Assembly: GCA_026395055.1 (NCBI GenBank)
Contig: JAPLZK010000002.1
Coordinates: 56,940 to 120,939, forward strand
Reading direction: 5' to 3'
Length of the DNA stretch: 64,000 bases
Origin: Candidatus Uhrbacteria bacterium
GTDB lineage: Bacteria; Patescibacteriota; Patescibacteriia; UBA9934; GWF2-40-263
In this document: one piece after another, positions 1 to 64,000 of the stretch
Position numbering within the stretch: position 1 is the first letter of the stretch
Layout of the letters: each line of letters opens with the position of its first letter
Notes under the pieces: model-generated
Told to the model about the DNA's origin: nothing
Databases searched by the model: none
What the model saw: only the letters and a program-made list of their open reading frames with translations
Translations under genes and position numbers: made by a program

Positions 1-33
1 ATCTGGATCCATCATCGAGGTTTCATCATCTTC

Positions 34-816
34 ATGTTCGGCGCGTTCCTTTTTTGCGCCTCAATCGTCCTTTTTTGCACGCACGGCGACAAGGTGCGTA
101 AGGCAGAAGATTACTGTGGTTGCTACGACTACGATCATGCGGAGGTGGAATGGTTTGGTGATGGCGTCACGTGCATCGGCAAGCGGACGTACGAAGAAGA
201 TCGCGCGCCGCTTTTCTGGGGCGGTGGCGATCGTCGTCACTCATTCAAACTCGATCCGAAGATTCGTACATCGCTCGAACAAGCGCGTGAGGATCATCGT
301 CGTGAAGTAAAGGACGCGATGAAGCGGGTAGAGCTCGAGCATATTCTGTGGACGCCGCTGTGGGTAATCATCGACACGAAGCTCGTGAACTGTGTGCCGT
401 CTCGGTTTAACCGCGATGGGACAACCGCCGAGCTCTCGTGTATGCAAGAGATCGACAAGCATATGGACTGCGACAACTTCACACCGGAATTCGAACCAGT
501 TTCGTCGGACTTCGGGTGCGACATGTACTTTCGGGCAAAGGCCTACGCGAGAGCTGGTGGTGTGAAGTTCAATGCGTCGACGGGACATATTGTTCCGACG
601 TTGGAGCAGGAGTTCCGGGAAGACTGTGTCATCCTTGAACTTACGAACAAAGGCATCCCGCTTCGTCGCATGTGCAAAATGACAACCGACAAACAAGAGG
701 GGACCGTGACTTCCTGCTCGGTTCGTCTTGAAGATAACTTCGAAGTGCATGCCGCGTACGACGTCCCATGCATCGACTTCGACAAAGCGCGAAAAGCACA
801 TCCGGCCAAGTCGTAG
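34..816 (+). CDS. Secreted Cys-rich protein, unknown function (260 aa)
   Basis: Long ORF with a hydrophobic N-terminus (MFGAFLFCASIVLFC) and 13 Cys. No family recognised. Overlapping antisense ORFs treated as shadows. Confidence 0.5.
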   Translation: MFGAFLFCASIVLFCTHGDKVRKAEDYCGCYDYDHAEVEWFGDGVTCIGKRTYEEDRAPLFWGGGDRRHSFKLDPKIRTSLEQAREDHRREVKDAMKRVELEHILWTPLWVIIDTKLVNCVPSRFNRDGTTAELSCMQEIDKHMDCDNFTPEFEPVSSDFGCDMYFRAKAYARAGGVKFNASTGHIVPTLEQEFREDCVILELTNKGIPLRRMCKMTTDKQEGTVTSCSVRLEDNFEVHAAYDVPCIDFDKARKAHPAKS

Positions 817-853
817 TCAATTCGACAACGTTCCTTTTCAAACTTGTTTGATA

Positions 854-919
854 CGACTCGGAACTCCGAATCGCATCGAACCTTTTCCTGAGCTATCGAT
901 AAGGTATCGAGCTCTCAGG
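854..919 (+). promoter_or_regulatory. Island junction unit (IJU), variant
   Basis: Short hairpin cgactcgga/tccgaatcg, then CCTTTTCCTGAGC-tatcgataaggtatcga-GCTCTCAGG long hairpin. Followed by RBS agagg and the ATG at 948. Confidence 0.6.
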
Positions 920-947
920 TTGAGATACTTGAATCAAAGAGGTGAAC

Positions 948-1277
948 ATGGAGTTTATCATCGATACACTCATGAAGATCATGATTGGTGCGTTCGTGAT
1001 TGGAACGTTCACGACGCTCATGTTCTTGTTCAGTTACGGTTCGTTCAAACACAAACTCATTCTAGTCATGATTGTCCTCTACGGGATGTACTTCGAGCAA
1101 TTTCTTTCGATTATGAGTATGACAAGTTGCATTCTCCTTTTTCACCATCTTTCCGAGATCCCACTTCTTGAAAGGAAAATACGCAGATTGCCTGAGCGAG
1201 GAGAAGAGATACCAGGGTTGCCGGAACCGCATCCGCTCGAACTCATCTTTACGGTGGGGGTAGATCGGATCGCGTGA
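948..1277 (+). CDS. Small membrane protein (109 aa)
   Basis: ATG 6 nt after the agaggtgaac RBS. Two or three hydrophobic segments (IMIGAFVIGTFTTLMFLF, LILVMIVLYGMYF). Confidence 0.45.
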   Translation: MEFIIDTLMKIMIGAFVIGTFTTLMFLFSYGSFKHKLILVMIVLYGMYFEQFLSIMSMTSCILLFHHLSEIPLLERKIRRLPERGEEIPGLPEPHPLELIFTVGVDRIA

Positions 1278-1313
1278 GGAATGACCCATTGATTCGTAAA
1301 CGAACTTTTTTCT

Positions 1314-1379
1314 CGACGAGAAATATTTCTCGTCGCTTTTCCAGAGATCGCAAGCGAGTGCTTGTAGGATCTGAGAAAA
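1314..1379 (+). promoter_or_regulatory. Island junction unit (IJU)
   Basis: CGACGAGAAA-ta-TTTCTCGTCG hairpin, CTTTTCCAGAGA, gatcgcaagc/gcttgtaggatc stem, TCTGAGAAAA, then GGAGG RBS. Confidence 0.7.
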
Positions 1380-1396
1380 TTTCAATGGAGGTGTGT

Positions 1397-1897
1397 ATGT
1401 TTCGTAAATTGGTTTTTCTATCCGTGTGTTTTCTTGTTGTGTCATGTCGTCAGGCTGAATTGCCGGTACCCATGGTCAAGCAGAAAAGTTCTGTGAAAGA
1501 AATGCCTCCAAAAGTTTCGGCTGAACAAACGTACTTGTGTGATGAAACTTACACGATCGATTTTGCCAAATCGAAAAGCACAAATGTGAGCGATATGTAT
1601 GCGTGTCAGACTTCGATGGGCACAAGATTGCTTCCGGCTCGATACGGTGCGGCAGAAGTCTTGTTTACGCCAATTGCGCCATCTGGAACTCGATTCACGT
1701 TTCAGATTTTGACTCATGGCACAAATGCTATTGCTGTCATGGTGCACGGCAAACAAACATCGGTTCACGAAAACTTCCTTACCGGATCTTGTGGAGTATT
1801 TTCTACGAGTGGAGGAGTTGTCGGAAGCGATTACGTCGTTCTCGATTCGACGGTAACCACTGATAAGGTGAGCGTTAGGATTACTTGTGCTCTTTAG
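1397..1897 (+). CDS. Putative lipoprotein (166 aa)
   Basis: GGAGG RBS 5 nt upstream. Signal peptide MFRKLVFLSVCFLVVSC with a lipobox-like VVSC. Confidence 0.5.
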   Translation: MFRKLVFLSVCFLVVSCRQAELPVPMVKQKSSVKEMPPKVSAEQTYLCDETYTIDFAKSKSTNVSDMYACQTSMGTRLLPARYGAAEVLFTPIAPSGTRFTFQILTHGTNAIAVMVHGKQTSVHENFLTGSCGVFSTSGGVVGSDYVVLDSTVTTDKVSVRITCAL

Positions 1898-1911
1898 GCA
1901 TCCGCTTTCTC

Positions 1912-1978
1912 GGCGATGATTCTCATCGCCGCTTTTCCAGAGACTCCCATCAACAGGTGATGGGGTGATCTGCGAAAG
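1912..1978 (+). promoter_or_regulatory. Island junction unit (IJU)
   Basis: GGCGATGA-ttc-TCATCGCC, GCTTTTCCAGAGA, CCCATCA/TGATGGG stem, TCTGCGAAAG, then ATAAGGAGG. Confidence 0.75.
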
Positions 1979-1992
1979 ATAAGGAGGAAGAT

Positions 1993-2400
1993 ATGCGAAC
2001 GTTTCGATTGAAGTGGAAGAAGGGCGATGCGGAAACTGTGACGGGTCTGTTTCTCTCGGATGCGTTGAGCAATGCCGGTTACGGTCGAGGCGCGACGGAC
2101 GAACTCGAGACGTATCAACAAGTGATTTATCTCGCCGTCTTCGATCCGAATTCCCGGATCACGCAGATCGAGGAATTTTCGGAAGGGGCTGACAAGAAGA
2201 TGAACTTCGAAGTCATCGTCGGCGCAACACGCGTTGGACGAAGTGTTCAACTCACGTTCGACAATGGCACCGTGAAACGCATCAATGTCGGCGAGCACGG
2301 GCAGTTGATTTCGGGAAACGGATCGGGCGATTGCGTTTGCGCAGCGTTCGATTTGTATCGCGAAGCGGAAGAATGGGAAGAGGAGCAGATGGCGGAGTAG
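1993..2400 (+). CDS. Hypothetical protein (135 aa)
   Basis: AAGGAGG RBS. ORF fills the gap between junction units. No family recognised. Confidence 0.5.
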   Translation: MRTFRLKWKKGDAETVTGLFLSDALSNAGYGRGATDELETYQQVIYLAVFDPNSRITQIEEFSEGADKKMNFEVIVGATRVGRSVQLTFDNGTVKRINVGEHGQLISGNGSGDCVCAAFDLYREAEEWEEEQMAE

Positions 2401-2456
2401 TGAGACGCATCTCGGAAATACCAAGGATGTAAATTATCGCCAACAGATAAGGAGAC

Positions 2457-2750
2457 ATGATGCTGATCTTTTCACCAAGATGGTGGCAGAGGCGAAAGGG
2501 GGAGCGAATGCTCGCTCGTATTATGGAAGAAGTGGAAAAGTGCAAGTGCACAAAGAGTTTGATCGAAAGACAACTCGCGTTTGCACGTACGCACGGAATC
2601 GAACAGCAGATCAAGGAATGCGGAGAGATGCTTGCATTTCTGGAAATACAACTGCGCTTCAAACAGTTGGAGTATTTGGTTGTGGTGCAAGAACAGCACG
2701 CGAAAGCAACAAAGGGAATTTCCAGCTTGATAAACGCGAATCTCAAATGA
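2457..2750 (+). CDS. Hypothetical helical protein (97 aa)
   Basis: AAGGAGA immediately upstream. Second gene of a cassette (no IJU upstream). Start uncertain. Confidence 0.4.
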   Translation: MMLIFSPRWWQRRKGERMLARIMEEVEKCKCTKSLIERQLAFARTHGIEQQIKECGEMLAFLEIQLRFKQLEYLVVVQEQHAKATKGISSLINANLK

Positions 2751-2764
2751 TCGATCTGCCTTGA

Positions 2765-2835
2765 GAATATCTAAAAATATTTCCCAGGGCCTTTTCCAGA
2801 GATCCCGATCGAAGTGATCGAGCGATCTGAGAAAG
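2765..2835 (+). promoter_or_regulatory. Island junction unit (IJU)
   Basis: Weak AT hairpin, CCTTTTCCAGAGA, gatcg-rich stem, TCTGAGAAAG. Confidence 0.6.
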
Positions 2836-2899
2836 CGACCACCCCCTAACCCACTCCTTGTGAAGGATGGGGGAGATGGGTTCATACATAGAGGTGAAC

Positions 2900-3202
2900 A
2901 TGTTCGATCTGTTCGATCGGTGTTTGATTGCCGGCATCGTGCTTGCGGTTGGGGGGCTCGTCTTTCTGCGCAAGCGCGAACGGTCGGAAGAAATTGCGGA
3001 ACAGAATGCAGAGCCGGTGATCGAAGTGGATCATCGCCCGAGCGCTACCATCATCGAATTTCCGATGCATCGCCGGCCAATGTACGATTCGCTCCCTGGC
3101 TTTGGCTGGGAGGAAGCGGAGGTCATTGATCTTGCGGAGTGGAAATTGCTGCGTCTGCAACGGATGTGGGCTCTGCAAAATTCGCGTGAAGCGATTCTGT
3201 AG
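2900..3202 (+). CDS. Small single-pass membrane protein (100 aa)
   Basis: RBS agaggtgaac identical to the one before 948. TM segment CLIAGIVLAVGGLVFL. The ORF track starts at 2867. Confidence 0.45.
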   Translation: MFDLFDRCLIAGIVLAVGGLVFLRKRERSEEIAEQNAEPVIEVDHRPSATIIEFPMHRRPMYDSLPGFGWEEAEVIDLAEWKLLRLQRMWALQNSREAIL

Positions 3203-3217
3203 TTTGTTCTTTTTCTC

Positions 3218-3276
3218 GGCGAGAATCTTCTCGCCCCTTTTCCAGAGAACATGAGCGCTGGGCTTGTGAACTCTGA
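3218..3276 (+). promoter_or_regulatory. Island junction unit (IJU)
   Basis: GGCGAGAA-tc-TTCTCGCC, CCTTTTCCAGAGA, catgagc/gcttgtg stem closed by CAGAG/CTCTG. Confidence 0.7.
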
Positions 3277-3320
3277 CATAGGTACGAACAGACGTTCGGA
3301 GTTTCCGGACCAGGAGAAAG

Positions 3321-3644
3321 ATGCGCGACATTTTCTGTACGTTGTTTCTGGTGGTGCTCGCCGCGTTCCTTGTGCTCTCGTCGCACGGACAGCAGTTCAC
3401 GATGACCATCGGTTCGCACACGCTCAGCATGGGCGTCCAGCACTCGACGGCCAAGCTCGAAGCGCGCGTGGCGGAACTCGAAGCGGCGCAAGCGGCACAG
3501 GTGGTCGAAGAAGATGGTGAAGAAGAAGGGGAAGACGTTGTGGGCGAAAATGAAAACGTCTGCGATGTGGAAACCACCTGCTGTGCATCGAGTGAAGTGC
3601 AGATGACTTGCGCGTTCAACGAGGACGCGGAAGAAGAAGGTTAA
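3321..3644 (+). CDS. Secreted acidic protein (107 aa)
   Basis: RBS aggaga. Signal-like N-terminus MRDIFCTLFLVVLAAFLVLSS. Glu-rich C-terminal half. Confidence 0.5.
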   Translation: MRDIFCTLFLVVLAAFLVLSSHGQQFTMTIGSHTLSMGVQHSTAKLEARVAELEAAQAAQVVEEDGEEEGEDVVGENENVCDVETTCCASSEVQMTCAFNEDAEEEG

Positions 3645-3689
3645 TCAAAAAACGCCCGCGAGAAATCTCGTCGGCAAGAAGGAGAAAAG

Positions 3690-4022
3690 ATGAATTGGAT
3701 CAAGAAGAATCTGTGTTGGGCTACGTGGATCGCAATGTACGCAGCATTCCTGTTCACTTACATCGTACCGGTTGTCGGCTTTGCTTTGCAGATCATGATT
3801 TGCGTCGCGTGTTTCGCTCTGGAAAAGGTTTGGATCGATCATTCGGTTCAGGATCCACTTTCGTTCTTCCGGCGTTGCCCCATGTTCAGTGCGGCATTCC
3901 CCAGTTTTTTCATCGGGATCGTGGAAGTGAAATTCCACACGCCCGGTCTGCTGACACGCATGCTTTTTTTGCTCTTCTGCCTGTGGGTGGACAAAAAGGC
4001 GTTGAGTCAGAAGGCTGCGTAA
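3690..4022 (+). CDS. Multi-pass membrane protein (110 aa)
   Basis: RBS aaggaga. Three hydrophobic segments. Confidence 0.5.
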   Translation: MNWIKKNLCWATWIAMYAAFLFTYIVPVVGFALQIMICVACFALEKVWIDHSVQDPLSFFRRCPMFSAAFPSFFIGIVEVKFHTPGLLTRMLFLLFCLWVDKKALSQKAA

Positions 4023-4033
4023 CGTTCTTTCCT

Positions 4034-4102
4034 GTTCGAGCACATGCTCGAACCTTTTCCAGAGACTCTCACCGAACGGTTCGGTGGGGTGCTCTGCGGG
4101 AG
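4034..4102 (+). promoter_or_regulatory. Island junction unit (IJU)
   Basis: GTTCGAGCA-ca-TGCTCGAAC, CTTTTCCAGAGA, CACCGAAC/GTTCGGTG stem, CTCTGCGGGAG, then ACAACAAGGAGAAC. Confidence 0.75.
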
Positions 4103-4120
4103 TACAACAAGGAGAACATT

Positions 4121-4465
4121 GTGCGACAAGTGGAACAATCTAATGGTGTTCGTTATTTCGCGTGCGTGCTCGGCGTGCTCGCGACGCTCATTCTCATGGG
4201 TTGCTGCGGTGGCAACAGTGGAAATGCTGCGTCGGCTCCGCTTGCGTACAAGGCGACGTCGTCGTGTTTCACGCCGGCGAATTTCCGGGAGTCCTCGATG
4301 CAGAATACTGATTACAGCCTGGAGCTGTGCGAATATTCCGTTGAGAAGGATGAACACTATGCTCGTACTTGTTTTGCGAGTCGTAACCCGAATTGGCAAA
4401 GTGCCACGACGTTCTCGGTCCCGTGTGCGGACTTTGACGCGATCAAGAAGATCACCGGAAATTAA
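4121..4465 (+). CDS. Putative lipoprotein (114 aa), GTG start
   Basis: AAGGAGA 5 nt before the GTG. Signal peptide with LILMGCC lipobox. Four further Cys. Confidence 0.45.
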   Translation: MRQVEQSNGVRYFACVLGVLATLILMGCCGGNSGNAASAPLAYKATSSCFTPANFRESSMQNTDYSLELCEYSVEKDEHYARTCFASRNPNWQSATTFSVPCADFDAIKKITGN

Positions 4466-4501
4466 ACGCCCGCCCGAGGTTGGGTCGGCACGGAGGTTTG
4501 C

Positions 4502-4843
4502 GTGAAGAATTTTGGAGCGTTCATTGGTGCAATCGGCGGCGCATCCGCGGCGGGTCTTTGGCATCATTTCAATCCGGATACAGGATTTGGTGTGCTCTTG
4601 CTCTGTTCGATGGTCGGCGGCGGCGTCGTGGCGATCATGTGGCTTGCCCTTGTGTATCACCTGAATATTCCACAGGTTCCAAAGCCGAGTCGTGCAGAGT
4701 TGTTCGAAGCAACGCGTGTGGAACTCGAACGTCAGATTGCGGAAGCGACGGAAGCGTGCGGGTCTGAACATGCGGATGCTGTGTACGACTTGCGCAAGGA
4801 GCTCAACGCGTTCAATTACCTGAGCGATCGCCTGAGCTTTTAG
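4502..4843 (+). CDS. Membrane protein (113 aa), GTG start
   Basis: GGAGG RBS. Gly/Ala-rich TM segments followed by a helical tail. Confidence 0.5.
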   Translation: MKNFGAFIGAIGGASAAGLWHHFNPDTGFGVLLLCSMVGGGVVAIMWLALVYHLNIPQVPKPSRAELFEATRVELERQIAEATEACGSEHADAVYDLRKELNAFNYLSDRLSF

Positions 4844-4854
4844 TTCTTTTTCTC

Positions 4855-4921
4855 GCCCGAGTTTCTTCGGGCCTTTTCCAGAGATCCTCACCGAACGGTT
4901 CGGTGGGGTGCTCTGAGGAAG
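4855..4921 (+). promoter_or_regulatory. Island junction unit (IJU)
   Basis: GCCCGA-gtttct-TCGGGC, CTTTTCCAGAGA. Same CACCGAAC/GTTCGGTG stem as at 4034. CTCTGAGGAAG. Confidence 0.75.
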
Positions 4922-4944
4922 TTTTACAACAGGAGAACATCCGA

Positions 4945-5526
4945 ATGGATTTCAAGTATACGTTCGACGGTCAGTTGACGGGTTGGAGATGGAAACTCGT
5001 TCTCATCGCGATCTTCGCCATCTTTGTGTACGAGGCGACGGGACAATCTCCTGCGCTTGCGTTCTTGGCGGTCGTGATTCCGGGAGTCATCCTCTTCTCG
5101 CGCATCAGCTTCAAAGCGAAGAGTGATCTGGGTGTGATCGATATCCGTCCGGACACGCCGACGAAATTTCGTTTGCATCTTCCGGAGGAATTGAGCGTAT
5201 CGATTCGGGCATCTGCATTCGTGGAGCCAGATCCGCGTCAAGATCGTATCGACGAACTCGAATCCGAATTGGAGGACGCGGACAGCGAACTCGAAGATGC
5301 GGATTCGGAATGGGAGGATGCAAAAAGCGAACTCGAAGATGCAGAATCGGAAGTGCGAGATGCACAAGATGAACTGCGTCGGGTCGAGGAAGAGCGCGGT
5401 TCACATTTGGTAAATGTTTCCGAATACGCATCGAAGCGTGCGGAAGCGCAGGCAAAGAAAGACAGAATCGAAGCGGAGCTTGCGAAAGCACGCGAGCCGA
5501 ATGCCGAGAATACGACCATCACCTGA
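4945..5526 (+). CDS. Membrane-anchored acidic coiled-coil repeat protein (193 aa)
   Basis: RBS caggagaac. Two TM segments, then the ELESELEDADSELEDADSEWEDAKSELEDAESE repeats. Confidence 0.5.
   Translation: MDFKYTFDGQLTGWRWKLVLIAIFAIFVYEATGQSPALAFLAVVIPGVILFSRISFKAKSDLGVIDIRPDTPTKFRLHLPEELSVSIRASAFVEPDPRQDRIDELESELEDADSELEDADSEWEDAKSELEDAESEVRDAQDELRRVEEERGSHLVNVSEYASKRAEAQAKKDRIEAELAKAREPNAENTTIT
5254..5375 (+). repeat. In-frame tandem ~24-bp repeats (SELEDAxx units)
   Basis: agcgaactcgaagatgc(g/a)ga(t/a)tcggaa recurs. Encodes an acidic heptad-like repeat. Confidence 0.6.
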
Positions 5527-5595
5527 TCTTGTTGATCGGGAGTGATGTACAACCAGCGTTTCTCAACAATCCCAATCGGGATGGAGGCAGTGTTC

Positions 5596-6081
5596 ATGAT
5601 TCCATTGCTCGTTTATCTCGTCGTCACGTTCTTCTTGAACCACATCGTCGCGCAAGTGAATCTGTCTCGCGTGGCGGAGCATCCGGTTCGGAAATCAGGT
5701 TTCTTGCTCGATGTTGCGACGTTCTGTGCGGTTCTTCTGCGCGTGCCGTTCTACCTGTTCGGCATCGTGGTCTACAGCCTGTGCTGTATCGGCACAATCA
5801 TCGCGGCAGCCGCGGATTTCATTCCGGAATACACCATGACACTTTGGATCTACGTGCTTGCCGATAACCTCGGCTACGCGTCCTATGCGTTTCGTGCGCT
5901 TCTCGTGAAGGAATTCCATTTCCTGCAGAGCTTTGCAGCAAGTTCGTGGGCCATCACCTACTACGATTTTCATCTCACCTACGATACACGAGTGTTCTCG
6001 TTTCTCGTGTCGCCGCAAAAGGGATATCGTTCGCACAGTATTGCGCCCGAGCTTGTTGCTCGGCGCAAAATCAACACCTAG
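5596..6081 (+). CDS. Multi-pass membrane protein (161 aa)
   Basis: ggagg lies 8 nt before this ATG (MIPLLVYLVV...). ORF track start 5542 is possible. At least 4 hydrophobic segments. Confidence 0.45.
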   Translation: MIPLLVYLVVTFFLNHIVAQVNLSRVAEHPVRKSGFLLDVATFCAVLLRVPFYLFGIVVYSLCCIGTIIAAAADFIPEYTMTLWIYVLADNLGYASYAFRALLVKEFHFLQSFAASSWAITYYDFHLTYDTRVFSFLVSPQKGYRSHSIAPELVARRKINT

Positions 6082-6097
6082 ACATAGGGAGTCTGTC

Positions 6098-6229
6098 ATG
6101 CAAGTGATGTATTTTCTCGGTAACGCAATGAATGTGGTGATCGTCGGTGGTCTCTTGGTTTCCGCCGTCGTCATTCCACGTGATCTACTGCGTGGCGCGT
6201 TCAGTCGCAGCGCGCAGCGCAAAGCGTAA
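6098..6229 (+). CDS. Small TM peptide (43 aa)
   Basis: gggag RBS 6 nt upstream. Single TM segment NVVIVGGLLVSAVVI. Short, so tentative. Confidence 0.3.
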   Translation: MQVMYFLGNAMNVVIVGGLLVSAVVIPRDLLRGAFSRSAQRKA

Positions 6230-6250
6230 TTCGACAACGTTCTTTCTCTT

Positions 6251-6316
6251 GGCGAGAATCTTCTCGCCTCTTTTCCAGAGACTCACATCGATGGATGATG
6301 TGGTGATCTGCGAAAG
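6251..6316 (+). promoter_or_regulatory. Island junction unit (IJU)
   Basis: GGCGAGAATCTTCTCGCC, TCTTTTCCAGAGA, CACATC/GATGTG stem, TCTGCGAAAG, then ATAAGGAGG. Confidence 0.75.
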
Positions 6317-6330
6317 ATAAGGAGGTTCCG

Positions 6331-6954
6331 ATGCGGGATTTGGAAGCGATGTATCTTGAACACTTGGCGTTCGTGCGTGCGAATCTTGCGCTGCTCGGCG
6401 TTGAGGATCCGGAAGTGATGATTGCGTTTCGTGTAACGGATCAACGGCATAAACAACCGGACCGAATGATTACGTTCGATCTTTCTCTCTCAGAAGCACT
6501 ACATCACGAAGTGTGTTGTGCATGGCGATCATTTTTCGCCCCGCGATGGCCGGAGGAAACGACTTACAAGCCTGAAGTGCAGATGAATGGGGAATTGTTC
6601 GGGTATCTTGATTCGTCAGGATTCCGTTACAAAGATCCGCCTTCGCTCAGGCTTGCCCTTGCGTGGATGATTGTTGCCAGGTGGGAAAATCCACCGTTTC
6701 TGTTTGATCTTGATAAGGCTGTGAGTGTTCTTGCTGCCGTAGTTGCCGAAGGTGTGACCGAAGAGATCTTTGTGATGAAGTGGCTTCCAGCCCTGAAACA
6801 CGTTTTCGCGTTGCAACCCGGGATGACTGTTCGGGATGGTTATCGATCGTCCGAGGTGTATCTCTGGCGTGTAGCAACAAAAGATGTGTACGGCGAATCA
6901 CACCCTGGGTATCCAGGACGTGTGGAGCCGTGTTATCTGTTGCGTGTTCTTTGA
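6331..6954 (+). CDS. Hypothetical cytoplasmic protein (207 aa)
   Basis: Strong RBS. No signal peptide. No family recognised. Confidence 0.5.
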   Translation: MRDLEAMYLEHLAFVRANLALLGVEDPEVMIAFRVTDQRHKQPDRMITFDLSLSEALHHEVCCAWRSFFAPRWPEETTYKPEVQMNGELFGYLDSSGFRYKDPPSLRLALAWMIVARWENPPFLFDLDKAVSVLAAVVAEGVTEEIFVMKWLPALKHVFALQPGMTVRDGYRSSEVYLWRVATKDVYGESHPGYPGRVEPCYLLRVL

Positions 6955-6961
6955 AGCGTTT

Positions 6962-7020
6962 GGCGAGAATCTTCTCGCCTCTTTTCCAGAGACAACAAAC
7001 AGGTTGTGGTCTCTCAGAAG
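6962..7020 (+). promoter_or_regulatory. Island junction unit (IJU)
   Basis: GGCGAGAATCTTCTCGCC, TCTTTTCCAGAGA, GAGACAAC/GTTGTGGTCTC stem, CTCAGAAG. Confidence 0.7.
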
Positions 7021-7073
7021 GTTACAGACAGCATCAGTTGCATGCGACCATCCGTCGTTTGCTTGGAGGAAGT

Positions 7074-7367
7074 ATGGCGTTACCGATCATTGGGTATCTC
7101 GCGCGTTCCGATTGGGAAGATCCCGAGGACAGCGTCGTTGTCGCGATCGAAGATTGCGCGGAACCACAAGTGTTCCGTGTGCTTGCCGCAGAATGGTGTG
7201 CGAAAGAAAACACTGTTCACGTTGTGACCAGGTGGATGCGCGGAAAAGCGCCGATCAAAGTTCGCCTTGGCGAATCCGCCGTTGACTCGATGGCGGAATG
7301 TAGTCTCAAGTTCTGTGCGACGGAAGCTCTGGCCATCGAATGGCTGGGGACACAGTCGCAGTCGTAG
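7074..7367 (+). CDS. Hypothetical protein (97 aa)
   Basis: tggagga RBS 4 nt before the ATG (MALPIIGY...). The longer ORF 6780-7367 overlaps the previous gene and the IJU. Confidence 0.45.
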   Translation: MALPIIGYLARSDWEDPEDSVVVAIEDCAEPQVFRVLAAEWCAKENTVHVVTRWMRGKAPIKVRLGESAVDSMAECSLKFCATEALAIEWLGTQSQS

Positions 7368-7388
7368 GTTGTTTATCGTTCCTTTCTT

Positions 7389-7455
7389 GGCGAGAATCTT
7401 CTCGCCCCTTTTTCAGAGATCAAGAGTGAATGGCATTTGTGGTTTCTGTCAGAAG
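7389..7455 (+). promoter_or_regulatory. Island junction unit (IJU), weaker stem
   Basis: GGCGAGAATCTTCTCGCC, CCTTTTTCAGAGA ... TTTCTGTCAGAAG. Confidence 0.6.
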
Positions 7456-7484
7456 TGTTTCGTTGTTTTGTACAGGAGGGAAAG

Positions 7485-7649
7485 ATGGCACTGTTGGCTT
7501 TCATTGCAGGATGTTTCGCGGGTTCGATCATGTTTGTCGTCGCATGCGGTCTCCTTGGATACCGGATGATGCGCTCGGTCATGAAGGGGCAGAAGCCTCG
7601 TCTCGATCGTCCCGACGTGAAATATACGTTTCCGAACAAAAAGGAATAA
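7485..7649 (+). CDS. Small TM protein (54 aa)
   Basis: AGGAGGG RBS. TM segment MALLAFIAGCFAGSIMFVVACGLLG. Confidence 0.4.
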   Translation: MALLAFIAGCFAGSIMFVVACGLLGYRMMRSVMKGQKPRLDRPDVKYTFPNKKE

Positions 7650-7651
7650 TC

Positions 7652-8020
7652 ATGTACGCACGAAATCAAAACGTGGCGGCATGGGTCGCTATCGTAAACG
7701 CAAACGGGTATCAAGAAGTTTGTCCCGTTTCGAAAACGCAAAATGTGTACGCGCAATTCTCTCCGGTGATCCTTCGCTGGAGTCGGGAAGGGGAAATCAT
7801 TCTCGAATTCGTGAACAAGCCGCGAGCGCGACCGTTCGACCCTGACGATGATCGCAAGAATGAAATCGTTCGCGTAAACATCGGCAACGGCGTGATCACG
7901 AAGCGTGACTCGGATTGGAATCCGATTCTGCGGTGTGTTCCATGCGCATCGCATGCGGAAGCAATCATCGAGGCCAAGCGATTGATGGAAGTCATGATGG
8001 ACTATCAGGCGGCGGCGTAA
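7652..8020 (+). CDS. Hypothetical protein (122 aa)
   Basis: Starts 2 nt after the previous stop. Followed by a strong terminator. Confidence 0.5.
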   Translation: MYARNQNVAAWVAIVNANGYQEVCPVSKTQNVYAQFSPVILRWSREGEIILEFVNKPRARPFDPDDDRKNEIVRVNIGNGVITKRDSDWNPILRCVPCASHAEAIIEAKRLMEVMMDYQAAA

Positions 8021-8031
8021 GGTTTTTTCTT

Positions 8032-8063
8032 GACCAGACTCGAATGAGTTTGGTCTTTTTTTT
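8032..8063 (+). terminator. Intrinsic terminator ending the small-ORF array
   Basis: gaccagact-cgaatg-agtttggtc hairpin followed by T8. Confidence 0.8.
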
Positions 8064-8071
8064 GATGATGG

Positions 8072-8115
8072 GCTCGAAACCTCCCCCAACCCCTCCTTTG
8101 CAGGAGGGGCTTTGG
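8072..8115. repeat. 44-bp inverted repeat, left arm
   Basis: gctcgaaacctcccccaacccctcctttgcaggaggggctttgg. A perfect reverse complement lies at 8536-8579. Contains the internal hairpin cccctcc/ggagggg. Confidence 0.95.
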
Positions 8116-8146
8116 GCGTAGATAAAAACACTCCGCGTGGGAGTGT

Positions 8147-8530
8147 TTAAATGTATTGGGTTGGTCGTGCTGGTTGTATTGCGAGAATTTGTTTGATTCT
8201 GCTAATGACAGAGTTTGTGTTGTTTATTACTTCGTCGTTTGTAAATCGAATCACTTTGATTTCGTATCCTTCAATTATTCGTGACCGTTCCTCGTCATGT
8301 GTTTTTCCTTCACTGGTAAAATGCTGCGAACCATCAAGTTCGATTGCCAATCGTTTTTCGGAGCAATAGAAATCTACAACGAAAGAATCAATACCATGTT
8401 GTCGACGAAACTTAAAGCCTAACTTCTTGTTTTTAAGATGCTCCCATAAATAATTCTCCGCACGCGTCGCTTCGTTACGAAGCACGCGCCTCACATCCTT
8501 TTGATAGAACCGATTAAAAAGTTCATGCAT
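8147..8530 (-). CDS. DUF559 (Vsr-like) endonuclease-domain protein (127 aa)
   Basis: Motifs LRNEATRAENYLWEHLK, FRRQH, VDFYC, AIELDGSQH, IRFTNDEV. Start set at MHELF, because the longer ORF runs into the repeat and smc. Confidence 0.75.
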   Translation of the reverse strand: MHELFNRFYQKDVRRVLRNEATRAENYLWEHLKNKKLGFKFRRQHGIDSFVVDFYCSEKRLAIELDGSQHFTSEGKTHDEERSRIIEGYEIKVIRFTNDEVINNTNSVISRIKQILAIQPARPTQYI

Positions 8531-8535
8531 AAAGT

Positions 8536-8579
8536 CCAAAGCCCCTCCTGCAAAGGAGGGGTTGGGGGAGGTTTCGAGC
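8536..8579. repeat. 44-bp inverted repeat, right arm
   Basis: Perfect reverse complement of 8072-8115. Confidence 0.95.
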
Positions 8580-8594
8580 TTGTCCTCCAAGTCA

Positions 8595-10859
8595 TTATCG
8601 TCTCGCCGTCGCGCCACTCGCAACTTCTTCTAACTTCACGGAGAGCAAATTGCTGACTCCGTCGTCTCCCATGGTCACTCCATACAAGACATCTGCTTTT
8701 TCCATGGTTGCGCGGTTGTGTGTCACAACAATGAACTGAGAATTTTTTGATAGGTCATCAAGAATGGAGGCAAAGCGCATCGTGTTTGATTCATCGAGCG
8801 CGGCATCAACCTCATCGAGCACCACGAATGGGGCTGGGTTTACGGCCATGATAGCGGAGAGGAGGGCAATAGATGTAAGCGCACGTTCTCCTCCAGAGAG
8901 AAGATTCAAGGATTTCAATTTCTTTCCCGGAGGTGTTGCTTGAATATCGATTCCGACCACGCCGTCATCGTACGCGGCAATGCGTTCACGGATGGCATCT
9001 GTCTTATCGCGTTCCGCTTCACCTGTATCTTCGAACACGCGTTCTGGTGTGACTTCTGTTTCTTCATCTGCTTTCAAATCTTCTTTTGAGAGCTTGATGA
9101 GGGAACACGATCCACCGTTAAACAAAATTTTGAAATACTTTTCAAACTCTTTGTTGATGAGTGCGAAGACCTTCTTCGACTGGGTTGCAATGTCTTCATC
9201 AAGTTCGATCACGATTTTTTCGGTTGCGTTGATCGCTTTTTTCAAATCTTGAATTTGCACATCCAGAAACTCGAATCGCTTTTTTGTATCTTCATACTCA
9301 ACAACGATTTCTGGATCGATTCCACCAATCAGTTCAAGTTTGTAACGCAAGCGTTGGATTTCTGGGTAGATGGCGTTTGCATCCACGGCGTATTCTTCCC
9401 GTTTTGTGCGAACAGCAACTGCCGATTCTTTCATCGCTTCATCCATTTCACGATTCAAACTTTTCTGACGCTCTTCGAATCGTGCGGATTCGATGTTGAT
9501 GGAGTTGCGTTGGTTCTCGAGTAAATGAATTTGTGTTTGCTTCTCACGCAACTCCCGTTGCATGTCGATCAACTCTGTGCGAACTTGTTTTTCTTTTTGT
9601 GCGTACGAGTCAATCTCACGTTCTTGTTCAACAAGTTCTGCTTTGATGCGTTGCTCGTCGAGTGCGAGCGCGGCTTTCTTTTCGAGAAGCACAGGATCCG
9701 GTTTGATGTCTTCTGGATTTGGTTTGCGCAAACGCTTGTTCAATCCAACAACTTTGTCGAGAACAGAATCGATCGCAAGATGAAGGGCATCAATGTCTTT
9801 GAGGGATTTTAAATTTTTGAGGAGAACATCGAGTCCATCAATCTCTTCCACAATTTTCAAAAGGGGGAGTGGGGCCCAGTTTGATTGCGCACGCACTTTT
9901 GTGAGCTCGATTTCTTTTTCGATTTGAAATTGTGCTTGGCGACACGTGTCACGCTCACGTTGTTTTTCGCGGTATACTTTTTGTAATGCGGTGAGTCCTG
10001 CATCTTCTCCTGTTTCAGAAGTCTCGACCGCTTTTGTTCGTGATTCGATGACTTCAAGTTCAGATCGCTTCTCGAGAATGCGACCATCGATCTCACCAAG
10101 CTGCGCTTTCACGCCCGCGAGTTCGTCTACAATATTCCACCAGAGTGTTCCATAGTAAGATGTTTCCATTCCACGCAATTCACGTTCCACTTCTTCGCGT
10201 TCCGAGAGTCTTGAAACCTGACGCTTGAGGGATCGTAAGCGCGGTTCGATTTCTTGCACGAGCATTTCTACGTCTGTGAGATTTTCGAGTGTGCGTTTTA
10301 ATTTCAAAATCGCTTCATGGCGTTTGAGTTGAAGAGGCTTTACTCCGGTCGCGTCATCAAAAAAACTTTTGCGCTCTTCAGGAGTTGAAACCAGAATGTG
10401 ATCGATCATGCCTTGTCCGATGACCGAGTAGGATCGTTGACCAACGTTTGCTTGTGCGAGGAGAAGTTGGATGTCCGCAAGGCGCGCCGTGCCATCGTTC
10501 AAAAGATATTCTGAGTTACCATCGCGGTAGAGTCGGCGTGTGATGGTGACTTCGGAATAATCGATGGGCATCATTTTGTCTTCGTTGTTGAGCGTAATAG
10601 AAACTTCCGCGAATCCAGAACGGCCGCGACCTTCCGAGCCAGAAAAAATCACGTCCTCGGATTTCTTTCCGCGAAGAAGCTTCATGCTCTGCTCACCCAA
10701 AACCCAACGGATGGCATCCGCAAGATTGGACTTTCCTGATCCGTTTGGTCCCACAATGGAAGTGAGTGGATAGCGATCTACCGCGGGCGGAAGAAACGAA
10801 AGGGAAGTTTTTTTGGCAAAGGTTTTGAATCCTTGAACGGAGAGTTTCGACAGGTACAT
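8595..10859 (-). CDS. smc: SMC-family chromosome segregation ATPase, short form (754 aa)
   Basis: N-terminal GFKTF...IVGPNGSGKSNLADAIRWVLGEQS. C-terminal LSGGERALTSIALL and VLDEVDAALD. Long coiled coil in between. Confidence 0.85.
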   Translation of the reverse strand: MYLSKLSVQGFKTFAKKTSLSFLPPAVDRYPLTSIVGPNGSGKSNLADAIRWVLGEQSMKLLRGKKSEDVIFSGSEGRGRSGFAEVSITLNNEDKMMPIDYSEVTITRRLYRDGNSEYLLNDGTARLADIQLLLAQANVGQRSYSVIGQGMIDHILVSTPEERKSFFDDATGVKPLQLKRHEAILKLKRTLENLTDVEMLVQEIEPRLRSLKRQVSRLSEREEVERELRGMETSYYGTLWWNIVDELAGVKAQLGEIDGRILEKRSELEVIESRTKAVETSETGEDAGLTALQKVYREKQRERDTCRQAQFQIEKEIELTKVRAQSNWAPLPLLKIVEEIDGLDVLLKNLKSLKDIDALHLAIDSVLDKVVGLNKRLRKPNPEDIKPDPVLLEKKAALALDEQRIKAELVEQEREIDSYAQKEKQVRTELIDMQRELREKQTQIHLLENQRNSINIESARFEERQKSLNREMDEAMKESAVAVRTKREEYAVDANAIYPEIQRLRYKLELIGGIDPEIVVEYEDTKKRFEFLDVQIQDLKKAINATEKIVIELDEDIATQSKKVFALINKEFEKYFKILFNGGSCSLIKLSKEDLKADEETEVTPERVFEDTGEAERDKTDAIRERIAAYDDGVVGIDIQATPPGKKLKSLNLLSGGERALTSIALLSAIMAVNPAPFVVLDEVDAALDESNTMRFASILDDLSKNSQFIVVTHNRATMEKADVLYGVTMGDDGVSNLLSVKLEEVASGATARR

Positions 10860-10968
10860 ACGATATAGGTGGGGTTCCGAGACCCCGCGCGAATGGGAAG
10901 ATATTAGTTCGGAATAATTATAGCACGGTTGACCGCCGGCTTAGGATTAGATAGTGTAGGGAATTCCT

Positions 10969-11985
10969 ATGGAGTTATTGACCCACAAACGCATTTACGA
11001 CCTTTTGCTTTCCGCACAGAATCCTGTGCTTGTTTCGGATGTGCGTCTGGACGGAGACTCTCTTGGCTCTGTGCTTGCGATGTATCACTTTTTGCATCAA
11101 CACGGGAAACCATCTCGTGTCTATGTCGCCGAGGCCGTACCCGAACAATATCAATTCTTGCCAGATGTTCATGTCTGCTCCACAGATGCAAAGATTTTTG
11201 ATGATTCGACGATTGATCTTGTGGTGGTGTTTGATTGTTCCGAGGCAGAGTTCGTCACGAGTCTTGTTGAACGTGTAGACGGGAATCCGATGATTATCAA
11301 CATCGATCATCATAAAACGAATCCAAAGTACGGGCATGTAAACCAAGTGCTTGTCGACGCGCCCGCAACAGCGGAAGTGGTCTTTCGATTTCTTGAGGCC
11401 AATAATGTTGTGATCACAAAGCATGTTTCCACGTGTCTTCTTGCAGGTTTGTGTTTTGACACAAACATGTTCTCGAACTCTGCGACAAACGAACGTGCGC
11501 TCGACACAGCATCTCAACTTATTCTGCATGGCGCTCGTGTTCAGGATGTTATCCGCACCATGTTTCAGAATCGTTCCGTAAGTGCACTTCATGTTTGGGG
11601 AGCTGCTCTCGAGCGTTTGACGGACCATCCCGAAATTCGTGTAATGACGACCGTGCTTACGCGATCAGATATTGAGACGCATCAAGTCACCGATGACGAG
11701 ATTGATGGACTGTCAAACTTTTTAAATCTCGTGGCCGATACGGATACATTATTTGTTCTTCGTGAAACCAAAGAAGGTGGAGTGAAGGTTTCTATGCGCT
11801 CCCGAACAAAAGACGTTTCAAAAATTGCGAGCGCACACGGCGGGGGAGGACATGCCAAAGCAGCCGGGTTTACGCTCCCGGACGCGAGTCTGGTCGAGAA
11901 CGAGTCGGTTTGGTGTGTGTCGAGAGAAGAGCGAGTACATCCGATTGCACACGCACTACGCTTTGAAGAGTTTTTTTCTGTGTAA
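10969..11985 (+). CDS. DHH-family phosphoesterase (NrnA-like)
   Basis: DGDSLGS, VVVFDCSE, NIDHHKTN and GGGGHAKAAG motifs in the order typical of DHH/DHHA1. Confidence 0.8.
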   Translation: MELLTHKRIYDLLLSAQNPVLVSDVRLDGDSLGSVLAMYHFLHQHGKPSRVYVAEAVPEQYQFLPDVHVCSTDAKIFDDSTIDLVVVFDCSEAEFVTSLVERVDGNPMIINIDHHKTNPKYGHVNQVLVDAPATAEVVFRFLEANNVVITKHVSTCLLAGLCFDTNMFSNSATNERALDTASQLILHGARVQDVIRTMFQNRSVSALHVWGAALERLTDHPEIRVMTTVLTRSDIETHQVTDDEIDGLSNFLNLVADTDTLFVLRETKEGGVKVSMRSRTKDVSKIASAHGGGGHAKAAGFTLPDASLVENESVWCVSREERVHPIAHALRFEEFFSV

Positions 11986-11995
11986 TTTCTTTTGT

Positions 11996-12062
11996 GTCAT
12001 TGCGAGGAGTTCGACGACGCGGCAATCTTTCGAAAAGATTGCTTCGCTTTGCTCGCAATGAC
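11996..12062. repeat. Palindromic GTCATTGCGAGG...CTCGCAATGAC element
   Basis: Hairpin-forming intergenic element. A related copy lies at 44270-44363. Confidence 0.8.
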
Positions 12063-12095
12063 AAGAAAAATAAACCGTGCTAACATTTTTTCACT

Positions 12096-12713
12096 ATGAA
12101 TTACAAAATTACTTCCAAACTCCAAACCGTTGAGGACAACTACCTCGTTCCAACTGTTATAGAAAAAACCAACATGGGTGAGCGTGCGTATGACATTTAT
12201 TCTCGTTTGCTTAAGGATCGCATCATCTTTCTTGGAACGGAGATCGATGACACGGTTGCAAACCTCGTCATTGCCCAGCTTTTGTTTCTTGAAAGCCAAG
12301 ATAAAACAAAAGAAATAAAACTTTACATCAACTCTCCAGGTGGATCCGTTACCTCTGGCCTCGCTATTTATGACGCCATGCAATACGTAAAACCCGATGT
12401 TTCAACCATTTGTGTTGGAATGGCGGCGTCTATGGCAGCGGTACTTCTTGCATCTGGTGCGAAAGGAAAGCGCTTCTGTCTTCCAAACTCAGAAGTCATG
12501 ATCCACCAAGTATTGGGAGGTGTTTCCGGACAAGCAACAGACATTAAAATTCATGCAGAACGTATTTTAAAGATCAAAGATCAGTTGAATACAATTCTTG
12601 CAAAACACACAGGAAAGAAGAAAGCTCAGGTAGAACAAGACACAGAACGTGACTACTTTCTGGATCCAGGAGAAGCGTTGACTTACGGATTAATCGATAA
12701 GGTGATAAAATAA
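12096..12713 (+). CDS. clpP: ATP-dependent Clp protease proteolytic subunit
   Basis: [37 protein letters not shown] and IHQVLGG motifs. Confidence 0.95.
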
Positions 12714-12726
12714 GCGTGTCAAAAAA

Positions 12727-12752
12727 CGAGCCGGAATTTGGCTCGTTTTTTT
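12727..12752 (+). terminator. clpP intrinsic terminator
   Basis: cgagcc-ggaattt-ggctcg hairpin followed by T7. Confidence 0.85.
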
Positions 12753-12857
12753 ATCTGTTCGCACATGTAGGACAGTTTTTTGGCGGCTTTTCTTTCGTTT
12801 TAGATCGAATCTGACTGTCGTGTTTGCATTTTGCTTACAAAATGCCAATAAATACGC

Positions 12858-12886
12858 TTGACAAGAGGATGCTGCGCTGATAGACT
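12858..12886 (+). promoter_or_regulatory. Orphan sigma70-like promoter
   Basis: TTGACA, 17-nt spacer, TAGACT. No credible plus-strand CDS downstream. Confidence 0.55.
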
Positions 12887-12892
12887 CCTCTC

Positions 12893-13109
12893 TTCCGCTA
12901 TGGAAGCATTGATTTCTCTGTTCCGCTTAGGATGTTACCTACGTCTACCTTATCGCGACTGACCTGCAGGCACGACAAGCATGGGATTTCAAAAAATGGA
13001 TGCATCAGGTCTCCGGACTCGATCTCTCCATTTGTGAAATTTCTTGCCTGCAGCTTAGTCACGAGAAGTTTTCTGAAAAGATCGTTCACATATGTGCACG
13101 ATCTTTTTT
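12893..13109 (+). ncRNA. Candidate ~215-nt rod-like small RNA, class unknown
   Basis: Lies between the orphan promoter and the hairpin+T6 at 13080-13109. Nested long-range pairings 12957-12972/13045-13060 and 12984-12999/13028-13042. Confidence 0.35.
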
Positions 13110-13167
13110 GTTATCTTCATCGATCTTACGACGTTTGAAATTTCACGCAAGAGAAACTGTGGATAGA

Positions 13168-15057
13168 TTACGGAGTCACGGGAGTGGGAGTTTCAGGAGA
13201 GGGAATTGTTTGTGTGGGATTCACTCCCACTAAACAAATTTTTGGAAGAGGACGGTAGTGTGACGTATAAACTTTTTCTGTTTTTGTTCCGTCCGGATTT
13301 TGAATGGTGTAAGTAAAAGATGTATTTGCTCCTTTGTGTGCTTCCTGACATTTTTCTTCACCCGGTTTTAAGTCCGTTGATGCTTGGTCAATTTCGTCGC
13401 CGTACGGAATCCATTTTGAAACGATGGGTGGGGTGTAGGATCCTTTGCGACCATCACTTGTGCCCCAGAGTGTAAACTTCAATTCTGTTTTTGAGGGAAT
13501 ATTTTCTGCTTCAAATAAGATGTAGTGTTCCGTGTTGTTTGTGAATTTGAAATCCGGCGCTGGATCAAAAATCGTTGCGTCTGTTCCTGGATTTCCATTT
13601 GAAGGATCATTGTAATACGAAACAACGAGGGAATGGTTTTGACGTGCGTTAATGGGGAGTCCTGCATGCATAACTGCACGAAAGGCCGTTGTTCCAATTT
13701 GGCAAAGACCTCCGCCGATGTCCGGTTCAATCTTGTCTCCTTTGATGACAAGTTCACGTAGATATCCATTTTCTGTTGTAAAAGGTTTGAGCGCTTCAAG
13801 TAAAGAAAATGTTTCGCCTGGAGCAATGAGGAGTCCATTTAATAAGTTCACTCCATTTTGAATGTTAAGTTTTCTATTCTTTGGACTCTTTCCATAATTT
13901 GAGATTCCATATCCGAGTATTTCATCAATTCCAATATCATTTACTTCTGCTGTTTTGACAGAGGGTTTCTCAAGAGTGGTTGCAATCAGAATAGGGCTTG
14001 TGGATCCTTGGGTTATTTGGGCGAGTGTATCTTGAAATAATTTTTCCGTATCAACCGTAATACCATTTTTGCTTTCTGCAAATTTTACCGCATGACTGCT
14101 TTTGATGACGAAGCGAGCATTTTGTGCTGGAACGTTTACCGCTTTTATGATTGGTTCAAGAAATGTATTGAACGAATCGCGATTTAAACTGACCGTTCCA
14201 TCCTGTGTTGGAACGAGGAGTGTTTCGAGTGTGTGTGAATCAAGCTTCCAAGAATCTTCTGTTTCATCTTCATGTTTATAAACCAAGTGATAAGGTGCGG
14301 CACCTAAGATGGCTTGGATGATTGGAATTTCTTTTGCGGCAACCTCTTCTGTTACAAGAGGTTTGCGTTCTGCTTTCACAAGATCAATGGGTTCTGTGCT
14401 GAGCGTTTCGAGCGTATTTGAGAGTGCAGCTTCAAAGGCGGCGTCATCAATTTGATCGCCAGACACGCCGGGTTTTACTTCAATATTCCAAGTATCTGCG
14501 GAAGGTTTTATGACGAACGCTGTCTCCGCGGCAAAATGTTCGTCCGTTGCAAACAAGGCGTGAAGCGATTGGTTGAGTTCGGATGTATGAACAGAAAAAC
14601 GCATCGCTGTGCGAAAGGGTCGAATGAGTGCGTATAGAATTTTGTTTGTGTTTACGATTGGGTTTGCGTCATGACGAGCCATCTCTGTTGTTTTCAGTGT
14701 TTGATCTAAATCGAAATTTACATATTCAACAAGATCAGACCCGATGAGTGTTGAGAGAGGGAGGTTTTTTGTTTCTCCGTTATAGCGAACATCAATTCCG
14801 TGATTCAGCAATTCGTCCGCTTGTTTTTGTAAAATGGCACGTGCTTCTTCTGGAGTCTTTCGTCCAATATCAACACCACCAACAAAAACATTGGGGGCGA
14901 TGTAACCATTATATTTTTCCGCATAACTCCACGCACCCCAACCAAGGCCGGTGAGAATGAGAACGGTTGCAATGCTGCCACCTACAACATATTTCGAAAA
15001 TCCTCTCGAGGATTTATTCGAGAGGGTTGGAAGGTGTGTCTGTTCGTCTATATGCAT
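13168..15057 (-). CDS. VanW-domain protein with N-terminal membrane anchor (629 aa)
   Basis: TM segment GGSIATVLILTGLGW. VanW core PGETFSLLEAL...GGGLCQIGTTAFRAVMHAGLPINARQNHS. Confidence 0.8.
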   Translation of the reverse strand: MHIDEQTHLPTLSNKSSRGFSKYVVGGSIATVLILTGLGWGAWSYAEKYNGYIAPNVFVGGVDIGRKTPEEARAILQKQADELLNHGIDVRYNGETKNLPLSTLIGSDLVEYVNFDLDQTLKTTEMARHDANPIVNTNKILYALIRPFRTAMRFSVHTSELNQSLHALFATDEHFAAETAFVIKPSADTWNIEVKPGVSGDQIDDAAFEAALSNTLETLSTEPIDLVKAERKPLVTEEVAAKEIPIIQAILGAAPYHLVYKHEDETEDSWKLDSHTLETLLVPTQDGTVSLNRDSFNTFLEPIIKAVNVPAQNARFVIKSSHAVKFAESKNGITVDTEKLFQDTLAQITQGSTSPILIATTLEKPSVKTAEVNDIGIDEILGYGISNYGKSPKNRKLNIQNGVNLLNGLLIAPGETFSLLEALKPFTTENGYLRELVIKGDKIEPDIGGGLCQIGTTAFRAVMHAGLPINARQNHSLVVSYYNDPSNGNPGTDATIFDPAPDFKFTNNTEHYILFEAENIPSKTELKFTLWGTSDGRKGSYTPPIVSKWIPYGDEIDQASTDLKPGEEKCQEAHKGANTSFTYTIQNPDGTKTEKVYTSHYRPLPKICLVGVNPTQTIPSPETPTPVTP

Positions 15058-15058
15058 A

Positions 15059-15457
15059 TTATAAATCGTCTAAATCCAAAATACTGATTGGTTTATCCAT
15101 TTCTGTTTTCTTCAGACGAATGGTGAGCACACCTTTTTTGAGAATGGCGTCTACGGAGTTTGGGTCTACGTGACTTGGAAGAATGATGGATCTGGAAAAC
15201 GCACCCCAGTGACATTCCTGGACATGCGTTTTTCCGCGTTTGAATTCTGAGATTTCATTCGCGCGACTTCCACGAATGGTTAGAGTGTCTTCATGCAATG
15301 TGATGTCCAAATCTTCTGCATTTACCCCCGCGATTGCACTTCTTACCACGATTTCCTTTGCCGTTTCCATAACGTCAACCGAAAGCTGACCTTCGTTTTG
15401 TGAAAACCAAGAACTATCCGTGAAATCGTTTTGAATGTATTCGCGTTGCGGACTCAT
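15059..15457 (-). CDS. Hsp20/alpha-crystallin small heat-shock protein
   Basis: LSVDVMETAKEIVVRSAIAGVNAEDLDITLHEDTLTIRG ... GVLTIRLKK. Start trimmed to avoid overlapping the upstream gene. Confidence 0.85.
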   Translation of the reverse strand: MSPQREYIQNDFTDSSWFSQNEGQLSVDVMETAKEIVVRSAIAGVNAEDLDITLHEDTLTIRGSRANEISEFKRGKTHVQECHWGAFSRSIILPSHVDPNSVDAILKKGVLTIRLKKTEMDKPISILDLDDL

Positions 15458-15470
15458 AGTTACCGATATT

Positions 15471-16262
15471 TTACCCGTTTTGTGTTTGTTGCGCCAGCGT
15501 TTCCATTTTCCCGGAAACAGACCAAAGGAGTTCAAATAGTTGTTGAATCATTTCTCGGATTGATTTGCTTGTGATCATGACGTGCGCGCCTTCTGATTTG
15601 GTTGAGAAGATGACGATTGTGTCATCCCAAAACAAGATGGAGGCATGAAACGAGAGGTCTGCGGGGAGAAAACGTGCTTCGCGTAATTCTTTTGCATGGG
15701 TCGCGGCACTATATTGCTTAATTTCATGTGATCGAACACGGAGACTTTTTAAGTTGATGTTTTTTTGCACGCGACGTTTTGAATAGTGAAACTTTTCGCC
15801 GATAACTTCCTGAAATTCCTTTGCCGAGACAATCTCGTAAACCGTTTTGGATTTTGCGTTCAAGGATTCATTGAGAATATCGGTCACACGCTCGCGTTCG
15901 AAAATTTTGATGCGCGCCTGCTCGAGGGTTTCTGTTTTGAGTGAAGCAAGAAGTGGCAGAATGCCCGCAACGGATTTAGCTTGTTCGGTAAGAAGTGTTT
16001 TAAAGACATCTGGATGGTGTGCTTGAAAAACGCTGCGGGATTTATTTTTCGTGACATCAACCACACCTTTTTTCACAAGGCGTTGCATGGTGGATTGGAT
16101 GGTTGTGACAGGAAGCGATAATCGGCGGGCGAGGGGGGTGAGAGTTGTGGAACCCATTTCGAGGAGCGCAAGGTAAACGCGCTCATCTTTTGGATTAAAC
16201 CCAAATCCCGAGAGAACCTCGGTGATTTCCTGCTTTTGTTTGGGGGTGAATTGATTGGGCAT
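15471..16262 (-). CDS. TrmB-family transcriptional regulator
   Basis: N-terminal wHTH (YLALLEMGSTTLTPLARRLSLPVTTIQSTMQRLVKKGVV). Paralog of 32335-33102. First ATG used, since the ORF track starts at a TTG. Confidence 0.65.
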   Translation of the reverse strand: MPNQFTPKQKQEITEVLSGFGFNPKDERVYLALLEMGSTTLTPLARRLSLPVTTIQSTMQRLVKKGVVDVTKNKSRSVFQAHHPDVFKTLLTEQAKSVAGILPLLASLKTETLEQARIKIFERERVTDILNESLNAKSKTVYEIVSAKEFQEVIGEKFHYSKRRVQKNINLKSLRVRSHEIKQYSAATHAKELREARFLPADLSFHASILFWDDTIVIFSTKSEGAHVMITSKSIREMIQQLFELLWSVSGKMETLAQQTQNG

Positions 16263-16495
16263 ATCGAATGCGTAGGGGCGGGTCGTGACCCGCCCATCGA
16301 TCACAAAAAGTATATTTACGAAAAATATCGTAACAAATTTTTCGAACTTCGTCAATCAAATAAGCTAAAATTTATTGAACACCAAGTAAACATGTGAATT
16401 TTTATCGCATGAAATGTCTGTTTTGATTATTCTGTTGTTGTAAGTGATCGAGAGAGGTCACTTATGCCAAACGTTCCTTACAACAGAGGTGAATC

Positions 16496-16741
16496 ATGAA
16501 GGTTCTTACGGTGTTTCGTGGATCTCTTTGGTCTGATGTTTATCGCTGTAGTGCATGTCGCTCCACGATGCGTGTCGATCTGAAAGATCTTGAGCCGTTC
16601 TGGACTTCGCCAGCCTATGGTCCGCTTGATTGCGATTCGACATTGCATCTGTATTTCTATTGCGGACAGTGTCAGAAGAAAAATAAAATCGCGATCACAG
16701 AAAAATTGAAGACGTTGTTTCCAGAACCAAGTTCTTACTAA
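16496..16741 (+). CDS. MKVL zinc-ribbon paralog 1 (81 aa)
   Basis: MKVL N-terminus with CSAC...CGQC Cys pairs. RBS agaggtgaatc. Confidence 0.55.
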   Translation: MKVLTVFRGSLWSDVYRCSACRSTMRVDLKDLEPFWTSPAYGPLDCDSTLHLYFYCGQCQKKNKIAITEKLKTLFPEPSSY

Positions 16742-16753
16742 TGGGAGGACATC

Positions 16754-16987
16754 ATGAAAGTTTTGAAGAAAGGTCCTGATACGAATTGGGGCAAGGAGAT
16801 GCGGTGCACGGGGTACGGTCTCGGCACAACGGGCGGATGCGGTGCACTTTTGCTCGTGTCGCCTCGGGATGTGAAGAGTCACTACGACGATGGTGATACA
16901 TCCTATTGGTTTGTGTGTCCCGAGTGTGGTGCGCGGACCTATGTCACGAGTCGGACGTTTTCTCAACTGCAAGGAGGTGTCTCATGA
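16754..16987 (+). CDS. MKVL zinc-ribbon paralog 2 (77 aa)
   Basis: MKVLKKG...CTGYGLGTTGGCGALLLV...VCPECG. RBS gggagg. Confidence 0.6.
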   Translation: MKVLKKGPDTNWGKEMRCTGYGLGTTGGCGALLLVSPRDVKSHYDDGDTSYWFVCPECGARTYVTSRTFSQLQGGVS

Positions 16988-17244
16988 AGGTTCTTGAAAA
17001 GGGGCGGCCGCAAAAGGGTTGGAGTCATACGTACAAATGCACTGGTTCCGGAAATGGTGGTGGTGGGTGCGGAGCAAAGTTGCTTGTCGAGTTCAATGAT
17101 CTCTTCAAGACGCATCACTACGATTATGGTGGCGGACACGATGTCTACATCACCTTTTTGTGTGCTGAGTGTGGTGTTCTTACGGATATTGATTACTCCG
17201 GCCCCAACAGCAGCTCGATTCCCGATCACCGGAGGGTGTCATGA
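16984..17244 (+). CDS. MKVL zinc-ribbon paralog 3 (86 aa)
   Basis: MKVLEKG...CTGSGNGGGGCGAKLLV...LCAECG. ATGA overlap with paralog 2. Confidence 0.6.
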   Translation: MKVLEKGRPQKGWSHTYKCTGSGNGGGGCGAKLLVEFNDLFKTHHYDYGGGHDVYITFLCAECGVLTDIDYSGPNSSSIPDHRRVS

Positions 17245-17678
17245 TTCTCACCGTCGATATTCTCGTTACGATCGCAAAGAAAGAAGTTCTTCTCATCAAA
17301 CGTGCCAAGCCCCCATTCGAAGACAGGCTGGTAATGCCGGGCGGGCACGTGGAAGAGGAAGAAGAACTTTGTGTGGCGGCGGCGCGGGAGCTAGAGGAGG
17401 AAACACGACTGACCGTTTCTTCCGAAAGCCTCGTGCCGCTCCTCGTTCTCGATGCAATCGATCGTGATCCACGTCCGGGTCATCGCGTTTCCCATGTGTT
17501 CTGGATCGACTTGCTTGATCGTTCCATGGTTGAGATGTGTCGCGCCGAAAGTGATGCGAAAGAGATTGTGATTCGGTCACTCGATTCGCTTGTCGAGTCA
17601 GACATCGGATTCGATCACTGGTTCGCCCTCGAGAAACTCAAAAAGGAGATCGCTCATGAAAGTGCTCGAGTATCCTGA
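17241..17678 (+). CDS. NUDIX hydrolase (145 aa)
   Basis: Nudix box GGHVEEEEELCVAAARELEEETRL. ATGA overlap with the upstream gene. Confidence 0.8.
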   Translation: MILTVDILVTIAKKEVLLIKRAKPPFEDRLVMPGGHVEEEEELCVAAARELEEETRLTVSSESLVPLLVLDAIDRDPRPGHRVSHVFWIDLLDRSMVEMCRAESDAKEIVIRSLDSLVESDIGFDHWFALEKLKKEIAHESARVS

Positions 17679-17901
17679 TTTCTCTTGGTCTGAAGAACTG
17701 ACGTGTAAAAAGTGCGGAGCAAAGTTGCTCGCAGAAATTCAGGACGTGATTCTTGAGTCGACAGGTCGATTCTTTGTTGTCTGTCCTGTGTGTGGTGAGC
17801 GCTCTCACGCAAAAGAAGTTCTTCCCTGGTTTGTCCAAGCGCACGCGCGAGGACAACCGGTTGGTTGGCCGCCTGGTCAAAAACCAAAACCAAGAAACTA
17901 A
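17656..17901 (+). CDS. MKVL zinc-ribbon paralog 4 (81 aa)
   Basis: MKVLEYP...CKKCGAKLLAE...VCPVCG. aaggag RBS. Overlaps the NUDIX 3' end by 23 nt. Confidence 0.55.
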   Translation: MKVLEYPDFSWSEELTCKKCGAKLLAEIQDVILESTGRFFVVCPVCGERSHAKEVLPWFVQAHARGQPVGWPPGQKPKPRN

Positions 17902-17931
17902 AACCCGAGCGGTTCACTCTCGGGTTGTTTT

Positions 17932-18624
17932 TTATTTGATCGAATATCGTTTCAGCCATTCGTACATGGGGCCAATGGTGAATCCGACGACGCCTGCCCA
18001 CAGGATTTCCTCGAGAGGAATGCCACCCAGAATAAATTTGGAGAGCGTTGTCCACTCCCAATAGTTTGTGGCGATATCTGGAAAGAGTCGAATGAAAAAC
18101 AGTTGTTCTACAAGGAATACGAGTGCGGCTGTCATGAGTCCGGAGAGGAGTGCGTCAACAAGGAGGTCGTTTCTACTTGCAATAATATACATGCCGACCA
18201 TAACGCCACCGAAGAGCATGGCTTGGATGGGAGCGATAGAAAAAATGGCAATGGCTCCAAGAGAAAGACAGATCCAGGATCCGAGCACGAGAATCAAATG
18301 TGCAATCCAATGTGCGGCCGGATTTTTTAAACGTAACCGGTCGCCTTTTATTTTATGAACATGCTTACCAAGGAGAACGTGATATATAATGGCAGCAATT
18401 CCGAAAACGGAAAATCCAAAGAGGAGATCTTCTATTCCAAACGTGAAGGGAAGATCTGGGACAACGGCATGATAACTTGATCCAGCAATAAGAAGTAAAG
18501 CGGGAGTTATGACAAGCCCAACAATGCTCATGATGACTTGTTCTTTTCGTGTTTCTTTTGAAACAAAAAACAGGATGAGCCAGATGATAAATAAAACGAG
18601 AGAGGGAAGAAGGAATGGAGGCAT
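17932..18624 (-). CDS. Integral membrane protein (230 aa, ~7 TM)
   Basis: Continuously hydrophobic ORF. No family recognised. Confidence 0.6.
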   Translation of the reverse strand: MPPFLLPSLVLFIIWLILFFVSKETRKEQVIMSIVGLVITPALLLIAGSSYHAVVPDLPFTFGIEDLLFGFSVFGIAAIIYHVLLGKHVHKIKGDRLRLKNPAAHWIAHLILVLGSWICLSLGAIAIFSIAPIQAMLFGGVMVGMYIIASRNDLLVDALLSGLMTAALVFLVEQLFFIRLFPDIATNYWEWTTLSKFILGGIPLEEILWAGVVGFTIGPMYEWLKRYSIK

Positions 18625-18732
18625 AGTAAATCTATTGTATCAGAGATGAGAAAAGTTATGCAGATCCATTGACATGGCGCGCAGTCGGCGTATGCTTTTC
18701 TTCTGCGTTCTTTTGCAGATAAAGAGTGTGTC

Positions 18733-19725
18733 ATGATTCAGCTTCATGTCGAGCCGAATACCTCAGCGATGAGTTGGGAGAAATTCCGTGCGACGAAGCC
18801 TGTATTTTCGATCGCACTTGATGGGTACGTGTATGGTGGTCCAAAGTTTCAGAAGCGCGTCGTGCTTCCTGTTTCCGGACCGGTTCGTGAGGGTGAGGCG
18901 CCGCTTCCGCCGATGGTGATCGGACCGTATGCGAACTTCAATCATCACGAAGAAGTTGATCGTCTTGCAACGCGCGCAACGTGTGCGCAAATTTTGATGG
19001 CGATTCGCCAAGGATTCTTTGATACGTTTCGAAACGGTTATAAAGACACAATTCATGTTTACGTGAATGATTGCGATCAAGATGTGTGCATGGCTGTCTT
19101 CTTGCTTCGACACGGAGCGATCTCAGGCACCGTTGTGAATCCCATTTTGAATCGGCTTGTCTTCATGGAGGATATGCTTGATACAACGGCGGGCGCATAT
19201 CCGTTCCCAATGGACATGGAGATTCTCCAAGAACTCGCATGGACATTCAAGCCCTACACAGACATTCGTTTGAGTGGCGGATTGAGTCGACGCAATGCAA
19301 ACGAGTTTGAATCGGTCATCGAACTTGTTGAAAAGCGAATTGAGAAAACGATTAATGGACGCGGTGAACGTGAGGAATTGCAAACCGATTACGACGTCAT
19401 TGGCGGCGGCTCTGGTTGGACAATGGTCGAAGAGAAAGGGGCGCAAGCACGTACGGCCATGTTCGGAAAAGGCATTCGTGCATTCGTTTCTGTGCGTGAG
19501 CGTGCAAACGGAAATTACGATTACTCGATCGGGCGCATGTCCACATTCGTTCCATTCGATATTCCTGGCATCCTTGCTGTGTTGAATGAAGCAGAGGGGT
19601 GTGGGGAAGATTGTTGGGGTGGTGCAGATACCATTGGCGGAAGTCCACGCATTGCAGGTAGTCGACTGACACCAAAAGAAGTAGAAAACATTATCAATTT
19701 TTATCTCACTCAGACTCGCCATTAG
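18733..19725 (+). CDS. Hypothetical protein (330 aa)
   Basis: Long ORF with NFNHHEE and NDCDQD acidic/His clusters, possibly a metal-dependent hydrolase. Not assignable. Confidence 0.5.
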   Translation: MIQLHVEPNTSAMSWEKFRATKPVFSIALDGYVYGGPKFQKRVVLPVSGPVREGEAPLPPMVIGPYANFNHHEEVDRLATRATCAQILMAIRQGFFDTFRNGYKDTIHVYVNDCDQDVCMAVFLLRHGAISGTVVNPILNRLVFMEDMLDTTAGAYPFPMDMEILQELAWTFKPYTDIRLSGGLSRRNANEFESVIELVEKRIEKTINGRGEREELQTDYDVIGGGSGWTMVEEKGAQARTAMFGKGIRAFVSVRERANGNYDYSIGRMSTFVPFDIPGILAVLNEAEGCGEDCWGGADTIGGSPRIAGSRLTPKEVENIINFYLTQTRH

Positions 19726-19771
19726 TGCGGGTCTTTTTTCTTTTTCGATTTAGTGCTTTACTACACGTACT

Positions 19772-20380
19772 ATGTTCACTGGAATCATCAAAGGAAAATT
19801 TCCCGTTGTTTCAATCACAGACCGTGAAGGGTTGCGGTCGTTTGTCGTCCAGTTTTCGCCAGAGTATGTCGAAGGCTTGTCGACGGGGGCATCTGTCGCG
19901 ATTGATGGTGTCTGTTTTACTGCGACGAAGATTGAAGCCGATCATGTTTCCTTCGACGCCATGGAAGAAACACTTCGCAAAACAACCATTGGTACATTAA
20001 AAGAAGGCGACAATGTGAACATCGAACGTTCGGCGCGCATGGGAGATGAGATTGGTGGACATGTGATGTCCGGACACGTTTCGGCCATGGCGGAAATTGT
20101 TGCGGTCAATGAATCGGAAAATAATAAAGCCGTGACATTTAAAGTAGATCCGCCGTGGATGAAATATATTTTCTCCAAAGGATTTATTTCTCTCGATGGC
20201 GCTTCCCTCACCGTCGTTGACGCAGATAAATCAAATGGAACATTTCAGGTGTGGTTTATTCCAGAAACGCTCAAGCTCACAAAGTTTGGAGAGAAGGGGA
20301 TTGGAGATTGCGTGAATCTTGAAATTGATCCGCAGTCGCAAGTGATTGTGGAGACCATTGAAACTATTTTGAAAAAATAA
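19772..20380 (+). CDS. ribE: Riboflavin synthase alpha chain
   Basis: MFTGII start with duplicated GASVAIDGVCFT / ISLDGASLTV lumazine-binding repeats. Confidence 0.85.
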   Translation: MFTGIIKGKFPVVSITDREGLRSFVVQFSPEYVEGLSTGASVAIDGVCFTATKIEADHVSFDAMEETLRKTTIGTLKEGDNVNIERSARMGDEIGGHVMSGHVSAMAEIVAVNESENNKAVTFKVDPPWMKYIFSKGFISLDGASLTVVDADKSNGTFQVWFIPETLKLTKFGEKGIGDCVNLEIDPQSQVIVETIETILKK

Positions 20381-20389
20381 TTTTCATCT

Positions 20390-20791
20390 ATGCCAAAAAA
20401 CATTGCCCTCGTCCTTGGATCATTTCACAAAAAAGAAGCAGACGATATGTTGGTCGTTGCACATGCGGCAGCCCTCGAGAATGATTTGCATGTGAAAGAA
20501 ATTGTGTGGGTTCCAGGTTCTATGGAAGCACCACTCGCGTTGAAACGTTTGTTACTTCGTGAGGATATTGATGGCGCGGTAGCTCTTGGAATCATCGAAC
20601 GCGGAGAAACAAAACATGGACTTGTGATGGGGGAAGTTGTGTATGACGCGATCATTCGTTTGCAACTTGAGTTCATGAAACCAATTGGATTTGGAATTCT
20701 TGGACCAGAAATTTTGCCAGAACAAATCGAGAAACGTGTGAAGCCTTATGCGCGCGCTGCGGTAGAGGCACTCGCAAAGATGTTGGTGTAA
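20390..20791 (+). CDS. ribH: 6,7-dimethyl-8-ribityllumazine synthase
   Basis: VPGSMEAPLALKRL ... DGAVALGIIERGETKHG. Size and position next to ribE fit. Confidence 0.75.
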   Translation: MPKNIALVLGSFHKKEADDMLVVAHAAALENDLHVKEIVWVPGSMEAPLALKRLLLREDIDGAVALGIIERGETKHGLVMGEVVYDAIIRLQLEFMKPIGFGILGPEILPEQIEKRVKPYARAAVEALAKMLV

Positions 20792-20821
20792 CCATTGACA
20801 AAATCACAAAAAGTCGATACG

Positions 20822-20897
20822 CTCGCGGAAGTTCTTTTCGCGAGTGTTTTGTTTTCGAAGGTCGAAGATGAATCGATCGCACTTCTGAGAGGCAAAG
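20822..20897 (+). promoter_or_regulatory. Degenerate island junction unit
   Basis: CTCGCG-N11-CGCGAG hairpin, TGTTTTGTTTTCGAAGG ... CTTCTGAGAGGCAAAG directly before the ATG at 20898. Confidence 0.45.
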
Positions 20898-21959
20898 ATG
20901 CACGCAGGCATGACGGTCAATGGATTGACAATCGGTGTTCATCGACCACGGAAAGATCCACGTCGCGGACGTGTACTTGCCGCGAGAGCACCACAAGGTG
21001 TGCATAACATTGCGGACTACAAAGATATGCCGCAAGGTTGGCCGCGTGCGCAAGGTCCAAACGAGTTGTCGTGTTTTGTGGGGGTCACAGATGAACATGA
21101 GATGTGGTTTGATGTGCGTCCGCTGAATCAGCATTCGCATTACGCTGCTGTGGTCGTGATCGTTCAGCGCGTGAATGCGCTGACCGCTCGCACAGCGGAT
21201 CACGTCTATCTCGAGAAATACGTAGACACGTGTCCGAAGCATGAGACTCTATTCGAGGCAGAACGCTTTTGCCCGGAATGCAAGTTCAAGTGGCCGGCAC
21301 AAAACTACATCACCAATGCGGGCGGTGCAGATTCGGAGAGGCAGTTCTGGCTTGATGGTTGGCGTAGCCAAGACGGTGAGATTCGCCAGTTCGTCTTTGC
21401 GGACGTGGAAAAGGGTCTTGGCGTTGCACAGCAGTTGATTGGCGAAGAGCGCACGGCGGACATTCGCTTCGCGATATTCCTTTCGAAGGAACCGAAGCCT
21501 GTTCCGCCGCGCTTGCAAGCTGCACGTCGTGGCGGGGGAGATATTGTCGATTGTTATTTGGGTGACAATACGAAGGGTGGCGGCTTTTTGGGTCACGCTC
21601 TGAATAGTCCCGTGTTCGGCGCAAAGGTTGATTCAAGCTCGCAAACGCGTTCCTTGAACATGATGGCGACGCTTGGTGCTTCCAGTTTGGGTGATGAGGA
21701 CGCGTCGTTCTTGCAAGGAAACGATCCAAGGACGATCGGTGCTCCGGTGAAGCAGGAGGTTTCCTTTGGTCGCGCGGTGGACCAGAAGATTCATCCGGAT
21801 CCGCATGACATTGGCTTCTGGCAGGACGAACCCGCTGCGGTCATCATGCTCACGCCAGCACCTGCGGCTTGGGTTGAGACCGTGACGCGCAATGGCGCGA
21901 CGGTTGATCGCACGCTTGGCGGTATGGGGCCGCTCGCGGGATTGAAGGGCGTTGGCTAA
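20898..21959 (+). CDS. Hypothetical protein with CPKH...CPEC zinc-ribbon (353 aa)
   Basis: Long GC-rich ORF. No family recognised. Start uncertain. Confidence 0.5.
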   Translation: MHAGMTVNGLTIGVHRPRKDPRRGRVLAARAPQGVHNIADYKDMPQGWPRAQGPNELSCFVGVTDEHEMWFDVRPLNQHSHYAAVVVIVQRVNALTARTADHVYLEKYVDTCPKHETLFEAERFCPECKFKWPAQNYITNAGGADSERQFWLDGWRSQDGEIRQFVFADVEKGLGVAQQLIGEERTADIRFAIFLSKEPKPVPPRLQAARRGGGDIVDCYLGDNTKGGGFLGHALNSPVFGAKVDSSSQTRSLNMMATLGASSLGDEDASFLQGNDPRTIGAPVKQEVSFGRAVDQKIHPDPHDIGFWQDEPAAVIMLTPAPAAWVETVTRNGATVDRTLGGMGPLAGLKGVG

Positions 21960-21971
21960 GACGGGACTCTT

Positions 21972-21998
21972 GAAAGCTGAAAGGCTTTCTTTTTTTTG
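21972..21998 (+). terminator. Intrinsic terminator
   Basis: gaaagc-tgaaag-gctttc hairpin followed by T9. Confidence 0.7.
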
Positions 21999-22047
21999 GA
22001 GGGGCAAGGGATTAGTAGCTAACTGGCTTACTAACCCCTAACCCCTC

Positions 22048-22085
22048 TTGACGTTTCTTTAGTATGTGTATAACCTACACTTAGT
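22048..22085 (+). promoter_or_regulatory. Promoter P1 with 28-bp box TTTAGTATGTGTATAACCTACACTTAGT
   Basis: TTGAC at 22048. The box differs at a single base (C for T) from the one at 23671-23698. Confidence 0.65.
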
Positions 22086-22270
22086 GGCACATGTCGCCCG
22101 GAAAACGGACGGGAAACGCTTGACATAATCCGGATCCGCGACTAGGGTGCTGTATTGTTCTTTCTTGCTGGCGAATGGCTTTGAGAAGATTCTGTGAATC
22201 TTTTGAAAGCCGTTCGTCATCAGGGTGTTCCTGAAGTTGCCGTGCGGTGGTTCTCACAAGGAGTATTTCC

Positions 22271-23614
22271 ATGCCCGCCAAGCCCAAGGCACCCGTTGCC
22301 GCTACTGCCGAATCCGGCGCCACTGTTCCCCCCGCGAGTCCGAAGTGGACGGCGCTCGTCGAAAAGTTTGCGGCCTCGACCGGTCTCGGTATCGAAGTCG
22401 TTGGCCCTCGTTTCAAGACGCTCACTGGCACGGACGACGACGCTGGTGTGGAGTTGCTCGAGAACGCGGCAGACACGCCCGACCAGGAATTGAAGACGTT
22501 GTTCGCGGCTGATGGTGTCGCTTCGGCGCGCCTGAATCGCGCGATTCGCGAGATGCGTTTGGTTGCAGCTCCTGTCGTCCCCGTCGCTCCGGCGCCTGGT
22601 CCGTCCGCGGCCGTTCCGAACGTTGGTTCGACTCCGATTCTGCTGACGCAGGCTCCGGGGGACGATGATCTTCTCCGCGCGTTGCGGATTGGCGGTCGTC
22701 CCGAATTCGAAGCGGCCAACTTGGCTGCGGTCATTCGCGCGGCTGTCGCGGCGAAGAACGGATTGTATGGGTTGCCGAAGCGCTTGCAGGAGGCGATTCA
22801 CGAGACGGCTCGTCGTACCAAGAAGCCTGCCCCCGCTGTGCTCGTCGAAATTCGTCGCGAGCTTGCTCGGCGCAGTGATCAGGCCGCGTTGTTCGCCGAT
22901 CTGATGCCCGGTCAGGATGGTGCGAACTACGTCACGGCCGAAGACAAGGTCCAGACCATCAAGGATCTCGACAAGGTTTGGCCGGCGTTCATGCAATTTC
23001 AGCAGCAGCTTCGTGGTTTCCGCGATGAAGCGGTGAACGTTGCCATGACGGCAGGGATGATGGGCATGCAAGGCATGAACATGGGTCTCGCTGCCGCGGG
23101 TCTCACCCCGGAAATGCTGGTTGGTACCAGTTTGGATGCCCAACCGTACGTAGACGCGAGTGAAGGGATCATCAATGCCCTGAACGAGGTCTTCGCGGAC
23201 ATGGGTTTGTACGCTTCGCGCGTGCTTGCCGTGGAAGCGCATCGGTTGACGCAAATCGTGCAGAAGGACGAATTGATCGCTGCCGTTGGCGCGACCAATC
23301 GCGAAGAGATGTTGCTGACGCTGAAGATCGGCATGACGTCCGACGTCATCCGTGCGCAGCAGAACCTGGTGACGTGGGTCGTGAACGTGATCGATCTGCC
23401 GAACAAGGATGCTATGAGTTTGCGCGGCGTGCTTCTCACGTTGTTCCAGCTCGGTGAGCAGATTCCGTGGGAAAAGCTCAGCAATGGCGCGGTCAGCTTG
23501 CCGCGGCAGTCGATGGGCAATGGCGCGAGCCGCCCCTCAATGGACGGCCGTCCGCTCCCCGGCCAAAAGCAGCCCGGCAACACGGCGTTCAGCAGCAACA
23601 ACGGCCGCGACTAG
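22271..23614 (+). CDS. Hypothetical protein, Ala/Pro-rich N-terminus (447 aa)
   Basis: aaggag RBS 7 nt before the ATG (MPAKPKAPVAA...). Met/Gly-rich patch MTAGMMGMQGMNMGL. No family recognised. Confidence 0.55.
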   Translation: MPAKPKAPVAATAESGATVPPASPKWTALVEKFAASTGLGIEVVGPRFKTLTGTDDDAGVELLENAADTPDQELKTLFAADGVASARLNRAIREMRLVAAPVVPVAPAPGPSAAVPNVGSTPILLTQAPGDDDLLRALRIGGRPEFEAANLAAVIRAAVAAKNGLYGLPKRLQEAIHETARRTKKPAPAVLVEIRRELARRSDQAALFADLMPGQDGANYVTAEDKVQTIKDLDKVWPAFMQFQQQLRGFRDEAVNVAMTAGMMGMQGMNMGLAAAGLTPEMLVGTSLDAQPYVDASEGIINALNEVFADMGLYASRVLAVEAHRLTQIVQKDELIAAVGATNREEMLLTLKIGMTSDVIRAQQNLVTWVVNVIDLPNKDAMSLRGVLLTLFQLGEQIPWEKLSNGAVSLPRQSMGNGASRPSMDGRPLPGQKQPGNTAFSSNNGRD

Positions 23615-23627
23615 AAGCCCTTTCCTC

Positions 23628-23655
23628 AGAACGTCCCAAAAAGACGTTCTTTTTT
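23628..23655 (+). terminator. Intrinsic terminator
   Basis: agaacgtc-ccaaaaa-gacgttct hairpin followed by T5. Confidence 0.8.
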
Positions 23656-23660
23656 GTTGC

Positions 23661-23698
23661 TTGACAAGAGTTTAGTATGTGTATAATCTACACTTAGT
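23661..23698 (+). promoter_or_regulatory. Promoter P2 (TTGACA ... TATAAT) carrying the same 28-bp box as P1
   Basis: TTGACAagagTTTAGTATGTGTATAATCTACACTTAGT. Confidence 0.7.
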
Positions 23699-23893
23699 AA
23701 CGCATTTCATTACCTTCCCCTTGCGAAGGGGGAGCATGAGGGGGTCTGTGGCTAAAAGCCTTGACATTCCGCTGTTATTTCCTTAAGGTTCGCCCTTGTT
23801 TTTCTTCCGGAATCGAACAATGTGTCCGCTTCGGGAAGGGAAACAAACACAAGGTTTGTCTCGCGCGTCCTTTTCACAACAGAGGGATCATCC

Positions 23894-25537
23894 ATGCACA
23901 CTTTGCCAGACGTTCGTACGCTTCCGCTTCCGTCCAAATTCCTTGTCGCGCTTCAGAAACTGATTCTTCGCACGCTTGAGATCTCTGGGTCAAAGATGGG
24001 GAATCAACTCGTCGAAGCGATTTTTGGAAAAACCATCACGTTTGGTCAACTCCAGATTCCTTCTATGCAAGATTGTGTTGAAGCGATTCGGGGCGAAGGT
24101 ATGACGCGTCCAAACATTCGCATTCGTGAACTCGTAGATCTCTTTGGAGCGATCAACCCAACAACGCCTGTGTGCGATGAGTGTGGTGAGTTTGCCATCA
24201 ATCAGATCGGTGGAAAGTTCATGGAACTTCAGCCCGACGAACTCTGTCCGTTTTGTTTGCAGGGCCACGTCAAGATCGAACCGATGATTCTGCGTACGGT
24301 GAACTGGGCAACTGGTGAACTCGTTGTGCCGAACATTGATTACGATTCACACTCGCGCATTGGTCTCGGCATTCCGCTGACTGATGAAGCGATTGTGAAG
24401 TGGGCGGATGGAATCAATATGGATTTGGATGCCGCACTCGTTGCGGCAAAGATTTCCATTCACGGGTTCCTTGCGTACCTGTATCTGCGTCAGCATGCAT
24501 TCGCACAGCTCGAAGACGTTCCGAAATTTCTGTTGAGTCCACGTGGATTCGATACGAAGTATTCGGAAGAGACACTCGATCGTCTCATACGTGAGGCATC
24601 GCAATTTCTGGATGTGCGTGAGATCACAAATCTTCCGCACAAGAAATTTCTTCCTGATGGTCGTCGTCGCGATGAGTTTACCTCGATCACAATCGGTGGT
24701 CGCGCGTATCTCATCGATGGCAAGATTGGTGAAGGAGATAAGTGCGATGTGTACGCTGGTCGATGGGATCACGAGCCGACGGAGCGTGTCGTCGTAAAGA
24801 TTGCACGCGTTGGCGTGAGTGATGATCGACTGCGTGCGGAGCGCACAAATCTTGAGTTGCTCGCGAAGAGTGATGCGCAAGGCGTGGAATTTTTTCGCCA
24901 ACTGCTTCCGGAAATCATTTCGTTCGGCAGCGTACAAGATCCAAACGGGCAATCACGCTCGTGTGTGGTCTATCGCGATCGAAACGGATTTGATTGGACC
25001 CTCGCTGACGTGATGCGTGCGTACCCACAAGGAGTGGAGCCACAGACGATGGTCTGGATGTTCAATCGAACACTCATGTTGCTTGCGTGGATGCATGAAC
25101 ATGACATTGTGCACGGTGCTCTCACACCTGGGCACATGCTCATTCATCCGAAGTATCACGGACTCATGTTTCTTGACCTCGCGTATGCGGGTCGAATCGG
25201 ACAGCCGCTTCCGGATGTCGAACCTTCACACGTGCTCTATCGTCCAAGTGCATCGCTTACCAACAATGTCTTTCACCCAATGATGGACATCTGTATGGCA
25301 GCGCGATGCATGATTGTGGTCATGGGAGGAAACCTCGAGCAAAAAACGATTCCGACAACTGTGCCGGATCCGCTCGCGGCGCTCTTGTCCAACCTCGCAT
25401 TTCCGGATGATAGCCATTTGTGGGGTTCGCGTTTTGCCAAGTTGGCCGATCAAGTCAAAGCAAGCTTTGGCGCGATTGCGGAAACGGTTTACGGCCCGAG
25501 GAAGTATCACGCATTTGAAATGCCACCCGTGGCATAG
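23894..25537 (+). CDS. Protein-kinase-fold protein, probable pseudokinase, with N-terminal CxxC...CxxC zinc-ribbon (547 aa)
   Basis: Gly-loop IGEGDKCDVY, VVVKIA Lys, ERTNLELL. Catalytic loop IVHGALTPGHMLI has Ala in place of the catalytic Asp. DFG position reads FLDLAYAG. RBS agaggga. Confidence 0.6.
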   Translation: MHTLPDVRTLPLPSKFLVALQKLILRTLEISGSKMGNQLVEAIFGKTITFGQLQIPSMQDCVEAIRGEGMTRPNIRIRELVDLFGAINPTTPVCDECGEFAINQIGGKFMELQPDELCPFCLQGHVKIEPMILRTVNWATGELVVPNIDYDSHSRIGLGIPLTDEAIVKWADGINMDLDAALVAAKISIHGFLAYLYLRQHAFAQLEDVPKFLLSPRGFDTKYSEETLDRLIREASQFLDVREITNLPHKKFLPDGRRRDEFTSITIGGRAYLIDGKIGEGDKCDVYAGRWDHEPTERVVVKIARVGVSDDRLRAERTNLELLAKSDAQGVEFFRQLLPEIISFGSVQDPNGQSRSCVVYRDRNGFDWTLADVMRAYPQGVEPQTMVWMFNRTLMLLAWMHEHDIVHGALTPGHMLIHPKYHGLMFLDLAYAGRIGQPLPDVEPSHVLYRPSASLTNNVFHPMMDICMAARCMIVVMGGNLEQKTIPTTVPDPLAALLSNLAFPDDSHLWGSRFAKLADQVKASFGAIAETVYGPRKYHAFEMPPVA

Positions 25538-25542
25538 CTCTT

Positions 25543-25626
25543 CGTAGAGGAGGGGATTTACTTCTCCTCTACGAAATCTTTTTCCTGACTTGAAACGTGT
25601 ACACAAAATTTGTGCACGCATTTCAG
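25543..25626 (+). promoter_or_regulatory. Island junction unit, W variant
   Basis: cgtagaggag...ctcctctacg hairpin, TTTTTCCTGA, long imperfect hairpin gaaacgtgtacacaaa/tttgtgcacgcatttc, TTTCAGA. Confidence 0.6.
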
Positions 25627-25688
25627 ATCATGAATCTGAATCGAACAAAGGGTTCGAGGAACGTTCTTCACAACACAGGAGTCAGCAC

Positions 25689-26636
25689 ATGGGTGGCGGA
25701 TTTTACGATTACCGTGCACACGAAGCAACAACGGTTGCGCGTGCAGCCAAACCCATTCAAGTGGTGTTTTCACAAACGGCGTGTCATCCGCTCATGGATC
25801 CGAAAGGATTGCGTGTGCGTGAATCACGTGACAGTTTGGAACATCCAAACTCGCGTGCGATTCTCTTTGGAGTCGATGTGACGAAGTCGATGGGGCCAAT
25901 CCCAGAAGGGTTGGCAAAGCGAACATTGCCGCAATTCATGCGCGCCGTGCTCCGCGTCATTCCGCATCCGCAGATTTGTTTTGTTGGCATCGGTGACGCA
26001 CTCGATGGGGATCGCGCTCCGCTTCAAGTGGGTGAGTTCGAAAGTTCGCACGCGCTTATTGATGCGAGTCTTACGCGTCTGTACATCGAAGGTGGTGGTG
26101 GATCCATCGGAAGTGAGTCTTATGAGAACATGTTTTATCTGGCTGCACGTCATACGTCGATTGACTGTTGGGAGAAGCGTCGCGAAAAGGGGTATCTCTT
26201 TTTGACTGGCGATGAAACTCCGTATCCAAACGTGATTGCCTCCACGATCAATCGATTGATTGGTCCAGGAACGCTGACCGCAAACATTCCCATCGAAGCA
26301 ATCATTGCAGAAGCAAGTGTGAAATATCATCCGTTCTTTTTTATTCCAGACCAAGGTCGCTCACTCACGATTGAACGTTCGTGGCGCAACAAGCTTGGGG
26401 ATGCAGTGATCGTTCTTCAAAATCCGGAAGATACGTCCGTTGCGGCCGCGATCTTGATTGGCCTCTGCGAAGGCGTTTATCAACATCTCGACGACGTGCG
26501 TCAGGCACTTGCAACGGAGTTTGATCGAAAGGGCGATGCGTTGTATCGCGTTGTTTCATCTGTTGAAGCATACGCCGCATCCATTGGACTTGGTGGCGCG
26601 CGCCGTCCGGTTTTGTCGCAAGGTGTGCGGTGGTGA
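25689..26636 (+). CDS. vWA-domain protein 1 (315 aa)
   Basis: MIDAS-like FGVDVTKSMG, later IGDA and LFLTGDETP. Paralog of the next gene. Confidence 0.65.
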   Translation: MGGGFYDYRAHEATTVARAAKPIQVVFSQTACHPLMDPKGLRVRESRDSLEHPNSRAILFGVDVTKSMGPIPEGLAKRTLPQFMRAVLRVIPHPQICFVGIGDALDGDRAPLQVGEFESSHALIDASLTRLYIEGGGGSIGSESYENMFYLAARHTSIDCWEKRREKGYLFLTGDETPYPNVIASTINRLIGPGTLTANIPIEAIIAEASVKYHPFFFIPDQGRSLTIERSWRNKLGDAVIVLQNPEDTSVAAAILIGLCEGVYQHLDDVRQALATEFDRKGDALYRVVSSVEAYAASIGLGGARRPVLSQGVRW

Positions 26637-26649
26637 TTCCAATTTCTTT

Positions 26650-26731
26650 GTAGGGGAGGGTGACTATTCTCCCCTACACCATTTTTTCCTGAACTGAAAT
26701 ATCTATTCGATCATCGAATGTATATTCCAGG
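26650..26731 (+). promoter_or_regulatory. Island junction unit, W variant
   Basis: gtaggggag...ctcccctac hairpin, TTTTTTCCTGAA, long imperfect hairpin ending TTCCAGG. Confidence 0.6.
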
Positions 26732-26819
26732 TCATGAATCTGGTTCTGTTATCGAGGGTTCGATTCCAGAAGTGTCTCATATTCCGATTTCGATCGGAAG
26801 TACACAAGGTAGGTGTCTC

Positions 26820-27794
26820 ATGGGCAGTGGTGGTTGGGATCATAGCGCTTCAACGGCGCGTTCACAGACGCGTTCGGCGCGTTCTGTTCAAGAAACGGTG
26901 TTGCAGGATTTTACGCAGACGCGTGAAAGCCGAATCCATCCGGGGATGCATCCGAATGGGCTCGTGTTTCGCGAGTCGCGTGACAGTGTGGAACATCCGA
27001 AGTCTCGTGCAATCATCGGTTCGCTCGACATCACGCAGTCGATGCAGGGGCTTCCGCCGCTGCTCGCGCGTGAGACGTTGCCGCAACTGATGGCAGGCGT
27101 TTTGCCGATTTTGCCGGATGCACAACTGTGCTTCATGGCGTTCGGTGATGCGGATGATGGACACAACTATCAAGGACCGTGGCAGGTTGGTCAGTTCGAG
27201 AGCTCGGATGAGCTTGCGGACGCGTGGCTGACGCGCATCTGGTTGCAAGGGAGTGCTGGTTCGTCTCCGTGCGAATCCGCGGACCTCATCTTGTACACGG
27301 CGGCTCGGCTCACGCGCATCGATTGTCACGAGAAGCGTGGCGAGAAAGGTTATCTGTTCATTCTGACCGATGACACGTGCCGCGACTACGTTTGTGCGGC
27401 AACGGTGAACAAGTGGCTTGGTCGTCAGGAACTCGATGAGAACGTCTCGATCGAGGCGATCATTCAGGAAGCTGCTGAAAAGTACCACATCTTCGTGTTG
27501 ATCCCGGATCAGGCGCGTGCGGTGCAGATGCGTGGCGGCGAGCGCGTCATCGATCACTATCGTCGTCGTATCGGCAACGGGGCGATTGCGCTTGGTGGGT
27601 ACCAGGACACGTCCATCGTTGCGGCCATGCTCATCGGCCTCACCGAAGGCGCGTACAACATGTCGAACGTCGACCATGAGTTGCGCACGCGGTACGGCAA
27701 GTCGGGTGACGAGCTGAATCGGTTGCTCATGATCCTGCGTCCGTACGCGGAATCCCTGCCGAAGACGCCGCTCATCGTGGATCTGCCCGTCTGA
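26820..27794 (+). CDS. vWA-domain protein 2 (324 aa)
   Basis: GSLDITQSMQG MIDAS-like motif, FGDADD, LFILTDDT. Shares the HPxMxPxGLxxRESRDSxEHPxSRAI N-terminal block with vWA-1. Confidence 0.65.
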   Translation: MGSGGWDHSASTARSQTRSARSVQETVLQDFTQTRESRIHPGMHPNGLVFRESRDSVEHPKSRAIIGSLDITQSMQGLPPLLARETLPQLMAGVLPILPDAQLCFMAFGDADDGHNYQGPWQVGQFESSDELADAWLTRIWLQGSAGSSPCESADLILYTAARLTRIDCHEKRGEKGYLFILTDDTCRDYVCAATVNKWLGRQELDENVSIEAIIQEAAEKYHIFVLIPDQARAVQMRGGERVIDHYRRRIGNGAIALGGYQDTSIVAAMLIGLTEGAYNMSNVDHELRTRYGKSGDELNRLLMILRPYAESLPKTPLIVDLPV

Positions 27795-27806
27795 GTTCTT
27801 TCTTCT

Positions 27807-27870
27807 GAGGTTCAACGGGAACCTCCTTTTTTACAAGTGATGATCACAGGGATGATTGCTTCTAGAAAAG
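27807..27870 (+). promoter_or_regulatory. Island junction unit
   Basis: GAGGTTC-aacg-GGAACCTC, CTTTTTTACA, tgatgatca/tgattgc stem, TAGAAAAG, then GGAGGAG RBS. Confidence 0.7.
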
Positions 27871-27891
27871 TTCTAGCTTCGGAGGAGTCCT

Positions 27892-29277
27892 ATGACTCGA
27901 CATGCTCATCTTGTCGTTGATCTTTCAAACGGGGATGCAGGAAAAGGAACGATCGTGGATGCGCTCGTGCGGAAGTATCGTGCGCATACCGTGATTCGAT
28001 TCAATGGCGGTGCGCAAGCGGCGCATCGTGTTGTGACCGGTGACGGTCGCGAACATATTTTTTCCCAATTCGGTTCAGGAACATTTGTTCCGGGTGTGCG
28101 CACTGTGCTTTCGAAGTACGTGCTCGTTCAGCCGTGGGCGCTTGTTCCGGAAGCGGAGCATCTCGAAGAGCTCGGCATTACGGATGCCTTTGATCGATTG
28201 TTTATTCATGAAGACGCACTCATCATCACACCATTTCATCGAGCGGCAAATCGCTTGCGTGAACGTGCGCGTGCAAAATGGGATGGTCGACATGGGAGTT
28301 GCGGAATCGGCGTTGGCGAGACGGCACATGATGCGCTCACGCTCAAGGAATCGCTCGTGGTTCGCGTGCGTGACTTGCGTGATCTGGGTGCGTTGAAAGA
28401 AAAACTGCAACGCGTGCAAAAACAAAAAGCGTTTCATGTTGATGCGATGATGTTTCAACTGATCGACGATCCAGAAGCCTCCGTAGACATTATCGAACTC
28501 GAAGATCCGGAAGCGGCAACATCTTGGATCAAGCAGCTCGAAGCGGTGCTACCGAAACTGAATATCATTGATGACACATGGTTTGCATCTCTCTTGAACG
28601 AACCAGGTCACATCGTGTTTGAAGGTGCACAAGGTGTGCTCATTGATGAGTCACGCGGATTTCATCCGTACACCACGTGGTCGAATTGTACATTTCAAAA
28701 CGCGCTCGACTTGCTCGCAAACTACGATGGAGAGATTCATAAGATCGGAGTTGTCCGAGCGTATGCGACGCGCCATGGTCCTGGTCCGTTTGTGACGGAA
28801 GATGTTCATCTCACAGAACGTCTGCCGGACGCATGTAATAAAATGGATCCATGGCAGCGTGGATTTCGCGTCGGCCACTTCGATTGCACCTCTACTCGAT
28901 ATGCGATCTCGGCTTGTGACGGCATCGACTCGCTTGCGATTACATGTCTCGACCGCTTGCGCGATGAGCCTGCGTGGAAGATCTGCACATATTATGAACT
29001 TGCTCCAGAAGATGAAGAAAGCACGTTGTTCTATGTTGTGAAGACGTTTCGAGGTTTTCGCCTCTGGATGGACCCTGGACCGTTCCAAGACCTTATATAC
29101 CAAGAGCGACTCACGCACGCACTCGAGCGCGCGAAGCCCGTGCTTCACATTACAACCACGTCAGGAACGTTCGATGAACGCGTCGAACACCATGTCCGCG
29201 AGATTACACAAGAACTCAACGTTCCTGTCTCGATCCTTTCGTTCGGTCCAACAGCAGAAGATAAGAAATTTCTCTAG
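27892..29277 (+). CDS. Adenylosuccinate synthetase family enzyme (PurA/PurZ-like, 461 aa)
   Basis: P-loop GDAGKGTIVD, RFNGGAQAAH, GSCGIGVGE, FEGAQGVLIDESRGFHPYTTWS and ATRHGPGPFVTE, in the canonical PurA order. Confidence 0.8.
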   Translation: MTRHAHLVVDLSNGDAGKGTIVDALVRKYRAHTVIRFNGGAQAAHRVVTGDGREHIFSQFGSGTFVPGVRTVLSKYVLVQPWALVPEAEHLEELGITDAFDRLFIHEDALIITPFHRAANRLRERARAKWDGRHGSCGIGVGETAHDALTLKESLVVRVRDLRDLGALKEKLQRVQKQKAFHVDAMMFQLIDDPEASVDIIELEDPEAATSWIKQLEAVLPKLNIIDDTWFASLLNEPGHIVFEGAQGVLIDESRGFHPYTTWSNCTFQNALDLLANYDGEIHKIGVVRAYATRHGPGPFVTEDVHLTERLPDACNKMDPWQRGFRVGHFDCTSTRYAISACDGIDSLAITCLDRLRDEPAWKICTYYELAPEDEESTLFYVVKTFRGFRLWMDPGPFQDLIYQERLTHALERAKPVLHITTTSGTFDERVEHHVREITQELNVPVSILSFGPTAEDKKFL

Positions 29278-29301
29278 ATGCGAATGATTCGCATCTTTTT
29301 T
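29277..29301 (+). terminator. Intrinsic terminator ending the kinase-vWA-vWA-PurA operon
   Basis: gatgcgaa-tga-ttcgcatc hairpin followed by T6. Confidence 0.85.
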
Positions 29302-29359
29302 GTTGGCCAAGAACCCCCTCCTTATCAAGGAGGGGGCAGGGGGTGGTCGGGTATCAACC

Positions 29360-29388
29360 TTGACCTAATCGCCATATTCTGGTAGGCT
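29360..29388 (+). promoter_or_regulatory. Sigma70-like promoter
   Basis: TTGACC, 17-nt spacer, TAGGCT. Confidence 0.55.
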
Positions 29389-29451
29389 TCCGCTCGTTGT
29401 GTGTGGAGTGTCTGTGCACAATATGTTTCTCAAACACAAGGGTAAACGTCC

Positions 29452-30441
29452 ATGTCAAACAAGATCGGTTCGCAACTCGTTCAGGCCATTTTGGCCATGC
29501 AGAAAGATCCGTCCAAGCTCGCGGTTGAGCTCAAGGTTCATGTCTTTCCGTGTCCGCATAGTGACAATGCGCATCATATGCACTTCAAGGTGACGTCTCC
29601 GTTCGTTGAGGACCAAACGTTGGCTCAGCAGATCGAAGCGAACCTGATGATGGCGGCGATGACGCAAGAGTTCATGCCTGTGAAGGGCAATTACGATTTC
29701 ACCCAGAGTCTCATCAGTGGCACCAAGTGTACCAATGAAGAGGTGTCCGATGCCGACACGGTTCAGTTCCTGCAGAATGCGGGGATCGTGAAGGCGTTGT
29801 TTGATCTGACGGTCGCCCTGCGAGATGCTTTTGCCGAGTGGCCGAGCGAACTCAGCACGGAGCATGTGCTTTCGGCTGGGTATTCGACCCAGACGCGCAA
29901 GAAGCTTTATCATGGCACGGACACCGATCCGATCAAGGTCGAGGTCGTGAGCATGCGCAAGATTGCACTCGATCAGACAAAGCGTGCACTGATGTCTCTG
30001 TTCGCTCCCAATTTCGCGAAGAGCGAACGTGTCGAGCAGAACAAAGTGATCACGCTCATTGCGTTCAACGACGTGAATCCCTGTTCGCCCGTCGTGCGCC
30101 AAGCGTACGCGGCATACGCGCAGGAGATGCTCGACAACAAGCTCGAGCCGAAGATCGCTCCGAAGATCGTGGAGCGCGTGCAGTTGGCACTCGACACGCT
30201 TGCGACGCGCCTTGCGAAGCAGCAAGCCACGAAGCTGAATGAGACCACCACGAATCCGACGCAGACGGCGGTCGGTACGGAGGATGGCATCGGCACGGAA
30301 GTCGGTGACGGCGCGACGAAGACGACGAACGTCCCGCAGGCTCTGTCTGGTGGGGTTGGTCCTGGTTCGTCCGAAGTTTCCTTCAATCCTTCGTCCGCTG
30401 GCCACGACAGCAATGGTCAGTCGACTGGCGCTACGGCGTAA
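29452..30441 (+). CDS. Hypothetical protein with low-complexity Thr/Gly tail (329 aa)
   Basis: Long ORF with its own promoter and terminator. No family recognised. Confidence 0.55.
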   Translation: MSNKIGSQLVQAILAMQKDPSKLAVELKVHVFPCPHSDNAHHMHFKVTSPFVEDQTLAQQIEANLMMAAMTQEFMPVKGNYDFTQSLISGTKCTNEEVSDADTVQFLQNAGIVKALFDLTVALRDAFAEWPSELSTEHVLSAGYSTQTRKKLYHGTDTDPIKVEVVSMRKIALDQTKRALMSLFAPNFAKSERVEQNKVITLIAFNDVNPCSPVVRQAYAAYAQEMLDNKLEPKIAPKIVERVQLALDTLATRLAKQQATKLNETTTNPTQTAVGTEDGIGTEVGDGATKTTNVPQALSGGVGPGSSEVSFNPSSAGHDSNGQSTGATA

Positions 30442-30556
30442 GTCATCTCTTTTCTACACTCTCGTCCTCGAGGGTGTTTTTTGTTCGTCAATTCAACGAC
30501 GATCCATTGACGAAATCGTTCTTCTCTGTTAAATTTCCTGGTCTTGTTCTCAAGAC

Positions 30557-31561
30557 ATGAGGTGCTCCTTGAACGCAGAAAATACATTCGATCTTGTGGT
30601 TATCGGTGGTGGTATTGCGGGGCTTGCGTCGGCAATCAATGCGGCGAGCGAAGGGCTTTCCGTGTGTGTGCTTGAGGGTGGAATTGAGTTTGGGGGACAA
30701 ACAAGTACCATCAAACAGATTCGCAATTTGGTTGGATATCCAGAAGGGATTTCCGGCCGGGAACTCATTCGTCTCACGCTCGCGCAAGCGCGCGGGTTCG
30801 GTGTGAAACTTTGCGCGCCTTATCGCGTGCAAAAGATTCGCCGCGGTTCCTTGAGCGAATTGTACGTTGATACGTCACATGGGAAGTCATTTACGACGCG
30901 TGCCATTCTCATTACCGCAGGTGTGCGTTATCGTCGTCTTGGTGTGGATGAAGTCAGTTCGTTCATGGGTCACGGCGTTACGTACGGTGAGCTACCGGAT
31001 AATATTGTCGGGGAACGTGTTGCGGTCATTGGTGGTGGCAACAGTGCTGGGCAAGCGGTGGTTGCACTCGCACAAAAGAGTGAGTGCAACATTGATCTGC
31101 TTGTTCGTGGCGCGCTCTCGGATAAGCAGATGAGTCAGTATTTGATTGATGTCATTCGGAAAAATGCGCATGGGAACATTGATGTTCACGAACAGGTGGA
31201 GGTGATTGGTGCGGATGGGTTTTTGAAACTCGAACACATCACTCTGCGTTCCTTGAAGACGCAACACCTCACACGCATGCCCCTTGATCGCCTTCTTATT
31301 TCGATTGGATCTGAGCCGCATATTGAATGGGCCGCAGATCAAGTCGTCGTAGACGAAAAAGGCTTCATCAAAACCGGCAGCCGTGTCGCGTCTGAATCCG
31401 TTTGGATCAATACGCAACGCAAACCGCTCCCATTTGAAACGACTCCAGGGATCTTTGCGGCAGGGGACATTGAATCCGAAAGTGTGAAGCGCGTTGCGTC
31501 CTCGATTGGTGCCGCAACCGGCGCGATTGCGAGCATTCTGCGTTTCCTTGGTCGTCGATAA
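30557..31561 (+). CDS. Thioredoxin-reductase-like FAD/NAD(P) oxidoreductase lacking the redox CxxC
   Basis: DLVVIGGGIAGLASA, VAVIGGGNSAGQ and GIFAAGDI motifs. The CATC position reads GVTYGELPDN. Confidence 0.7.
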   Translation: MRCSLNAENTFDLVVIGGGIAGLASAINAASEGLSVCVLEGGIEFGGQTSTIKQIRNLVGYPEGISGRELIRLTLAQARGFGVKLCAPYRVQKIRRGSLSELYVDTSHGKSFTTRAILITAGVRYRRLGVDEVSSFMGHGVTYGELPDNIVGERVAVIGGGNSAGQAVVALAQKSECNIDLLVRGALSDKQMSQYLIDVIRKNAHGNIDVHEQVEVIGADGFLKLEHITLRSLKTQHLTRMPLDRLLISIGSEPHIEWAADQVVVDEKGFIKTGSRVASESVWINTQRKPLPFETTPGIFAAGDIESESVKRVASSIGAATGAIASILRFLGRR

Positions 31562-31630
31562 AATTCTTACGTTCACGTTTTATTACGTGAACGTTTTTTT
31601 AATAAAAAAAGAGGATCAGAGTTCTGATCC

Positions 31631-32197
31631 TCAAGCGGCCATTGCCTCTGGGATGAGGCCGATCGCCATGCGCCCCAATTGGTGATCCGCGAGTGTTGCG
31701 CGCATAGCCTCTTCTCCTGCCATGGTTGCAAATGCTTGCTCGTGAAACACTTCTTGCGGGAGAATGCGTGCAAAGACCCTGCGTACATCTGGCGGAGTGG
31801 ACGCGTCTGCGACGATGACGCGGATCCTCTCGAGGCGCATGTGTTCAGCATGCGCCGCAACCGCCGCACCTGTCTCGAATGACTCGATCGCGCCGAGGGT
31901 TTTGTCCCAGTAGCGTTCATCTTTTTCGAGAACGGCGGGAGTGATGCCGCGCGCAATCAGCAGTTCACCAACCCAAGCGGCGTGTGCTTGTTCTTGGTCC
32001 GCGATCGTATAGAGCATGCGCGCCATTCGACTATCCGGATGCGCGTATCGCTCGGCAAATGCCAGGATGCGCACACTCGCCGTGACCTCACCGTGATACT
32101 GCTTCATGAGCCAGTCGATGAAGCGTGCTTCATCGTTCTTGATTTCGTTCCACCACTGATCTGAAGTCTGTTGCGTGTTTTGCATGACGTTCTCCAT
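31631..32197 (-). CDS. Ferritin-like/di-iron four-helix protein (188 aa)
   Basis: Paired E...EQAH / E...H helices (ADQEQAHAAW, AAHAEHMRLE, QEVFHEQAF). Family assignment tentative. Confidence 0.45.
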   Translation of the reverse strand: MENVMQNTQQTSDQWWNEIKNDEARFIDWLMKQYHGEVTASVRILAFAERYAHPDSRMARMLYTIADQEQAHAAWVGELLIARGITPAVLEKDERYWDKTLGAIESFETGAAVAAHAEHMRLERIRVIVADASTPPDVRRVFARILPQEVFHEQAFATMAGEEAMRATLADHQLGRMAIGLIPEAMAA

Positions 32198-32268
32198 GTT
32201 CTTGGTTGTAAGAACATTTAGAGAATATCATGCGGACATTTCCTGTGAATGCATGTTTATAATGTATA

Positions 32269-32296
32269 TTGACAACACATACTTTTCATCTAAAAT
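32269..32296 (+). promoter_or_regulatory. Sigma70-like promoter of the TrmB gene
   Basis: TTGACA, 16-nt spacer, TAAAAT. Confidence 0.6.
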
Positions 32297-32334
32297 GAGC
32301 GTAACGTGTATTTTAAATCCATTTTAAAATCCTT

Positions 32335-33102
32335 ATGAAAACTCCGGAAGTATTTTTACAGGGACTCGGGCTTACACAAACAGAATCCACCATTTATCTT
32401 GCAGGACTTTCTCATAATGGAACAAACGCGCAAGCGCTCGCAAAACAAACCGGCATCAAACGTCCGACCGTTTATTATGCGCTTGAGACGCTCATGCAAA
32501 AAGGATTGGTGACCAAAAAAGGAGTGGGGAATCGACGTGTGTATTCCATGACGTCACCAGAGAATTTGAAGATGTTTGTTGATGCGCAAATTTCAGAAAT
32601 GCAAACAAAGAAAAATGCGTTGGACGGATTCGTGGAACAATTATTAAAACAACAAGGAGCTGGAGTTCCTTCTACGAGCGTGTTTCATTATGAAGGAATT
32701 GAAGGAGTGAAGATGGTCGTTGAAGAAGCACTGTATTGTAAGTCTCGCCACTGGGATATACTCGCGCCGAAGAAAAATTTCTTTTCTGAGTTCGACGCCG
32801 AGTATGCAAAATATTATCTTGATGCACGTAAGCGTCGAAAGATTACGTCACGATCGTTGTGGGAGAAAGTGAGCGGAAAGCAATCTGTTTCCAGGGAGGT
32901 GATTGCGGAACGCCAACCAAAATATTTGCCAGAAGTCATGTCTGGTCGTTTTCAATCCGTCATGATTTTGTTTGATGATAAAGTTGCGTTCATCTCTTCA
33001 TACAAATCTCTTTCGGCAATTTTGATTCAGTCCGACGAAATACACCAGTTTCTGCTATCGATGTTTGATGGACTTTGGTCTACGGCAGAGAAAATTGGAT
33101 AG
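32335..33102 (+). CDS. TrmB-family transcriptional regulator
   Basis: wHTH motif TESTIYLAGLSHNGTNAQALAKQTGIKRPTVYYALETLMQKGLV. Confidence 0.7.
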   Translation: MKTPEVFLQGLGLTQTESTIYLAGLSHNGTNAQALAKQTGIKRPTVYYALETLMQKGLVTKKGVGNRRVYSMTSPENLKMFVDAQISEMQTKKNALDGFVEQLLKQQGAGVPSTSVFHYEGIEGVKMVVEEALYCKSRHWDILAPKKNFFSEFDAEYAKYYLDARKRRKITSRSLWEKVSGKQSVSREVIAERQPKYLPEVMSGRFQSVMILFDDKVAFISSYKSLSAILIQSDEIHQFLLSMFDGLWSTAEKIG

Positions 33103-33203
33103 AATTTATTCCAAACAAAAATACGCATCTTTTGTGACCGGTAGCGAAAAAGTCACTTGGATACGTATTTTTGTTTGTGCAAAATAACCTAAGCGGATCG
33201 CAT

Positions 33204-33329
33204 ACAAAACTTTCAAATTTGGATGCAATGCGCCGGGCTGGAGGGAAAAAATGTTTGAGTCGTAGATCGCCTACGGCGAAAACATTTTTTCCCGAAGCCC
33301 AAGCAGGGCGCCAAATTTGGAAGTTTTGT
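33204..33329 (-). repeat. tRNA-abutting long hairpin element, copy 1
   Basis: 19-nt arms acaaaactttcaaatttgg / ccaaatttggaagttttgt (1 mismatch) around a GC-rich core with an inner hairpin gggaaaaaatgttt/aaacattttttccc. Related to 63469-63595. Confidence 0.8.
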
Positions 33330-33403
33330 GGTGACCCCAAGGGGAATTGAACCCCTGTTACCAGGATGAAAACCTGATGTCCTAACCATTAGACGATGGG
33401 GCC
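33329..33403 (-). tRNA. tRNA-Glu (UUC), CCA encoded
   Basis: Cloverleaf folded by hand: acceptor GGCCCCA/TGGGGTC, anticodon loop TTTTCAT, T-loop GGGGTTCAATTCCCC. Confidence 0.9.
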
Positions 33404-33482
33404 TTATTTCGACCTTATTCAGGTGGCGCCATAATAAGTTATTGAAGCTGTTTCGTCAAGATCGAACTTCTCTCGTTTTTCA

Positions 33483-33510
33483 ATAAAAAATCCACCAACA
33501 GTGTTGGTGG
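33483..33510 (-). terminator. Intrinsic terminator ending the AAA+/WD40 operon
   Basis: Minus-sense ccaccaaca-ctg-ttggtgg followed by ATTTTTTATT. Confidence 0.8.
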
Positions 33511-33517
33511 AGAAGAG

Positions 33518-34534
33518 TCAGACGGGAAGTTCTCGAATGAATGGGGTGTTACCGCGGCCAATGTTTTCGCTTCCGAAGTCGAAGATTTGTACGGGGTGTC
33601 CGCCCTGACCAAGGGATTCAAACGGTATTTTGTTTGAAGTGCTCGTTGCAAGGTAACGTCCATTTCCATAGAGGCACATGTGTTCAACCGGGTTGTTGAA
33701 TCCACTAATGTCACAGAGGATGTTACCGTCCGGGATTTGTACGACCAGAACGTAGTTTGGATTTTTTGTGGAAAGGAGAATTGTCTCATCATCAACGACG
33801 ACGAGATGTGAATATTCAACACGATGACTGTAACAAATTATGCGAGAGTTTCGTGTTGGTGCAATGAGCGTTATTTTATTCTTTTCAAGAAAAAGGAGTG
33901 TCCCGTTCGGTGTCCACCCACATTGAAAAATTCTTTCCGCATGTGTTTCCAGTTTTCCCGAACCCCATTTGGGATGAATGTCGTTCGAAGAATAGCCGAA
34001 CAATTGGTAGTCTCTCCACGATATTGCAATGAACGTTGGTGAATTTGGATTTGCAACGATTCCACTGAATGGCGTGTTGTTGCGCCTGCTTTCATAAACG
34101 ATTTTGTGCGTAGTGCCTGTCCATTCTAGAACACGTACGAGCCCTGTATCTGTCACAAACGCCACAAGATCATTTTGTAAAACAGTGAGGTGGGATTCAC
34201 CGTTTTTTGCAGATCGAAAGAGGTTGCTCGTTATCTCAATGTCAATATCGTTGCGTGTGAGGAACCAGATATTTCCATCCTTGGATGTGAGATATGCTCG
34301 CGTTCCATCCTTGGACCAGCGGAGGGAGGTGAAGTGATTTTCGACTGGATCAAATTTACCTAATGTCTTTCCAGTCTTCGGGTTGAAAAGACAAAGCGTG
34401 CTTTCGTTTTTGTTTTCTCCTCTTCCGATGCAAACAAACATTTGTTCGTCGGGGGAAATGGAAATGTGCGTGATGGGTGGATAATTTCCCTTTAAGGTGA
34501 AAAGGCGCAACGGTTCTCGAATAAGATCGGACAT
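33518..34534 (-). CDS. WD40-like beta-propeller paralog 1 (338 aa) with conserved C-terminal tail
   Basis: Repeated blade-like segments (ITHISISPDEQMFVC, LRWSKDGTRAY...). Tail IFDFGSENIGRGNTPFIRELPV. Confidence 0.65.
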   Translation of the reverse strand: MSDLIREPLRLFTLKGNYPPITHISISPDEQMFVCIGRGENKNESTLCLFNPKTGKTLGKFDPVENHFTSLRWSKDGTRAYLTSKDGNIWFLTRNDIDIEITSNLFRSAKNGESHLTVLQNDLVAFVTDTGLVRVLEWTGTTHKIVYESRRNNTPFSGIVANPNSPTFIAISWRDYQLFGYSSNDIHPKWGSGKLETHAERIFQCGWTPNGTLLFLEKNKITLIAPTRNSRIICYSHRVEYSHLVVVDDETILLSTKNPNYVLVVQIPDGNILCDISGFNNPVEHMCLYGNGRYLATSTSNKIPFESLGQGGHPVQIFDFGSENIGRGNTPFIRELPV

Positions 34535-34559
34535 GGGATCCCTCCGATGGAAACTTGAA

Positions 34560-34622
34560 CTTTCTCATGAACATTCATCGCGTTGATGACCGTTCATGTA
34601 AAAGGGCGATCACGTGATCGCC
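34560..34622 (-). promoter_or_regulatory. Island junction unit, V type
   Basis: Minus-sense GGCGATCACGTGATCGCC, CTTTTACA, TGAACGGTCATC-aacgc-GATGAATGTTCA, TGAGAAAG, then GGAGGG RBS. Confidence 0.8.
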
Positions 34623-34629
34623 GAGGATG

Positions 34630-35646
34630 TTAGACCGGGAGGTCTGTAATAAAGGGGGTGTTGTTGCGGCCCAGGTTCGCGCTCCCGAAGTCAAAAATCT
34701 GAGCAGAATGATCTCCGGCACTACGAGAGCAAAATGGAATGTGGTTTGCCGTGTTTGTCATGAGATATCGCCCAAGGTCAAACAAACACATACTTGTTAC
34801 CGGCTTTACGAATCCGCCCATGTCAAACAAGATTTTTCCATCCGGGATCTGTACGGCCAGGATGTAGTTTGGATTTTTCGTTGAGACAAGAATGGTTTCG
34901 TTATTCACGACAAGCAAATCTTCGAGCTCAATTCCGTGATTGATAACGATCCGTTTTTCGTCTCGACGATCAAGAACAATTCGATCTGGAAGAAGAAAAA
35001 TCCATGTTCTGTCTTGGGTCCACGCACCTTTTTGAATTCCATTTTCAAGAGGAGGATCTTGTCTCATGCAGATCCAGTTATTCCCCGTATCTCCAAACAG
35101 CTGAATATATGCACCACATGTCGAGAGAAACATGGATGGATTTGTGGAAGGAATAATTCCTGAGAATGAACAGTGCTGTTGTTCTTGGTGGACGACGACG
35201 TGTTTCTGTCCATCCCATGTCATTACACAGATGAGGCCAGATTGAGTGATGAATGCAATCAAATCATCCACTAAGATTGTCAGGTAGGTTGGACCGTTGA
35301 TATGAATGGGGTTTGTTCCGCGTGCATGCTCGTAGAGCAATTTCATTTGTTTAAATTTGTTTTCTTGCCATTCAAGAAAGAAAATTTTTCCGAGCGGTGT
35401 CGTTGCATACAAACGTTCGCCATTTTTTGACCATTGTAGTGTCTTAAATGAGAAACTTTGTATGTACGGTTTGCACAGTTCTTTTTCAGTTTGTGGGTTG
35501 AAAAAGTGAATGGCAGTGAAGTCGTGCTCTTGTTTTCCCATGCAAGCAAGTGTTTGCTCGTCTGGTGAGAGAGTAAGATGTGTAATCGGGTCACGATTAT
35601 TACTCAGCAACAAACGATGAGCAGGCTCTCGAATAAGATCGGACAT
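34630..35646 (-). CDS. WD40-like beta-propeller paralog 2 (338 aa)
   Basis: Same N-terminus (MSDLIREP) as paralog 1. Tail IFDFGSANLGRNNTPFITDLPV. Confidence 0.65.
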   Translation of the reverse strand: MSDLIREPAHRLLLSNNRDPITHLTLSPDEQTLACMGKQEHDFTAIHFFNPQTEKELCKPYIQSFSFKTLQWSKNGERLYATTPLGKIFFLEWQENKFKQMKLLYEHARGTNPIHINGPTYLTILVDDLIAFITQSGLICVMTWDGQKHVVVHQEQQHCSFSGIIPSTNPSMFLSTCGAYIQLFGDTGNNWICMRQDPPLENGIQKGAWTQDRTWIFLLPDRIVLDRRDEKRIVINHGIELEDLLVVNNETILVSTKNPNYILAVQIPDGKILFDMGGFVKPVTSMCLFDLGRYLMTNTANHIPFCSRSAGDHSAQIFDFGSANLGRNNTPFITDLPV

Positions 35647-35671
35647 GGGATCCCTCCGATGGAAACTTGAA

Positions 35672-35734
35672 CTTTCTCATGAACATTCATCGCGTTGATA
35701 ATCGTTCGTGTAAAAGGGCGATCACGTGATCGCC
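35672..35734 (-). promoter_or_regulatory. Island junction unit, V type
   Basis: Nearly identical to 34560-34622, including the leader and RBS. Confidence 0.8.
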
Positions 35735-35741
35735 GAGGATG

Positions 35742-36725
35742 TTAGACCGGGAGGTCTGGAATGAGCGCGGTTGGTTTGCGGCCAAGGTTTGGGCCGCCGA
35801 AGTCAAGGACGCGCGGCCACTTTTCATAGTCTTGTCGTACGGCGCGTGCTCGCTCTTTGCTTGCGGCAATGAGGTAGCGATTTTCTTCGCCATAGACACA
35901 GACGGAGGAAATGCCGCCTGCGAATCCGCCGATCTGTTTTTGCACAACCATCTCAGGAAACTGAGCGATCACGAGTCCTGTTGTTGTTCCGACCGCGAAT
36001 GTTTTGTCATCTACTTTTGTTAGACAAAGAACGGGCTGTTCAAGTTTCAGGAATGGAGCGTCTTTTACAGAACGCACAGATCCGTCTTCGCATCCGGTGA
36101 GAAGTGTTTCTCCCATCCAGAGAAGACTGTTCACTTGTGCTTCTTCTTTTCGTTCACGTGCATCGCGAACAAGTCGTCGTTGCAGAGCTTGTTCGTAGTC
36201 TGTGGCGTCGTAGACCATGATTCCGTTTTTCACAGAGCTTGCAGCAAGATGTGTGCCGTCTTCATTGAATACAAGCATGTTGCAATCACACTTTTGATCT
36301 CCAAGATCGACATTTGCTTCGTTGCGTACATGTATGACGTTGTTGTACATGCTTGCAATGAGATTTTTTGCGGAAACAGCCGCGCTTGGAATAGCCGTGT
36401 CTTGTGGAGAAAAGACTCGAGCGCTTTTCCATGCTTGTGTCGGGTCGTCCGGTCGTGGCCAGGATAGGGTTGATGCTCCATCACTTGTGATGAGACGATC
36501 ACCTTTTTTGTTCCAGGCAACGGTATGAACATCACTTTGATGACCATCCAGAATTTTGACGACTTCACCCGTTTCCGGATTCCAAATATGGACTCGTGGA
36601 TCTCCACGATTACCCGCGCCGGCAATCAGCTTTTGATCAGGCGACAGCGCAAGTTGCCACACGTCGTGGTTGTGTCCACCAAGGACGCGCGCAATTTTCG
36701 GATCTGGGATCTCTTGGTCTGCCAT
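35742..36725 (-). CDS. WD40 repeat beta-propeller paralog 3 (327 aa)
   Basis: Canonical WD signatures (GGHNHDVWQLALSPDQKLIAGAG...VHIWN, LDGHQSDVHTVAWN). Tail VLDFGGPNLGRKPTALIPDLPV. Confidence 0.75.
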   Translation of the reverse strand: MADQEIPDPKIARVLGGHNHDVWQLALSPDQKLIAGAGNRGDPRVHIWNPETGEVVKILDGHQSDVHTVAWNKKGDRLITSDGASTLSWPRPDDPTQAWKSARVFSPQDTAIPSAAVSAKNLIASMYNNVIHVRNEANVDLGDQKCDCNMLVFNEDGTHLAASSVKNGIMVYDATDYEQALQRRLVRDARERKEEAQVNSLLWMGETLLTGCEDGSVRSVKDAPFLKLEQPVLCLTKVDDKTFAVGTTTGLVIAQFPEMVVQKQIGGFAGGISSVCVYGEENRYLIAASKERARAVRQDYEKWPRVLDFGGPNLGRKPTALIPDLPV

Positions 36726-36750
36726 GAAGCACCTCTATTGAAAGAAAGAA

Positions 36751-36812
36751 ACTTTCTCACGAACGTTCATCACTCGATGACGATTCGTGTAAAAGGGCGA
36801 TCACGTGATCGC
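36751..36812 (-). promoter_or_regulatory. Island junction unit, V type
   Basis: GGCGATCACGTGATCGCC, CTTTTACA, CGAATCGTCATC-gagt-GATGAACGTTCG, TGAGAAAG. Confidence 0.8.
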
Positions 36813-36820
36813 CAAGCGTG

Positions 36821-37900
36821 CTAGACCGGAAGTTCTCCAATGAGCGGAATGGGCATACGACCAAGGTTTGGATTTCCAAAGTCGTAGATAGCGGGAGAGA
36901 ATTTCATATAACCCGTATCGTCTTGCGTGTGCGAGTCGCTCGTAATCATGAAGCGACCATTTCCGTACAGGAGAATGGAACGCAGATCCTGAAACCCTTT
37001 GAGGGAGTAGAGGATTTTCATGTCCGGCAGTCGCACAATCCGCAGTTCGTCCTTCCCGTTTTTTCGAATACTCAGGATGAGTGTCTGTGCATCCACAAGA
37101 CAAAATGTGTTGAGATGATCAATGTCTGTGCGTGCGTCATAGAGGTTGTTTGCGATATTCGAATGAATACCAATCTTCCCTCCATCCGATGCAGAAACAA
37201 GGACGTCCTCGGTGAGCCAATCAATTTCTTCGATCGGTCCATTATCTGTTTTGAAAGCGGGGCCGGCCTGTTCCAGTTCGCTTTCAGAAGCAGAGAGGAT
37301 GCACAACTTTGCCCCTATGCTTACAGCAAGTTTGTTGCCATTCGGAGAAAAGGTAAGGAGTCGGATTCCTCCATCGTATTTTTTTCGATGAAGGAGTTTT
37401 GGTCGCGAACCCTTTGTAAGGCGGAAGATCCAGATGTGGTTATTTTGGGCTGCAGCAAGAAAGCCTGATGAAGAAACAGCGACGGTCGTAAACTTATTTG
37501 TCGATGTGCCGCCGTATCCATTGTGTTCAGACGTCGTGTTTTGGACTCGTTTTATTACCCATTCTCCACGACCAGGTTTTTGCCAAAACCATCTGGACTC
37601 TTGCCAAGAAATAACATCTCCGGAAAGGTCTGCAAGAAAAACGGTCTGTCCATGTGTGGACCAAGCGATTCCATCTTTTGCAACAGACGCTGATCGCTCT
37701 TCGTTTTTGTGCAGATCCAATCGTCGCAGAATAGTGCCCGTTGCAACATCCCACATGTGAACTTCTTCATCTTCTCCTGCGCCAATCAGACGTTGTTCGT
37801 CCGGAGAGAGGGCAAGGTGATTGAGAACAGTCGTTCTGCCTTCAAGTCGACGGATCAGTTTTGGTGCGGGGATTTTGATGTCTTCGGTGACGGGTTCCAT
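36821..37900 (-). CDS. WD40-like beta-propeller paralog 4 (359 aa)
   Basis: LNHLALSPDEQRLIGAGEDEEVHMWD. Tail IYDFGNPNLGRMPIPLIGELPV. Start at MEPVTEDI after the aagagg RBS. Confidence 0.7.
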   Translation of the reverse strand: MEPVTEDIKIPAPKLIRRLEGRTTVLNHLALSPDEQRLIGAGEDEEVHMWDVATGTILRRLDLHKNEERSASVAKDGIAWSTHGQTVFLADLSGDVISWQESRWFWQKPGRGEWVIKRVQNTTSEHNGYGGTSTNKFTTVAVSSSGFLAAAQNNHIWIFRLTKGSRPKLLHRKKYDGGIRLLTFSPNGNKLAVSIGAKLCILSASESELEQAGPAFKTDNGPIEEIDWLTEDVLVSASDGGKIGIHSNIANNLYDARTDIDHLNTFCLVDAQTLILSIRKNGKDELRIVRLPDMKILYSLKGFQDLRSILLYGNGRFMITSDSHTQDDTGYMKFSPAIYDFGNPNLGRMPIPLIGELPV

Positions 37901-37930
37901 GCGTAAGACCTCTTGGGTGAAAGGAACGGA

Positions 37931-37993
37931 CTTTCTCATGAACGTTCATCGCGCTGATGATCGTTCGTGTAAAAGGGCGATCACGTGATCGCC
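37931..37993 (-). promoter_or_regulatory. Island junction unit, V type
   Basis: GGCGATCACGTGATCGCC, CTTTTACA, CGAACGATCATC-agcgc-GATGAACGTTCA, TGAGAAAG. Confidence 0.8.
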
Positions 37994-38006
37994 GAGAGGA
38001 AGGAAC

Positions 38007-40721
38007 TTATGCTTCACCAACATTACGGTCGATGAGAGCGGGATTGATTTCTGGAATAGGATCGGAACCTGCCGGCAAACCACGGAGCATGCGAAGCGCA
38101 CGCTCGATTTCATCCTTCACATTTTCTGGGAGAAAAAGTTTGGACGAGCAGTTTTGAATGGCAAGCAGGGTCATGCGTGCAATCTCTACCACAGATGCGG
38201 AAGGAAGATAATCTTCGATCGCACCCGTGAGAGCTTTTTCATTGATGTTTCCACCGCCGAATTGGTCTGCACGGCGAACCAAGACTTCAATGTCCGCACC
38301 GGTCAGTCCGTCCGTCTTTTCCGCAAACGTTCCGAAGTCGGTCAGAGGAGACTCGAATCCGTAACGCTTGATCATGACGGGGAACAGTCGGGTGCGTGTT
38401 TCCTGGTCTGGCATCAGAATCGGGATGCGATCGTCGGTTCGGCCCGCGCGCTTGAGGGCGCCGTCGAGCAGATCCGGACGATTAGTTGCACTCACGACAA
38501 AGATGCGTCCGCGGATGGTTGGATCCGAAAGGAACTGCATCATCGCCTGACGAACGCGATTGCTCACGCCCGAGTCGCCTTGATATCCATCGCGTCCATT
38601 GTCTTCTTGATCCACTTCGTCACGAAACCAGACGAGTGGTGCAAGCGCACGCAGGGCGATGAACAATTGTTCCATCTTTTGTTCCGTCTCTCCGACCCAC
38701 TTGGAACGGATCGGACGGGTTTTCACAAGGAGCACACCCGCTTCATGTGCAAGTGCGGTTGCAAGCGCGCTTTTGCCCGTCCCCGGAGGTCCCATCAAAA
38801 GGCAACCCATCGGGACACGACGTGCGTCTCCTGCGAGCATGGCGTCGCGCACGCGGATGAAATATTCTTTCACGCCATCGAGTCCGGCAACACCATCGAA
38901 TCCATACGGAGGCCGCTCGATCTCAAGGAGGTCGCCGTATGTTTTGGTGAGAAGAGCGATGCGACGTGATGTGACTTCCACGGCCGACAGGTCTTGTGTG
39001 TTCGCGCTCGCTTCCCGAAAGAGGGTTGTGAGATCGCGATACCCAAGGTTCCCTGTGAGTTGCGTCAGTGACCGAATGCCGATGGTTGGTGTGGGGAACG
39101 GATTGCGCGCGGTCATGTTTTGCATCATGACACGAATGCTTTCCGCTTCTTTTTCCAACTGCTTGATGTCTGGTGTGGATGGATGATCGTGAGAGGCTTG
39201 TAGATCTTGTTTGGTGCTCTCGCAAGCTTTCTTGTATTTGTTGATTTCCGCACACACCGCTTGTGTTTGCTTTTTGATCTGTTCTTGGAGCGCATCCATT
39301 TCCGCTTGGATTTGTTGCACCACCGTATTTTTGTTCTGCTGAATGCCATCAAACCGCTTGCGAGATTCCGCAAGGGTCGTTTCAAGTCGACTCCGTTCGC
39401 CACGCTGAAGCGTGTATTCGAATTGTGTGTCGAGCATGATCCGTTTTGGGGAATCACTTTTGTGCAGACGACAGACGAGTCCGCCGCTCGCAGACCAGTT
39501 GAAGTACACCGGAAGACCTTGTGCATTCAACCACGGATTATCATCCGTGAGCTTTGTCAGACGAACATCTCCGTCCGCATCTGCATCACTCATGACACGC
39601 GTTGTCTGAATTTTTCCATCCGTTGGACTTCTGAGCGTGATCAAATCATTTGTCAGAAGGGTTTGCCAACGCGAGGAGTTCAGAAATTGCGGTTGCAGTT
39701 CCGGATCTTCACGCAATCGATGTTCGAGTTGCGAGATCTGTGTTCGCAAGGACGTGATTTCTTGCTCGAGCGCGGACGCACCACTTGCAAGGTGTGCGGT
39801 CATGCGTGCTTGCGCACTTTCGAGGGATTTCTGTCGCGCTTGGATATCAACGCTTTCTTGAACAAGCGCGGCTCCTTGTCGATTGAGTTCGGCAAGTTGT
39901 TCGTCTTGGAGAAGAATTTGTTGATGGATCCGTTGCTGTTCTGCCTGACGCAAAACGTTCAGACGTGCTTCGAGTCTATTGAGTTCTTCTTGCTTCATGC
40001 TCGTCTCATCTGTGAGAGATGAAATGAAACGCAGACGCTCTTCTTCATCGGGTGGCATGATCGTGATGGGCACGATCGGACTTTCCGGACGACGAAGTCG
40101 TTCGGGAAGCGCACTCAACGTTCGAGCACTCATGAGCATCAGATGTCCTGCACGTGCGAAACGATCATTTTCTGCGATGCGCATGACAAGCAGGGCAATG
40201 CGTTCCGTCGCGCGGTCCGTTCCACCGAGGGCACCTGAGCACACGGCGTCAAAGTCCGGCATGATCGCAATGCATCGTCCGACTTTTGCTTTCTTGTCCG
40301 ACGCAACCGATGTTGCCTGGTCAAAAACTTTGTGCATGAGACCAAGGGCTTCCAGTGGTTCTGTCGGAAGAGGCATTTCTGATTGAAGGGCTAGCGCGGC
40401 TTTTTCTGCAGGAGTCAACGCTCCTGCTGGAGGAGCTTCTCCATTTGCGAGCGCGCGAAAGCGCTGTTCCATGGAAGGTTTTTTCTCATCCGTGGATTTC
40501 GGGAACCGAAACCCAAGAGCGGGATCAAAGAACCACAGAATATCGATTTCTTGCACGTGCAAGCGTCGTGAAAGGGCTTTGTGCCACGTATCCAGTCGAT
40601 CAACCGGATCTGTTTCTGCGCTCCGTTCGAGCAAAGGAAATCCATCACTCACGGAACCAGTGAACAAAAACGCGCGAGTACCTTCTTTGAGCCGTTTTTC
40701 AAATTCTTGAATCCAACGCAT
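38007..40721 (-). CDS. Large AAA+ ATPase (904 aa): degenerate N-domain, long coiled coil, C-terminal classic AAA module
   Basis: Walker A LLMGPPGTGKSALA, Walker B VWFRDEVDQ, SATNRPDLLDGALKRAGRTD (second region of homology). About 250 aa of heptad-rich sequence in the middle. Start at MRWIQEF after AGGAGG. Confidence 0.8.
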   Translation of the reverse strand: MRWIQEFEKRLKEGTRAFLFTGSVSDGFPLLERSAETDPVDRLDTWHKALSRRLHVQEIDILWFFDPALGFRFPKSTDEKKPSMEQRFRALANGEAPPAGALTPAEKAALALQSEMPLPTEPLEALGLMHKVFDQATSVASDKKAKVGRCIAIMPDFDAVCSGALGGTDRATERIALLVMRIAENDRFARAGHLMLMSARTLSALPERLRRPESPIVPITIMPPDEEERLRFISSLTDETSMKQEELNRLEARLNVLRQAEQQRIHQQILLQDEQLAELNRQGAALVQESVDIQARQKSLESAQARMTAHLASGASALEQEITSLRTQISQLEHRLREDPELQPQFLNSSRWQTLLTNDLITLRSPTDGKIQTTRVMSDADADGDVRLTKLTDDNPWLNAQGLPVYFNWSASGGLVCRLHKSDSPKRIMLDTQFEYTLQRGERSRLETTLAESRKRFDGIQQNKNTVVQQIQAEMDALQEQIKKQTQAVCAEINKYKKACESTKQDLQASHDHPSTPDIKQLEKEAESIRVMMQNMTARNPFPTPTIGIRSLTQLTGNLGYRDLTTLFREASANTQDLSAVEVTSRRIALLTKTYGDLLEIERPPYGFDGVAGLDGVKEYFIRVRDAMLAGDARRVPMGCLLMGPPGTGKSALATALAHEAGVLLVKTRPIRSKWVGETEQKMEQLFIALRALAPLVWFRDEVDQEDNGRDGYQGDSGVSNRVRQAMMQFLSDPTIRGRIFVVSATNRPDLLDGALKRAGRTDDRIPILMPDQETRTRLFPVMIKRYGFESPLTDFGTFAEKTDGLTGADIEVLVRRADQFGGGNINEKALTGAIEDYLPSASVVEIARMTLLAIQNCSSKLFLPENVKDEIERALRMLRGLPAGSDPIPEINPALIDRNVGEA

Positions 40722-40745
40722 CAGACACCTCCTGTAAGGAACAAA

Positions 40746-40807
40746 CTTTCTCATGAGCATTCATCACTCGATGATCGCTCGTGTAAAAGGGCGATCATGT
40801 GATCGCC
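40746..40807 (-). promoter_or_regulatory. Island junction unit, V type (palindrome variant CATG)
   Basis: GGCGATCACATGATCGCC, CTTTTACA, CGAGCGATCATC-gagt-GATGAATGCTCA, TGAGAAAG, then AGGAGG. Confidence 0.8.
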
Positions 40808-40814
40808 AAGAAGA

Positions 40815-41414
40815 CTAGAGACTTTTGGCGAGCAAGAGGATTGCTTCGCCGAGTTCGTAGGGCATGATGCCAACGATTTGTGTGCCGGTTTTATCAAACG
40901 TGATCGAGACCTTGGCGGTTTTGAGATCCACTTCCGAATAGCGATCCGTTAGACGGTGAATGACCTGATTCGATGATCCTCGCAGAGGAAGACCAAGCTT
41001 CACAAGGCGTGTTGCAAATGGCCCGTCGATGAGAACGTCGAGTTGATCAAGCAGGTTGCGTGCGCCGTTTGGTGCGCGCAGAGACTCGATGTGCCGACGT
41101 GTATAGCCGGACCACGACAACGTCGAGAGTCCGAGTGCTCGCGCTTCTTTTGCAATGTGCGCGAGCGCGAGCGCTTGCTCGAACGGTTCACCACCAGAAA
41201 AACTGATGCCCTCAATTCCATGTTCCTCTTTTGCCAGACGTACCTGCGTAAGAATGTCTTGCACACGTGATGGCTGGAGGGGAAGAGATGAAATGAGTTC
41301 TGGTGTGCCGCACCCTTTGCAATTGATGGAGCACCCGCGTACCCAGAGACACGCGCGCTTGCCCGGTCCCATGGATTCTGTGCATGGATCAAACACACCG
41401 ACGTTGACGTTCAT
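40815..41414 (-). CDS. Small radical-SAM activase of the NrdG/PflA-activating-enzyme type (199 aa)
   Basis: GPGKRACLWVRGCSINCKGCGTPE (CX3CX2C right after the GPG motif). GISFSGGEPF SAM-binding motif. Confidence 0.7.
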   Translation of the reverse strand: MNVNVGVFDPCTESMGPGKRACLWVRGCSINCKGCGTPELISSLPLQPSRVQDILTQVRLAKEEHGIEGISFSGGEPFEQALALAHIAKEARALGLSTLSWSGYTRRHIESLRAPNGARNLLDQLDVLIDGPFATRLVKLGLPLRGSSNQVIHRLTDRYSEVDLKTAKVSITFDKTGTQIVGIMPYELGEAILLLAKSL

Positions 41415-41416
41415 GC

Positions 41417-41632
41417 TTACGATCCAGTCTTCAGCTTGTCGCGCGTTGCTTCCGGAATGGGTTGGGCAGGCGCGCGAGGTGCTTCTGAAATTTCGAGTGG
41501 TGCTGCCCCAAGGAGTGACAACACGGCAAGCATCTTGTCGTGTGCGGAATCGCATTCACGAGCGGGAGCTTCAATGTCGACTTTCAGTTTGCCGTCCTTT
41601 GTGCGAACGATCTTTACGAGTGAGCGACTCAT
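41417..41632 (-). CDS. DUF2997-like small protein (71 aa)
   Basis: VKIVRTKDGKLKVDIEAPARECDSAHDKMLAVLSLLG matches my recollection of the DUF2997 pattern (I..DG.v.v...G..C......LG). 4-nt overlap upstream and a 2-nt gap downstream. Confidence 0.45.
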   Translation of the reverse strand: MSRSLVKIVRTKDGKLKVDIEAPARECDSAHDKMLAVLSLLGAAPLEISEAPRAPAQPIPEATRDKLKTGS

Positions 41633-42150
41633 TGCAGCACCTCGTCGATGACAAAGTTGACGACCGTCGTTCCTGCATCGTCGGTTTTGCAATTCACATT
41701 TTTCCCGACAACCTGCGCCATGGTTTCAAGAGAGCGAATTTGACGCCGCTCTTCGAAATACGCCTTCCATTGCTTTTGACGTTCGGACAATCCGCTTTCG
41801 CCATGCTCGAATCGTGTGGAGACGAAACTAAGCTTTCCTTTGTTGTTCACAACGCCAAACCGTTCTACGTCTGTCGCAAGAACCCCCAGGACTTCTCCCT
41901 TCGGTTTTTCGATCGGACTGCCATATTGGTTGTTTTGCACTTCAAAGGTTTTCGTCAGCTGCATGTTGAAATGTGCTGCCGTGTCGTCCAAGGCCTTTTT
42001 TGCAATGTCCGCGCGGATCTCGGCCCAGTCAATCTTCTTGAGCTGATTCGCGAGTGCTCGGTTCTTGGCGGCAATTTTCTCGATTGCCTCATTGATATCT
42101 TGGCCTTGTTCCAAAGCCTCTTGCCTTGCGGCAATCCAGTGACGTGACAT
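41629..42150 (-). CDS. DUF1257-like protein with helical N-terminal extension (173 aa)
   Basis: The C-terminal ~100 aa (HFNMQLTKTF...ERFGVVNNKGKLSFVSTRF...VGKNVNCKTDDAGTTVVNFV) resemble the Ycf35/DUF1257 layout, from memory. RBS gaagagg. Confidence 0.4.
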   Translation of the reverse strand: MSRHWIAARQEALEQGQDINEAIEKIAAKNRALANQLKKIDWAEIRADIAKKALDDTAAHFNMQLTKTFEVQNNQYGSPIEKPKGEVLGVLATDVERFGVVNNKGKLSFVSTRFEHGESGLSERQKQWKAYFEERRQIRSLETMAQVVGKNVNCKTDDAGTTVVNFVIDEVLQ

Positions 42151-42242
42151 GGGTACCTCTTCCAAAGGGGGAAATTTCCTCTGGTTTCTGCCGCTTTTTT
42201 GCAAACGCGGAAGGAATCAATGGAAATGGAATTCGATCGGAA

Positions 42243-42271
42243 ACATTAGGGAAAAATGATGAGTTTGTCAA
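42243..42271 (-). promoter_or_regulatory. Sigma70-like promoter of the eight-gene operon
   Basis: Minus-sense TTGACA, 17-nt spacer, TAATGT. Confidence 0.6.
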
Positions 42272-42292
42272 GGAAATGTGTCGTGCTAGAAT
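42265..42292 (+). promoter_or_regulatory. gpsA promoter, -35 overlapping the divergent promoter
   Basis: TTGTCA, 16-nt spacer, TAGAAT. The ATG follows only 9 nt after the -10. Confidence 0.55.
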
Positions 42293-42301
42293 ACGTCCAT
42301 T

Positions 42302-43204
42302 ATGAAACATCAAACACACGTCTCGTTTATTGGTGCGGGGGAGATCGGTTCTGCTCTTGTGACACTTGTTTCACGCTCGGGGGCTCACATCGAACAGTGG
42401 GATGTTGATGCGTCAAAAGTCCCAAATCAAAAATCTCTGAGCGAGGTCGTATCAACCGCGGACATTTTATTTTTCTGTGTTCCGTCCTGGATTTTGCGCG
42501 TAGCTGTGAAACCAATTTTGCCGCATTTAAACAAGAAAACACTTTGTGTGTTCGTATCGAAAGGGATTGAGACAAAAACAAACCTTTGCATCGATGGTCT
42601 CGCAAAAGACATTTTGCCGAAGGGGCAACCAATCGTTCTTCTCTCTGGCCCCATGCTCGCAGAAGAATTGATCGACGGGCACGGAGGTGCCGCGTGCGTG
42701 GGAACAAAGTCTCTCGCAGATTTTAAAAAGATCGATCAGATTTTCACCGAAGAAGATTTGCACCTGACATTTGCTCCGGACGTGAAAAGCGTTGCGATCG
42801 CCGGCGTGTTGAAAAACGTTTATGCCATTGCGCTTGGCATTGCGATTGGTCTCAAGTGGGGGGATAATCGAAAAGGATGGTTGATTGCGCAGTCTGTACA
42901 AGAAATGATTGAGATCACAAAACGTTTGAAAGCAGATCCGTCGTACATTTTAAGTCAGGCAGGTCTTGGAGATTTTATGGCAACGGGAATGAGCACGTAT
43001 TCTTCAAACCATTCACTTGGCAGAGAGCTTGCAGAATCTTCTACACACATGCGTAAGAGTGAAGGATCACAAACAATCCCGACGCTCGTGAAAATGATCG
43101 GATTAAAAACGATGAAGACGCTCCCCATTCTTTCCGTTCTTCATACACTCTTGGAAAAAGAAGGGGATACAAAAGATCTTTTTGAAAAATTATTTCACGC
43201 TTAG
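42302..43204 (+). CDS. gpsA: NAD(P)H-dependent glycerol-3-phosphate dehydrogenase
   Basis: VSFIGAGEIGSAL Rossmann motif. NVYAIALGIAIGLKWGDNRKGWLIAQSVQEM matches the GpsA signature region. Confidence 0.7.
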   Translation: MKHQTHVSFIGAGEIGSALVTLVSRSGAHIEQWDVDASKVPNQKSLSEVVSTADILFFCVPSWILRVAVKPILPHLNKKTLCVFVSKGIETKTNLCIDGLAKDILPKGQPIVLLSGPMLAEELIDGHGGAACVGTKSLADFKKIDQIFTEEDLHLTFAPDVKSVAIAGVLKNVYAIALGIAIGLKWGDNRKGWLIAQSVQEMIEITKRLKADPSYILSQAGLGDFMATGMSTYSSNHSLGRELAESSTHMRKSEGSQTIPTLVKMIGLKTMKTLPILSVLHTLLEKEGDTKDLFEKLFHA

Positions 43205-43260
43205 GAACGGAACACACGATTGACACATCGTGTGTTTTTTTCTATTCTGGGCTTATCTTT

Positions 43261-44265
43261 ATGCGTATTTTAGGAATCGAATCCAGTTGTGATGAAACCG
43301 CGATGAGTATTGTTTCAGAAAACGATGGCGTCATTGTGATTGAAAAGAGTCTTGTTGCTTCACAGATTGATTTGCATAAAATTTACGGCGGTGTTGTTCC
43401 GGAAGTTGCGGCACGCGAACATGTAAGTGCGATTTTTCCAATGCTACTTGAAATGAACATATCTCGAGATGGTCAGGAAATCGATGCAATATCGGTGACG
43501 GCAGGTCCGGGACTTGTCGCCGCGCTTCGTATTGGCGTAGAGCTCGCAAAAACACTTGCGTGGATGTGGAAGAAACCACTTGTCGCAGCGAATCATCTCG
43601 AAGGACATGTTTACTCTGTTTGGTCACAAACCCCCACACCTGCTTTTCCCGCTCTTTGTCTTCTTGTTTCTGGTGGTCACACAGAATTATTTTTGATGCG
43701 AGATCATGGACACTACGAACTCATCGGGATGACACGCGACGATGCTGCCGGAGAAGCGTTTGATAAGGTCGCAAAACTTCTCGGGCTCGGATATCCAGGT
43801 GGGCCGGCGATATCAAAGATTGCTCTCGAGGGAAATGCATCGGCCATAACGTTTCCGCGTCCAATGTTAGAGAGCGGAGATTCAGATTTTAGTTTCTCGG
43901 GATTAAAGACCGCTGTGCGAGTATATCGCGAGGCACATCCCGAAGCATCTGTTGCGGACATTGCTGCATCATTCCAACAAGCCGTTGTAGATATTCTCAC
44001 GATTAAAACACTTGCAGCGGTAAATCGATACGCACCAAAGTCTGTGATTTTATCTGGAGGAGTATCGGCGAATCGTGCACTGAGAGAATTGCTTTCTAGC
44101 CAACTCGCACAACAATTTCCAGACGTAACATTTCATGCACCAAATATAGAGCTTTCGGGTGATAACGCGGTCATGATTGCCATCGCAGGACTTCACCGAG
44201 CAAAGCAGAATGATTTTGTAGATCCACTCACGCTCGAAGCCAATCCAAACATGCGACTTGTTTAG
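43261..44265 (+). CDS. tsaD: tRNA N6-adenosine threonylcarbamoyltransferase
   Basis: MRILGIESSCDETA, HLEGH, GGHTEL, GLGYPGGP and SGGVSAN motifs. Confidence 0.95.
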   Translation: MRILGIESSCDETAMSIVSENDGVIVIEKSLVASQIDLHKIYGGVVPEVAAREHVSAIFPMLLEMNISRDGQEIDAISVTAGPGLVAALRIGVELAKTLAWMWKKPLVAANHLEGHVYSVWSQTPTPAFPALCLLVSGGHTELFLMRDHGHYELIGMTRDDAAGEAFDKVAKLLGLGYPGGPAISKIALEGNASAITFPRPMLESGDSDFSFSGLKTAVRVYREAHPEASVADIAASFQQAVVDILTIKTLAAVNRYAPKSVILSGGVSANRALRELLSSQLAQQFPDVTFHAPNIELSGDNAVMIAIAGLHRAKQNDFVDPLTLEANPNMRLV

Positions 44266-44269
44266 TTGT

Positions 44270-44363
44270 GTCATTGCGAGGAGGAGTCATCGACGACGAA
44301 GCAATCTTCCTAGCTTAGACTGTGTTGAAAAGATCGCTTCGTCGTCGAACTCCTCGCAATGAC
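44270..44363. repeat. Palindromic GTCATTGCGAGG...CTCCTCGCAATGAC element
   Basis: 94-bp hairpin element related to 11996-12062. Overlaps the annotated tsaE start. Confidence 0.8.
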
Positions 44364-44802
44364 TAGAATTTCTTGTATGATTTCAAATTCTTTAGAAGAA
44401 ACAAAAAATATCGCACACAAATTTGCGTCAACACTTGTTGGAGGTGATGTTGTGTTCCTTGAAGGTGACCTTGGGGCAGGGAAAACGAGTTTTGTTCAGG
44501 GTGTGCTCGAGGCACTTGGATATACGGAACCAGTCCGATCTCCGACGTTTTCTATCATGAACATGTATTTAATCGCGAATCATCCTACAATCGAGCGCGT
44601 GATCCACTTGGATTTTTATCGATTCGAATCACCGCGCGAAGTTCATTCACTTGGACTTGAGGAGATGATGGAAAATAAAAAAAATGTATTTATGATTGAA
44701 TGGCCGAAAAATGGAATTGAAAACGGTTCTGATATTCGATATACTAGATCTATAAAATTTCGATCTGTGAACGAACAGACGCGAGAAATTCTCATCTCAT
44801 AA
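44359..44802 (+). CDS. tsaE: tRNA t6A biosynthesis ATPase TsaE
   Basis: GDLGAGKTSFVQG Walker A, SPTFS, HLDFYR. Alternative start at 44377 (MISNS) lies outside the repeat. Confidence 0.85.
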   Translation: MTRISCMISNSLEETKNIAHKFASTLVGGDVVFLEGDLGAGKTSFVQGVLEALGYTEPVRSPTFSIMNMYLIANHPTIERVIHLDFYRFESPREVHSLGLEEMMENKKNVFMIEWPKNGIENGSDIRYTRSIKFRSVNEQTREILIS

Positions 44803-44803
44803 T

Positions 44804-45931
44804 ATGTCCTACGCAGAAGCAGGAGGGTATCGAGCGGGTGGTGCACCCGTAAGAGCCGCCGCAACAAAATTTGATGTCATGTATCCGGCAAACGGAGATT
44901 CCGAAGCGGCTGCATTATATTTGCGTGAAATTTATCGTGGACGTGATGTTCAGCCAAAGATTGATGAGTTTGAAAAAGTTCCACTTGCAAAACGAACGGA
45001 AGATAAACAGTTAGAACGTCAACTAGAAATGAAGTACAAGATGTCCATGGGAAGAGAGACGACGGCAACAGAAGAAGGCGGAGTTCTTGAGCAATTTTTG
45101 ATTTGTGAATCAGATCGCAACGATTGGCTCGGTGGATCTGTTTTTCGCACAACAAAGTTTGATGACTTTAAAGGAATTGATGCTGTTTTGGAGTGGGATG
45201 AAGCGGATCGATTCGGTCGCTATCCACGTTTGCTCGTTGATTACACGACCTCACAGTTGCCAGAGCGTGTCGCACAAAAGAAAGAAAAATTAGTGCACGG
45301 AGGACGTGTTGAATATTTTCGTTCGCCATTTGAGCTTGATGAAGATGATGTCGAAAAAGAATTTTCGCTTTATGACATGCCTGTTGTTATATTAGGAATT
45401 GAAAAGACATTCATGCCAAAAATCGCTGGGATGGCAAAGTCCCAAGAAAAAGGACGCGTTATCCGTGATGGAAAAAAAGTGGTTGATATTAAACAGCAAG
45501 CGTTTAGCGAACATCCATTGCAGATCTTGTTACTTGAACAAGCGATTGCACAGGTGGACGTTCAGGTGCGTGCTGCCGCAGCCCGACTCTTGAACTTAGA
45601 AAAAACGATCGGAGATAGGGAGGCAGCAAGTACGTTGGATGCACTTCGTTTTCGAATTGGTGGTGGTCGCGTTACGGCAAGTGAGATTATTGATATGCTT
45701 AAACGTATAGAGCCAAATCTGCATGCATATCAAGAAAAAAATAAGGACAATGATGTGGTAAGAAGCCATGTAACCTCTACGATTCCTAAATGGGAAAATG
45801 TCGCAGCGGTTTATCAACTTCTCACAGAAAAAATGGGAGACGTTCAGGCAAAAAAAAATGCCGACCAATTACTGGCGGCACGAGCGTGGCGAAATGCCTC
45901 TGTTACACACAAGCTTCTTACACGTGTGTAG
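44804..45931 (+). CDS. Hypothetical protein (375 aa)
   Basis: Long AT-rich ORF starting 1 nt after the tsaE stop. No family recognised. Confidence 0.6.
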   Translation: MSYAEAGGYRAGGAPVRAAATKFDVMYPANGDSEAAALYLREIYRGRDVQPKIDEFEKVPLAKRTEDKQLERQLEMKYKMSMGRETTATEEGGVLEQFLICESDRNDWLGGSVFRTTKFDDFKGIDAVLEWDEADRFGRYPRLLVDYTTSQLPERVAQKKEKLVHGGRVEYFRSPFELDEDDVEKEFSLYDMPVVILGIEKTFMPKIAGMAKSQEKGRVIRDGKKVVDIKQQAFSEHPLQILLLEQAIAQVDVQVRAAAARLLNLEKTIGDREAASTLDALRFRIGGGRVTASEIIDMLKRIEPNLHAYQEKNKDNDVVRSHVTSTIPKWENVAAVYQLLTEKMGDVQAKKNADQLLAARAWRNASVTHKLLTRV

Positions 45932-46145
45932 ATGGTTCGAGAGAGTCACCTCCAAAGTACTTGTCGTACAGTTCTCCGAGGGTAGGAATGTACTCAGCGC
46001 CGCTTCGAACGATGTCTGTCTGCCGTTCAAGGAGAGCACGTTGAACTTCCATCGCATCGATGATGTCTGGATCCGTTCCCTCAAGCCGCTTCGCAAGGTC
46101 AGGAGGGAGTCGCTTGATAAGAAGCAGAGGTTGCTTCTGAGCCAT
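45918..46145 (-). CDS. Hypothetical small protein (75 aa)
   Basis: aaggagg RBS 4 nt before the ATG (MAQKQPLLLIKRLPP...). Lies downstream of pilB on the same strand. Confidence 0.5.
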   Translation of the reverse strand: MAQKQPLLLIKRLPPDLAKRLEGTDPDIIDAMEVQRALLERQTDIVRSGAEYIPTLGELYDKYFGGDSLEPSTHV

Positions 46146-46253
46146 GACTCCTCCTTTGTGCATGGAAGGGAGTACAGAACCTACCATGTGAAGTGGAAGC
46201 CGTCAATGTATTTATGGTCATATAAAAGAAAACAGGGCAAAAGCCCTGTTTTT

Positions 46254-47987
46254 TTATGCGCTTTCTCCTGCGACACGTAGGATTTCTTCAACGGTCGTGA
46301 GACCGTCGAGAACTTTTAAAATTCCGTCTTGTTGCATAGTGGTCATTCCTTGTTTCTTTGCGAGTTCACGAACTTCATATTCCGAGATCTTTTCAGACAT
46401 AGCAGCTTTGATCTCTTCGCTCATGGTGAGAATCTCGTAAATACCGAGTCGGCCTTTGTAACCGGATTTATTGCATGCATCACAACCTTTTCCTTTGAAA
46501 AACTTCCATTCTGCTTCTGGGGCAACAACCTCTCCGGATTCGGTGGGAATGGTACTGGTAACTTTTTTGACGAACTCGAGCTGTTCTGGCGTGAGCTGAA
46601 CTTGTTCCTTACAGTTTGTGCAGACTTTTCTTGTGAGGCGTTGACCGATGATGGCGTTCAGTGCTGGAGCGAGCAAGAAAGGCTTTACTCCCATGGAAAT
46701 GAAACGGGGAACCGCTCCGGCTGCGTCGTTTGTGTGAAGGGTGGAAAGAAGTAAGTGACCCGTCAGAGCGGCGTTGATGGCAACGTCTGCTGTTTCAAGG
46801 TCGCGAATTTCTCCGACCATGACAATGTCTGGATCTTGTCTCAGAATGGATCTGAGACCACCAGCAAATGTGTAATTTTTTGCGTGGTCGATTTGAGATT
46901 GGTTGATTCCTTCCAGCTTATACTCGACTGGATCTTCAAGGGTGATGATTTTTACGCCGGGTGTATTTAACTTACGAAGAATTGCGTACAGAGTTGTTGT
47001 CTTACCAGAACCCGTCGGTCCGGTTGTCATGACCATTCCGTGAGGTTTTTCGATCTCCTTCAATAATCGTTTTTCGGCGAGCGGACGATAACCTAGCTGT
47101 GAGAACTCTACGTTAATGGCACTTGGTTTCAAGATACGCATAACGACAGATTCTCCGTACGCGGTTGGGATGGTTGAAACACGAACGTCTGTGTCGCCTG
47201 ATTTAAGAAAAATGGTGAAGCGTCCGTCTTGTGGGCGATCTACGACGTTGATTTTAAGTCCGGAAATAAGTTTGATGCGTGCAATGATTTTTTTCCAAAG
47301 GTCTGCACCAAGTGACGCGACTTCTTGCAAGATTCCATCAATACGCAAACGAATAATGATTTTCTTTTCTTCTGCTTCAATGTGAATGTCAGACGTTCCG
47401 AATTGGAGGGCGGCCGCAATGACGATGGTAATGATGTCTGTAATTGAGGCGGAACCAATGACGCCTTGAACATCTCCGTATGATTTCATGCTCGCTTGGA
47501 AGGTTTCGAGCTCATCATCCGTAATCTTTACACCTTTGATGATGGCTTTAATCATGGGAAGCGTGTCATATGCTTTGATGGCCACACGAAGACTTTCTTC
47601 AGAAATTTGATAGATCCCACCGTTTGCTTTTGTGCGTTCGCCAATTTGGTACACAAGTTCTTTTACTTGTGGGCTTTTTGGATCAACCGCTGCCAAGCGA
47701 ACTTCTGTTCCTGTGTACAAAAAACAAATCGTTTTGAGCGATTCTGCTTGTTCTTTTGGAACTTGTCTTAGTGCGTCTGGAGAAATAGGGAACCCTTTGA
47801 GGTTCACATATGGAATCCCTGCTTTTTTTGCGATCAGGTCTGTTTCTGATTCTTTCTCTTTCAGACGAACCTCATGCATTTTTTCTGTGAGAGCAGATGT
47901 TGCCGTTGGTGTTCCAGTGTCTGCGGCGGCATTCTTTGCGCCCACGTGCTGCAGCAAGTCTTCGATGCTTTGGGTATCATTCGACAT
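46254..47987 (-). CDS. pilB: Type IV pilus / type II secretion assembly ATPase (PilB/GspE family)
   Basis: GPTGSGKTTTLYA Walker A, Asp box, His box GHLLLSTLHTND, tetracysteine CTNC...CDAC. Confidence 0.9.
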   Translation of the reverse strand: MSNDTQSIEDLLQHVGAKNAAADTGTPTATSALTEKMHEVRLKEKESETDLIAKKAGIPYVNLKGFPISPDALRQVPKEQAESLKTICFLYTGTEVRLAAVDPKSPQVKELVYQIGERTKANGGIYQISEESLRVAIKAYDTLPMIKAIIKGVKITDDELETFQASMKSYGDVQGVIGSASITDIITIVIAAALQFGTSDIHIEAEEKKIIIRLRIDGILQEVASLGADLWKKIIARIKLISGLKINVVDRPQDGRFTIFLKSGDTDVRVSTIPTAYGESVVMRILKPSAINVEFSQLGYRPLAEKRLLKEIEKPHGMVMTTGPTGSGKTTTLYAILRKLNTPGVKIITLEDPVEYKLEGINQSQIDHAKNYTFAGGLRSILRQDPDIVMVGEIRDLETADVAINAALTGHLLLSTLHTNDAAGAVPRFISMGVKPFLLAPALNAIIGQRLTRKVCTNCKEQVQLTPEQLEFVKKVTSTIPTESGEVVAPEAEWKFFKGKGCDACNKSGYKGRLGIYEILTMSEEIKAAMSEKISEYEVRELAKKQGMTTMQQDGILKVLDGLTTVEEILRVAGESA

Positions 47988-48045
47988 AAAACAAAAACTG
48001 AAGATAATTCTTCTTCAGTTTACTTGTTTTTCCGGATCGCTGCAA

Positions 48046-49035
48046 TTAGGAACGTTGAAACATTCTAAGGAGTTTTGCGAGAGGAAGCTTGGGGTGTGAA
48101 CGGTGTCCTGTGCGTTTATAAAAGAGATACCAGGCACTGTATTGGAATGTCACCATTCCTCCTCCGAAGGCGAATACGACGAGGAGGGCGAAGAGTCCAT
48201 AAAGGACGTTTGCGATCACAAAGATGACGAAGGATCCTGTGAGAAGGGATGTTGTGTAAACAAGTGCGTAGGGAACACTGAGTGCAATGACGAGTCCAAG
48301 AAGAACGAAACAAGAAAGGCTGATCAGACAAAATACAATAAATGCGTATTCAAGGGTTGCAAGCCAGTGCGTTTTGAAAATGTCCCACGAGGTTGCAATA
48401 GCTTCTGCAACGGTTGATTCTGTTTCTATGACATGAATAACCGAGAGAATGGAAAGAATGCTTAAAATGAGAACGGCAGGGAAGAAGATCAGAATTTGAA
48501 CGAAGGCGATGGAAAAACTGTAAGAAGAATGTTGTGTGTAATACCAAAGCATTGGGAGGGTTGTGACGCAAACTAAGATGGCACCAAGAATTTTTGTCAG
48601 AAAATCTATTGCGAAGATGCGAAAGAGGTGGTCATGTGCGCGCTTGCGAATGATGTTTGGGTGTTCATGTGTTGGAGCCTTGATTCCATGGACAAGGGAA
48701 GTTTGCGAAAGAACCGCAAGAAACAAGAGACCAATAACAATGAGCATCATACAGATGATCATGGCACCAATCTGAAATGAACCAAATGTGCGGAGTTGGC
48801 CAACGTATTGGCCCATCATCGTGTACCCAGAGAATGACGTGTCGAGTAATTGGCGCATGAGGGATCCGCCAAGTTGAACGCGACGAATGCCTGTTGTCGC
48901 AACGTCCATAACACCACCCGTTGAAACGAATGCAGCAAAGATACCAAAAATCCACAGCGTTTTACGTTGCCAGGTGAGGCGCCACGCCTCACGCAAAAGC
49001 GTACGATAAATCGCTGTGGAATTTTTGTCGTTCAT
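48046..49035 (-). CDS. Polytopic membrane protein (329 aa)
   Basis: At least 6 hydrophobic segments. Start trimmed to MNDKNS to remove the overlap with ftsH. Confidence 0.6.
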   Translation of the reverse strand: MNDKNSTAIYRTLLREAWRLTWQRKTLWIFGIFAAFVSTGGVMDVATTGIRRVQLGGSLMRQLLDTSFSGYTMMGQYVGQLRTFGSFQIGAMIICMMLIVIGLLFLAVLSQTSLVHGIKAPTHEHPNIIRKRAHDHLFRIFAIDFLTKILGAILVCVTTLPMLWYYTQHSSYSFSIAFVQILIFFPAVLILSILSILSVIHVIETESTVAEAIATSWDIFKTHWLATLEYAFIVFCLISLSCFVLLGLVIALSVPYALVYTTSLLTGSFVIFVIANVLYGLFALLVVFAFGGGMVTFQYSAWYLFYKRTGHRSHPKLPLAKLLRMFQRS

Positions 49036-49048
49036 ATATCCGATAAGA

Positions 49049-50893
49049 TTATGCCGTGTACGTAGCTTGTACAGCATTGCTTCCGGAAAAGAGTGCGTCG
49101 AATTCTTCTTTTTCAAGAACTTCTTTTTCAAGAAGTGCTTTCGCAATCTTATCCAGGTGCATTTTTTCTTTTCGGATTATACCACGAGTTGTTTCAAGCG
49201 CGCCATTGACGAGTTTCTCAACTTCAAGGTCAATGAGCTCTGCAGTCTTTTCAGAATAGTTTCTTTGTTCATGGATTTCTTTTCCAAGAAAAACCATTTC
49301 TTGATGTTCTCCAAATACGCGAGGCCCGAGTGTTTCACTCATTCCATAGCGTGTAACGAGTTCGCGTGCAAGACGTGTGCATTTACGAAGATCATCAGAG
49401 GCACCTGTTGTGACATCTCCGAATGTTTCTTTTTCTGCAACGAATCCTCCGAGCATCACCGCGAGGTCTGCAAGGAAGTCTGCACGTTTGTGAAGATGTT
49501 TGTCTTCACCCGGAACTTTCATAGTGTACCCACCGGCAGATCCACGTGGAATAATGGAAACTTTGTGAACAGGATCAGAATTGGGAAGGATGTGCGCAAT
49601 GATGGCGTGTCCTGCTTCATGATACGCCGTGACCTTCTTTTCTTCTTTGCTCATGACAGAACTTCTACGTTCCGGTCCAAGCATGACTTTTTCAATGGAA
49701 TCGAGAACGTCTTCTTGTGTGACCTTTGTGTCATTGCGACGAGCGGCGCGAATGGCCGCTTCATTGAGAAGATTCATCAGATCCGCTCCGGCCATTCCGG
49801 CTGTGCGTTCTGCTACGCGGCGCAAATTGATTTCTGCGACGAGCGGTTTGTTTTTTGCGTAGATAGTGAGAATTGCCTCACGTTCGTTGATGTCCGGGAG
49901 ATCCAGGATCACGCGACGATCAAAACGTCCTGGGCGAAGAAGCGCTGGGTCCAAGACATCTGGGCGGTTTGTTGCCGCAATAACGATGACGCCAATGTTT
50001 GCATCAAAGCCATCCATTTCAACCAAGATTTGGTTTAATGTTTGTTCACGTTCGTCATGAGATCCACCGAGTCCGGAACCGCGCTGGCGACCAACGGCAT
50101 CAATTTCATCAATGAAGATGATACATGGCGCTGTTTTCTTTGCGCGTGCAAAGAGATCGCGTACGCGAGATGCTCCAACCCCCACAAACATTTCAACGAA
50201 TTCTGATCCGCTCATGTGGTAGAAGGGAACACCCGCTTCACCCGCAACCGCGCGAGCAAGCAATGTTTTTCCGGTTCCTGGGCGACCCATGAGCAGAACT
50301 CCTTTTGGAATTTTTGCTCCGAGGTCGACGAATTTTTTTGGACTCTTTAAAAATTCAACGACTTCTTGCAATTCTTCTTTGGATTCTTTTGCTCCGGCAA
50401 CGTCTGCAAATGTAACTTTTTGTTTTTGGTCTTTGTTAAATTCTTTTGCGTTTGAATTTCCAAATTGCATGGCTTTACTGTTTGCCCCTTGCATCTGGCG
50501 AAGCATGAACCAAAACACGATGATGAGAAGAAACAACGGAAGGAGTGATGGCAAGATAACGCCAAGAATATACGATTGCGTTGATCGGTCCTTTACGGTG
50601 ATGTTCGCATTACGTAATTGTTCCGCTGTGACTCCGTAATCAATAAAGACTTCCGGAAGAGATACGTTGGATTCTTTGCGTGTTACCTGTTTTGCACCGT
50701 CCTTGAGGGTGACTTGGATGTCTGTTCCCTCAATATCAACAGCCTGTACACTTCCATTTTGAATTTCTTCAACCACTTTCGCGATATTCACATCTTCCGG
50801 TTTGTCTTTTTTGAAGGTGTAGTTTGAGAAGACAATCGCAATCAGGAGGATTGCAAGAATCGCCACAATGACGTTTTTTGAAAGAGGTTTCAT
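49049..50893 (-). CDS. ftsH: ATP-dependent zinc metalloprotease FtsH
   Basis: [34 protein letters not shown] zinc motif and N-terminal TM segments. Confidence 0.95.
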
Positions 50894-50931
50894 AAGTTTG
50901 GGGTTGAGTTCGAAAGAAGGGAGAGAAGGAA

Positions 50932-52077
50932 TTACTCTGCGGCAACTTCCGTAGCGGGTGTTTCAGCTGGAGCTTCTGCAGGTGTTTCTGTTGATGGTTC
51001 ACTCTTTGTTTTGAGCGAGAGACCAAGACGGTGTTCTTTTGGTTCAATAGAGACGATTTTGAAGGACATGACGTCTCCTGGTTTTGCAATTTGTGTGACG
51101 TCTGTAACAGGTTTGTCTGAAAGTTCTGAAACGTGCGCGAGGCCATGAATTTCAGGATCAAGTTCTACAAACAATCCAAATGGGTTTACTTTCAAAACAG
51201 TTCCTTGAACCATTTCTCCAATTTTGTATTTTTCTGCAACAGCTGCCCATGGATCTTGGATCAATTTCTTCATAGACAAGAAGATCTTGCTTCCTTCAAT
51301 TCCGATGATCTCTGCTTTGACGGTTTGACCAATCTTAAGTAAATCGCGTGGATGATCAATTCGTTGCCATGCAATTTCTGAGATGTGTACAAGACCTTCC
51401 AAAGAATCAAACTTCACGAATGCTCCGAAGTCTGCAACGGCCGTGACTTCACCTTCGATAATGTCTCCAACACCGAACTTAGAGATGACATTCTTTTGAG
51501 TGTCTTCCCAAACGGTTTTTTCAGAAACGATCATTTTTTCTTCTACTTCATTTACGTCAATGACGCGAACATTCATTTTTGTTCCAACGTATGAGCGCAA
51601 TTTTTCAAGAATTTTGTTCTTGTCTCCACCGCTTACGCGTGGATAGTGTTCTGGAGAGAGTTGAGAAACAGGCAAGAATCCTGTGATGTTTTGCACAGCC
51701 ACAATGAGTCCACCTTTGTTTGCTTCCAAAATTTTGACATCAAATGTTTCACCGGTTGTGAACAAGCGGCGCAATTCTTCCCAGGCTTTCTTTTGACCTG
51801 CAAAGCGGAAGGAAAGTTCCATTTCTCCGTTTTCGTTTTCAAGTTCGATCACGGTTGCTTCAACTTCGCTTCCTGCTTTCATGTCTCCAACTTCTGTACC
51901 GCCCGTGAAAAGCTCACGACCGCGCACAACTCCTGTTGCGATTCCGTTCAAATCGATACGGATCTCACGACGTCCGGATCCGACGATCTTTCCGGTTACG
52001 ACGTCTCCCACCTTGGGGATATTTAAATATTGTCCTTCTTCCATCAGTTTTTGAAACTCTGTCTGTGTGTCCTTCAT
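50932..52077 (-). CDS. rpsA: 30S ribosomal protein S1 (four S1 domains, 381 aa)
   Basis: Repeated S1 motifs (GDVVTGKIV, GFLPVSQLS, GDIIEGEVTAV..FGAFV, GLVHISE, GTVLKVNPFGLFVEL, GLAHVSE). Start at MKDTQTEF. Confidence 0.85.
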   Translation of the reverse strand: MKDTQTEFQKLMEEGQYLNIPKVGDVVTGKIVGSGRREIRIDLNGIATGVVRGRELFTGGTEVGDMKAGSEVEATVIELENENGEMELSFRFAGQKKAWEELRRLFTTGETFDVKILEANKGGLIVAVQNITGFLPVSQLSPEHYPRVSGGDKNKILEKLRSYVGTKMNVRVIDVNEVEEKMIVSEKTVWEDTQKNVISKFGVGDIIEGEVTAVADFGAFVKFDSLEGLVHISEIAWQRIDHPRDLLKIGQTVKAEIIGIEGSKIFLSMKKLIQDPWAAVAEKYKIGEMVQGTVLKVNPFGLFVELDPEIHGLAHVSELSDKPVTDVTQIAKPGDVMSFKIVSIEPKEHRLGLSLKTKSEPSTETPAEAPAETPATEVAAE

Positions 52078-52348
52078 ACAAAAATATTCCGCCAGACGGC
52101 ATCGATTGTATGAGACCCCTGAAAAAGTAGCAGATTTTCGTTGAACGGGCTGTTGATCCCCACGAAACGTAGGATTTCTACGTAGAGTGGGGTCAACGGG
52201 CGCCCGTGAAACGAAAAGATGCGCTTTTGCAGTGGTCTCATGATCGAAACGGTCCAACGGGGCTAGGATTAATAAGTGAAGGAAGTGTAATAGATATGGG
52301 GTTTTTTGGCAAGCCACGTCGCTCTCGAGCGACGTGGTAAGCCTTTGT

Positions 52349-52496
52349 TTGACGCTCACTCTTATTCCACGTATCCTTGTCCTTAATATGTTGATTACTT
52401 CTTCCATTCAAACTTGGTCTGGGTTCGCAGATCAAAGCTGTTTTTAGAGAGGTGATTTGTGTTTAACGCAAACCGCCTCTTTTGGGCGGTTTTTTG
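52349..52496 (+). promoter_or_regulatory. Promoter plus terminator/antiterminator leader (attenuator or riboswitch candidate)
   Basis: TTGACG-17-TATCCT. AGAGGTG (52448-54) can pair with CGCCTCT (52474-80), competing with the terminator ccgcc/ggcgg+T6 (52473-52495). RBS and ATG at 52528 follow. Confidence 0.45.
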
Positions 52497-52527
52497 TTTC
52501 TCGACGGAGAAACACTAGGAGGTTTCC

Positions 52528-53256
52528 ATGAGTTTAGAGTATTCCGTATCGATCAGTGATTACGTTCAGGTTCTCGAGTCTCGCAAACCTTCGAAGGTTT
52601 TGATCACGGTTCCGCATGATGGACTGTACGGATTCGAACTTGAGCCGTTTCTTTCACCTCGAAAAAACGGGGCAACGCTTCATGACCGCGGTGTTTGGCC
52701 GATTGTGCGCGACATGCTCGGTGTGTGTGGAGCAAATGTGATTCGTGGACTTATGTCTCGGCATTACCTCGACTACAATCGAAATGAGACGGATGCGTTT
52801 GAGTCGCCGCAGTTTCAGTCAAGCTATCAGGCGTATCATGGCCGAATTTTTCATGAGCTGAGGCAAATGCAGAATCGTTTTGGATCTGAGGAGCTTTTGT
52901 TTCTCGATCTGCACGGATTCGGTACACAACCTTCACGTGCGCCGCGTGATGGATTTGATCTTGTATTCGGAACCGGAAATCGCTCTACGATTCCGCATGG
53001 TGAACCGGACCAAGAGCTCGCGCGATTTCTTGAAACACGCGGCTACACAGTGTTCTTGCCGACCGAACAGGTGCAGCGTCAGCCGTTTGATCCTCTGAAT
53101 GGGGGATTCACGGTTCGTGCGTATGCGCGTGAACTTGGTGTGAACGCGATCCAGATCGAAATCGCTCCGCGCTTTCGACATCGCAACTCCGCGATGCTCG
53201 GCACGCGGCTTTCAAATGATCTTGCCACGTTCCTTGCGGAACGGTACGCGATCTAA
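52528..53256 (+). CDS. N-formylglutamate amidohydrolase-family protein
   Basis: ITVPHDG, HYLDYNRNETD and LFLDLHGF motifs typical of the FGase fold. Assignment from memory. Confidence 0.55.
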   Translation: MSLEYSVSISDYVQVLESRKPSKVLITVPHDGLYGFELEPFLSPRKNGATLHDRGVWPIVRDMLGVCGANVIRGLMSRHYLDYNRNETDAFESPQFQSSYQAYHGRIFHELRQMQNRFGSEELLFLDLHGFGTQPSRAPRDGFDLVFGTGNRSTIPHGEPDQELARFLETRGYTVFLPTEQVQRQPFDPLNGGFTVRAYARELGVNAIQIEIAPRFRHRNSAMLGTRLSNDLATFLAERYAI

Positions 53257-53360
53257 CTTCTGAACAGGGCATTGCGTCCTGTTTTTTTCTTTATCAAAAA
53301 ACTCGACCATGGGTCGAGGAGAGAAGAGCTGATGTGCGAAAGATTTGGAAGTGTGATCGA

Positions 53361-53564
53361 CTACCGTGCGGGCAATCGTTCTTCCATGGTGCGAATGAGT
53401 CGGTTCATTGCTTCTGTTTGTTCCTTGATCGCTCTTGTCTGCTGATCAATGGATTCTTTGATGCCGGATTGTGTGGAAGCAACGGCATCGATCTTGTCTT
53501 TTGCCGATTCAACTTTCGATCCTGTCGAATTACACATCGACAGGAGAAAGATAAGAACGATCAA
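53361..53564 (-). CDS. Possible small lipoprotein (67 aa), TTG start
   Basis: LLSMC lipobox-like motif and helical remainder. Minus-sense hairpin+T6 terminator at 53303-53325. Weak RBS. Confidence 0.3.
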   Translation of the reverse strand: MIVLIFLLSMCNSTGSKVESAKDKIDAVASTQSGIKESIDQQTRAIKEQTEAMNRLIRTMEERLPAR

Positions 53565-53706
53565 AATTTGGTGCCGTCATCCATGTTTCACCTATCTGTC
53601 GCAACGTTGGTTTGGCGACGTGTGAGATTATCGAGACTTGGCTGAATTGTCAATATGACGGGGGTCTTGTACCATATGGGAAGAATTTTCGATTTAACCT
53701 CTTTGT

Positions 53707-54387
53707 ATGTCCCATCCACAAAAAGCTCTCCTTGATGAGTTTCAATATGCCATTCATCATTTTGTCCCAACACTTCCAGAAGAGATTAAAGTTGAAGCAC
53801 AATCCATTCACGATCAGCTTGAATCAGACAAAACCGCGGATGAAGCCATGATTCGTCGTGCATTTCATGATGTTGGGGTAAAAGAATATCCTTACCGTCA
53901 TGCATATGATGAACTCATTCATACAAAAGAAGAGGGAAAGATGAACCAATTGGTTCTCGAACATGTGGACGAGGCCGTTCGTAAAGTTATCGAACCACAT
54001 TTGAATGCAGGAGTTCACCTGGACGAACTTGTTCGCAGTGATTTGCTTGCGGAACATTTAACACCAGAACAAATCTACCAAGTTGTAGACGGTATCGCCG
54101 TCGCAAAATCAAAATTGGGTGAAGCGATTAAGTCTCACGTGAGTGCGGATGCAGCTGCGTATGATGCCCTTTTGAAGAAATGGAATGATCACGTAAAAAT
54201 GATTGAAGGAAAACTCGTGGAGCTTCTCGCGTTTGCAAAGAAAGGTGATGAAGGGCAAGCATCTGAAATCAAAGGCAAAGTTCAAATGTATAAAGAAGGA
54301 TTTTTGGTCACAGAACCAGATCCAGATGAAAAAGAGATTGAAGAAGAGATTAGTTATTGGAAAGAAACGTTTGCAGAGGAAGGATAG
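53707..54387 (+). CDS. Hypothetical acidic helical protein (226 aa)
   Basis: Clean ORF. No family recognised. Confidence 0.55.
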   Translation: MSHPQKALLDEFQYAIHHFVPTLPEEIKVEAQSIHDQLESDKTADEAMIRRAFHDVGVKEYPYRHAYDELIHTKEEGKMNQLVLEHVDEAVRKVIEPHLNAGVHLDELVRSDLLAEHLTPEQIYQVVDGIAVAKSKLGEAIKSHVSADAAAYDALLKKWNDHVKMIEGKLVELLAFAKKGDEGQASEIKGKVQMYKEGFLVTEPDPDEKEIEEEISYWKETFAEEG

Positions 54388-54413
54388 GCTTCGTGTGTTA
54401 TAATCTCCCGCGT

Positions 54414-55064
54414 ATGCAAATTATCTGGAACGGACTTTCGTGTTTTGAGATCATTATTACAACGTCAGAAGGGGAGGTAACGCTTGTTACGGATCCGTAT
54501 GACAATGCAACTGGACTTCGTTTTCCTCGTACACTTGAGGCGAACGTCGTTTTGGTTTCGCACGATGAAGAAGATGCAAATAACTTGGCGGCTATTGCGG
54601 GAACACCAAAAGTCATTGATATGCCAGGTGAATTTGAGGTTCGCAATGTCTTTATGTACGGAATAGATGCTCCTTTGAAGCGTGAAGTAAAAGGCGTTCA
54701 TGTGGCAAACTGTCTGTTTCGTGTTGAGGCAGAAGGAATGAACATTGCACATTTGGGATCTTTGGATCGCGCGCTTTCAGACAATGAATTACAAGAGCTC
54801 GCAAATATAGACATTCTTATGGTTCCTGTTGGGGGAGGAGCAGTTCTTTCACCAAAACTTGCGGCAGAAGTGATTGCGCAAATTGAACCACGTGTTGTCA
54901 TTCCAATGACGTTTGAACTTCCAAACCTGAAGGAAGCATTGCAGCCACTCGGTGCATTCATGAAAGAAATGGCAGGTGCAAAGAAAGAAGAGATGAATAA
55001 ATACAAAGTTGCTCGCAAAGATTTGCCAGAAGAAGACATGCTTATTGTGACTCTTTCAAAATAA
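54414..55064 (+). CDS. MBL-fold (UPF0173-like) protein with degenerate metal motif
   Basis: MQIIWNGLSCFEI...VTDPYD start typical of the family. The HxHxDH position reads VSHDEEDANN. Confidence 0.5.
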   Translation: MQIIWNGLSCFEIIITTSEGEVTLVTDPYDNATGLRFPRTLEANVVLVSHDEEDANNLAAIAGTPKVIDMPGEFEVRNVFMYGIDAPLKREVKGVHVANCLFRVEAEGMNIAHLGSLDRALSDNELQELANIDILMVPVGGGAVLSPKLAAEVIAQIEPRVVIPMTFELPNLKEALQPLGAFMKEMAGAKKEEMNKYKVARKDLPEEDMLIVTLSK

Positions 55065-55067
55065 CGT

Positions 55068-55424
55068 ATGCAAAAGCGGGTTAAACCTGTTTCTCTTCGA
55101 CCTATGACGCGAGAGCAGAAGCTTTGGCTTGCTTTGACCATCCTGTTGTTTGTGGTGCTTATGGCAGTTGGGTGGTATTACACGGTTGCTCAAACACTCA
55201 AACGCACCTTTGCAGAATCGCATAAAACGATTTCTGTCCAAATCGATGAGACGAAACAACAATTTGTTGGGAAAGAAGATCTGGCACAGAAGACACAAGA
55301 GGCATTTGGGAACATGACACGTTTTTTTCAAAACGCAAATCAGTTTCTGGAACAGAAGCAGCAGGCAGAACAAGTTATTTTAGACAACGTCAAAGAAGAA
55401 CTGAAACAACCTTCAACTCATTGA
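55068..55424 (+). CDS. Small membrane-anchored protein (118 aa)
   Basis: TM segment [20 protein letters not shown]. Tightly packed between neighbouring genes. Confidence 0.5.
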
Positions 55425-55425
55425 T

Positions 55426-57924
55426 ATGGCAGAAAAAAAACAACTTCCTGAAGAAGAGGTGCAAGACATCACCGCAAGTGGAATCGGTCGCATTGAGCGC
55501 CGAAACATTGCGGATGAAATGCAAACCGCGTACTTAGATTACGCTATGTCTGTGATTGTCGGACGTGCTCTTCCAGATATTCGTGACGGGTTAAAGCCTG
55601 TTCACCGCCGTATTTTATATTCCATGTGGCAAACAGGGTTGCGCTCAAGTGCAAAATTTAAAAAGTGTGCCTCTGTCGTTGGAGATGTGCTTGGAAAGTA
55701 TCACCCACACGGAGATTCTGCTGTGTATGATTCTCTTGTGCGTATGGCGCAAGATTTTTCCATGCGTTATCCACTCATCCGCGGACAAGGAAACTTCGGT
55801 TCGCTCGATGGAGACCCAGCAGCTGCGTACCGATACACAGAAGCAAAACTCGAAACCATCTCAGAAGAACTTTTGGTTGATATTGAAAAAGAAACCGTCG
55901 ACTTCATTCCAAACTTTGACGGAACACATAAAGAACCAAAAGTATTACCTGCAAAACTTCCAAACCTTCTTATCAATGGAACGGTTGGAATTGCCGTTGG
56001 AATGGCGTCCAACATTCCACCACACAACCTCGGTGAGGTTTGTGATGCTGTGCTCGCTTTGATTAAAGATAAGGACACTTCGATTGAAGATCTGTCCGAA
56101 ATCGTAAAGGGGCCAGATTTTCCAACCGGTGGAATCGCCTACAGTAATGCTGATATTAAAACAGCTCTCGCGACTGGTCGTGGGGGAGTGGTTGTGCGTG
56201 GAAAGACAGATATTGTGGAAGACAAAAAAGGAAACTTCGCCATTATCATCACGGAAATTCCATATCAGGTAAACAAAGCAAACTTGCTTATTCGCATTGC
56301 GCAAAATGTGCGCGATAAAAAGATTGAGGGGATTAAAGATCTTCGTGATGAATCCACTTCAGAGGGTGTACGTGTTGTTGTTGAGCTGAAGAAGGATGCA
56401 TATCCAAAAAAAGTTTTGAATCGCTTGTATCAAACAACGCAGCTTCAAGAATCCACGCACTACAATATGCTCGCGCTTGTTGAAGGTGGAATTTTGCCAC
56501 GCGTACTCAACCTCAAGATGATTCTTGAAGAGTATTTGAAGCATCGCCAAGAAGTGGTAAAGCGTCGAACACAATTTGAGCTCACACGCGCGCTTGATCG
56601 CGCGCACATTCTCGAAGGGTTACGCATCGCGCTCGCGCAGATCGATAAGATCATTGCCTGCATCAAAAAGTCCAAAGATAAAGACGAAGCACGTGTTAAC
56701 TTGATCAAACAATTTAAATTGTCGGAAAGACAAGCTGTCGCAATTTTGGACATGCGTTTGCAACAGCTCGCAAACCTTGAAACATTGCGCATCGAACAAG
56801 AGTACGCAGAAAAGATGGCGCTCATCAAAGAGCTTGAGTCTATTCTCGCAAGCGCAAAAAAGATGATGATGGTGATTGCAGAAGAAGTAGAAAGCTTGAA
56901 ACTCAAGTACGCTTCTCCTCGCCGCACACAAATCATCAAATCGGGAATTAAAGAATTCTCCATTGAAGACGTTGTGCCTGACACAGAGACCGTTGTCATG
57001 ATCACAAAAGCTGGATACATCAAACGTATTGATCCTGATACGTTCCGCACGCAAAAACGTGGCGGAAAAGGTGTTGTCGGTATGGCATCCAAGGAAGAAG
57101 ACGAGGTTGAGCAAGTCTTCTCGACCACGACGCACAAAGATCTTTTGTTCTTCACCACACGCGGTCGCGTGTTCCAATTGAAGGCTTACGATGTCCCCGA
57201 AGCTTCTCGCATTGCGAAAGGCCAAGCGCTCGTGAACTTCCTTCAGCTCGCGCCAGGTGAGTCTGTATCCGCGTCGTTGTCTATGGATGAACTCGCGGAT
57301 TCAAAGTTCTTGCTCATGGTGACAAACAAGGGAACCATCAAGAAAACAGACTTGTCCGAGTACGACTCGGTTCGCAAATCTGGACTCATCGCAATTAAGC
57401 TGAAAGACGGCGATAACTTGCAATGGGTTCGTCCAACATCTGGAAAAGATCAGATCATGCTTGTGACATCTGGCGGACAAGCGGTCCGATTCGAAGAAAA
57501 GGGCGTGCGCCCAATGGGTCGCGTCGCATCTGGAGTTCGAGGAATCAAGCTGAAAGGTGATGATTCTGTGGTCGGAATGGGAATCATTCCAGGCTCATCC
57601 TCGAAAAAGCCGGGTGAGAAGGAAATTCTGGTTGTGATGGAAAACGGATACGGCAAACGCTCGGATCTTATCGAATACAAGGTTCAAGGACGTGGTGGAT
57701 CCGGAATTAAAACCGCAAATATCAGCAAAAAGACAGGAAAAATCGTCGCGGCCCACATTGTAGACACCAAAGACGAGCGCGATATGTTCATTATTTCTGG
57801 AGCGGGTCAAGTTATTCGGTCTTCTCTCAGTTCCGTGTCCGTTCTTGGTCGCGCAACCCAGGGAGTTCGCATCATGCGCTTCAAAAAGCCTGATGACACG
57901 GTTGCAAGTGCAGCCCTCATTTAG
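55426..57924 (+). CDS. gyrA: DNA gyrase subunit A
   Basis: [37 protein letters not shown] (QRDR), AAAYRYTEA (catalytic Tyr) and C-terminal beta-pinwheel repeats. Confidence 0.97.
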
Positions 57925-57937
57925 ACAAAAAGACTGT

Positions 57938-57963
57938 GGTTTTTGCCACAGTCTTTTGATTTC
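57938..57963 (+). repeat. 26-bp direct repeat DR1 (includes half of the gyrA terminator)
   Basis: GGTTTTTGCCACAGTCTTTTGATTTC, identical to 60613-60638. Confidence 0.95.
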
Positions 57964-57975
57964 CCCAATGAATCA

Positions 57976-58004
57976 TTGACATTTTGCGGATTTTATGTTA
58001 TTAT
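57976..58004 (+). promoter_or_regulatory. Sigma70-like promoter of the DGR target gene
   Basis: TTGACA, 17-nt spacer, TATTAT. The 17-bp block GAATCATTGACATTTTG recurs at 63813-63829. Confidence 0.6.
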
Positions 58005-58131
58005 GCCGCGTCATTTGAATCTCGCACAGGGCGATTTTTGGTGACGTGCAGTGTCTACATTTGTTCGCTCCGAGCCTCGCGACGGAATCTCCGTCACAAA
58101 AGCTTGATCGGAACAAAATGCGGAGGAAGTA

Positions 58132-58791
58132 ATGGCAAAGCAGTCCTGGAGAATTAAGCTCGAGCAATGGCTCGCAGCAAATGGTGACGACGGCATGTCC
58201 GGAGTTGTGGATCATCTTGCGATTTTGACTCGCACAACGAGTCTTGTGCGCAAGCCTGGATTCAAAAAAGCTCTGGAGAAATTTTTGGACGAATGGGCCG
58301 GTCTTCCCGAGCAGAAGGAAGATCCGATCCTGCGCCGCCTGTTCGAGGACGAAACAATCACCATCGCCCCGTGCGACGGTTCTCGTTACATCGGCAAGCA
58401 GGAAAAGACGTTCGTCGCCGGCATCGATGGTGATTTCGAGCGATGGAATTTGAACAATCGCGGCAAGTCGACCGATGCGGCGAACGTTTCCGTCTTTGAA
58501 ATGATCAAGGACGCGACGTTCGCACAGATGTTCGGCTCCCTCGGATCGGATCTCGACAAGCTGTGTCTCAGCCAGGATCAGATCATCAAGTTCTGTGAGA
58601 CCAATCGGGACAAACTTCGCAAAGACGGCTACGCCACATTCTTTCTCTTCAAGGAGAATGAAAATTTCTTCGTGGCGGGCGTGGACGTGAGCTCCGATGG
58701 CCTGAGCGTCCTCGTCGGCCCGTTCGAGCACGACGGTGTCTGGTATGCGGGCTGTGTGCATCGTGTCGTCATCCCGCAACTGACCGTTTGA
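58132..58791 (+). CDS. DGR variable target protein (219 aa)
   Basis: The C-terminal 41 codons are the VR. RBS ggagg. Followed by the hairpin+T6 terminator at 58825-58859. Confidence 0.8.
   Translation: MAKQSWRIKLEQWLAANGDDGMSGVVDHLAILTRTTSLVRKPGFKKALEKFLDEWAGLPEQKEDPILRRLFEDETITIAPCDGSRYIGKQEKTFVAGIDGDFERWNLNNRGKSTDAANVSVFEMIKDATFAQMFGSLGSDLDKLCLSQDQIIKFCETNRDKLRKDGYATFFLFKENENFFVAGVDVSSDGLSVLVGPFEHDGVWYAGCVHRVVIPQLTV
58666..58789 (+). repeat. DGR variable repeat (VR)
   Basis: 124-bp match to the TR. By manual alignment there are 16 mismatches, 15 at TR adenines. Confidence 0.9.
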
Positions 58792-59097
58792 TTCTTATCA
58801 TTCGGAAAACCCTTAGACCCTTTGTCCCTCTGACTCTTTGTGAGTTGGAGGGATTTTTTGTATAATCAATTTGCAGTCGTGCGATATTTCATGGTCAAGG
58901 CTGTGGGGTCACGATTGTTTGGAATGGTCATCCAGAATTTTGTCGGCTACGGCTTGCAAAAGTGCGGTGATGATTCTGACAAACAAAAACTTTTCAGTTG
59001 GTGCGATGTGCTTGCGGACTTCTTCGTCCCAAATAAAATTCAGCTAGATTTCTCGTGCACGATAAATCGGCAGTGATCTTGATGGCTCATCGTACAA

Positions 59098-59221
59098 TTC
59101 TTCGTGGCGAACGTGAACGTGAACTCGGATGGCCTGAACGTCAACGTCAACCCGTTCGAGAACGACAATGTCTGGAATGCGGACTGTGTGCATCGTGTCG
59201 TCATCCCGAAACTGACCGTTT
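59098..59221 (+). repeat. DGR template repeat (TR)
   Basis: Contains 7 AAC, 2 AAT, 1 GAC and 1 AAA codon-equivalents whose adenines are substituted in the VR. Followed by the hairpin ctcctcc-gtttgaac-gggaggag. Confidence 0.9.
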
Positions 59222-59569
59222 CTCCTCCGTTTGAACGGGAGGAGTTTTCTTTTCCACGTCTTTTTTCCATCCGCCAAGCATTCTTCCAATTTCATCTAAA
59301 TCAAGGGAAAGTGCCGTATATTTATCGTTCGGGAGACATTTGTTTTCCCACGCGATTTGTAAAAAGAATTTCACGCCATCCAGTTTTGAAATGCAGACGT
59401 TGAGCCGATTCATCTTTTGTTCGCCGGAAAGATATTGCGAAACAAAGATTTGTTCGAGCATTTCCAGAAAGTATCCTTCAATTTTTCCTCCGAGATTATG
59501 GCGCGATGTTTTTGGAAAATCTGCAAGTAGTTTAAACCAAACAGCATAAGCGCTCCTCGTCTTTGTCAT
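59201..59569 (-). CDS. avd: Avd-like accessory variability determinant (four-helix bundle, 122 aa)
   Basis: AYAVWFKLLADFPKTSRHNLGGKIE ... LDEIGRMLGGWKK resembles bAvd/S23-IVS-type four-helix-bundle proteins. Encoded opposite to the TR and RT, and its 3' end overlaps the TR by 21 nt. Confidence 0.75.
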   Translation of the reverse strand: MTKTRSAYAVWFKLLADFPKTSRHNLGGKIEGYFLEMLEQIFVSQYLSGEQKMNRLNVCISKLDGVKFFLQIAWENKCLPNDKYTALSLDLDEIGRMLGGWKKDVEKKTPPVQTEEKRSVSG

Positions 59570-59583
59570 AACCGAAGGAGTTC

Positions 59584-59593
59584 GGGGGGGGGG
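59584..59593. repeat. G10 homopolymer tract
   Basis: ttcGGGGGGGGGGatcc, in the 54-bp gap between the divergent avd and RT starts. Confidence 0.95.
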
Positions 59594-59623
59594 ATCCAAT
59601 CATAGACATTCAATGGTGAAAAT

Positions 59624-60634
59624 ATGAAAAAATTTAAACGCGCTTATCAAGATATCATAACGGTCGATAATTTACTTCACGCATGGGAACAATTTTTACC
59701 GGGCAAGAAGAAGCGGACGGATGTTATTGAATTTCAAAATCGTCTCATGAACAATTTGTTTGATCTGCATCGAGCGCTCGTCGAGAAGACGTTTATACAC
59801 GGAGCCTATCATGCGTTTAATATCTCGGATCCAAAGCCAAGAAATATTCACAAGGCAACTGTTCGTGATCGATTGCTTCATCACCTCATTCATTCAGAGC
59901 TGTATGGATATTTCGATCAGAAGTTTATTTACGATTCTTATTCATGCCGAATCGAGAAGGGGACACATAGGGCCATGAATCGGTTTAGAGAGTTTGGCAG
60001 AATCGTTTCGAAAAATAATACGCGTACTTGTTGGGTTTTGAAATGCGATATTCGAAAATTTTTTGCAAATATTGATCACAACATCTTGAAAAGTATTTTG
60101 GGTAAGCATATCGACGATAAAGACGTGTTGAATTTGCTTAATCATCTTGTCGATAGTTTTTCGACTCCGGGGAAGAAAGATGTCGGACTTCCACTCGGCA
60201 ACCTAACCTCACAGCTTCTGGTGAACATTTACATGAATGAGTTTGATCAGTTTATGAAACGGACGATCAAGACCGAGTATTACATGCGATATGCAGATGA
60301 TTTTGTGATCTTGCACGAGAGTCGAGAGTATTTGAGCGAGATGATTTCAAATATCTCAGAATTCCTTGAGTCACATTTGAAATTATCTTTGCATCCGGAC
60401 AAATTGTTTCTAGAAACGCTCGTCTCCGGAGTTGATTTCCTTGGCTGGGTCCATTTTCCCCACCACCGAGTCTTACGAACAGCCACAAAGAGACGGATGT
60501 TAAGAAATGTTCGGAATTCAGAAGATTTGGCCACGTTTTACTCTTATGAGGGTATGCTAGCTCATGGGAATGGATTCAAATTGATTCGGAAGGCTGAATC
60601 ATCATTTTCAAAGGTTTTTGCCACAGTCTTTTGA
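59624..60634 (+). CDS. DGR-type reverse transcriptase (336 aa)
   Basis: SYSCRIEKGTHRA, LKCDIRKFFANIDH, GLPLGNLTSQLLVNIYMNEFD (DGR signature), YMRYADDFVIL, GVDFLGW. Confidence 0.9.
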   Translation: MKKFKRAYQDIITVDNLLHAWEQFLPGKKKRTDVIEFQNRLMNNLFDLHRALVEKTFIHGAYHAFNISDPKPRNIHKATVRDRLLHHLIHSELYGYFDQKFIYDSYSCRIEKGTHRAMNRFREFGRIVSKNNTRTCWVLKCDIRKFFANIDHNILKSILGKHIDDKDVLNLLNHLVDSFSTPGKKDVGLPLGNLTSQLLVNIYMNEFDQFMKRTIKTEYYMRYADDFVILHESREYLSEMISNISEFLESHLKLSLHPDKLFLETLVSGVDFLGWVHFPHHRVLRTATKRRMLRNVRNSEDLATFYSYEGMLAHGNGFKLIRKAESSFSKVFATVF

Positions 60635-60638
60635 TTTC
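60613..60638 (+). repeat. 26-bp direct repeat DR2
   Basis: Identical to 57938-57963. Supplies the last 7 codons and the stop of the RT ORF. Confidence 0.95.
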
Positions 60639-60667
60639 TTGACGCGACCCTCAAAAAATGGTATAAA
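60639..60667 (+). promoter_or_regulatory. Sigma70-like promoter of rpmF
   Basis: TTGACG, 17-nt spacer, TATAAA. Confidence 0.6.
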
Positions 60668-60773
60668 TGATGTAGAAAGTAGGAAGTAGAAAGCATAAAG
60701 GGATTCGATAATCTCTTTTTTCTTCCCACTTCCCACCTTTCTACTTTCTACTCACCCCTTTCTCCTTACTCCT

Positions 60774-61007
60774 ATGCCAGTACCAGCCCGTAAAAAGTCG
60801 AACGCCTCCGGCAAGCGCCGCCGTTCCCATGATCATCTTACAAAGAAGGTCATGCCAAACTGCCCACAGTGTTCTGCTCCTGTAAAACCACATAACGCTT
60901 GCCTTTCATGCGGTTTTTATGGTGGAAAACAAGTTATTTCTGTTGGAACGTCCACAGTAAAAATTGTAAAATCTGCAGCCAAGAAGGCGCCAAAAAAGAA
61001 AGCTTAA
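60774..61007 (+). CDS. rpmF: 50S ribosomal protein L32 (extended C-terminus)
   Basis: MPVPARKKSNASGKRRRSH...CPQC...CLSCGFY. Confidence 0.9.
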   Translation: MPVPARKKSNASGKRRRSHDHLTKKVMPNCPQCSAPVKPHNACLSCGFYGGKQVISVGTSTVKIVKSAAKKAPKKKA

Positions 61008-61072
61008 TGCTTTCTTTTTGTTTTCTGAGTGCGGGGTGAGGGCACCTCGCCTATTATTTAAATGTTCTTTTT

Positions 61073-61573
61073 ATGTCAAACAGACATTTGTCCCGAACTA
61101 TCGCCATGCAATCCCTGTACCAGTGGGATTTTCTTGGCATGGAAGATGAAAAAATTGAAGATATCATCGCATTCAATCGACAAGAGTTTGCGCCAAAGTT
61201 CGATGATCAAAAATTCGTTGAGAATCTTGTGCATGGAGTTATGGAGAAACGTGATGTGATTGATGAATTCATCACACGCTTTGCTCCAGACTGGCCACTT
61301 GAGTCGCTTACGCTCATCGATCGCAATATTTTGCGTCTTGGAGTGTATGAATTAAAGTTTGCAGATGCGATTCCTGCAAAAGTTGCGATCAACGAAGCGA
61401 TCGAGCTTGCGAAAGGCTTTGGCGGACAATCAAGCGGTCGTTTCGTAAACGGAGTGCTTGGCGCTGTCTATAAAGATATGGTCGCAAAAGGGGAAGTAAA
61501 GAAGGTTGATCAGGAAGTGAAGGAAGAAAAGAAAGAAGAACCTAAAAAATTAGAGGAAGTAATTGCTGAATAA
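61073..61573 (+). CDS. nusB: Transcription antitermination factor NusB
   Basis: SRTIAMQSLYQWDF..., DRNILRLGVYEL, VAINEAIELAKGFG. Lys/Glu-rich tail. Confidence 0.9.
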   Translation: MSNRHLSRTIAMQSLYQWDFLGMEDEKIEDIIAFNRQEFAPKFDDQKFVENLVHGVMEKRDVIDEFITRFAPDWPLESLTLIDRNILRLGVYELKFADAIPAKVAINEAIELAKGFGGQSSGRFVNGVLGAVYKDMVAKGEVKKVDQEVKEEKKEEPKKLEEVIAE

Positions 61574-61575
61574 TT

Positions 61576-62271
61576 ATGCCAAAGACAGATCTCGCCGATC
61601 TCGAGCAAACCCTTGGTGTCACGTTTCTGAATAAGGATCTGTTACAACAAGCGCTTGTTCACCGATCCTACTTAAATGAACATCCAGATTTTCGTCTGGG
61701 TCACAACGAACGTCTCGAGTTTCTTGGGGACGCCGTTTTAGAACTTGTTGTCACAGAGCACTTGTACTCACACTTTGAAAATCCAGAAGGAGAACTGACA
61801 AACTGGCGCGCGGCGCTTGTGAATGCAGAAATGCTCGCCGAGCTTTGTAATAAACTTGAGATTGAACCGTACCTGCATCTTTCCCGTGGGGAATCAAAGG
61901 ACACAGGATCAAAAGCACGTAAATATATTCTTGCAAACGCGTTTGAAGCAATCATTGGTGCGATCTACCTCGATCAAGGCTGGGATGGCGCAAAAAAGTT
62001 TATTGATGCGCGTGTCTTGTCCGAACTTGAACGTATTTTGAAGGATCAGCTTTATATTGATCCAAAGAGTCGTTTCCAAGAAGCGGCACAAGAGCATGAA
62101 GGTGTCACACCGTCTTATAAAGTTTTGTCAGAGACCGGGCCGGACCACGCAAAAGAATTTATTGTCGGCGTGTTTATTGGAAAAGAACAAATTGCTTCCG
62201 GAACCGGAATGTCAAAACAAGAAGCACAGGTTGCAGCCGCTCAGGCGGGAATCGAAAAGAAAAAATGGTAA
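61576..62271 (+). CDS. rnc: Ribonuclease III
   Basis: NERLEFLGDAVLELVV signature and a C-terminal dsRBD (DPKSRFQE...GTGMSKQEAQVAAA). Confidence 0.95.
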   Translation: MPKTDLADLEQTLGVTFLNKDLLQQALVHRSYLNEHPDFRLGHNERLEFLGDAVLELVVTEHLYSHFENPEGELTNWRAALVNAEMLAELCNKLEIEPYLHLSRGESKDTGSKARKYILANAFEAIIGAIYLDQGWDGAKKFIDARVLSELERILKDQLYIDPKSRFQEAAQEHEGVTPSYKVLSETGPDHAKEFIVGVFIGKEQIASGTGMSKQEAQVAAAQAGIEKKKW

Positions 62272-62307
62272 AGAAAAAATCGACTCACGTGAGTCGATTT
62301 TATTTTT

Positions 62308-62889
62308 TTATTGGGTTAGTTCTAGTACGGCTTTGAGTGCGCTTGGTAATTCTGTCGTTCCGCCATCTCCACTGAAATGTCCCATTGCATGCTCAATGAT
62401 AATCTGTGATCCGAGTTCGTCTCGAAATCGATCTTGATTCTCAAGCGGAACGTATTCATCGTTGTCTGAGAAAATAGCAATCGATTTTGGAAGATGTGAT
62501 TTTACTTTTTCGATATCGAGCGGACGTTCGAGCCAATGCTTTGCAATGCCCCGAACTTCTTCTTCGTCCTCGAGATTTGTGAGTCTCGAGAGGAAGCCTG
62601 CAACAAACACGGCGCCACCAACTTGAATACTCTTGGGAAGCGTTTCGAGATATCTCACAATCGTCTGACATCCCATTGAGTGGCCGACGAAGTATGTATT
62701 CTCATCCGCTTCGCCGACGACGTTTGACAGTGCGGGGACCCAATTGTAAATGCGTGGAGCATTTGCTTCCGGCATTTGTGGAGCGATCACTTCGAAACCT
62801 TGTTTTTCGAGCTCAAGCTTAAGCCAAGGAAACCAACCGTGTTCTGGGGTGCCATCCCAGCCATGAATCATGAAAACGCGTTTATGCAT
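62308..62889 (-). CDS. Alpha/beta serine hydrolase (YdeN/RBBP9-like, 193 aa)
   Basis: MIHGWDGTPEHGWFPWL, nucleophile elbow GHSMGC, C-terminal H (HAMGHF). Confidence 0.65.
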   Translation of the reverse strand: MHKRVFMIHGWDGTPEHGWFPWLKLELEKQGFEVIAPQMPEANAPRIYNWVPALSNVVGEADENTYFVGHSMGCQTIVRYLETLPKSIQVGGAVFVAGFLSRLTNLEDEEEVRGIAKHWLERPLDIEKVKSHLPKSIAIFSDNDEYVPLENQDRFRDELGSQIIIEHAMGHFSGDGGTTELPSALKAVLELTQ

Positions 62890-62964
62890 ATGTGTGAAGG
62901 ATAGAAGCGAGAAGAGGAGAAGTCAAGAATAAAAAAACTTCGAATCAGGATTCGAAGTTGAGAA

Positions 62965-63276
62965 TTACCACAGCAAGTCTTTGAACTTGAGTGTGTGCCG
63001 AGTGTCTTCTCTTGCGAAGTGTACGTCGAGAACGTTTGATGTTGTGCCGTGCGTGTTTGGTTTCAGGATTTTTCGCACGACACCGCGAGCGCCTTCTTGC
63101 GCGCCGAACCTGCCATTTGCGGTTACGACTTGGCCGCATCGAATACGTCGTTCACCTTGTCGAATCGCGGCGATTACATTGTTCACACTGTATTCGAGGA
63201 CGAATCCGCCTACGTGTTCTTCACGAACGGTGGGGATGGGAAGTGCGTCATCGACGGGGGTGAATTTTACGTGCAC
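62965..63276 (-). CDS. Hypothetical protein (103 aa)
   Basis: Best ORF among several overlapping frames in a GC-rich patch. No family recognised. Confidence 0.4.
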   Translation of the reverse strand: MHVKFTPVDDALPIPTVREEHVGGFVLEYSVNNVIAAIRQGERRIRCGQVVTANGRFGAQEGARGVVRKILKPNTHGTTSNVLDVHFAREDTRHTLKFKDLLW

Positions 63277-63393
63277 GAGAAGCTCCTGTATGAAAAAAGA
63301 ATTCTGTGGAACACGATGATATCAATTTTATTTCGTTCGGTCAATGGTTCTTGTGAAAGAAAAAACACGCCACGTGAAGTGGTGTGTTTTTGG

Positions 63394-63468
63394 TGGTGCA
63401 CCGGGAGGGGATCGAACCCTCGACCAAGAGATTAAGAGTCTCCTGCTCTACCGCTGAGCTACCGATGC
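63394..63468 (-). tRNA. tRNA-Lys (CUU), CCA encoded
   Basis: Hand-folded: acceptor GCATCGG/CCGGTGC, D-arm GCTCAGCGGTAGAGC, anticodon loop CTCTTAA, T-arm GAGGGTTCGATCCCCTC. Confidence 0.9.
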
Positions 63469-63595
63469 GCATAAACTCTCAAAATTTGCGCCCAGCCAGC
63501 TTAGCCCTGTGCTTCGCGCTCGAAGGGCTGTTCGCCCATCTCGCTTGCGGTGCTCGGTCTGCGCCGACTGTGCATCAAATTTTGAGAGTTTATGC
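63469..63595 (+). repeat. tRNA-abutting long hairpin element, copy 2
   Basis: Perfect 20-nt arms gcataaactctcaaaatttg / caaattttgagagtttatgc around an 87-nt GC-rich core. Arm and core-edge sequences resemble copy 1 in the opposite orientation. Confidence 0.8.
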
Positions 63596-63697
63596 ATGCG
63601 CTTCGTATTTGCATACGGAACATACTGTGCGACAGAATAATACTGAATTGATTGACGAACGTCAATATTTGCATTATGATTCCGTCGTTCAGCATAT

Positions 63698-63774
63698 GCG
63701 GGCATAGCTCAGCTGGATAGAGCACCAGTCTTCGGAACTGGGTGTCGGGGGTTCAAATCCCTCTGCCCGCACCA
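63698..63774 (+). tRNA. tRNA-Arg (UCG), CCA encoded
   Basis: Acceptor GCGGGCA/TGCCCGC, D-arm GCTCAGCTGGATAGAGC, anticodon loop CTTCGGA, T-loop GGTTCAAATCC. Confidence 0.9.
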
Positions 63775-63898
63775 ACAACCCATCACCTTGCGTGGTGGTT
63801 TTTTGTTTGCAGGAATCATTGACATTTTGGGAAAAACCTGATAGGTTTTGCTCTGTTGAGCGGTTTCAACAGAGTTTATTATCGGAACGGAGGATAGG

Positions 63899-64000
63899 AT
63901 GGCACAAAGTAATCCACAGAATAACAATGCTCTTGTTTTTGGGGCTGCTGTAGCCGTGGCGTTTGTATTGATCCTGGTGGCCTTCGTGGCAAGTCATCCA
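63899..64000 (+). CDS. 5' part of a membrane-protein gene (runs off the window)
   Basis: ggagga RBS 4 nt upstream, promoter-like TTGACA at 63819, TM segment ALVFGAAVAVAFVLILVAFV. Confidence 0.4.
   Translation, partial: MAQSNPQNNNALVFGAAVAVAFVLILVAFVASHP

Follow-up and report, generated by a model that had tools for sequence, protein, structure and literature searches.

What role could a protein ending play that is shared by four otherwise diverged WD40 propellers? The question is raised by an uncultivated Candidatus Uhrbacteria genome, of which we analysed a stretch of 64,000 nucleotides (the window) carrying four tandem WD40 genes, all on the minus strand, with the genes for an AAA+ ATPase and an NrdG-like radical-SAM activase upstream of them. 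From its first gene to its terminator, the cluster comprises:

41629–42204, minus strand: first cluster ORF, 191 aa as listed, probable start M19
41417–41632, minus strand: conserved 71-aa ORF, also called in strain L008, directly upstream of the radical-SAM gene
40815–41414, minus strand: NrdG-like radical-SAM activase, 199 aa from M48 of the listed ORF, Fer4_12 match 1.8e-27
38007–40721, minus strand: AAA+ ATPase, 904 aa, Pfam AAA (PF00004) match 1.6e-26, candidate reader of the tail
36821–37900, minus strand: propeller paralog 4, 359 aa from probable start M14, C-terminus ...IYDFGNPNLGRMPIPLIGELPV
35742–36725, minus strand: propeller paralog 3, 327 aa, canonical WD40 repeats, C-terminus ...VLDFGGPNLGRKPTALIPDLPV
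34630–35646, minus strand: propeller paralog 2, 338 aa, C-terminus ...IFDFGSANLGRNNTPFITDLPV
33518–34534, minus strand: propeller paralog 1, 338 aa, last gene of the cluster, ending IFDFGSENIGRGNTPFIRELPV, ...QIFDFGSENIGRGNTPFIRELPV
33491–33511, minus strand: intrinsic terminator closing the cluster, TCCACCAACACTGTTGGTGGA then T6

The ORF listed for paralog 4 spans 36821–37939 (minus strand), and its probable start at 37900 was placed at M14 because an upstream intergenic cassette and a GGAGG site fall inside the listed ORF. All four WD40 paralogs end in DFGxxN(L/I)GRxxxxxIx(D/E)LPV, exactly as quoted in the first-pass annotation; a four-way alignment has 12 invariant columns among its last 22, and the bodies are 20–45% identical. 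The same annotation had described paralog 3 as canonical and paralogs 1 and 2 as barely WD40-like, with which the Pfam searches agree (E=3.8e-17 for paralog 3 versus a weak WD40 match of 6e-7 for paralog 1 and no PF00400 match for paralog 2). Across the whole window, 1240 stop-to-stop frames are 30 aa or longer and 5 of these end in LPV, a pattern beyond chance; the fifth belongs to a VWA-type protein.

Anatomy of the ending

AlphaFold2 models of paralogs 3 and 1, two independent models on which the anatomy rests, indicate that the 22-residue block is composite, with a structural part followed by a free tail:

33554–33586, minus strand: structural strand and turn of paralog 1 (IFDFGSENIGR), modelled by AlphaFold2 with moderate to high confidence
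34666–34698, 35778–35810 and 36857–36889, minus strand: equivalent strand and turn in the other paralogs
33521–33553, minus strand: free terminal peptide of paralog 1 (GNTPFIRELPV), low pLDDT
34633–34665, 35745–35777 and 36824–36856, minus strand: equivalent free peptides in the other paralogs

The structural part, residues −22 to −12, has the consensus (I/V)x(F/L/Y)DFGxxN(L/I)GR, in which the models place the final beta-strand confidently at (I/V)x(F/L)D and a packed turn at FGxxNLGR, with pLDDT values of 63–88 in 10-residue blocks spanning both. Paralog 3 (mean pLDDT 85.7, pTM 0.86) is predicted to adopt a seven-blade, WDR5-like fold (TM 0.74) with its last strand at residues 305–308 and its final 7 residues at a pLDDT of about 53; in paralog 1 (mean pLDDT 81.8) the last strand falls at 316–319 and the turn at 323–326, and residues 328–338 drop below 50. 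Because a strand and a packed turn are modelled there, the first half of the supposed tail is read as structural, the last beta-strand and capping turn of this propeller family. No block other than D-F-G-x-x-N-x-G-R remains invariant in distant relatives at 18% overall identity. Residues −11 to −1, with the consensus xx(T/I)(P/A)(F/L)Ix(D/E)LPV-COOH and an acidic residue (D/E) as their sole invariant charge in the four-way alignment, are best explained on the models as a flexible, solvent-exposed short linear motif. The earlier proposal that the entire conserved tail is a docking or recognition peptide can thus be upheld for the last ~10 residues only, and the counter-proposal of a structural strand closing the propeller applies to the strand and turn and not to these low-confidence residues.

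Conservation, portability and replacement of the terminal peptide

Between orthologues of the same strain pairs, the tail shows a dN of 0.02–0.05 versus 0.12–0.14 for the propeller bodies, which change about four times faster; the AAA+ has a dN of 0.031 against strain L008, similar to that of the tail, showing purifying selection on the tail, which changes at the rate of the AAA+. Among the paralogs, tail pN is 0.14–0.31 versus 0.38–0.58 in the bodies, no pair reaches a pN/pS of 1, and only the "x" positions carry nonsynonymous changes. More than one codon is used at 6 of 10 amino-acid-invariant tail positions, and the tail is conserved at the protein level.

The fifth bearer, missed in the first-pass annotation, is encoded about 6 kb from the propellers, next to a paralog:

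25590–26636, plus strand: VWA-type protein 1 (VWA-1), 46% identical to VWA-2, without the LPV tail
26718–27794, plus strand: VWA-type protein 2 (VWA-2), probable family-typical start M35 at 26820, ending ...SLPKTPLIVDLPV

VWA-2 ends in KTPLIVDLPV and carries exactly the disordered part of the propeller ending and none of the DFG/NLGR part, showing that the terminal peptide is portable to an unrelated fold. Its codons (ACG CCG CTC ATC GTG GAT CTG CCC) differ from those of the propellers. The VWA-2 family numbers more than 3685 proteins (NCBI name "VWA domain-containing"), and the nearest relatives, P0072 (66%, ending ...SLSKN) and P0073 (59%, ending ...SLTKSVR), are both without the tail. Subfamily-specific C-terminal peptides are found in the wider family, for example WWKRLFG and G(V/I)(R/Q)W, the latter being the conserved ending of VWA-1 itself. 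VWA-2 sits in a separate operon whose conserved partners elsewhere are kinase-like and PurA-like proteins and not this AAA+, an arrangement that speaks against the AAA+ as the reader of its tail.

Orthologues in at least three other assemblies (P0004–P0006, P0190) keep the tail, among them P0004, a paralog 2 orthologue with 79% identity; paralog 4 orthologues are present in L009 and L030. The gene order AAA+, paralog 4, paralog 3 (followed in the window by paralogs 2 and 1) is kept in three strains, contigs L008 and L009 being counted together as one sample, and tailed propellers vary in copy number from 2 to 4 among strains, as expected of exchangeable adaptors. Known members of the family come from only a handful of short contigs, of which that of L029 stops 26 codons into the upstream gene. 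The tail occurs in 0 of 57 generic WD40 matches, and TP[FL]Ix[DE][LF]PV was found at no real gene end in the species-representative genomes searched, the best reading being that it is private to a very narrow lineage. A distant tandem pair, P0210/P0214, keeps DFGAKNLGR and lacks LPV, in place of which both proteins carry a common tail of their own, HPLE(E/R)RFA(A/T)I (HPLExRFAxI), at 44% body identity, showing that the terminal peptide is replaced in a lineage-specific manner. Conservation in homologues, by which the first-pass annotation had proposed to judge the tail, holds for orthologues in at least three other assemblies and in this distant pair for the DFG block only.

Candidate readers and competing explanations

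We tentatively favour, at somewhat less than even odds, a private C-terminal docking or recognition peptide for a shared partner, most likely the adjacent Cdc48/VAT-like AAA+. The free peptide would serve as a common address tag on interchangeable, rapidly diverging propellers, tethering them to one shared partner or marking them for recognition by it, and in this lineage the same tag would also be borne by the VWA-type protein of a separate operon. We infer from gene neighbourhood and matching evolutionary rates that the co-encoded AAA+ unfoldase is the likeliest protein partner to bind the tail, perhaps through its large N-terminal region or at the ring entrance, and the propellers would act as adaptors rather than substrates. 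The AAA+ carries a single Cdc48/VAT-D2-like AAA domain (residues ~640–820) that falls in the Cdc48/VAT unfoldase group (2.7e-61 against PDB VAT 5vc7), with NCBIfam matches to Cdc48, PAN and FtsH all under cutoff. Its N-terminal region of ~600 residues contains coiled-coil-like stretches, and the domain search recognised no domain there, peptide-binding ones included, a feature that also speaks against the AAA+ reading.

C-terminal peptides of this kind have precedents in SspB, Cdc20/Cdh1 and the proteasome activators, and the present case would be a variation on a known docking-tail principle, limited to a very narrow lineage. The XB peptide of SspB (LRVVK-COOH) tethers this single adaptor to the ClpX N-domain; its layout of folded recognition domain, flexible linker and short C-terminal tether matches the anatomy modelled here, whereas its tail sequence and ATPase clade (ClpX) are different and the present locus holds an array of diversifying paralogs. 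In the APC/C, a eukaryotic E3 ligase, Ile-Arg-COOH on Cdc20, Cdh1 and Apc10 is read by Apc3 TPR grooves, and there too WD40 receptors and one unrelated fold share an extreme C-terminal peptide, which docks them onto one site of the complex; here, however, the peptide is (D/E)LPV-COOH, the window yielded no TPR protein, and an AAA+ is the candidate machine. F-box and DCAF proteins of ubiquitin ligases likewise combine a constant docking element with a fast-diversifying WD40 domain in copy numbers that vary between close relatives, but their element is an N-terminal folded domain or helix and not a ~10-residue C-terminal peptide beside an AAA+. The HbYX/GQYL motif of proteasomal ATPases and activators, which requires a penultimate Tyr and docks into 20S alpha-ring pockets, is similar in being a conserved extreme C-terminal tripeptide on several alternative partners of one ring complex. 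The analogy with it drawn in the first-pass annotation nevertheless fails, because the residue at −2 is Pro and not Tyr and because the bearers of the motif are not ATPases; the C-terminus of the AAA+ reads ...NVGEA, and no 20S gene was seen in the window.

In gene content the locus is similar to the FtsH-type ternary vWA-MoxR conflict systems (Kaur, Burroughs, Iyer and Aravind 2020, eLife, PMC7159879), which also combine a classical-clade AAA+ whose N-terminal region is long, vWA, beta-propellers and radical-SAM. A MoxR ATPase defines those systems, and their propeller is usually fused to the vWA (PMC7159879), whereas here no MoxR was found, each propeller is a protein of its own, and the vWA belongs to another, widely conserved operon alongside kinase-like and PurA-like genes; a common C-terminal tail is not described for those systems (PMC7159879).

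The tagged proteins might instead be substrates, with the terminal peptide acting as a degron or pore-engagement tag through which the AAA+, ClpXP or FtsH threads the propellers and VWA-2, which we regard as unlikely. A free C-terminus of ~10 residues is what unfoldases need to start threading, the neighbouring AAA domain resembles those of Cdc48/VAT unfoldases, the window contains genes for ClpP (12096–12713) and FtsH (49049–50893), and the last residues of the tail are small and aliphatic and leave the carboxylate free, comparable to the hydrophobic LAA-COOH of ssrA-type tails that serve in unfolding and turnover. A housekeeping protease as reader would, however, predict the motif elsewhere, and since no real gene with this ending occurs in the searched species-representative genomes such a reader is unlikely; the AAA+ has neither a protease domain nor an HbYX-like C-terminus, and there is no obvious reason to retain four fast-diversifying paralogs merely for degradation. 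This explanation overlaps with the docking peptide: both have one reader in common, and the sole difference is what becomes of the tagged protein.

It is quite improbable that the tail is read by the tail bearers themselves, on the face of a neighbouring propeller or with its Asp/Glu completing a VWA MIDAS, in a hetero-oligomer or chain that the AAA+ might dismantle. WDR5-like propellers, to which paralog 3 is similar, are classic binders of short peptides, the free tail has a single invariant charged residue, which is acidic, a DxTxS MIDAS-like motif is retained in both VWA paralogs by sequence reading, and two VWA genes with four propellers offer many possible receptor–ligand pairs. Against this, no common pocket for an invariant peptide is evident in bodies only ~20% identical, the family-invariant residues are typical structural WD40 positions, and the basic or aromatic tails of other VWA subfamilies do not fit a MIDAS as a family rule.

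The tail-coding DNA adjoins a repeated intergenic element:

34535–34629, minus strand: hairpin cassette, consisting of stop, GGCGATCACGTGATCGCC, CTTTTACA..., GAGAAAGTT, GGAGG and ATG
35647–35741, 36726–36820, 37901–38006 and 40722–40814: further cassette copies
27795–27891: diverged cassette copy 3′ of the VWA-2 gene

The cassette palindrome has 5 matches versus 0.09 expected, and in L030 and L029, whose clusters end with the same type of terminator, the stem is kept and the loop varies. Conservation of the peptide could then be mainly non-functional, a structural half plus gene conversion with the cassette or an RNA/DNA signal, with the VWA-2 tail as a by-product of its own cassette copy, a view that we hold to be highly unlikely. 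The cassettes are ~96% identical versus 20–45% for the proteins, and a 183-nt repeat of 90% identity covers the cassette together with the tail-coding ends. Pooled synonymous divergence is ~0.53 in the tail versus ~0.76 in the bodies, and GTC encodes the final Val in 8 of 8 copies versus 22% usage in the genome; given the adjoining cassette, concerted evolution or a constraint at the nucleotide level therefore plays some part. The synonymous differences at invariant positions, the pN/pS ratios and the different codons of VWA-2 nevertheless argue against this as the main cause, the RFAxI lineage repeats a paralog-shared tail, and cassette and tail are separable because L001 has the hairpin after a VWA-2 relative whose gene is without the tail.

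Finally, the ending is very improbable as a substrate of the NrdG-like radical-SAM enzyme, whether through a glycyl radical on an invariant exposed Gly, as had been speculated, or through RiPP-like modification of the free peptide: although an activase scoring below the TIGR02491 NrdG cutoff (83.9 versus 126 bits) is encoded in the cluster, with a same-length gene in L008 and no NrdD-like gene among the ~55 window ORFs scanned, two glycines are invariant family-wide, and peptide-modifying radical-SAM enzymes are predicted in AAA+/vWA conflict systems in a published survey (PMC7159879, section 21), the canonical RVxG[FWY] motif is absent, as already noted at first pass, the fold is a propeller and not a glycyl-radical barrel, both glycines belong to the structured strand and turn and fall outside the free tail, and VWA-2 has the tail with neither of them. 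In those systems the modified peptide is predicted to come from a small standalone gene (PMC7159879), and a more obvious peptide partner here is the translationally coupled 71-aa ORF, whose stop lies 2 nt from the radical-SAM start. This ORF overlaps the 191-aa ORF by 4 nt; the latter has no Pfam, NCBIfam or PADLOC match and is conserved in L008 in its C-terminal part. The 71-aa product, with no Pfam match, is 97% identical in L008 at a dN/dS of 0.06.

A shared ending on four divergent propellers

The window derives from a Candidatus Uhrbacteria (Patescibacteria/CPR) MAG (NCBI tags NTX72_01330 to NTX72_01375) and carries four tandem WD40 propeller genes:

33518-34534, minus strand: ORF, propeller paralog 1
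34630-35646, minus strand: ORF, propeller paralog 2
35742-36725, minus strand: ORF, propeller paralog 3
36821-37939, minus strand: ORF, propeller paralog 4 (true start probably 37900)

The C-terminal ends listed for these ORFs in the first-pass annotation match the ORF translations exactly. In the four-way alignment, 12 columns among the last 22 show no variation, whereas the propeller bodies are 20-45% identical, and LPV ends only five of the 1240 stop-to-stop frames of the window. The LPV tail is confirmed as a real feature. Pfam agreed with the earlier view of paralog 3 as a canonical WD40 protein and of paralogs 1 and 2 as barely so, the latter two scoring much weaker: PF00400 was matched above the gathering score by paralogs 1, 3 and 4, and paralog 2 matched propeller-domain models only, all below cutoffs. 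A tRNA-Glu(TTC) gene (33329-33403, minus strand) immediately follows the last propeller gene.

AF2 models of paralog 3 (mean pLDDT 85.7, pTM 0.86) and paralog 1 (mean pLDDT 81.8, pTM 0.82) both place the last beta-strand at '(R/Q)(V/I)(L/F)D' and a short structured turn at 'FGxxN(L/I)GR'. The 10-residue blocks covering strand and turn average pLDDT 63-88, and pLDDT falls to 30-53 over the final 7-11 residues. For paralog 3 the predicted fold is a seven-blade propeller, its top Foldseek match being WDR5 (TM 0.74, E=1.6e-15). With strand and turn modelled and the end at low pLDDT, the 22-residue tail is therefore predicted to be half structural and half free, and the free half is exactly the part that recurs in the unrelated protein VWA-2. 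The earlier idea of a docking peptide is reasonable, but the motif is shorter than was claimed, its first half being structural in the models. The practical warning is that a structural closing strand can be concealed inside a conserved tail, so that a free motif judged by sequence conservation alone looks longer than it is.

A fifth carrier and the distribution of the ending

The fifth LPV carrier belongs to a pair of VWA-type genes:

25590-26636, plus strand: VWA-1
26718-27794, plus strand: VWA-2

VWA-2 is not a propeller and has the C-terminus ...SLPKTPLIVDLPV. Its family comprises more than 3685 proteins, named 'VWA domain-containing' by NCBI; VWA-2 has no match in Pfam, NCBIfam or PDB, and its name rests on the NCBI naming of its homologues. 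VWA-1, directly upstream, is a 46%-identical paralog without the tail. The part common to VWA-2 and the propellers is TP(F/L)Ix(D/E)LPV, and the DFG/NLGR portion is wholly absent from VWA-2. The nearest VWA-2 homologues in other assemblies end in ...SLSKN (66% identity) and ...SLTKSVR (59% identity); since they stop short, the nine-residue LPV extension of VWA-2 is lineage-specific.

Other members of the VWA family (P0069-P0188) end, after a variable linker, in conserved peptides specific to their subfamilies: ...(S/T)WW(K/R)(K/R)LFG, ...SGHRR, ...G(K/R)GRTRRL and ...G(V/I)(R/Q)W. From these endings, the family appears to show the same design principle as the propellers, each subfamily with its own conserved C-terminal peptide, and it may use C-terminal docking peptides generally. 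Alignment of the VWA-2 region with that of a relative whose VWA-2 lacks the tail (L001) revealed colinear, poorly similar DNA with a 10-nt indel. In L001 the frame past the TAG stop reads ILDIVPSILR (2230-2262), a stretch colinear with the tail-coding DNA of the window (PLIVDLPV); this stretch could be the remains of a tail since lost, raw material for one, or coincidence. Both VWA genes also have a conserved in-frame motif, (Y)I(S/P)(D/G)HES, about 35-45 codons ahead of the MGGG at which the family typically starts (window 26718-26820 and 25590-25690; L001 37-150 and 1073-1230). It represents either an N-terminal extension confined to this lineage or a leader element that is conserved.

Membership of the propeller-plus-tail family is extremely restricted. 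When 5.8 billion proteins were searched by word index, only three members from outside the window came up, all three tailed, and the tail was present in none of the 57 generic WD40 matches. Exhaustive HMMER search of 1.84 billion representatives with a profile of the last 62 residues brought back the known members and added P0210 and P0214, two distant relatives with 18-19% identity to the paralogs of the window. The first-pass annotation had named homologues without the tail as the evidence against it; the three close members carry the tail, but P0210 and P0214 end differently, keeping 'I(F/L)DFGAKNLGR' and sharing another ending, HPLE(E/R)RFA(A/T)I. These two lie in tandem on a 3.5-kb contig (L029) laid out like the window: the gene upstream of them ends ...EA, each gene is followed by a hairpin and the last one, as in the window, also by a CCACCAG...CTGGTGG terminator. 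Since P0210 and P0214 keep DFGAKNLGR and swap the end, DFGxxNxGR is a structural signature of the family, and the last ~10 residues appear to be an exchangeable module, specific to the lineage and shared by all paralogs within a cluster.

No relative was found in GTDB species representatives or JGI metagenomes scanned with the paralog alignment, in JGI metagenomes with the P0210/P0214 alignment, or in IMG/VR viral contigs with the AAA+ protein as query, and the ~9 kb past the right edge of the window hold no additional LPV tail. The degenerate DNA pattern TP[FL]Ix[DE][LF]PV-stop matched 18 times in GTDB species representatives; no match ended an ORF of more than 98 aa, and Patescibacteria had none. 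A widespread housekeeping motif is rejected, the pattern closing no real gene among these representatives. No description of cluster or tail was found in the literature searched.

Candidate readers of the free peptide

Upstream of the propellers, the same cluster holds four further genes:

38007-40721, minus strand: AAA+ protein (904 aa)
40815-41414, minus strand: NrdG-like radical-SAM protein (rSAM; TIGR02491, 83.9 bits against a cutoff of 126.1)
41417-41632, minus strand: conserved 71-aa ORF, upstream of rSAM
41629-42204, minus strand: 191-aa ORF, upstream of rSAM

Table. Substitution rates between the window and sister strains L008, L009 and L030
AAA+: dN 0.031, dN/dS 0.07
rSAM: dN 0.051, dN/dS 0.12
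71-aa ORF: dN 0.013, dN/dS 0.06
Propeller bodies: dN 0.12-0.14, dN/dS 0.18-0.23
Propeller tails: dN 0.02-0.05

By these rates the tail keeps pace with the AAA+ motor, and the bodies change about four times faster. The number of tailed propellers also varies, with two copies in L030, at least three in L009 and four in the window. The four propellers and VWA-2 bear the tail; the AAA+ protein, rSAM, the 71-aa and 191-aa proteins, VWA-1, and a kinase-like and a PurA-like protein do not. L-P-V-COOH fits the PDZ class II ligand pattern (hydrophobic-x-hydrophobic-COOH), and no PDZ, TPR, MIT or other peptide-binding domain was detected in the ~55 window ORFs scanned. With a private motif and no reader domain in these ORFs, a general housekeeping reader is therefore unlikely and a lineage-specific partner is expected. 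We favour the AAA+ protein because its AAA domain is nearest to VAT/Cdc48 D2 (5vc7, 2.7e-61), because it has ~600 uncharacterised N-terminal residues containing coiled-coil-like stretches, and because it adjoins the propellers in all three strains. Only one AAA domain is detectable in it; the N-terminal region has no Pfam or PDB match, and we suspect that it may be an inactive AAA domain.

Many ring machines, among them the proteasome, APC/C and ClpX, pick alternative partners by short C-terminal docking peptides. A constant peptide serves for docking in Cdc20, Cdh1 and Apc10 (IR tails), in SspB (XB peptide) and in proteins with HbYX motifs; nearly all known cases of such peptides come from model organisms. 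From the variable copy number, fast bodies and fixed tail, we tentatively propose that the tail is a shared peptide for docking or recognition and that the AAA+ protein reads it; through this peptide, interchangeable, fast-diverging adaptors or clients would plug into one machine. Here we infer binding, the identity of the reader and the role as adaptor or substrate alike. It is possible, if doubtful, that bacteria have, in this cluster, a counterpart to the substrate-receptor arrays of eukaryotes, with fast-evolving WD40 receptors on a Cdc48-like motor and a private code rewritten between lineages (LPV versus RFAxI). The finding is a known principle in a new form, seen in a few CPR assemblies only: a natural example, in an uncultivated CPR bacterium, of a constant ~10-residue tail on two to four rapidly diverging propellers, grafted onto an unrelated VWA protein and, in a sister lineage, replaced by another tail. 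Should the AAA+ protein be the reader, the adaptor-motor system would be compact and experimentally tractable, since peptide and N-domain can be produced recombinantly, and it would join two otherwise separate clusters, AAA+/rSAM/propellers and VWA/kinase-like/PurA-like.

The tail could also be a C-terminal degron or pore tag, which we consider unlikely. A MIDAS-like DxTxS (D104-x-T106-x-S108, read from sequence) is kept in both VWA paralogs, tailed and untailed; recognition of the tail by this VWA site, or by the propellers themselves, seems distinctly unlikely. That the conservation is mostly structural or DNA-level is improbable. The tail-coding DNA does adjoin an intergenic cassette whose copies are ~96% identical; synonymous divergence, pooled, is about 0.53 in the tails against 0.76 in the bodies, and the final Val codon is GTC in all eight copies. 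More than one codon is used at 6 of 10 amino-acid-invariant tail positions in the window paralogs, and the VWA-2 motif has codons different from those of the propeller tails. The low synonymous divergence and constant GTC thus point to some concerted evolution or nucleotide constraint on top of protein-level selection.

That the tail is a radical-SAM substrate is very improbable. The rSAM gene lies 4-7 kb upstream of the propellers on the same strand, and its product scores below the NrdG cutoff. The earlier speculation that the invariant Gly carries a glycyl radical proved unsupported: RVxG[FWY] is missing, neither Arg-Val preceding nor an aromatic following the Gly in DFGxxN(L/I)GR; glycyl-radical enzymes have a ten-stranded alpha/beta barrel or a glycine-radical domain, whereas a seven-blade propeller is predicted here; and the glycines sit in the structured part. 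Motif, fold and glycine position rule out membership of that family. It is exceedingly improbable that rSAM places a glycyl radical or other radical-derived modification on the DFGxxNLGR glycines or the free tail and that LPV recruits the AAA+ protein to the modified propellers; if true, a beta-propeller would be the first glycyl-radical carrier or radical-SAM client lacking the canonical barrel fold.

The proteasomal (HbYX) comparison of the first-pass annotation failed, all five tails ending L-P-V with Pro at -2 where Tyr is required. HbYX motifs are borne by the ATPase or activator, whereas the ending here is on propellers and VWA-2, the AAA+ protein itself ending ...NVGEA, and no proteasome subunit was found in the ~55 window ORFs scanned; class membership is ruled out by sequence and topology. 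The IxI/IPV anchor binds alpha-crystallin grooves, and mimicry of it by LPV was dropped, the window HSP20 having ISI and nothing tying it to the cluster. The SSB tail reads D-D-D-I/L-P-F; mimicry of it or of sliding-clamp motifs was also considered, but last residue and overall pattern differ. Against the known anti-phage defence systems of PADLOC, the cluster components gave no system-level match, the component matches being generic AAA-domain ones (IetA, TRIP13) and weak pVip and PD-T4-6 ones. The parts list resembles that of the FtsH ternary vWA-MoxR systems, which, as described by Kaur et al. 2020 (PMC7159879, section 21), combine classical AAA+, vWA, propeller and radical-SAM components with a peptide gene. 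The architecture differs: those systems have MoxR, vWA and an FtsH-type double-AAA protein in one locus, whereas here the vWA genes are in a different operon from the AAA+ gene and no MoxR (AAA_3) match was found in any window ORF scanned.

Intergenic hairpins and neighbouring elements

A ~95-nt cassette lies between every gene of the rSAM/AAA+/propeller cluster, with a diverged copy elsewhere:

34535-34629, 35647-35741, 36726-36820, 37901-38006 and 40722-40814: cassette copies
27795-27891: diverged copy

Its order is stop, 7-bp-stem hairpin GGCGATC(ACGT)GATCGCC, CTTTTACA, a conserved spacer ending GAGAAAGTT, GGAGG and ATG, and the copies are ~96% identical against 20-45% for the flanking proteins. 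In L030 and L029 the loop is altered and the stem unchanged. The cassette is probably an RNA hairpin (for example an attenuator, processing site or stabiliser) and not a CACGTG operator. A consensus promoter scan gave no support for a sigma-70 promoter, one of five cassette hairpins passed the terminator rule, and Rfam held no matching family.

The 71-aa ORF shares 4 nt with the 191-aa ORF and stops 2 nt before the rSAM start; it is under strong purifying selection and is an obvious candidate partner or substrate of rSAM. A resemblance of the two ORFs to DUF2997 and DUF1257, families that co-occur in cyanobacteria (PMC4284462), was considered, but Pfam gave no match to either ORF even at E up to 5, and we therefore do not claim the likeness.

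The plus-strand region 20898-29277 encodes a kinase-like protein (550-670 aa), one or two VWA-type proteins and a divergent adenylosuccinate-synthetase-like protein (179 bits against the 402-bit PurA cutoff), an order kept across phyla in Leptospira, Patescibacteria and an Uhrbacteria relative (L001, L004/L005, L006/L007). PADLOC matched neither the VWA nor the PurA-like proteins, and the kinase-like protein gave weak PD-T4-6 matches only. The neighbourhood looks like an undescribed widespread module. In the relative L004 it lies ~5 kb from tsaD, with the propeller/AAA+ cluster absent between. The propeller/AAA+ cluster may form an island, either acquired recently or undergoing rapid remodelling. 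Within the plus-strand cluster, another repeated and promoter-like element, TTGAC...TTTAGTATGTGTATAAYCTACACTTAGT, precedes a 455-aa gene as well as the kinase-like gene (~22050-22095 and ~23660-23700).

Window 58132-60634 is a diversity-generating retroelement, a known element type frequent in CPR bacteria:

58132-58791: target gene, variable repeat at its 3' end (58666-58789)
59098-59221: template repeat
59624-60634: reverse transcriptase (RVT_1, 3e-22)

The mismatches between its repeats fall nearly all at template adenines.

Follow-up and report, generated by a model that had tools for sequence, protein, structure and literature searches.

Among the closest described systems to the locus analyzed here are the cellular DGRs of CPR/Patescibacteria, which form clade 2 of a published survey (Roux et al. 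2021, PMC8144416). In that survey, the CPR DGR clade was found to be cellular and mostly vertically inherited, and DGR OTUs and clusters were largely inherited vertically as well. Another setting is known from Bacteroides, where DGRs are carried by tRNA-Lys ICEs (bioRxiv 10.1101/2024.11.15.621889). We analyzed a DGR cassette in a 64,000-nucleotide stretch of Candidatus Uhrbacteria DNA (hereafter the window), where it lies between gyrA and rpmF and is bounded by exact 26-bp direct repeats, and we compared the locus with its relatives, which are denoted by L numbers.

The repeats, their flanks and the cassette between them

The left flank of the cassette is gyrA (55426–57924, + strand), an open reading frame of 832 aa; the C-terminal domains of its homologues in sister species share 97–99% amino acid identity. 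An intrinsic terminator hairpin, T (57928–57957, + strand), begins 4 nt past the gyrA stop codon and consists of a 13-bp stem, a 4-nt loop and a U-rich 3' arm, with a folding energy of −19.6 kcal/mol (z = −6.4). Across seven relatives, 93% of the cells were paired, with compensatory double changes at three pairs, which were found in L003 and L004. By its stability, its U-run after the stop codon and its covariation, the hairpin at the first repeat copy is a rho-independent terminator.

The 26-mer, GGTTTTTGCCACAGTCTTTTGATTTC, is present as exact copies at 57938–57963 (copy 1) and 60613–60638 (copy 2) on the + strand, as originally predicted. Copy 1 comprises the top of the terminator hairpin (the last 2–3 nt of the 5' arm and the loop), the entire 3' arm and the trailing GATTTC. 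It had been described as the 3' half of the terminator plus 9 nt; the first part of this description held, and the trailing part was counted as 6 nt. Copy 2 is a half-terminator that lacks the 5' arm and forms no hairpin, its fold (−5 kcal/mol, z = 0) indicating that it is not a rho-independent terminator hairpin. It codes for V-F-A-T-V-F followed by TGA (60632–60634), which is the C-terminal end of the reverse transcriptase (RT), and it abuts the −35 element of the rpmF promoter, matching the prediction that the second copy supplies the last codons and the stop of the RT immediately before this promoter. Two functions proposed for copy 2 were rejected. A new terminator formed together with the upstream RT sequence folded no better than shuffles, and retention of the entire 26-mer as a promoter upstream element was rejected except for its last 8 nt (TTGATTTC), the rest having decayed in L099, L035 and the N clade.

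The rpmF promoter (60639–60667, + strand) was read from the sequence as TTGACG (60639–60644), starting at the base directly after copy 2, a spacer of 17 nt, and TGgTATAAA, with the −10 element at 60662–60667. It was missed by a consensus promoter scanner, since its −10 element ends in A, and the −35/−10 pair is conserved in at least six related species (seen in L001, L002, L035, L089 and L094). The 5' leader of rpmF contains a long hairpin (60672–60763, + strand), which gave no family match in an Rfam search and is replaced in relatives by a hairpin of other sequence at the same position. The right flank is the rpmF open reading frame (L32; 60774–61007, + strand), followed by nusB and rnc.

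No further copy of the 26-mer was found in the 64 kb, even at three mismatches, and none of 100 dinucleotide shuffles contained a match. A metagenome search with the 23-nt repeat core recovered two contigs only (181 kb and 209 kb), both from the sister species L035 and each with two copies, and a scan of viral contigs gave no match. The search for the 26-mer elsewhere, suggested with the original prediction, thus showed that it is not a common terminator motif.

Between the repeats, homologues or family matches were found for three open reading frames: the target gene, avd and the RT gene. The target-gene promoter (57976–58004, + strand; TTGACA, 17 nt, TATTAT, with TG before the −10 element, matching 11 of 12 consensus positions) lies inside the insert, 12 nt past copy 1, and is conserved in L035 and in the tandem units of the N clade. 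The DGR target (variable) protein gene (58132–58791, + strand; 219 aa) has homologues at the same locus in L035 (76% amino acid identity), L001 (54%) and L088–L090. Sequence searches of Pfam, NCBIfam and PDB with its product gave no match, and a signal peptide was not evident by eye. The variable repeat (VR; 58666–58789, + strand) forms the 3' end of the target gene and pairs with the template repeat (TR; 59098–59221, + strand). The two are 87% identical over 124 nt, and 15 of the 16 differences fall at TR adenines. Downstream of the VR, a hairpin with a T-run (58824–58854, + strand), conserved behind every target-type gene in L001 and L089, is a candidate terminator of the target gene or a candidate DGR target-recognition hairpin.

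The accessory variability determinant gene avd (59201–59599, − strand) matched Pfam PF22296 bAvd (8e-13, above the cutoff) and NCBIfam DivGenRetAVD (4e-17, below the curated equivalog cutoff). The RT gene (59624–60634, + strand; 336 aa) matched Pfam RVT_1 (3e-22), and YADD and GNLTSQ motifs were read in its translation. Hundreds of RT homologues are found in CPR, at 62–77% identity; homology to relatives ends at about residue 326, and the C-terminal tails of the relatives vary. With a DGR-type RT, an adenine-specific TR/VR pair and Avd, the cassette is a genuine DGR. No recombinase, transposase or integrase was present among the homologue- or family-matched open reading frames of the insert, nor were terminal inverted repeats reported for it. 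An Rfam search of 57800–61100 detected no group II (IIC) intron RNA at E ≤ 1, the only matches being sub-threshold ones to sRNAs and miRNAs.

The gyrA–rpmF spacer in related genomes

The order gyrA-rpmF-nusB-rnc is conserved across Uhrbacteria at more than 40 loci, with spacers down to 34–230 bp. The closest outgroup species in the gyrA tree, L002 (absent from the nusB-rnc tree because its contig lacks rnc), has the arrangement gyrA-TAG-CC-T-(28-bp palindrome)-P_rpmF without a DGR, and many deeper Uhrbacteria have gyrA, a single terminator and the rpmF promoter, also without a DGR. Since these relatives carry one terminator beside the rpmF promoter and no DGR, the DGR is an insertion. This interspecies comparison, which had been proposed as a check, bore out the prediction that the DGR was inserted into a terminator–promoter junction and that the repeats mark its ends.

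The insertion is present in sister lineages. L035 is a sister species with an orthologous DGR and the same left breakpoint, at about 15–18% nucleotide divergence from the window. The two are colinear from gyrA through the target gene, TR, avd and RT up to 60501, with 82.5% nucleotide identity, equal to that of the flanks. L035 has a 41-bp repeat, copy 2 of which shares a 35-nt identity with the window. In L035, the sequence between the RT 3' end and the start of parD can be aligned, over a short stretch, with the window sequence TCTTTTGATTTC-TTGACG...GTAGAAAGTAGGAAG leader, with a score of 32 compared with 16.3 ± 2.3 (maximum 28) for shuffles. L099, represented by one 1.25-kb Logan contig in which the RT open reading frame is broken, aligns at 80.7% identity over 59603–60645, taking in the end of the RT, the remains of a half-T (GGTTTCGCCAAGG-----TTGATTTC) and the −35 element. 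The half-sites of L099 and L035 have decayed apart from TTGATTTC beside the −35 element. A parDE module lies inside the repeats in L035 and after the same junction in L099, and L035 and L094 have a complete second T beside the rpmF promoter, with parE before it.

The five closest lineages form a star-like species tree with 82–86% pairwise identity. Because the same breakpoints are common to lineages that are about 15–20% diverged (L035 and L099), the insertion is old, and because L099 has the window's RT-to-GGTTT breakpoint, this breakpoint predates the split between the window and L099. The insertion appears to have been inherited vertically by several related Uhrbacteria species, and inheritance within the genus appears to have been largely vertical. 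A recent or self-catalyzed move, as might be read from the perfect 26/26 identity of the repeats, was not supported, L035 and L099 sharing the junctions.

The spacer holds varied cargo across species, including an APH kinase gene (six loci), parDE, orphan target genes and as much as 5.7 kb of other genes, and strains of one species have either one or two copies of a 956-bp tandem target unit. DGRs have entered it twice independently; the DGR of L076 is different (RT 53% identical) and lacks a flanking repeat of more than 10 nt. L021 has an unrelated 1.18-kb insert with an exact 33-bp flanking duplication, the sequence of which is unrelated to the 26-mer. The gyrA–rpmF spacer is thus a hypervariable islet, and a number of related contigs stop at this locus or close to it.

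Cassettes of the same family (RT about 70% identical) occupy four other chromosomal sites, in L084, in L085 (trmD|rpoB) and in L086 and L087 (rsmA|pilC), and no flanking repeats of more than 10 nt were found around them. When the related cassettes and every filled gyrA–rpmF spacer were searched, repeats above this length were found in the window, L035 and L021 only. The left ends of the cassettes in L035, L085, L086 and L089 have only a promoter consensus in common. Since the other cassette sites have no repeats and the unrelated L021 insert has a 33-bp duplication, the duplication is not DGR-specific but a property of DNA entry and exit at this spacer.

Origin of the repeats

The repeats are probably the scar of a single old host-mediated insertion at the gyrA terminator/rpmF promoter junction, followed by local recombination. 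The comparison shows that the ancestral site was empty, that lineages share breakpoints, that the insertion is old, that the spacer is hypervariable and that cassettes elsewhere lack repeats; to this, the present reading adds a putative molecular mechanism for the original duplication and a putative homogenization step. In the ancestor of the genus-level Candidatus Uhrbacteria group, T would have run almost straight into the rpmF −35 element. Host recombination would have placed a compact cassette, consisting of its own promoter, the target gene with its VR, the TR, avd and RT, into this junction, duplicating at least the 3' half of T (an original duplication of at least 26 bp). The route may have been an illegitimate or microhomology-mediated insertion, or the integration, by a single crossover, of a circular molecule that bore a short copy of the junction. 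As a result, gyrA would still have ended in a full terminator (copy 1), the sequence native to the region upstream of rpmF would have persisted as copy 2, and the RT open reading frame would have been joined to copy 2, ending at the first in-frame stop there.

Later changes would have differed between lineages. The parDE module and another copy of T and the promoter may have been gained in L035, L099 and L094, TR-avd-RT may have been lost in L001 and the N clade, and the target module may have been tandemly amplified in the N clade. Given the divergence since the insertion, the 26/26 identity in the window needs an extra step, either homogenization or constraint. Since the half-sites have decayed in L099 and L035, later homogenization is most likely. 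It could have occurred by gene conversion from copy 1 or, alternatively, when the old half-T/promoter recombined with an intact T/rpmF promoter and a parDE segment was thereby lost. The 41-bp repeat of L035 may be a separate, later duplication.

An unlikely alternative is that the repeats are attL and attR of a small integrative element at the gyrA terminator, with the DGR, with or without parDE, as its cargo and an integrase that acted in trans or was lost. Tyrosine-integrase islands leave direct repeats of tens of base pairs at the 3' end of a conserved gene, which fits the repeats found here. Also in favor are the parDE addiction module, typical of mobile DNA, within the L035 repeats and past the L099 junction, and the second repeat-flanked insert at the same position in L021. 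A further point is a predicted viral contig (L101), where a large serine recombinase gene comes after a related DGR (RT 59% identical), the stop and start codons overlapping. However, serine recombinases leave a common core of 2 bp only, shorter than the repeats found here. The lineages examined, including the versions of the insert in L001, L035, L088–L090 and L099, have no integrase between the repeats, and the duplications of the window and L021 are unrelated, arguing against a common att site. The four other sites of the cassette family have no repeats, and the right breakpoint splits the hairpin mid-way and fuses the RT open reading frame to it, which resembles an arbitrary join or later trimming more than the edge of a defined att site.

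It is similarly doubtful that the perfect repeat is young and marks the end-point of a deletion instead of an insertion scar. A longer right end, like those of L035 and L099, would then have been shortened by loss of the RT tail together with the old promoter, the parDE module and the 5' arm of another complete terminator. The full second T that L035 and L094 have beside the rpmF promoter, preceded by parE, is consistent with such a precursor, and the window promoter is of the rpmF-proximal type (AAAAATGGTATAAA), unlike the parD-proximal type of L099 and L035. A deletion would also explain why the repeats agree at 26/26 positions and why 35 nt are identical to L035 copy 2. Nevertheless, the RT-to-GGTTT breakpoint is common to L099 and the window, and an independent deletion striking the identical nucleotide is improbable; a crossover deletion in the old half-site is already covered by the homogenization route of the host-mediated insertion.

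We give little credence to an unrecognized process that would act in trans on the gyrA–rpmF spacer of Uhrbacteria to insert promoter-to-stop cassettes (DGRs twice, parDE, a kinase gene and unknown genes) at the terminator/promoter boundary, duplicating 26–41 bp of it; the duplicated terminators would then give a hold for excision, exchange and tandem amplification. If true, this would be equivalent to an integron-like platform that lacks any recognizable integrase.

Highly improbable is a self-mobile DGR, or one moved by a transposase in trans, for which the 26 bp would be the target-site duplication of a recent (retro)transposition. The exact direct repeats do bound a compact unit ending at the RT stop, the cassette family occurs at several unrelated loci in other Patescibacteria, and RT identities are out of step with host taxonomy (e.g., L076). 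Against this stand the insertion and breakpoints shared by lineages about 15–20% diverged, the absence of a duplication at the four other family sites, the lack of terminal inverted repeats and of a transposase, and repeat lengths of 26, 33 and 41 bp, unlike the work of a single transposase. Furthermore, a transcript from the cassette's internal promoter cannot be a transposition intermediate, and group II intron RNA was not detected. An RNA-mediated origin was rejected on these last two grounds, and self-mobility of the DGR is not supported. The original prediction of an insertion with target duplication, or of capture, was therefore upheld as to the insertion and the repeats that mark its ends; the breakpoints shared by diverged species do not allow self-mobility or recency to be read from the repeats.

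Finally, the repeat could be a chance match, an assembly artifact or a member of a dispersed terminator- or REP-like family, for which nothing speaks beyond the fact that terminators may look alike, and this can practically be dismissed given the shuffles, the lack of an extra copy at up to three mismatches in the 64 kb, the expected two copies per sister-species contig with none in viral contigs, and the same architecture assembled independently in three L035-type contigs and L099.

Comparison with known systems

Group IIC introns home just downstream of intrinsic terminator hairpins, and the DGR resembles them as an RT-encoding element located a few nucleotides past such a hairpin on the transcribed strand. 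It differs in that a search of Rfam (E ≤ 1) revealed no RNA domains of an intron, in that the unit has its own promoter and an opposite-strand gene, and in that members of the cassette family are not all beside terminators. Group II introns are also not known to duplicate their target.

The insertions of IS elements and transposons likewise have identical direct repeats of host sequence at both ends. Their target-site duplications are typically about 2–15 bp, and the 26-bp repeat is longer. The locus also differs from them in having no transposase and no terminal inverted repeats, and in reflecting a single old event, with other copies of the cassette family showing no duplication.

With att-type islands, such as tRNA-gene islands and the tRNA-Lys ICEs, the locus shares an insert that lies beside a conserved gene's 3' end and is flanked by a duplication some tens of base pairs long, a hot spot reused by varied cargo and, in some lineages, a toxin-antitoxin module. 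Unlike these islands, the insert in the window has neither an integrase nor conjugation genes and a cargo of just 2.65 kb, the duplicated sequence varies between lineages that use the same spacer, and the right breakpoint falls within a hairpin, to which an open reading frame is fused.

Perfect flanking repeats may mislead on age, as their identity here probably reflects homogenization or constraint and not recency. RT and other open reading frames at such junctions take their stop codons from host regulatory DNA, which should be considered in annotation, and repeats of this size together with VR/TR pairs may break MAG assemblies. The view that DGR movement depends on other vehicles or on host recombination is unchanged.

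The DGR itself shows no essential difference from the clade 2 cellular DGRs of CPR/Patescibacteria (Roux et al. 2021, PMC8144416), with which it shares a small RT with YADD and GxxxSQ motifs, Avd, a TR near a C-terminal VR, adenine-specific VR/TR differences and a chromosomal location. What is added here to that clade is a reconstruction of the insertion site, with the ancestral state in which it was empty, the breakpoints that lineages share and the later decay that left orphan target genes. The locus thereby gives a rare and well-resolved account of the natural history of one chromosomal CPR DGR, with an identifiable empty site and exact breakpoints, and a record of vertical descent across a genus-level radiation and of decay to orphan or tandemly amplified target genes.

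Repeats at the gyrA terminator and rpmF promoter

The 26-mer GGTTTTTGCCACAGTCTTTTGATTTC was found in exactly two copies, at 57938-57963 and 60613-60638, one at each end of the diversity-generating retroelement (DGR) between gyrA and rpmF, in agreement with the original prediction. A search of the window allowing up to three mismatches detected no third copy, and 100 shuffles gave 0 matches. Copy 1 is housed in a strong hairpin (57928-57957; -19.6 kcal/mol, z = -6.4) located 4 nt past the gyrA stop codon, and consists of the stem top, the loop, the entire 3′ arm and GATTTC. Copy 2 is missing the 5′ arm, and folding gave no structure; it encodes the final six codons and the TGA of the RT gene and is followed directly by the rpmF -35 element (TTGACG, 60639-60644) and then by the -10 element (TGgTATAAA). 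Between the repeats lies a genuine DGR, comprising a target gene (58132-58791), a minus-strand avd gene and an RT containing the YADD and GNLTSQ motifs, with 15 of the 16 VR/TR differences falling on TR adenines. The RT is identical to a GenBank protein of a Candidatus Uhrbacteria MAG.

Used as a query against species-representative genomes, the GyrA C-terminal domain yielded 80 loci. The gene order gyrA-rpmF-nusB-rnc is widespread, and the gyrA-rpmF spacer, with a length between 34 bp and 5.7 kb, is short in many Uhrbacteria. The gyrA tree placed the species L002 as the nearest outgroup of the window's group, and in L002 the DGR is absent and gyrA is followed by TAG, CC, the intrinsic terminator hairpin (T), a 28-bp GC palindrome and the rpmF promoter. 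The geometry of T is unchanged in the related loci L003 and L004, with compensatory changes, and in the alignment of T across relatives 93% of the cells were paired, with double changes at three pairs, showing that T is a real conserved terminator. Since L002 and many Uhrbacteria are free of the DGR at this site and T is conserved, the DGR interrupts an ancestrally continuous junction. The predicted insertion with duplication at the gyrA terminator/rpmF promoter is supported, with an empty site in L002. The L002 palindrome (2146-2175, CCGGCGAAGCCGGATCCGGCTTCGCCGG) is perfect and GC-rich, and is apparently bordered by a TTGATTT duplication.

We also noted features around rpmF. The 5′ leader, from promoter to start codon (60672-60763), forms a long hairpin (-25.5 kcal/mol), and hairpins of quite different sequence (-30 to -73 kcal/mol) occupy the same position in the related loci L001, L088/L089, L002, L094 and L006, with none in the sister species L035. 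The hairpin matched no Rfam family; it may act as a leader or attenuator for L32. The rpmF start (60765-60776) has a pyrimidine-rich CCTATG context and no purine-rich Shine-Dalgarno, a context also found in L003, L008, L020, L021, L029 and L076 and kept across many Uhrbacteria. In two relatives, gene callers placed the L32 start 24 codons further upstream, inside the leader. Genes for tRNA-Lys(ctt) (63394-63468) and tRNA-Arg(tcg) (63698-63774) follow the spacer at a distance of about 2.5 kb, and tRNA-Glu(ttc) lies at 33329-33403.

Cargo of the spacer in relatives

The L035 spacer contains the DGR and a MazE/ParE-type module followed by a second complete T, which yields a 41-bp repeat that includes the stop codon. 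L094 contains parE, T and the rpmF promoter. In L001 the gyrA terminator is a different one, and the spacer holds one target-like gene (54% amino acid identity) and a single T. In strains of another sister species (the N clade, L088-L090; about 5230-6840), the target-like gene of L001 is accompanied by one or two copies, depending on the strain, of a 956-bp tandem unit composed of a promoter, a leader, a 219-aa DGR-type target gene and a hairpin. TR, avd and RT are all absent between gyrA and rpmF in this clade, and its target genes are variable genes of varying copy number that are either orphans or served in trans. Six loci elsewhere in the family carry an APH-type kinase gene, and L076 carries a different DGR (RT 53% identical). 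L021, a more distant Uhrbacterium, carries an unrelated 1.18-kb insert between two exact 33-bp copies of the sequence that follows its own gyrA (6999-7031 and 8182-8214); the insert ORFs (203 aa and 94 aa) had no family matches.

The final ORF of the insert takes its stop codon from resident regulatory DNA at several loci, for example a TGA in the -35 element (L076, L003), a gyrA-type TAG (L035) and a TGA in the tail of T (the window). In L076 (RT, 9850-9860) and L003 (APH-type kinase, 7455-7462) the -35 element is TTGACC or TTGACG, and the inserts abut the rpmF promoter without spare DNA. The MazE-like/ParE-like toxin-antitoxin pair lies between the DGR RT and rpmF in L035 (9740-10228), the Logan contig L099 (1102-1251) and L094 (2-238); its promoter and leader are a diverged second copy of those of rpmF, and its stop codon falls within a duplicated gyrA-type stop-plus-terminator. 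Several contigs of the sister species, from MAGs and metagenomes, end at or near the gyrA end or within the spacer (L005, end 6851; L094, start; L091-L093), which would fit breakage of short-read assemblies by the VR/TR and terminator repeats.

Age of the insertion and identity of the repeats

The original prediction implied a recent event. A single alignment block joins the window to L035 (RIFCSPLOWO2_01_FULL_47_17), extending from upstream of gyrA to 60501 in the RT with 82.5% identity, indicating that the DGR has diverged as much as its flanks, and the left DGR junction falls at the same nucleotide in both. The nearest non-identical relative of the RT (83% amino acid identity) is on L099, a 1.25-kb contig that aligns with 59603-60645 at 80.7% identity, unbroken through the RT tail, half-terminator and -35 element; its half-terminator is decayed (GGTTTCGCCAAGG-----TTGATTTC), and parD comes after the -35 element. 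In L035, the stretch made up of the RT 3′ end and the sequence before parD can still be aligned to TCTTTTGATTTC-TTGACG plus the beginning of the rpmF leader in the window (score 32 versus 16.3 ± 2.3 for shuffles), and ACTCCTATG is both the parD start context in L035 and the rpmF start context in the window. These comparisons indicate that the junction of RT, half-terminator and promoter already existed before at least three lineages separated, contrary to a recent event. The five closest lineages (the window, L035, L001, the N clade and L094) radiate in a star-like pattern, at 82-86% identity.

In the ancestor, T would have abutted the rpmF -35 element with essentially no spare DNA. A promoter-to-RT cassette probably entered this junction through host recombination, duplicating no less than the 3′ half of T; in this way gyrA would have kept its terminator, and the rpmF promoter the sequence that natively precedes it. 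The joining may have been illegitimate or microhomology-mediated; alternatively, a circle bearing a short copy of the junction may have integrated by single crossover. The locus would later have become a recombination-prone islet. Because the half-site has decayed in L099, L035 and the N clade, where only TTGATTTC beside the -35 element is left, homogenisation at a later stage is the best explanation for the 26/26 identity in the window. One possible route is gene conversion with copy 1 as donor; another is a crossover joining the old half-site/promoter to an intact T/rpmF promoter, with loss of a parDE segment, and this second route would also account for the rpmF-proximal type of the window's promoter.

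Mobility of the cassette

Members of this cassette family in other Patescibacteria (RT about 70% identical, gene order unchanged) are placed between unrelated housekeeping genes (L084; L085, trmD and rpoB; L086/L087, rsmA and pilC), and these different sites indicate that the unit has moved over evolutionary time. No flanking repeats longer than 10 nt were found around these cassettes or the L076 DGR. The window's insert lacks a recombinase, and inverted repeats were not reported at either of its ends. The DGR's own promoter sits within the insert, which argues against an RNA intermediate made from it, and no intron-like RNA was detected at the DGR. A self-mobile DGR, the novelty implied by the original prediction, is therefore unsupported. 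A dedicated terminator-targeting mechanism of cassette insertion would be considerably more interesting than a plain scar, and we consider it very improbable; the repeat pair is an insertion scar of an ordinary kind, if a well-documented one, in an intergenic islet that is hypervariable.

RT relatives with 57-62% identity occur on predicted viral contigs. On one of these, L101 (IMGVR_UViG_3300020195_001307; 5614-8342), Avd and an RT with 59% identity to that of the window precede a large serine recombinase of 455 aa (Resolvase, Recombinase and Zn_ribbon_recom domains), whose start overlaps the RT stop. The contig illustrates, for such cassettes in general rather than for the window's insertion, a plausible kind of vehicle. 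In Bacteroides, DGR transfer has been credited to ICEs with att repeats at tRNA-Lys (bioRxiv 10.1101/2024.11.15.621889), and in a global survey the CPR DGR clade was cellular and DGR OTUs/clusters were mostly inherited vertically (PMC8144416).

Follow-up and report, generated by a model that had tools for sequence, protein, structure and literature searches.

A complete and probably active B3-type DGR in a Candidatus Uhrbacteria genome, with a candidate hypermutable tract between its avd and reverse transcriptase genes

Diversity-generating retroelements (DGRs) of CPR bacteria are well catalogued. In 90% of them, the template repeat (TR), avd and the reverse transcriptase (RT) gene are arranged as TR-(avd)-RT, an architecture termed B3 (Wu et al., 2018, PMC5758913). 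The same gene order, orientation and CPR host are common to these elements, to DGR clade 2 (Roux et al., 2021, PMC8144416) and to the locus described here. In the DGR of Bordetella phage BPP-1, the order is mtd-avd-TR-brt. DGR reverse transcriptases as a class are defined by the sequence xGxxxSQ in motif 4.

Cassette architecture and target protein

We analyzed a stretch of 64,000 nucleotides (the window) from a Candidatus Uhrbacteria genome. Between gyrA and rpmF, it contains a cassette with the order target, TR, antisense avd, RT:

58132..58791, + strand: target gene, 219 aa; the N-terminus is helical and variable, the C-terminal domain (about 155 aa) conserved
58666..58789, + strand: variable repeat (VR), forming the final 41 codons of the target gene
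59098..59221, + strand: TR, in gapless alignment with the VR
59201..59569, - strand: avd, 122 aa, with its ATG at 59569, divergent from the RT gene and with a tail that runs through a hairpin into the TR
59624..60634, + strand: DGR reverse transcriptase gene, 336 aa, with the last 7 codons and the stop codon in the right copy of a flanking repeat

The sequence observations of a preliminary description of this locus (the VR/TR pair, the GNLTSQ signature, the antisense avd and its overlap with the TR) all proved correct. The VR and TR align over 124 nt with 16 mismatches, 15 of which are at TR adenines. Adenine accounts for 28 of the 124 TR bases, and the binomial probability of at least 15 of 16 mismatches falling on this base is 2.6e-9. 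The mismatches at A are in seven AAC, two AAT, one GAC and one AAA codons, and every changed adenine (15/15) is at codon position 1 or 2. The sixteenth mismatch is a synonymous TCG-to-TCC change. VR/TR homology ends exactly at the repeat boundaries, the last 12 nt, where an IMH/IMH* pair would lie, being identical in both copies before the flanks diverge. No second VR was found in the 64-kb window.

The translated RT contains GNLTSQ as part of LPLGNLTSQ, together with RYADD, an instance of the catalytic YxDD, and matches Pfam RVT_1. Its best solved relative is chain 8ub7_A, a 328-aa reverse transcriptase (E = 1.3e-35), which we take to be the Bordetella bRT from its length and entry series. 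Avd was recognized by the Pfam model bAvd (49.2 bits, cut-off 40, E = 8e-13) and scored 60.8 bits (E = 1e-16) with the NCBIfam model DivGenRetAVD, which is under the curated cut-off of 80. The gene lies on the opposite strand between the TR and the RT gene, and with its stop codon at 59201-59203 it overlaps the TR by 21 nt. At the other end, the mechanically called avd ORF extends to a TTG at 59599.

The layout had initially been regarded as unusual, a claim that the comparison with relatives and with B3 as published by Wu et al. does not support. An antisense avd lies immediately upstream of the RT gene in all 73 RT-related loci with enough upstream DNA, and the TR abuts the avd 3' end in 63/63 loci in which a TR was found. 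The avd stop codon is located inside the post-TR hairpin (32 loci) or inside the TR itself (18 loci) in 50/50 cases, so that with its 21-nt overlap, too, the locus is typical. TR, reverse-strand avd and RT thus follow each other in the window as they do in B3, and we found no difference from CPR B3 DGRs in the features that define the group. As in these elements, the TR adjoins the RT module, the target is devoid of recognizable domains, signal peptide or membrane segment, and the VR is C-terminal. The class of DGR is a known one, and the locus joins the thousands of DGRs already catalogued from CPR bacteria as a further B3-type element. Neither the tract of repeats separating avd from RT, nor the covarying RNA 5' of the TR, nor the direct repeats at the ends of the cassette is mentioned in the B3 and clade 2 papers that we consulted.

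It is practically inconceivable that the antisense avd is an artefact of assembly or annotation, or that the RT stems from a retron or a group II intron. The top NCBIfam model for the RT is indeed a group II intron RT/maturase, but with 140.8 bits against a cut-off of 300, and the locus has an A-specific TR/VR pair, an Avd protein and the GNLTSQ motif. No intron or retron RNA was found with Rfam, which at a permissive threshold returned chance-level matches only in 57800-60900. Furthermore, all 73 loci, taken from independent assemblies, have avd in this orientation.

Compared with the BPP-1 DGR, the locus shares the Avd family, adenine-specific mutagenesis, the VR at the 3' end of the target gene, a stem-loop just 3' of the TR and structured RNA on either side of it. 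It differs in that avd is inverted and placed between TR and RT, in the repeat tract of the avd-RT control region, and in being chromosomal, whereas the BPP-1 element is phage-borne. In sequence, the target resembles neither Mtd nor the other C-type-lectin-fold DGR proteins TvpA (2y3c), archaeal AvpA and Thermus TaqVP.

The target belongs to a very large family that is confined to CPR bacteria. It comprises 2494 cluster representatives, has no Pfam entry, and all of its named matches are from CPR. The family consensus, FFVAxVxVxSDGLxVxVxRFExDxVWxAxxxHRVVVPQLT, is without the usual lectin-type VR motifs. Profile searches of PDB sequences with the target returned nothing relevant, a Foldseek comparison of the target model with the PDB gave nothing significant, and Pfam scans of longer family members provided no functional hint. 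The structure prediction that the preliminary description had suggested yielded weak but repeated C-type-lectin-like matches only. Judging from this model, the variable domain probably adopts a divergent C-type-lectin-like fold. The earlier remark that the target has no recognizable C-type-lectin ending holds at the sequence level, but targets in CPR bacteria are known to be of this kind, their VRs belonging to unknown classes (Wu et al., PMC5758913; see also Roux et al., 2021, PMC8144416).

RNA elements around the template repeat

The non-coding parts of the cassette contain the following elements:

57976..58004, + strand: promoter-like site of the target gene (TTGACA, 17 nt, TATTAT, with TG; 11/12, consensus match only)
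58824..58861, + strand: terminator-like hairpin and T-run after the target gene, 35 nt past the VR end
58838..58866, + strand: promoter-like site upstream of the TR unit (TTGTGA, 17 nt, TATAAT; 10/12, consensus match only)
59007..59089, + strand: structured RNA element upstream of the TR, identified by covariation
59222..59255, + strand: post-TR hairpin directly after the TR (CTCCTCC / GGAGGAG, 59222-59244) and T-run (59245-59255)

Downstream of its promoter-like site, the target gene has a leader of about 125 nt, and the region is 88% identical to its counterpart in the related cassette L001. This relative has also kept the TATAAT of the TR unit and the leader downstream of it.

The structured element upstream of the TR consists of three helices, P1 (59007-59012/59084-59089), P2 (59016-59019/59026-59029) and P3 (59043-59047/59067-59071). 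In the alignment of relatives, 91.7% of the cells were paired, compared with 36-44% in slid controls, and 97 cells carried changes on both sides, compared with 13-38 in the controls. The covariation score was reached by none of 500 shuffles.

The post-TR hairpin is a candidate for an Avd-binding stem-loop, a terminator of the TR RNA, or both. Stem-loops after the TR have been found in 207 of 278 Avd-containing DGRs (Handa et al.). When sequences were folded one by one and compared with shuffles, a comparable hairpin was present in 50/50 related loci, with z < -2 in 46. RNAalifold predicted nothing on a MAFFT alignment of these hairpins, because the arms are out of register. As avd is inverted between TR and RT, the DNA 3' of the TR doubles as coding sequence for the Avd C-terminus, and apparent conservation downstream of the TR is due to the Avd motif MLGGW on the other strand. 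Pairing across the TR of the "cPRT stop duplex" type (Handa et al.) did not exceed that in cross-locus controls (P = 0.38).

The preliminary description had pointed out that a co-transcript of TR and RT would be antisense to avd. This remains true of such a transcript, but the concern is softened by the elements on either side of the TR. With a terminator-like hairpin and T-run after it, as in the related loci, and a promoter-like site before it, the TR RNA may be a transcription unit of its own, with a predicted start near 58873. A search of the + strand from the TR promoter to the beginning of the RT gene detected no canonical promoter for the latter, and the division into transcription units is accordingly tentative.

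On the model of the Bordetella phage DGR, an RNA composed of the conserved structured 5' domain, the TR and the 3' stem-loop would be bound by RT and Avd. Reverse transcription of the TR RNA would proceed with random misincorporation opposite adenines, and the resulting cDNA would replace the VR. Up to about 11 codons could in this way be re-randomized in the C-terminal 41 residues of the 219-aa target. The explanation as a whole, namely a complete CPR-specific B3 DGR with a BPP-1-like mechanism and a proposed role for slippage in a G10 tract (discussed below), is in our judgement very probably right.

Activity in sister lineages and probable insertion of the cassette

Two sister lineages are demonstrably active, with VR diversification at A sites. 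The cassette L001 differs from L007/L087 at 17 positions in 3.5 kb, all of them in the VR and all at TR-adenine sites. Eight contigs with identical RT differ from each other at 21-25 positions, which are confined to the VR apart from changes in the G tract. The target protein of the window was found in no more than two contigs, which are identical in sequence, and activity in this genome is therefore deduced from the state of the cassette and from its relatives. The canonical parts are all present, and the ORFs and the catalytic motifs of the RT are intact, in agreement with the original assessment that the DGR is complete.

A single VR sequence for this genome would also be expected if the DGR were a fossil, with historical VR/TR differences and a target that is no longer diversified here. 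Relics do occur at the same site in relatives: all that is left in L090-L093 is a target with a frameshift, the same in four samples, and L005, which lacks an RT, carries two targets. In the window, however, no ORF is disrupted and no catalytic motif is missing, and the regulatory and RNA elements are 86-88% conserved with L001, which is above the conservation of the RT itself. Moreover, VR turnover is under way in the closest sister cassette, which is laid out identically and shares 82% nucleotide identity. We therefore regard a fossil as quite improbable and a functional DGR as the better description of the locus.

The cassette is bounded by two copies of a direct repeat, neither assigned to a strand:

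57938..57963: left 26-nt direct repeat, GGTTTTTGCCACAGTCTTTTGATTTC, which forms loop and 3' arm in the gyrA terminator hairpin (57928-57957)
60613..60638: right 26-nt direct repeat, with the rpmF promoter region next to it

The two copies are perfect, none would be expected by chance, and there is no further copy in the 64 kb. In L001, the flanking repeat is 41 nt long. Flanking repeats were detected in 4 of 46 independent lineages, with scores of 26-60 compared with a control maximum of 14. Inspection of the neighbours of NusB homologues identified an empty site in the relative L094, which is undisrupted and has a single copy of the repeat. A metagenome scan with the repeat sequence returned occupied sites only. 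Host sequence repeated on either side of the cassette and an empty site with one copy are the pattern of a target-site duplication, and they indicate that target, TR, avd and RT are inserted or deleted together, as a unit. A deletion between the repeats would leave an empty site identical to that of L094. RNA-mediated movement of the whole cassette was considered and deemed unlikely, because the inserted unit carries the target's own promoter.

The repeat is terminator sequence, and L001 has the full 41-nt hairpin at both ends. The second copy might thus be a functional duplication of the gyrA terminator, serving gyrA and RT, rather than a mark of insertion. In the window, however, the right copy is without the 5' arm of the hairpin and hence cannot terminate. 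The flanking repeats of three other lineages, 41-81 nt in length, are not terminator sequence; in L028 they consist of an upstream gene's 3' end and in L009 of promoter-like DNA. The undisrupted site of L094 has just one copy. A duplicated terminator therefore seems rather unlikely to us, and we favor the repeats as a mark of insertion.

The G tract between avd and RT

The two divergent genes avd and RT are separated by 54 nt, which include an uninterrupted run of G:

59584..59593, no strand assigned: G10 homopolymer, candidate hypermutable switch, between the avd ATG (59569) and the RT ATG (59624)

It is the sole repeat of its kind in the 64 kb. A short hairpin (CCGAA-GGAG-TTCGG, 59572-59585) lies next to it; many related loci have a hairpin beside the tract, though no alignable consensus emerged. 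A poly-G or (GA)n tract is present at the equivalent position in 70 of 75 related loci, compared with 0.03 expected from the flanks.

The longest avd ORF reads through the tract as MDPPPR. Upstream starts in frame with avd occur in 16/43 loci, compared with 19 and 16 in the control frames, and as they are no commoner than in other frames, we rejected the tract as avd coding sequence.

Tract length varies in three of four populations of relatives. The alleles are G10/G11 in one population, G8/G9 in another (5 and 4 contigs) and G11/G12 in a third (6 and 2 contigs), whereas the fourth lineage is invariant at G10. The alleles segregate in otherwise identical cassettes.

Contingency loci in divergent promoters include the (TA)n repeat of hifA/hifB in Haemophilus influenzae and poly-G promoter tracts in Neisseria. 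Like hifA/hifB-type loci, tracts of the kind seen in the window are uninterrupted, exceed the slippage threshold, have natural length alleles and are located between two divergent start codons. The window itself contains the slippage-prone repeat, and the repeat-number alleles are those of its relatives. Unlike hifA/hifB-type loci, the tracts have a strong purine-strand bias, and they are candidates for the control of a mutagenesis machine rather than a surface structure. Slippage in the G10 tract would alter the expression of Avd, RT or both, resulting in stochastic switching or tuning of mutagenesis. We propose such a contingency locus tentatively, rating its chances at somewhat below even. 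A search of the accessible literature gave no report of a repeat-controlled DGR switch, though there may be a prior description.

The tract could also be kept for a role of its sequence or structure, for example as a non-B DNA barrier, an insulator between divergent genes or a purine-rich RNA element, with length changes as a neutral by-product. In 67 of 70 loci, the RT strand of the tract consists of purines (G in 43/43 homopolymers, GA or AG in 24/27 dinucleotide tracts), and this bias suggests a strand-specific role rather than pure mutability. Tract lengths of 7 to 42 nt are, in addition, hard to reconcile with a single promoter spacer. However, (G)n, (GA)n, (GT)n and (TC)n all occur at the one position, the tracts are mostly uninterrupted and exceed the usual slippage thresholds, and alleles differing by one unit are found in 3/4 populations in which nearly nothing else varies outside the VR. 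A purely structural role is conceivable, yet we are inclined to doubt it.

Regulation of DGRs in nature has been called "an exciting frontier" (2026 study, PMC12875486). A polymorphic, slippage-prone tract at a fixed position between the mutagenesis genes is a concrete candidate for such regulation. The covarying RNA upstream of the TR and the dual use of the DNA 3' of it, as RNA hairpin and as coding sequence for the Avd C-terminus, constrain models of the CPR ribonucleoprotein. If the contingency reading of the tract is true, a hypermutable sequence would control a targeted hypermutator, and part of a CPR population would freeze a useful variant while the rest continues to diversify.

Components and activity of the retroelement

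The preliminary description of a complete diversity-generating retroelement (DGR) was borne out, every part being intact in the window:

58132-58791, forward strand: target gene, a 219-aa ORF with the variable repeat (VR) as its last 41 codons
58666-58789, forward strand: VR, a 124-nt gapless repeat with the template repeat (TR)
59098-59221, forward strand: TR, the downstream copy of the 124-nt gapless repeat
59201-59569, reverse strand: avd ORF, matching Pfam bAvd above and NCBIfam DivGenRetAVD below the cut-off
59624-60634, forward strand: RT ORF with an RVT_1 match

Gapless alignment of VR and TR reproduced the reported 16 mismatches over 124 nt, 15 of them at TR adenines (P = 2.6e-9, given that adenine makes up 28 of the 124 TR bases). 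The A-site changes fall in 7 AAC, 2 AAT, 1 GAC and 1 AAA codons, all at codon positions 1 or 2, and the sixteenth mismatch is synonymous (TCG-to-TCC), again as described. Similarity is lost abruptly at either repeat end, and no third copy was found within the 64-kb window, even with adenines treated as wildcards. The placement of the VR at the extreme C-terminus of the target and the DGR signature GNLTSQ in the RT (as LGNLTSQ, together with YADD) were also confirmed. The best solved relative of the RT is 8ub7_A, a 328-aa reverse transcriptase (E = 1.3e-35), presumably the enzyme of the Bordetella phage. Target and RT are identical to NCBI proteins of a Candidatus Uhrbacteria genome, which identifies the host as a MAG of that group.

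For the window genome, a single VR sequence is available. The closest sister cassette (locus L001 and its like), which shares site and layout with the window at 82% nucleotide identity, is available from several samples. Comparison of L001 with L007 and with L087/L088 over 3.5 kb revealed substitutions at 17 positions, every one of them within the VR and matching a TR adenine. In a lineage of eight contigs with identical RTs, pairwise comparisons gave 21-25 differences limited to the VR, plus differences in the length of a G tract (G11/G12); one of the eight contigs also carries two substitutions outside the VR. The VR turnover in the sister cassette and the eight-contig lineage indicates that elements of this type are active in nature. 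By sequence, the window DGR is complete and probably active. Locus L002, elsewhere identical to L001 in the cassette, differs by 20 substitutions in a 126-nt RT patch (L002 8625-8750), a sign of either a recombination event between strains or a chimera made in assembly.

The target matched nothing in Pfam or NCBIfam. A word-indexed search returned 163 matches, every named one from CPR bacteria, the group of the host, and an exhaustive profile search extended the family to 2494 cluster representatives (986 below 1e-30), some with two or three copies of the target domain. In two members, P0361 and P0362 (476 and 560 aa), the 155-aa domain occurs three times in tandem, and a Pfam scan outside these copies gave no hint. 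The family consensus of the VR is FFVAxVxVxSDGLxVxVxRFExDxVWxAxxxHRVVVPQLT. An AlphaFold model of the target, built from 61 sequences, was of high confidence, with a pLDDT of 88 overall and about 96 for residues 70-219; a Foldseek search with it gave no significant match. These data agree with the literature, in which most CPR targets have no recognisable domain, new variants of the lectin fold being suspected (Roux et al., 2021, PMC8144416), and in which VR classes of unknown type have been described (Wu et al., PMC5758913). A putative lectin fold is likely for the target. Its predicted leader (58005-58131), long at about 125 nt, shares 88% identity with that of L001 and so exceeds most of the target coding sequence in conservation.

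Layout and RNA elements around the template repeat

The position of avd, antisense between TR and RT, and its overlap with the TR had been considered unusual. RT, Avd and A-biased repeats were located in the 80 genome loci with the closest RT relatives (59-77% identity). An opposite-strand avd directly upstream of the RT was present in each of the 73 loci whose upstream DNA sufficed, and a TR on the RT strand, adjoining the avd 3' end, in all 63 loci with a detected TR/VR pair. This type of arrangement, TR-(avd)-RT, has already been named by Wu et al. (2018, PMC5758913). The 21-nt overlap of avd and TR was confirmed from the minus-strand avd stop codon, and such an overlap is general too: among 50 loci, the avd frame ends within the post-TR hairpin in 32 and within the TR in 18. 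Both points marked as unusual, the layout and the target, are ordinary in CPR bacteria and were published before. The Pfam bAvd match covers residues 13-114 of a 132-aa ORF, and because the Avd domain proper stops short of the post-TR hairpin, the overlap is a read-through tail.

The TR is accompanied by several elements:

58838-58866, forward strand: promoter-like site upstream of the TR
59007-59089, forward strand: covarying three-helix RNA element upstream of the TR (37-locus alignment)
59222-59255, forward strand: hairpin and T-run directly 3' of the TR

From the promoter-like site to the TR, a stretch of 225 nt, identity with L001 is 88%, which equals avd and exceeds the RT (79%). Covariation of the three helices across the 37 loci was strong: 91.7% of cells were paired vs 36-44% with slid partners, 97 cells showed double changes vs 13-38, and none of 500 shuffles reached the covariation score. 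Among the single-stranded segments of the element, the motifs AAUAAAAUACAGC and GGCAGUG..GAUGGC are conserved; Rfam had no match to the element.

A stable hairpin of varying sequence lies directly 3' of the TR in 50 of 50 loci (z < -2 in 46), and its DNA codes on the opposite strand for the conserved Avd end. By eye, GTTTT usually follows; a scripted check found at least four consecutive T's immediately 3' of the hairpin in 34 of the 50. Handa et al. (10.1101/2023.10.23.563531) describe stem-loops that closely follow the TR and putatively bind Avd in 207 of 278 Avd-containing DGRs, CPR included. The window element also looks like an intrinsic terminator; with such an element in place, the TR RNA may be a short transcript unit of its own and not co-transcribed with the RT.

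Cassette boundaries and site history

The entire cassette is enclosed by a perfect 26-nt direct repeat, which is longer (41 nt, full hairpin included) in L001/L007:

57938-57963: left copy, part of the gyrA terminator
60613-60638: right copy, perfect, covering the last seven RT codons and the stop
L001 6790-6830 and 10017-10057: the 41-nt copies in the sister cassette

Flanking repeats of host sequence (26-81 nt) occur in four independent lineages; those of L009, L028 and L059 (41-81 nt) involve unrelated host sequences. In repeat-flanked cassettes the right copy begins at or beside the RT stop codon, which is furnished by the flank in the window, L028 and L059. The RT C-terminus of the window departs from that of L001 past residue 290.

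The site itself, between gyrA and rpmF, has varied contents. It is empty in L094 (7480-7760), where gyrA and a single terminator copy are followed directly by the rpmF promoter; L090-L093 (L090 6620-7680) hold a lone frameshifted target, invariant in four samples; L005 (4860-6830) holds two targets without TR, avd or RT; and L096 (6540-7830) holds an APH/choline-kinase gene. In Uhrbacteria the spacer from gyrA to rpmF is therefore a variable spot, and together with the flanking repeats these contents indicate that DGR and target act jointly as a single insertion/deletion unit.

Two small ORFs separate the RT from the right repeat copy in L001 (9531-10019) and likewise in L007, and are missing from the window; by their sequences we take them to resemble an antitoxin of the AbrB/MazE type (GQVTLP motif) and a toxin of the RelE type (YRVRVGDFRIIF). 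The rpmF (L32) leader (window 60674-60763) contains a 28-nt imperfect inverted repeat, AGAAAGTAGGAAGTAGAAAG... / ...CTTTCTACTTTCTACT, kept in L090 and L005, which possibly forms a leader structure for the ribosomal protein; its Rfam matches, all to microRNAs, were at chance level.

The repeat tract between avd and RT

A G tract lies within the 54 nt that separate the avd and RT start codons. It is the sole G or C run of at least 7 in the 64-kb window, where no dinucleotide repeat of at least 6 units was found:

59584-59593: G10 tract

Of 75 related loci, counted without redundancy, 70 have a simple repeat in this intergenic region. The flanks of these loci (660 kb) contain only four such repeats, so that 0.03 would be expected in the intergenic regions.

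Tract types in the 70 loci
poly-G, 7-13: 43
(GA)n or (AG)n, 6-21 units: 24
(GT)n: 2
(TC)n: 1

The tract generally lies outside the avd ORF, and a TAnnnT element is usually found 3' of it on the RT strand. Its length varies among otherwise identical cassettes in three of the four lineages represented by more than one assembly: G11 in L001 vs G10 in L002, L003 and L007; G8 in five contigs vs G9 in four; and G11 in six vs G12 in two, all further differences being in the VR except for the two substitutions in one contig. The fourth lineage has G10 throughout, with two contigs broken at the tract. Several same-RT contigs (L111-L115) start at, or a few bases from, the G tract, suggesting that assemblies tend to break there.

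The searchable literature, one key paper being outside its reach, held no mention of the tract. It is best read as an element that is prone to slippage and controls Avd and/or RT; given that the RT strand shows a strong purine bias, it may instead have a structural or RNA-level role. This conserved, polymorphic tract is the one feature that could reward experiments.
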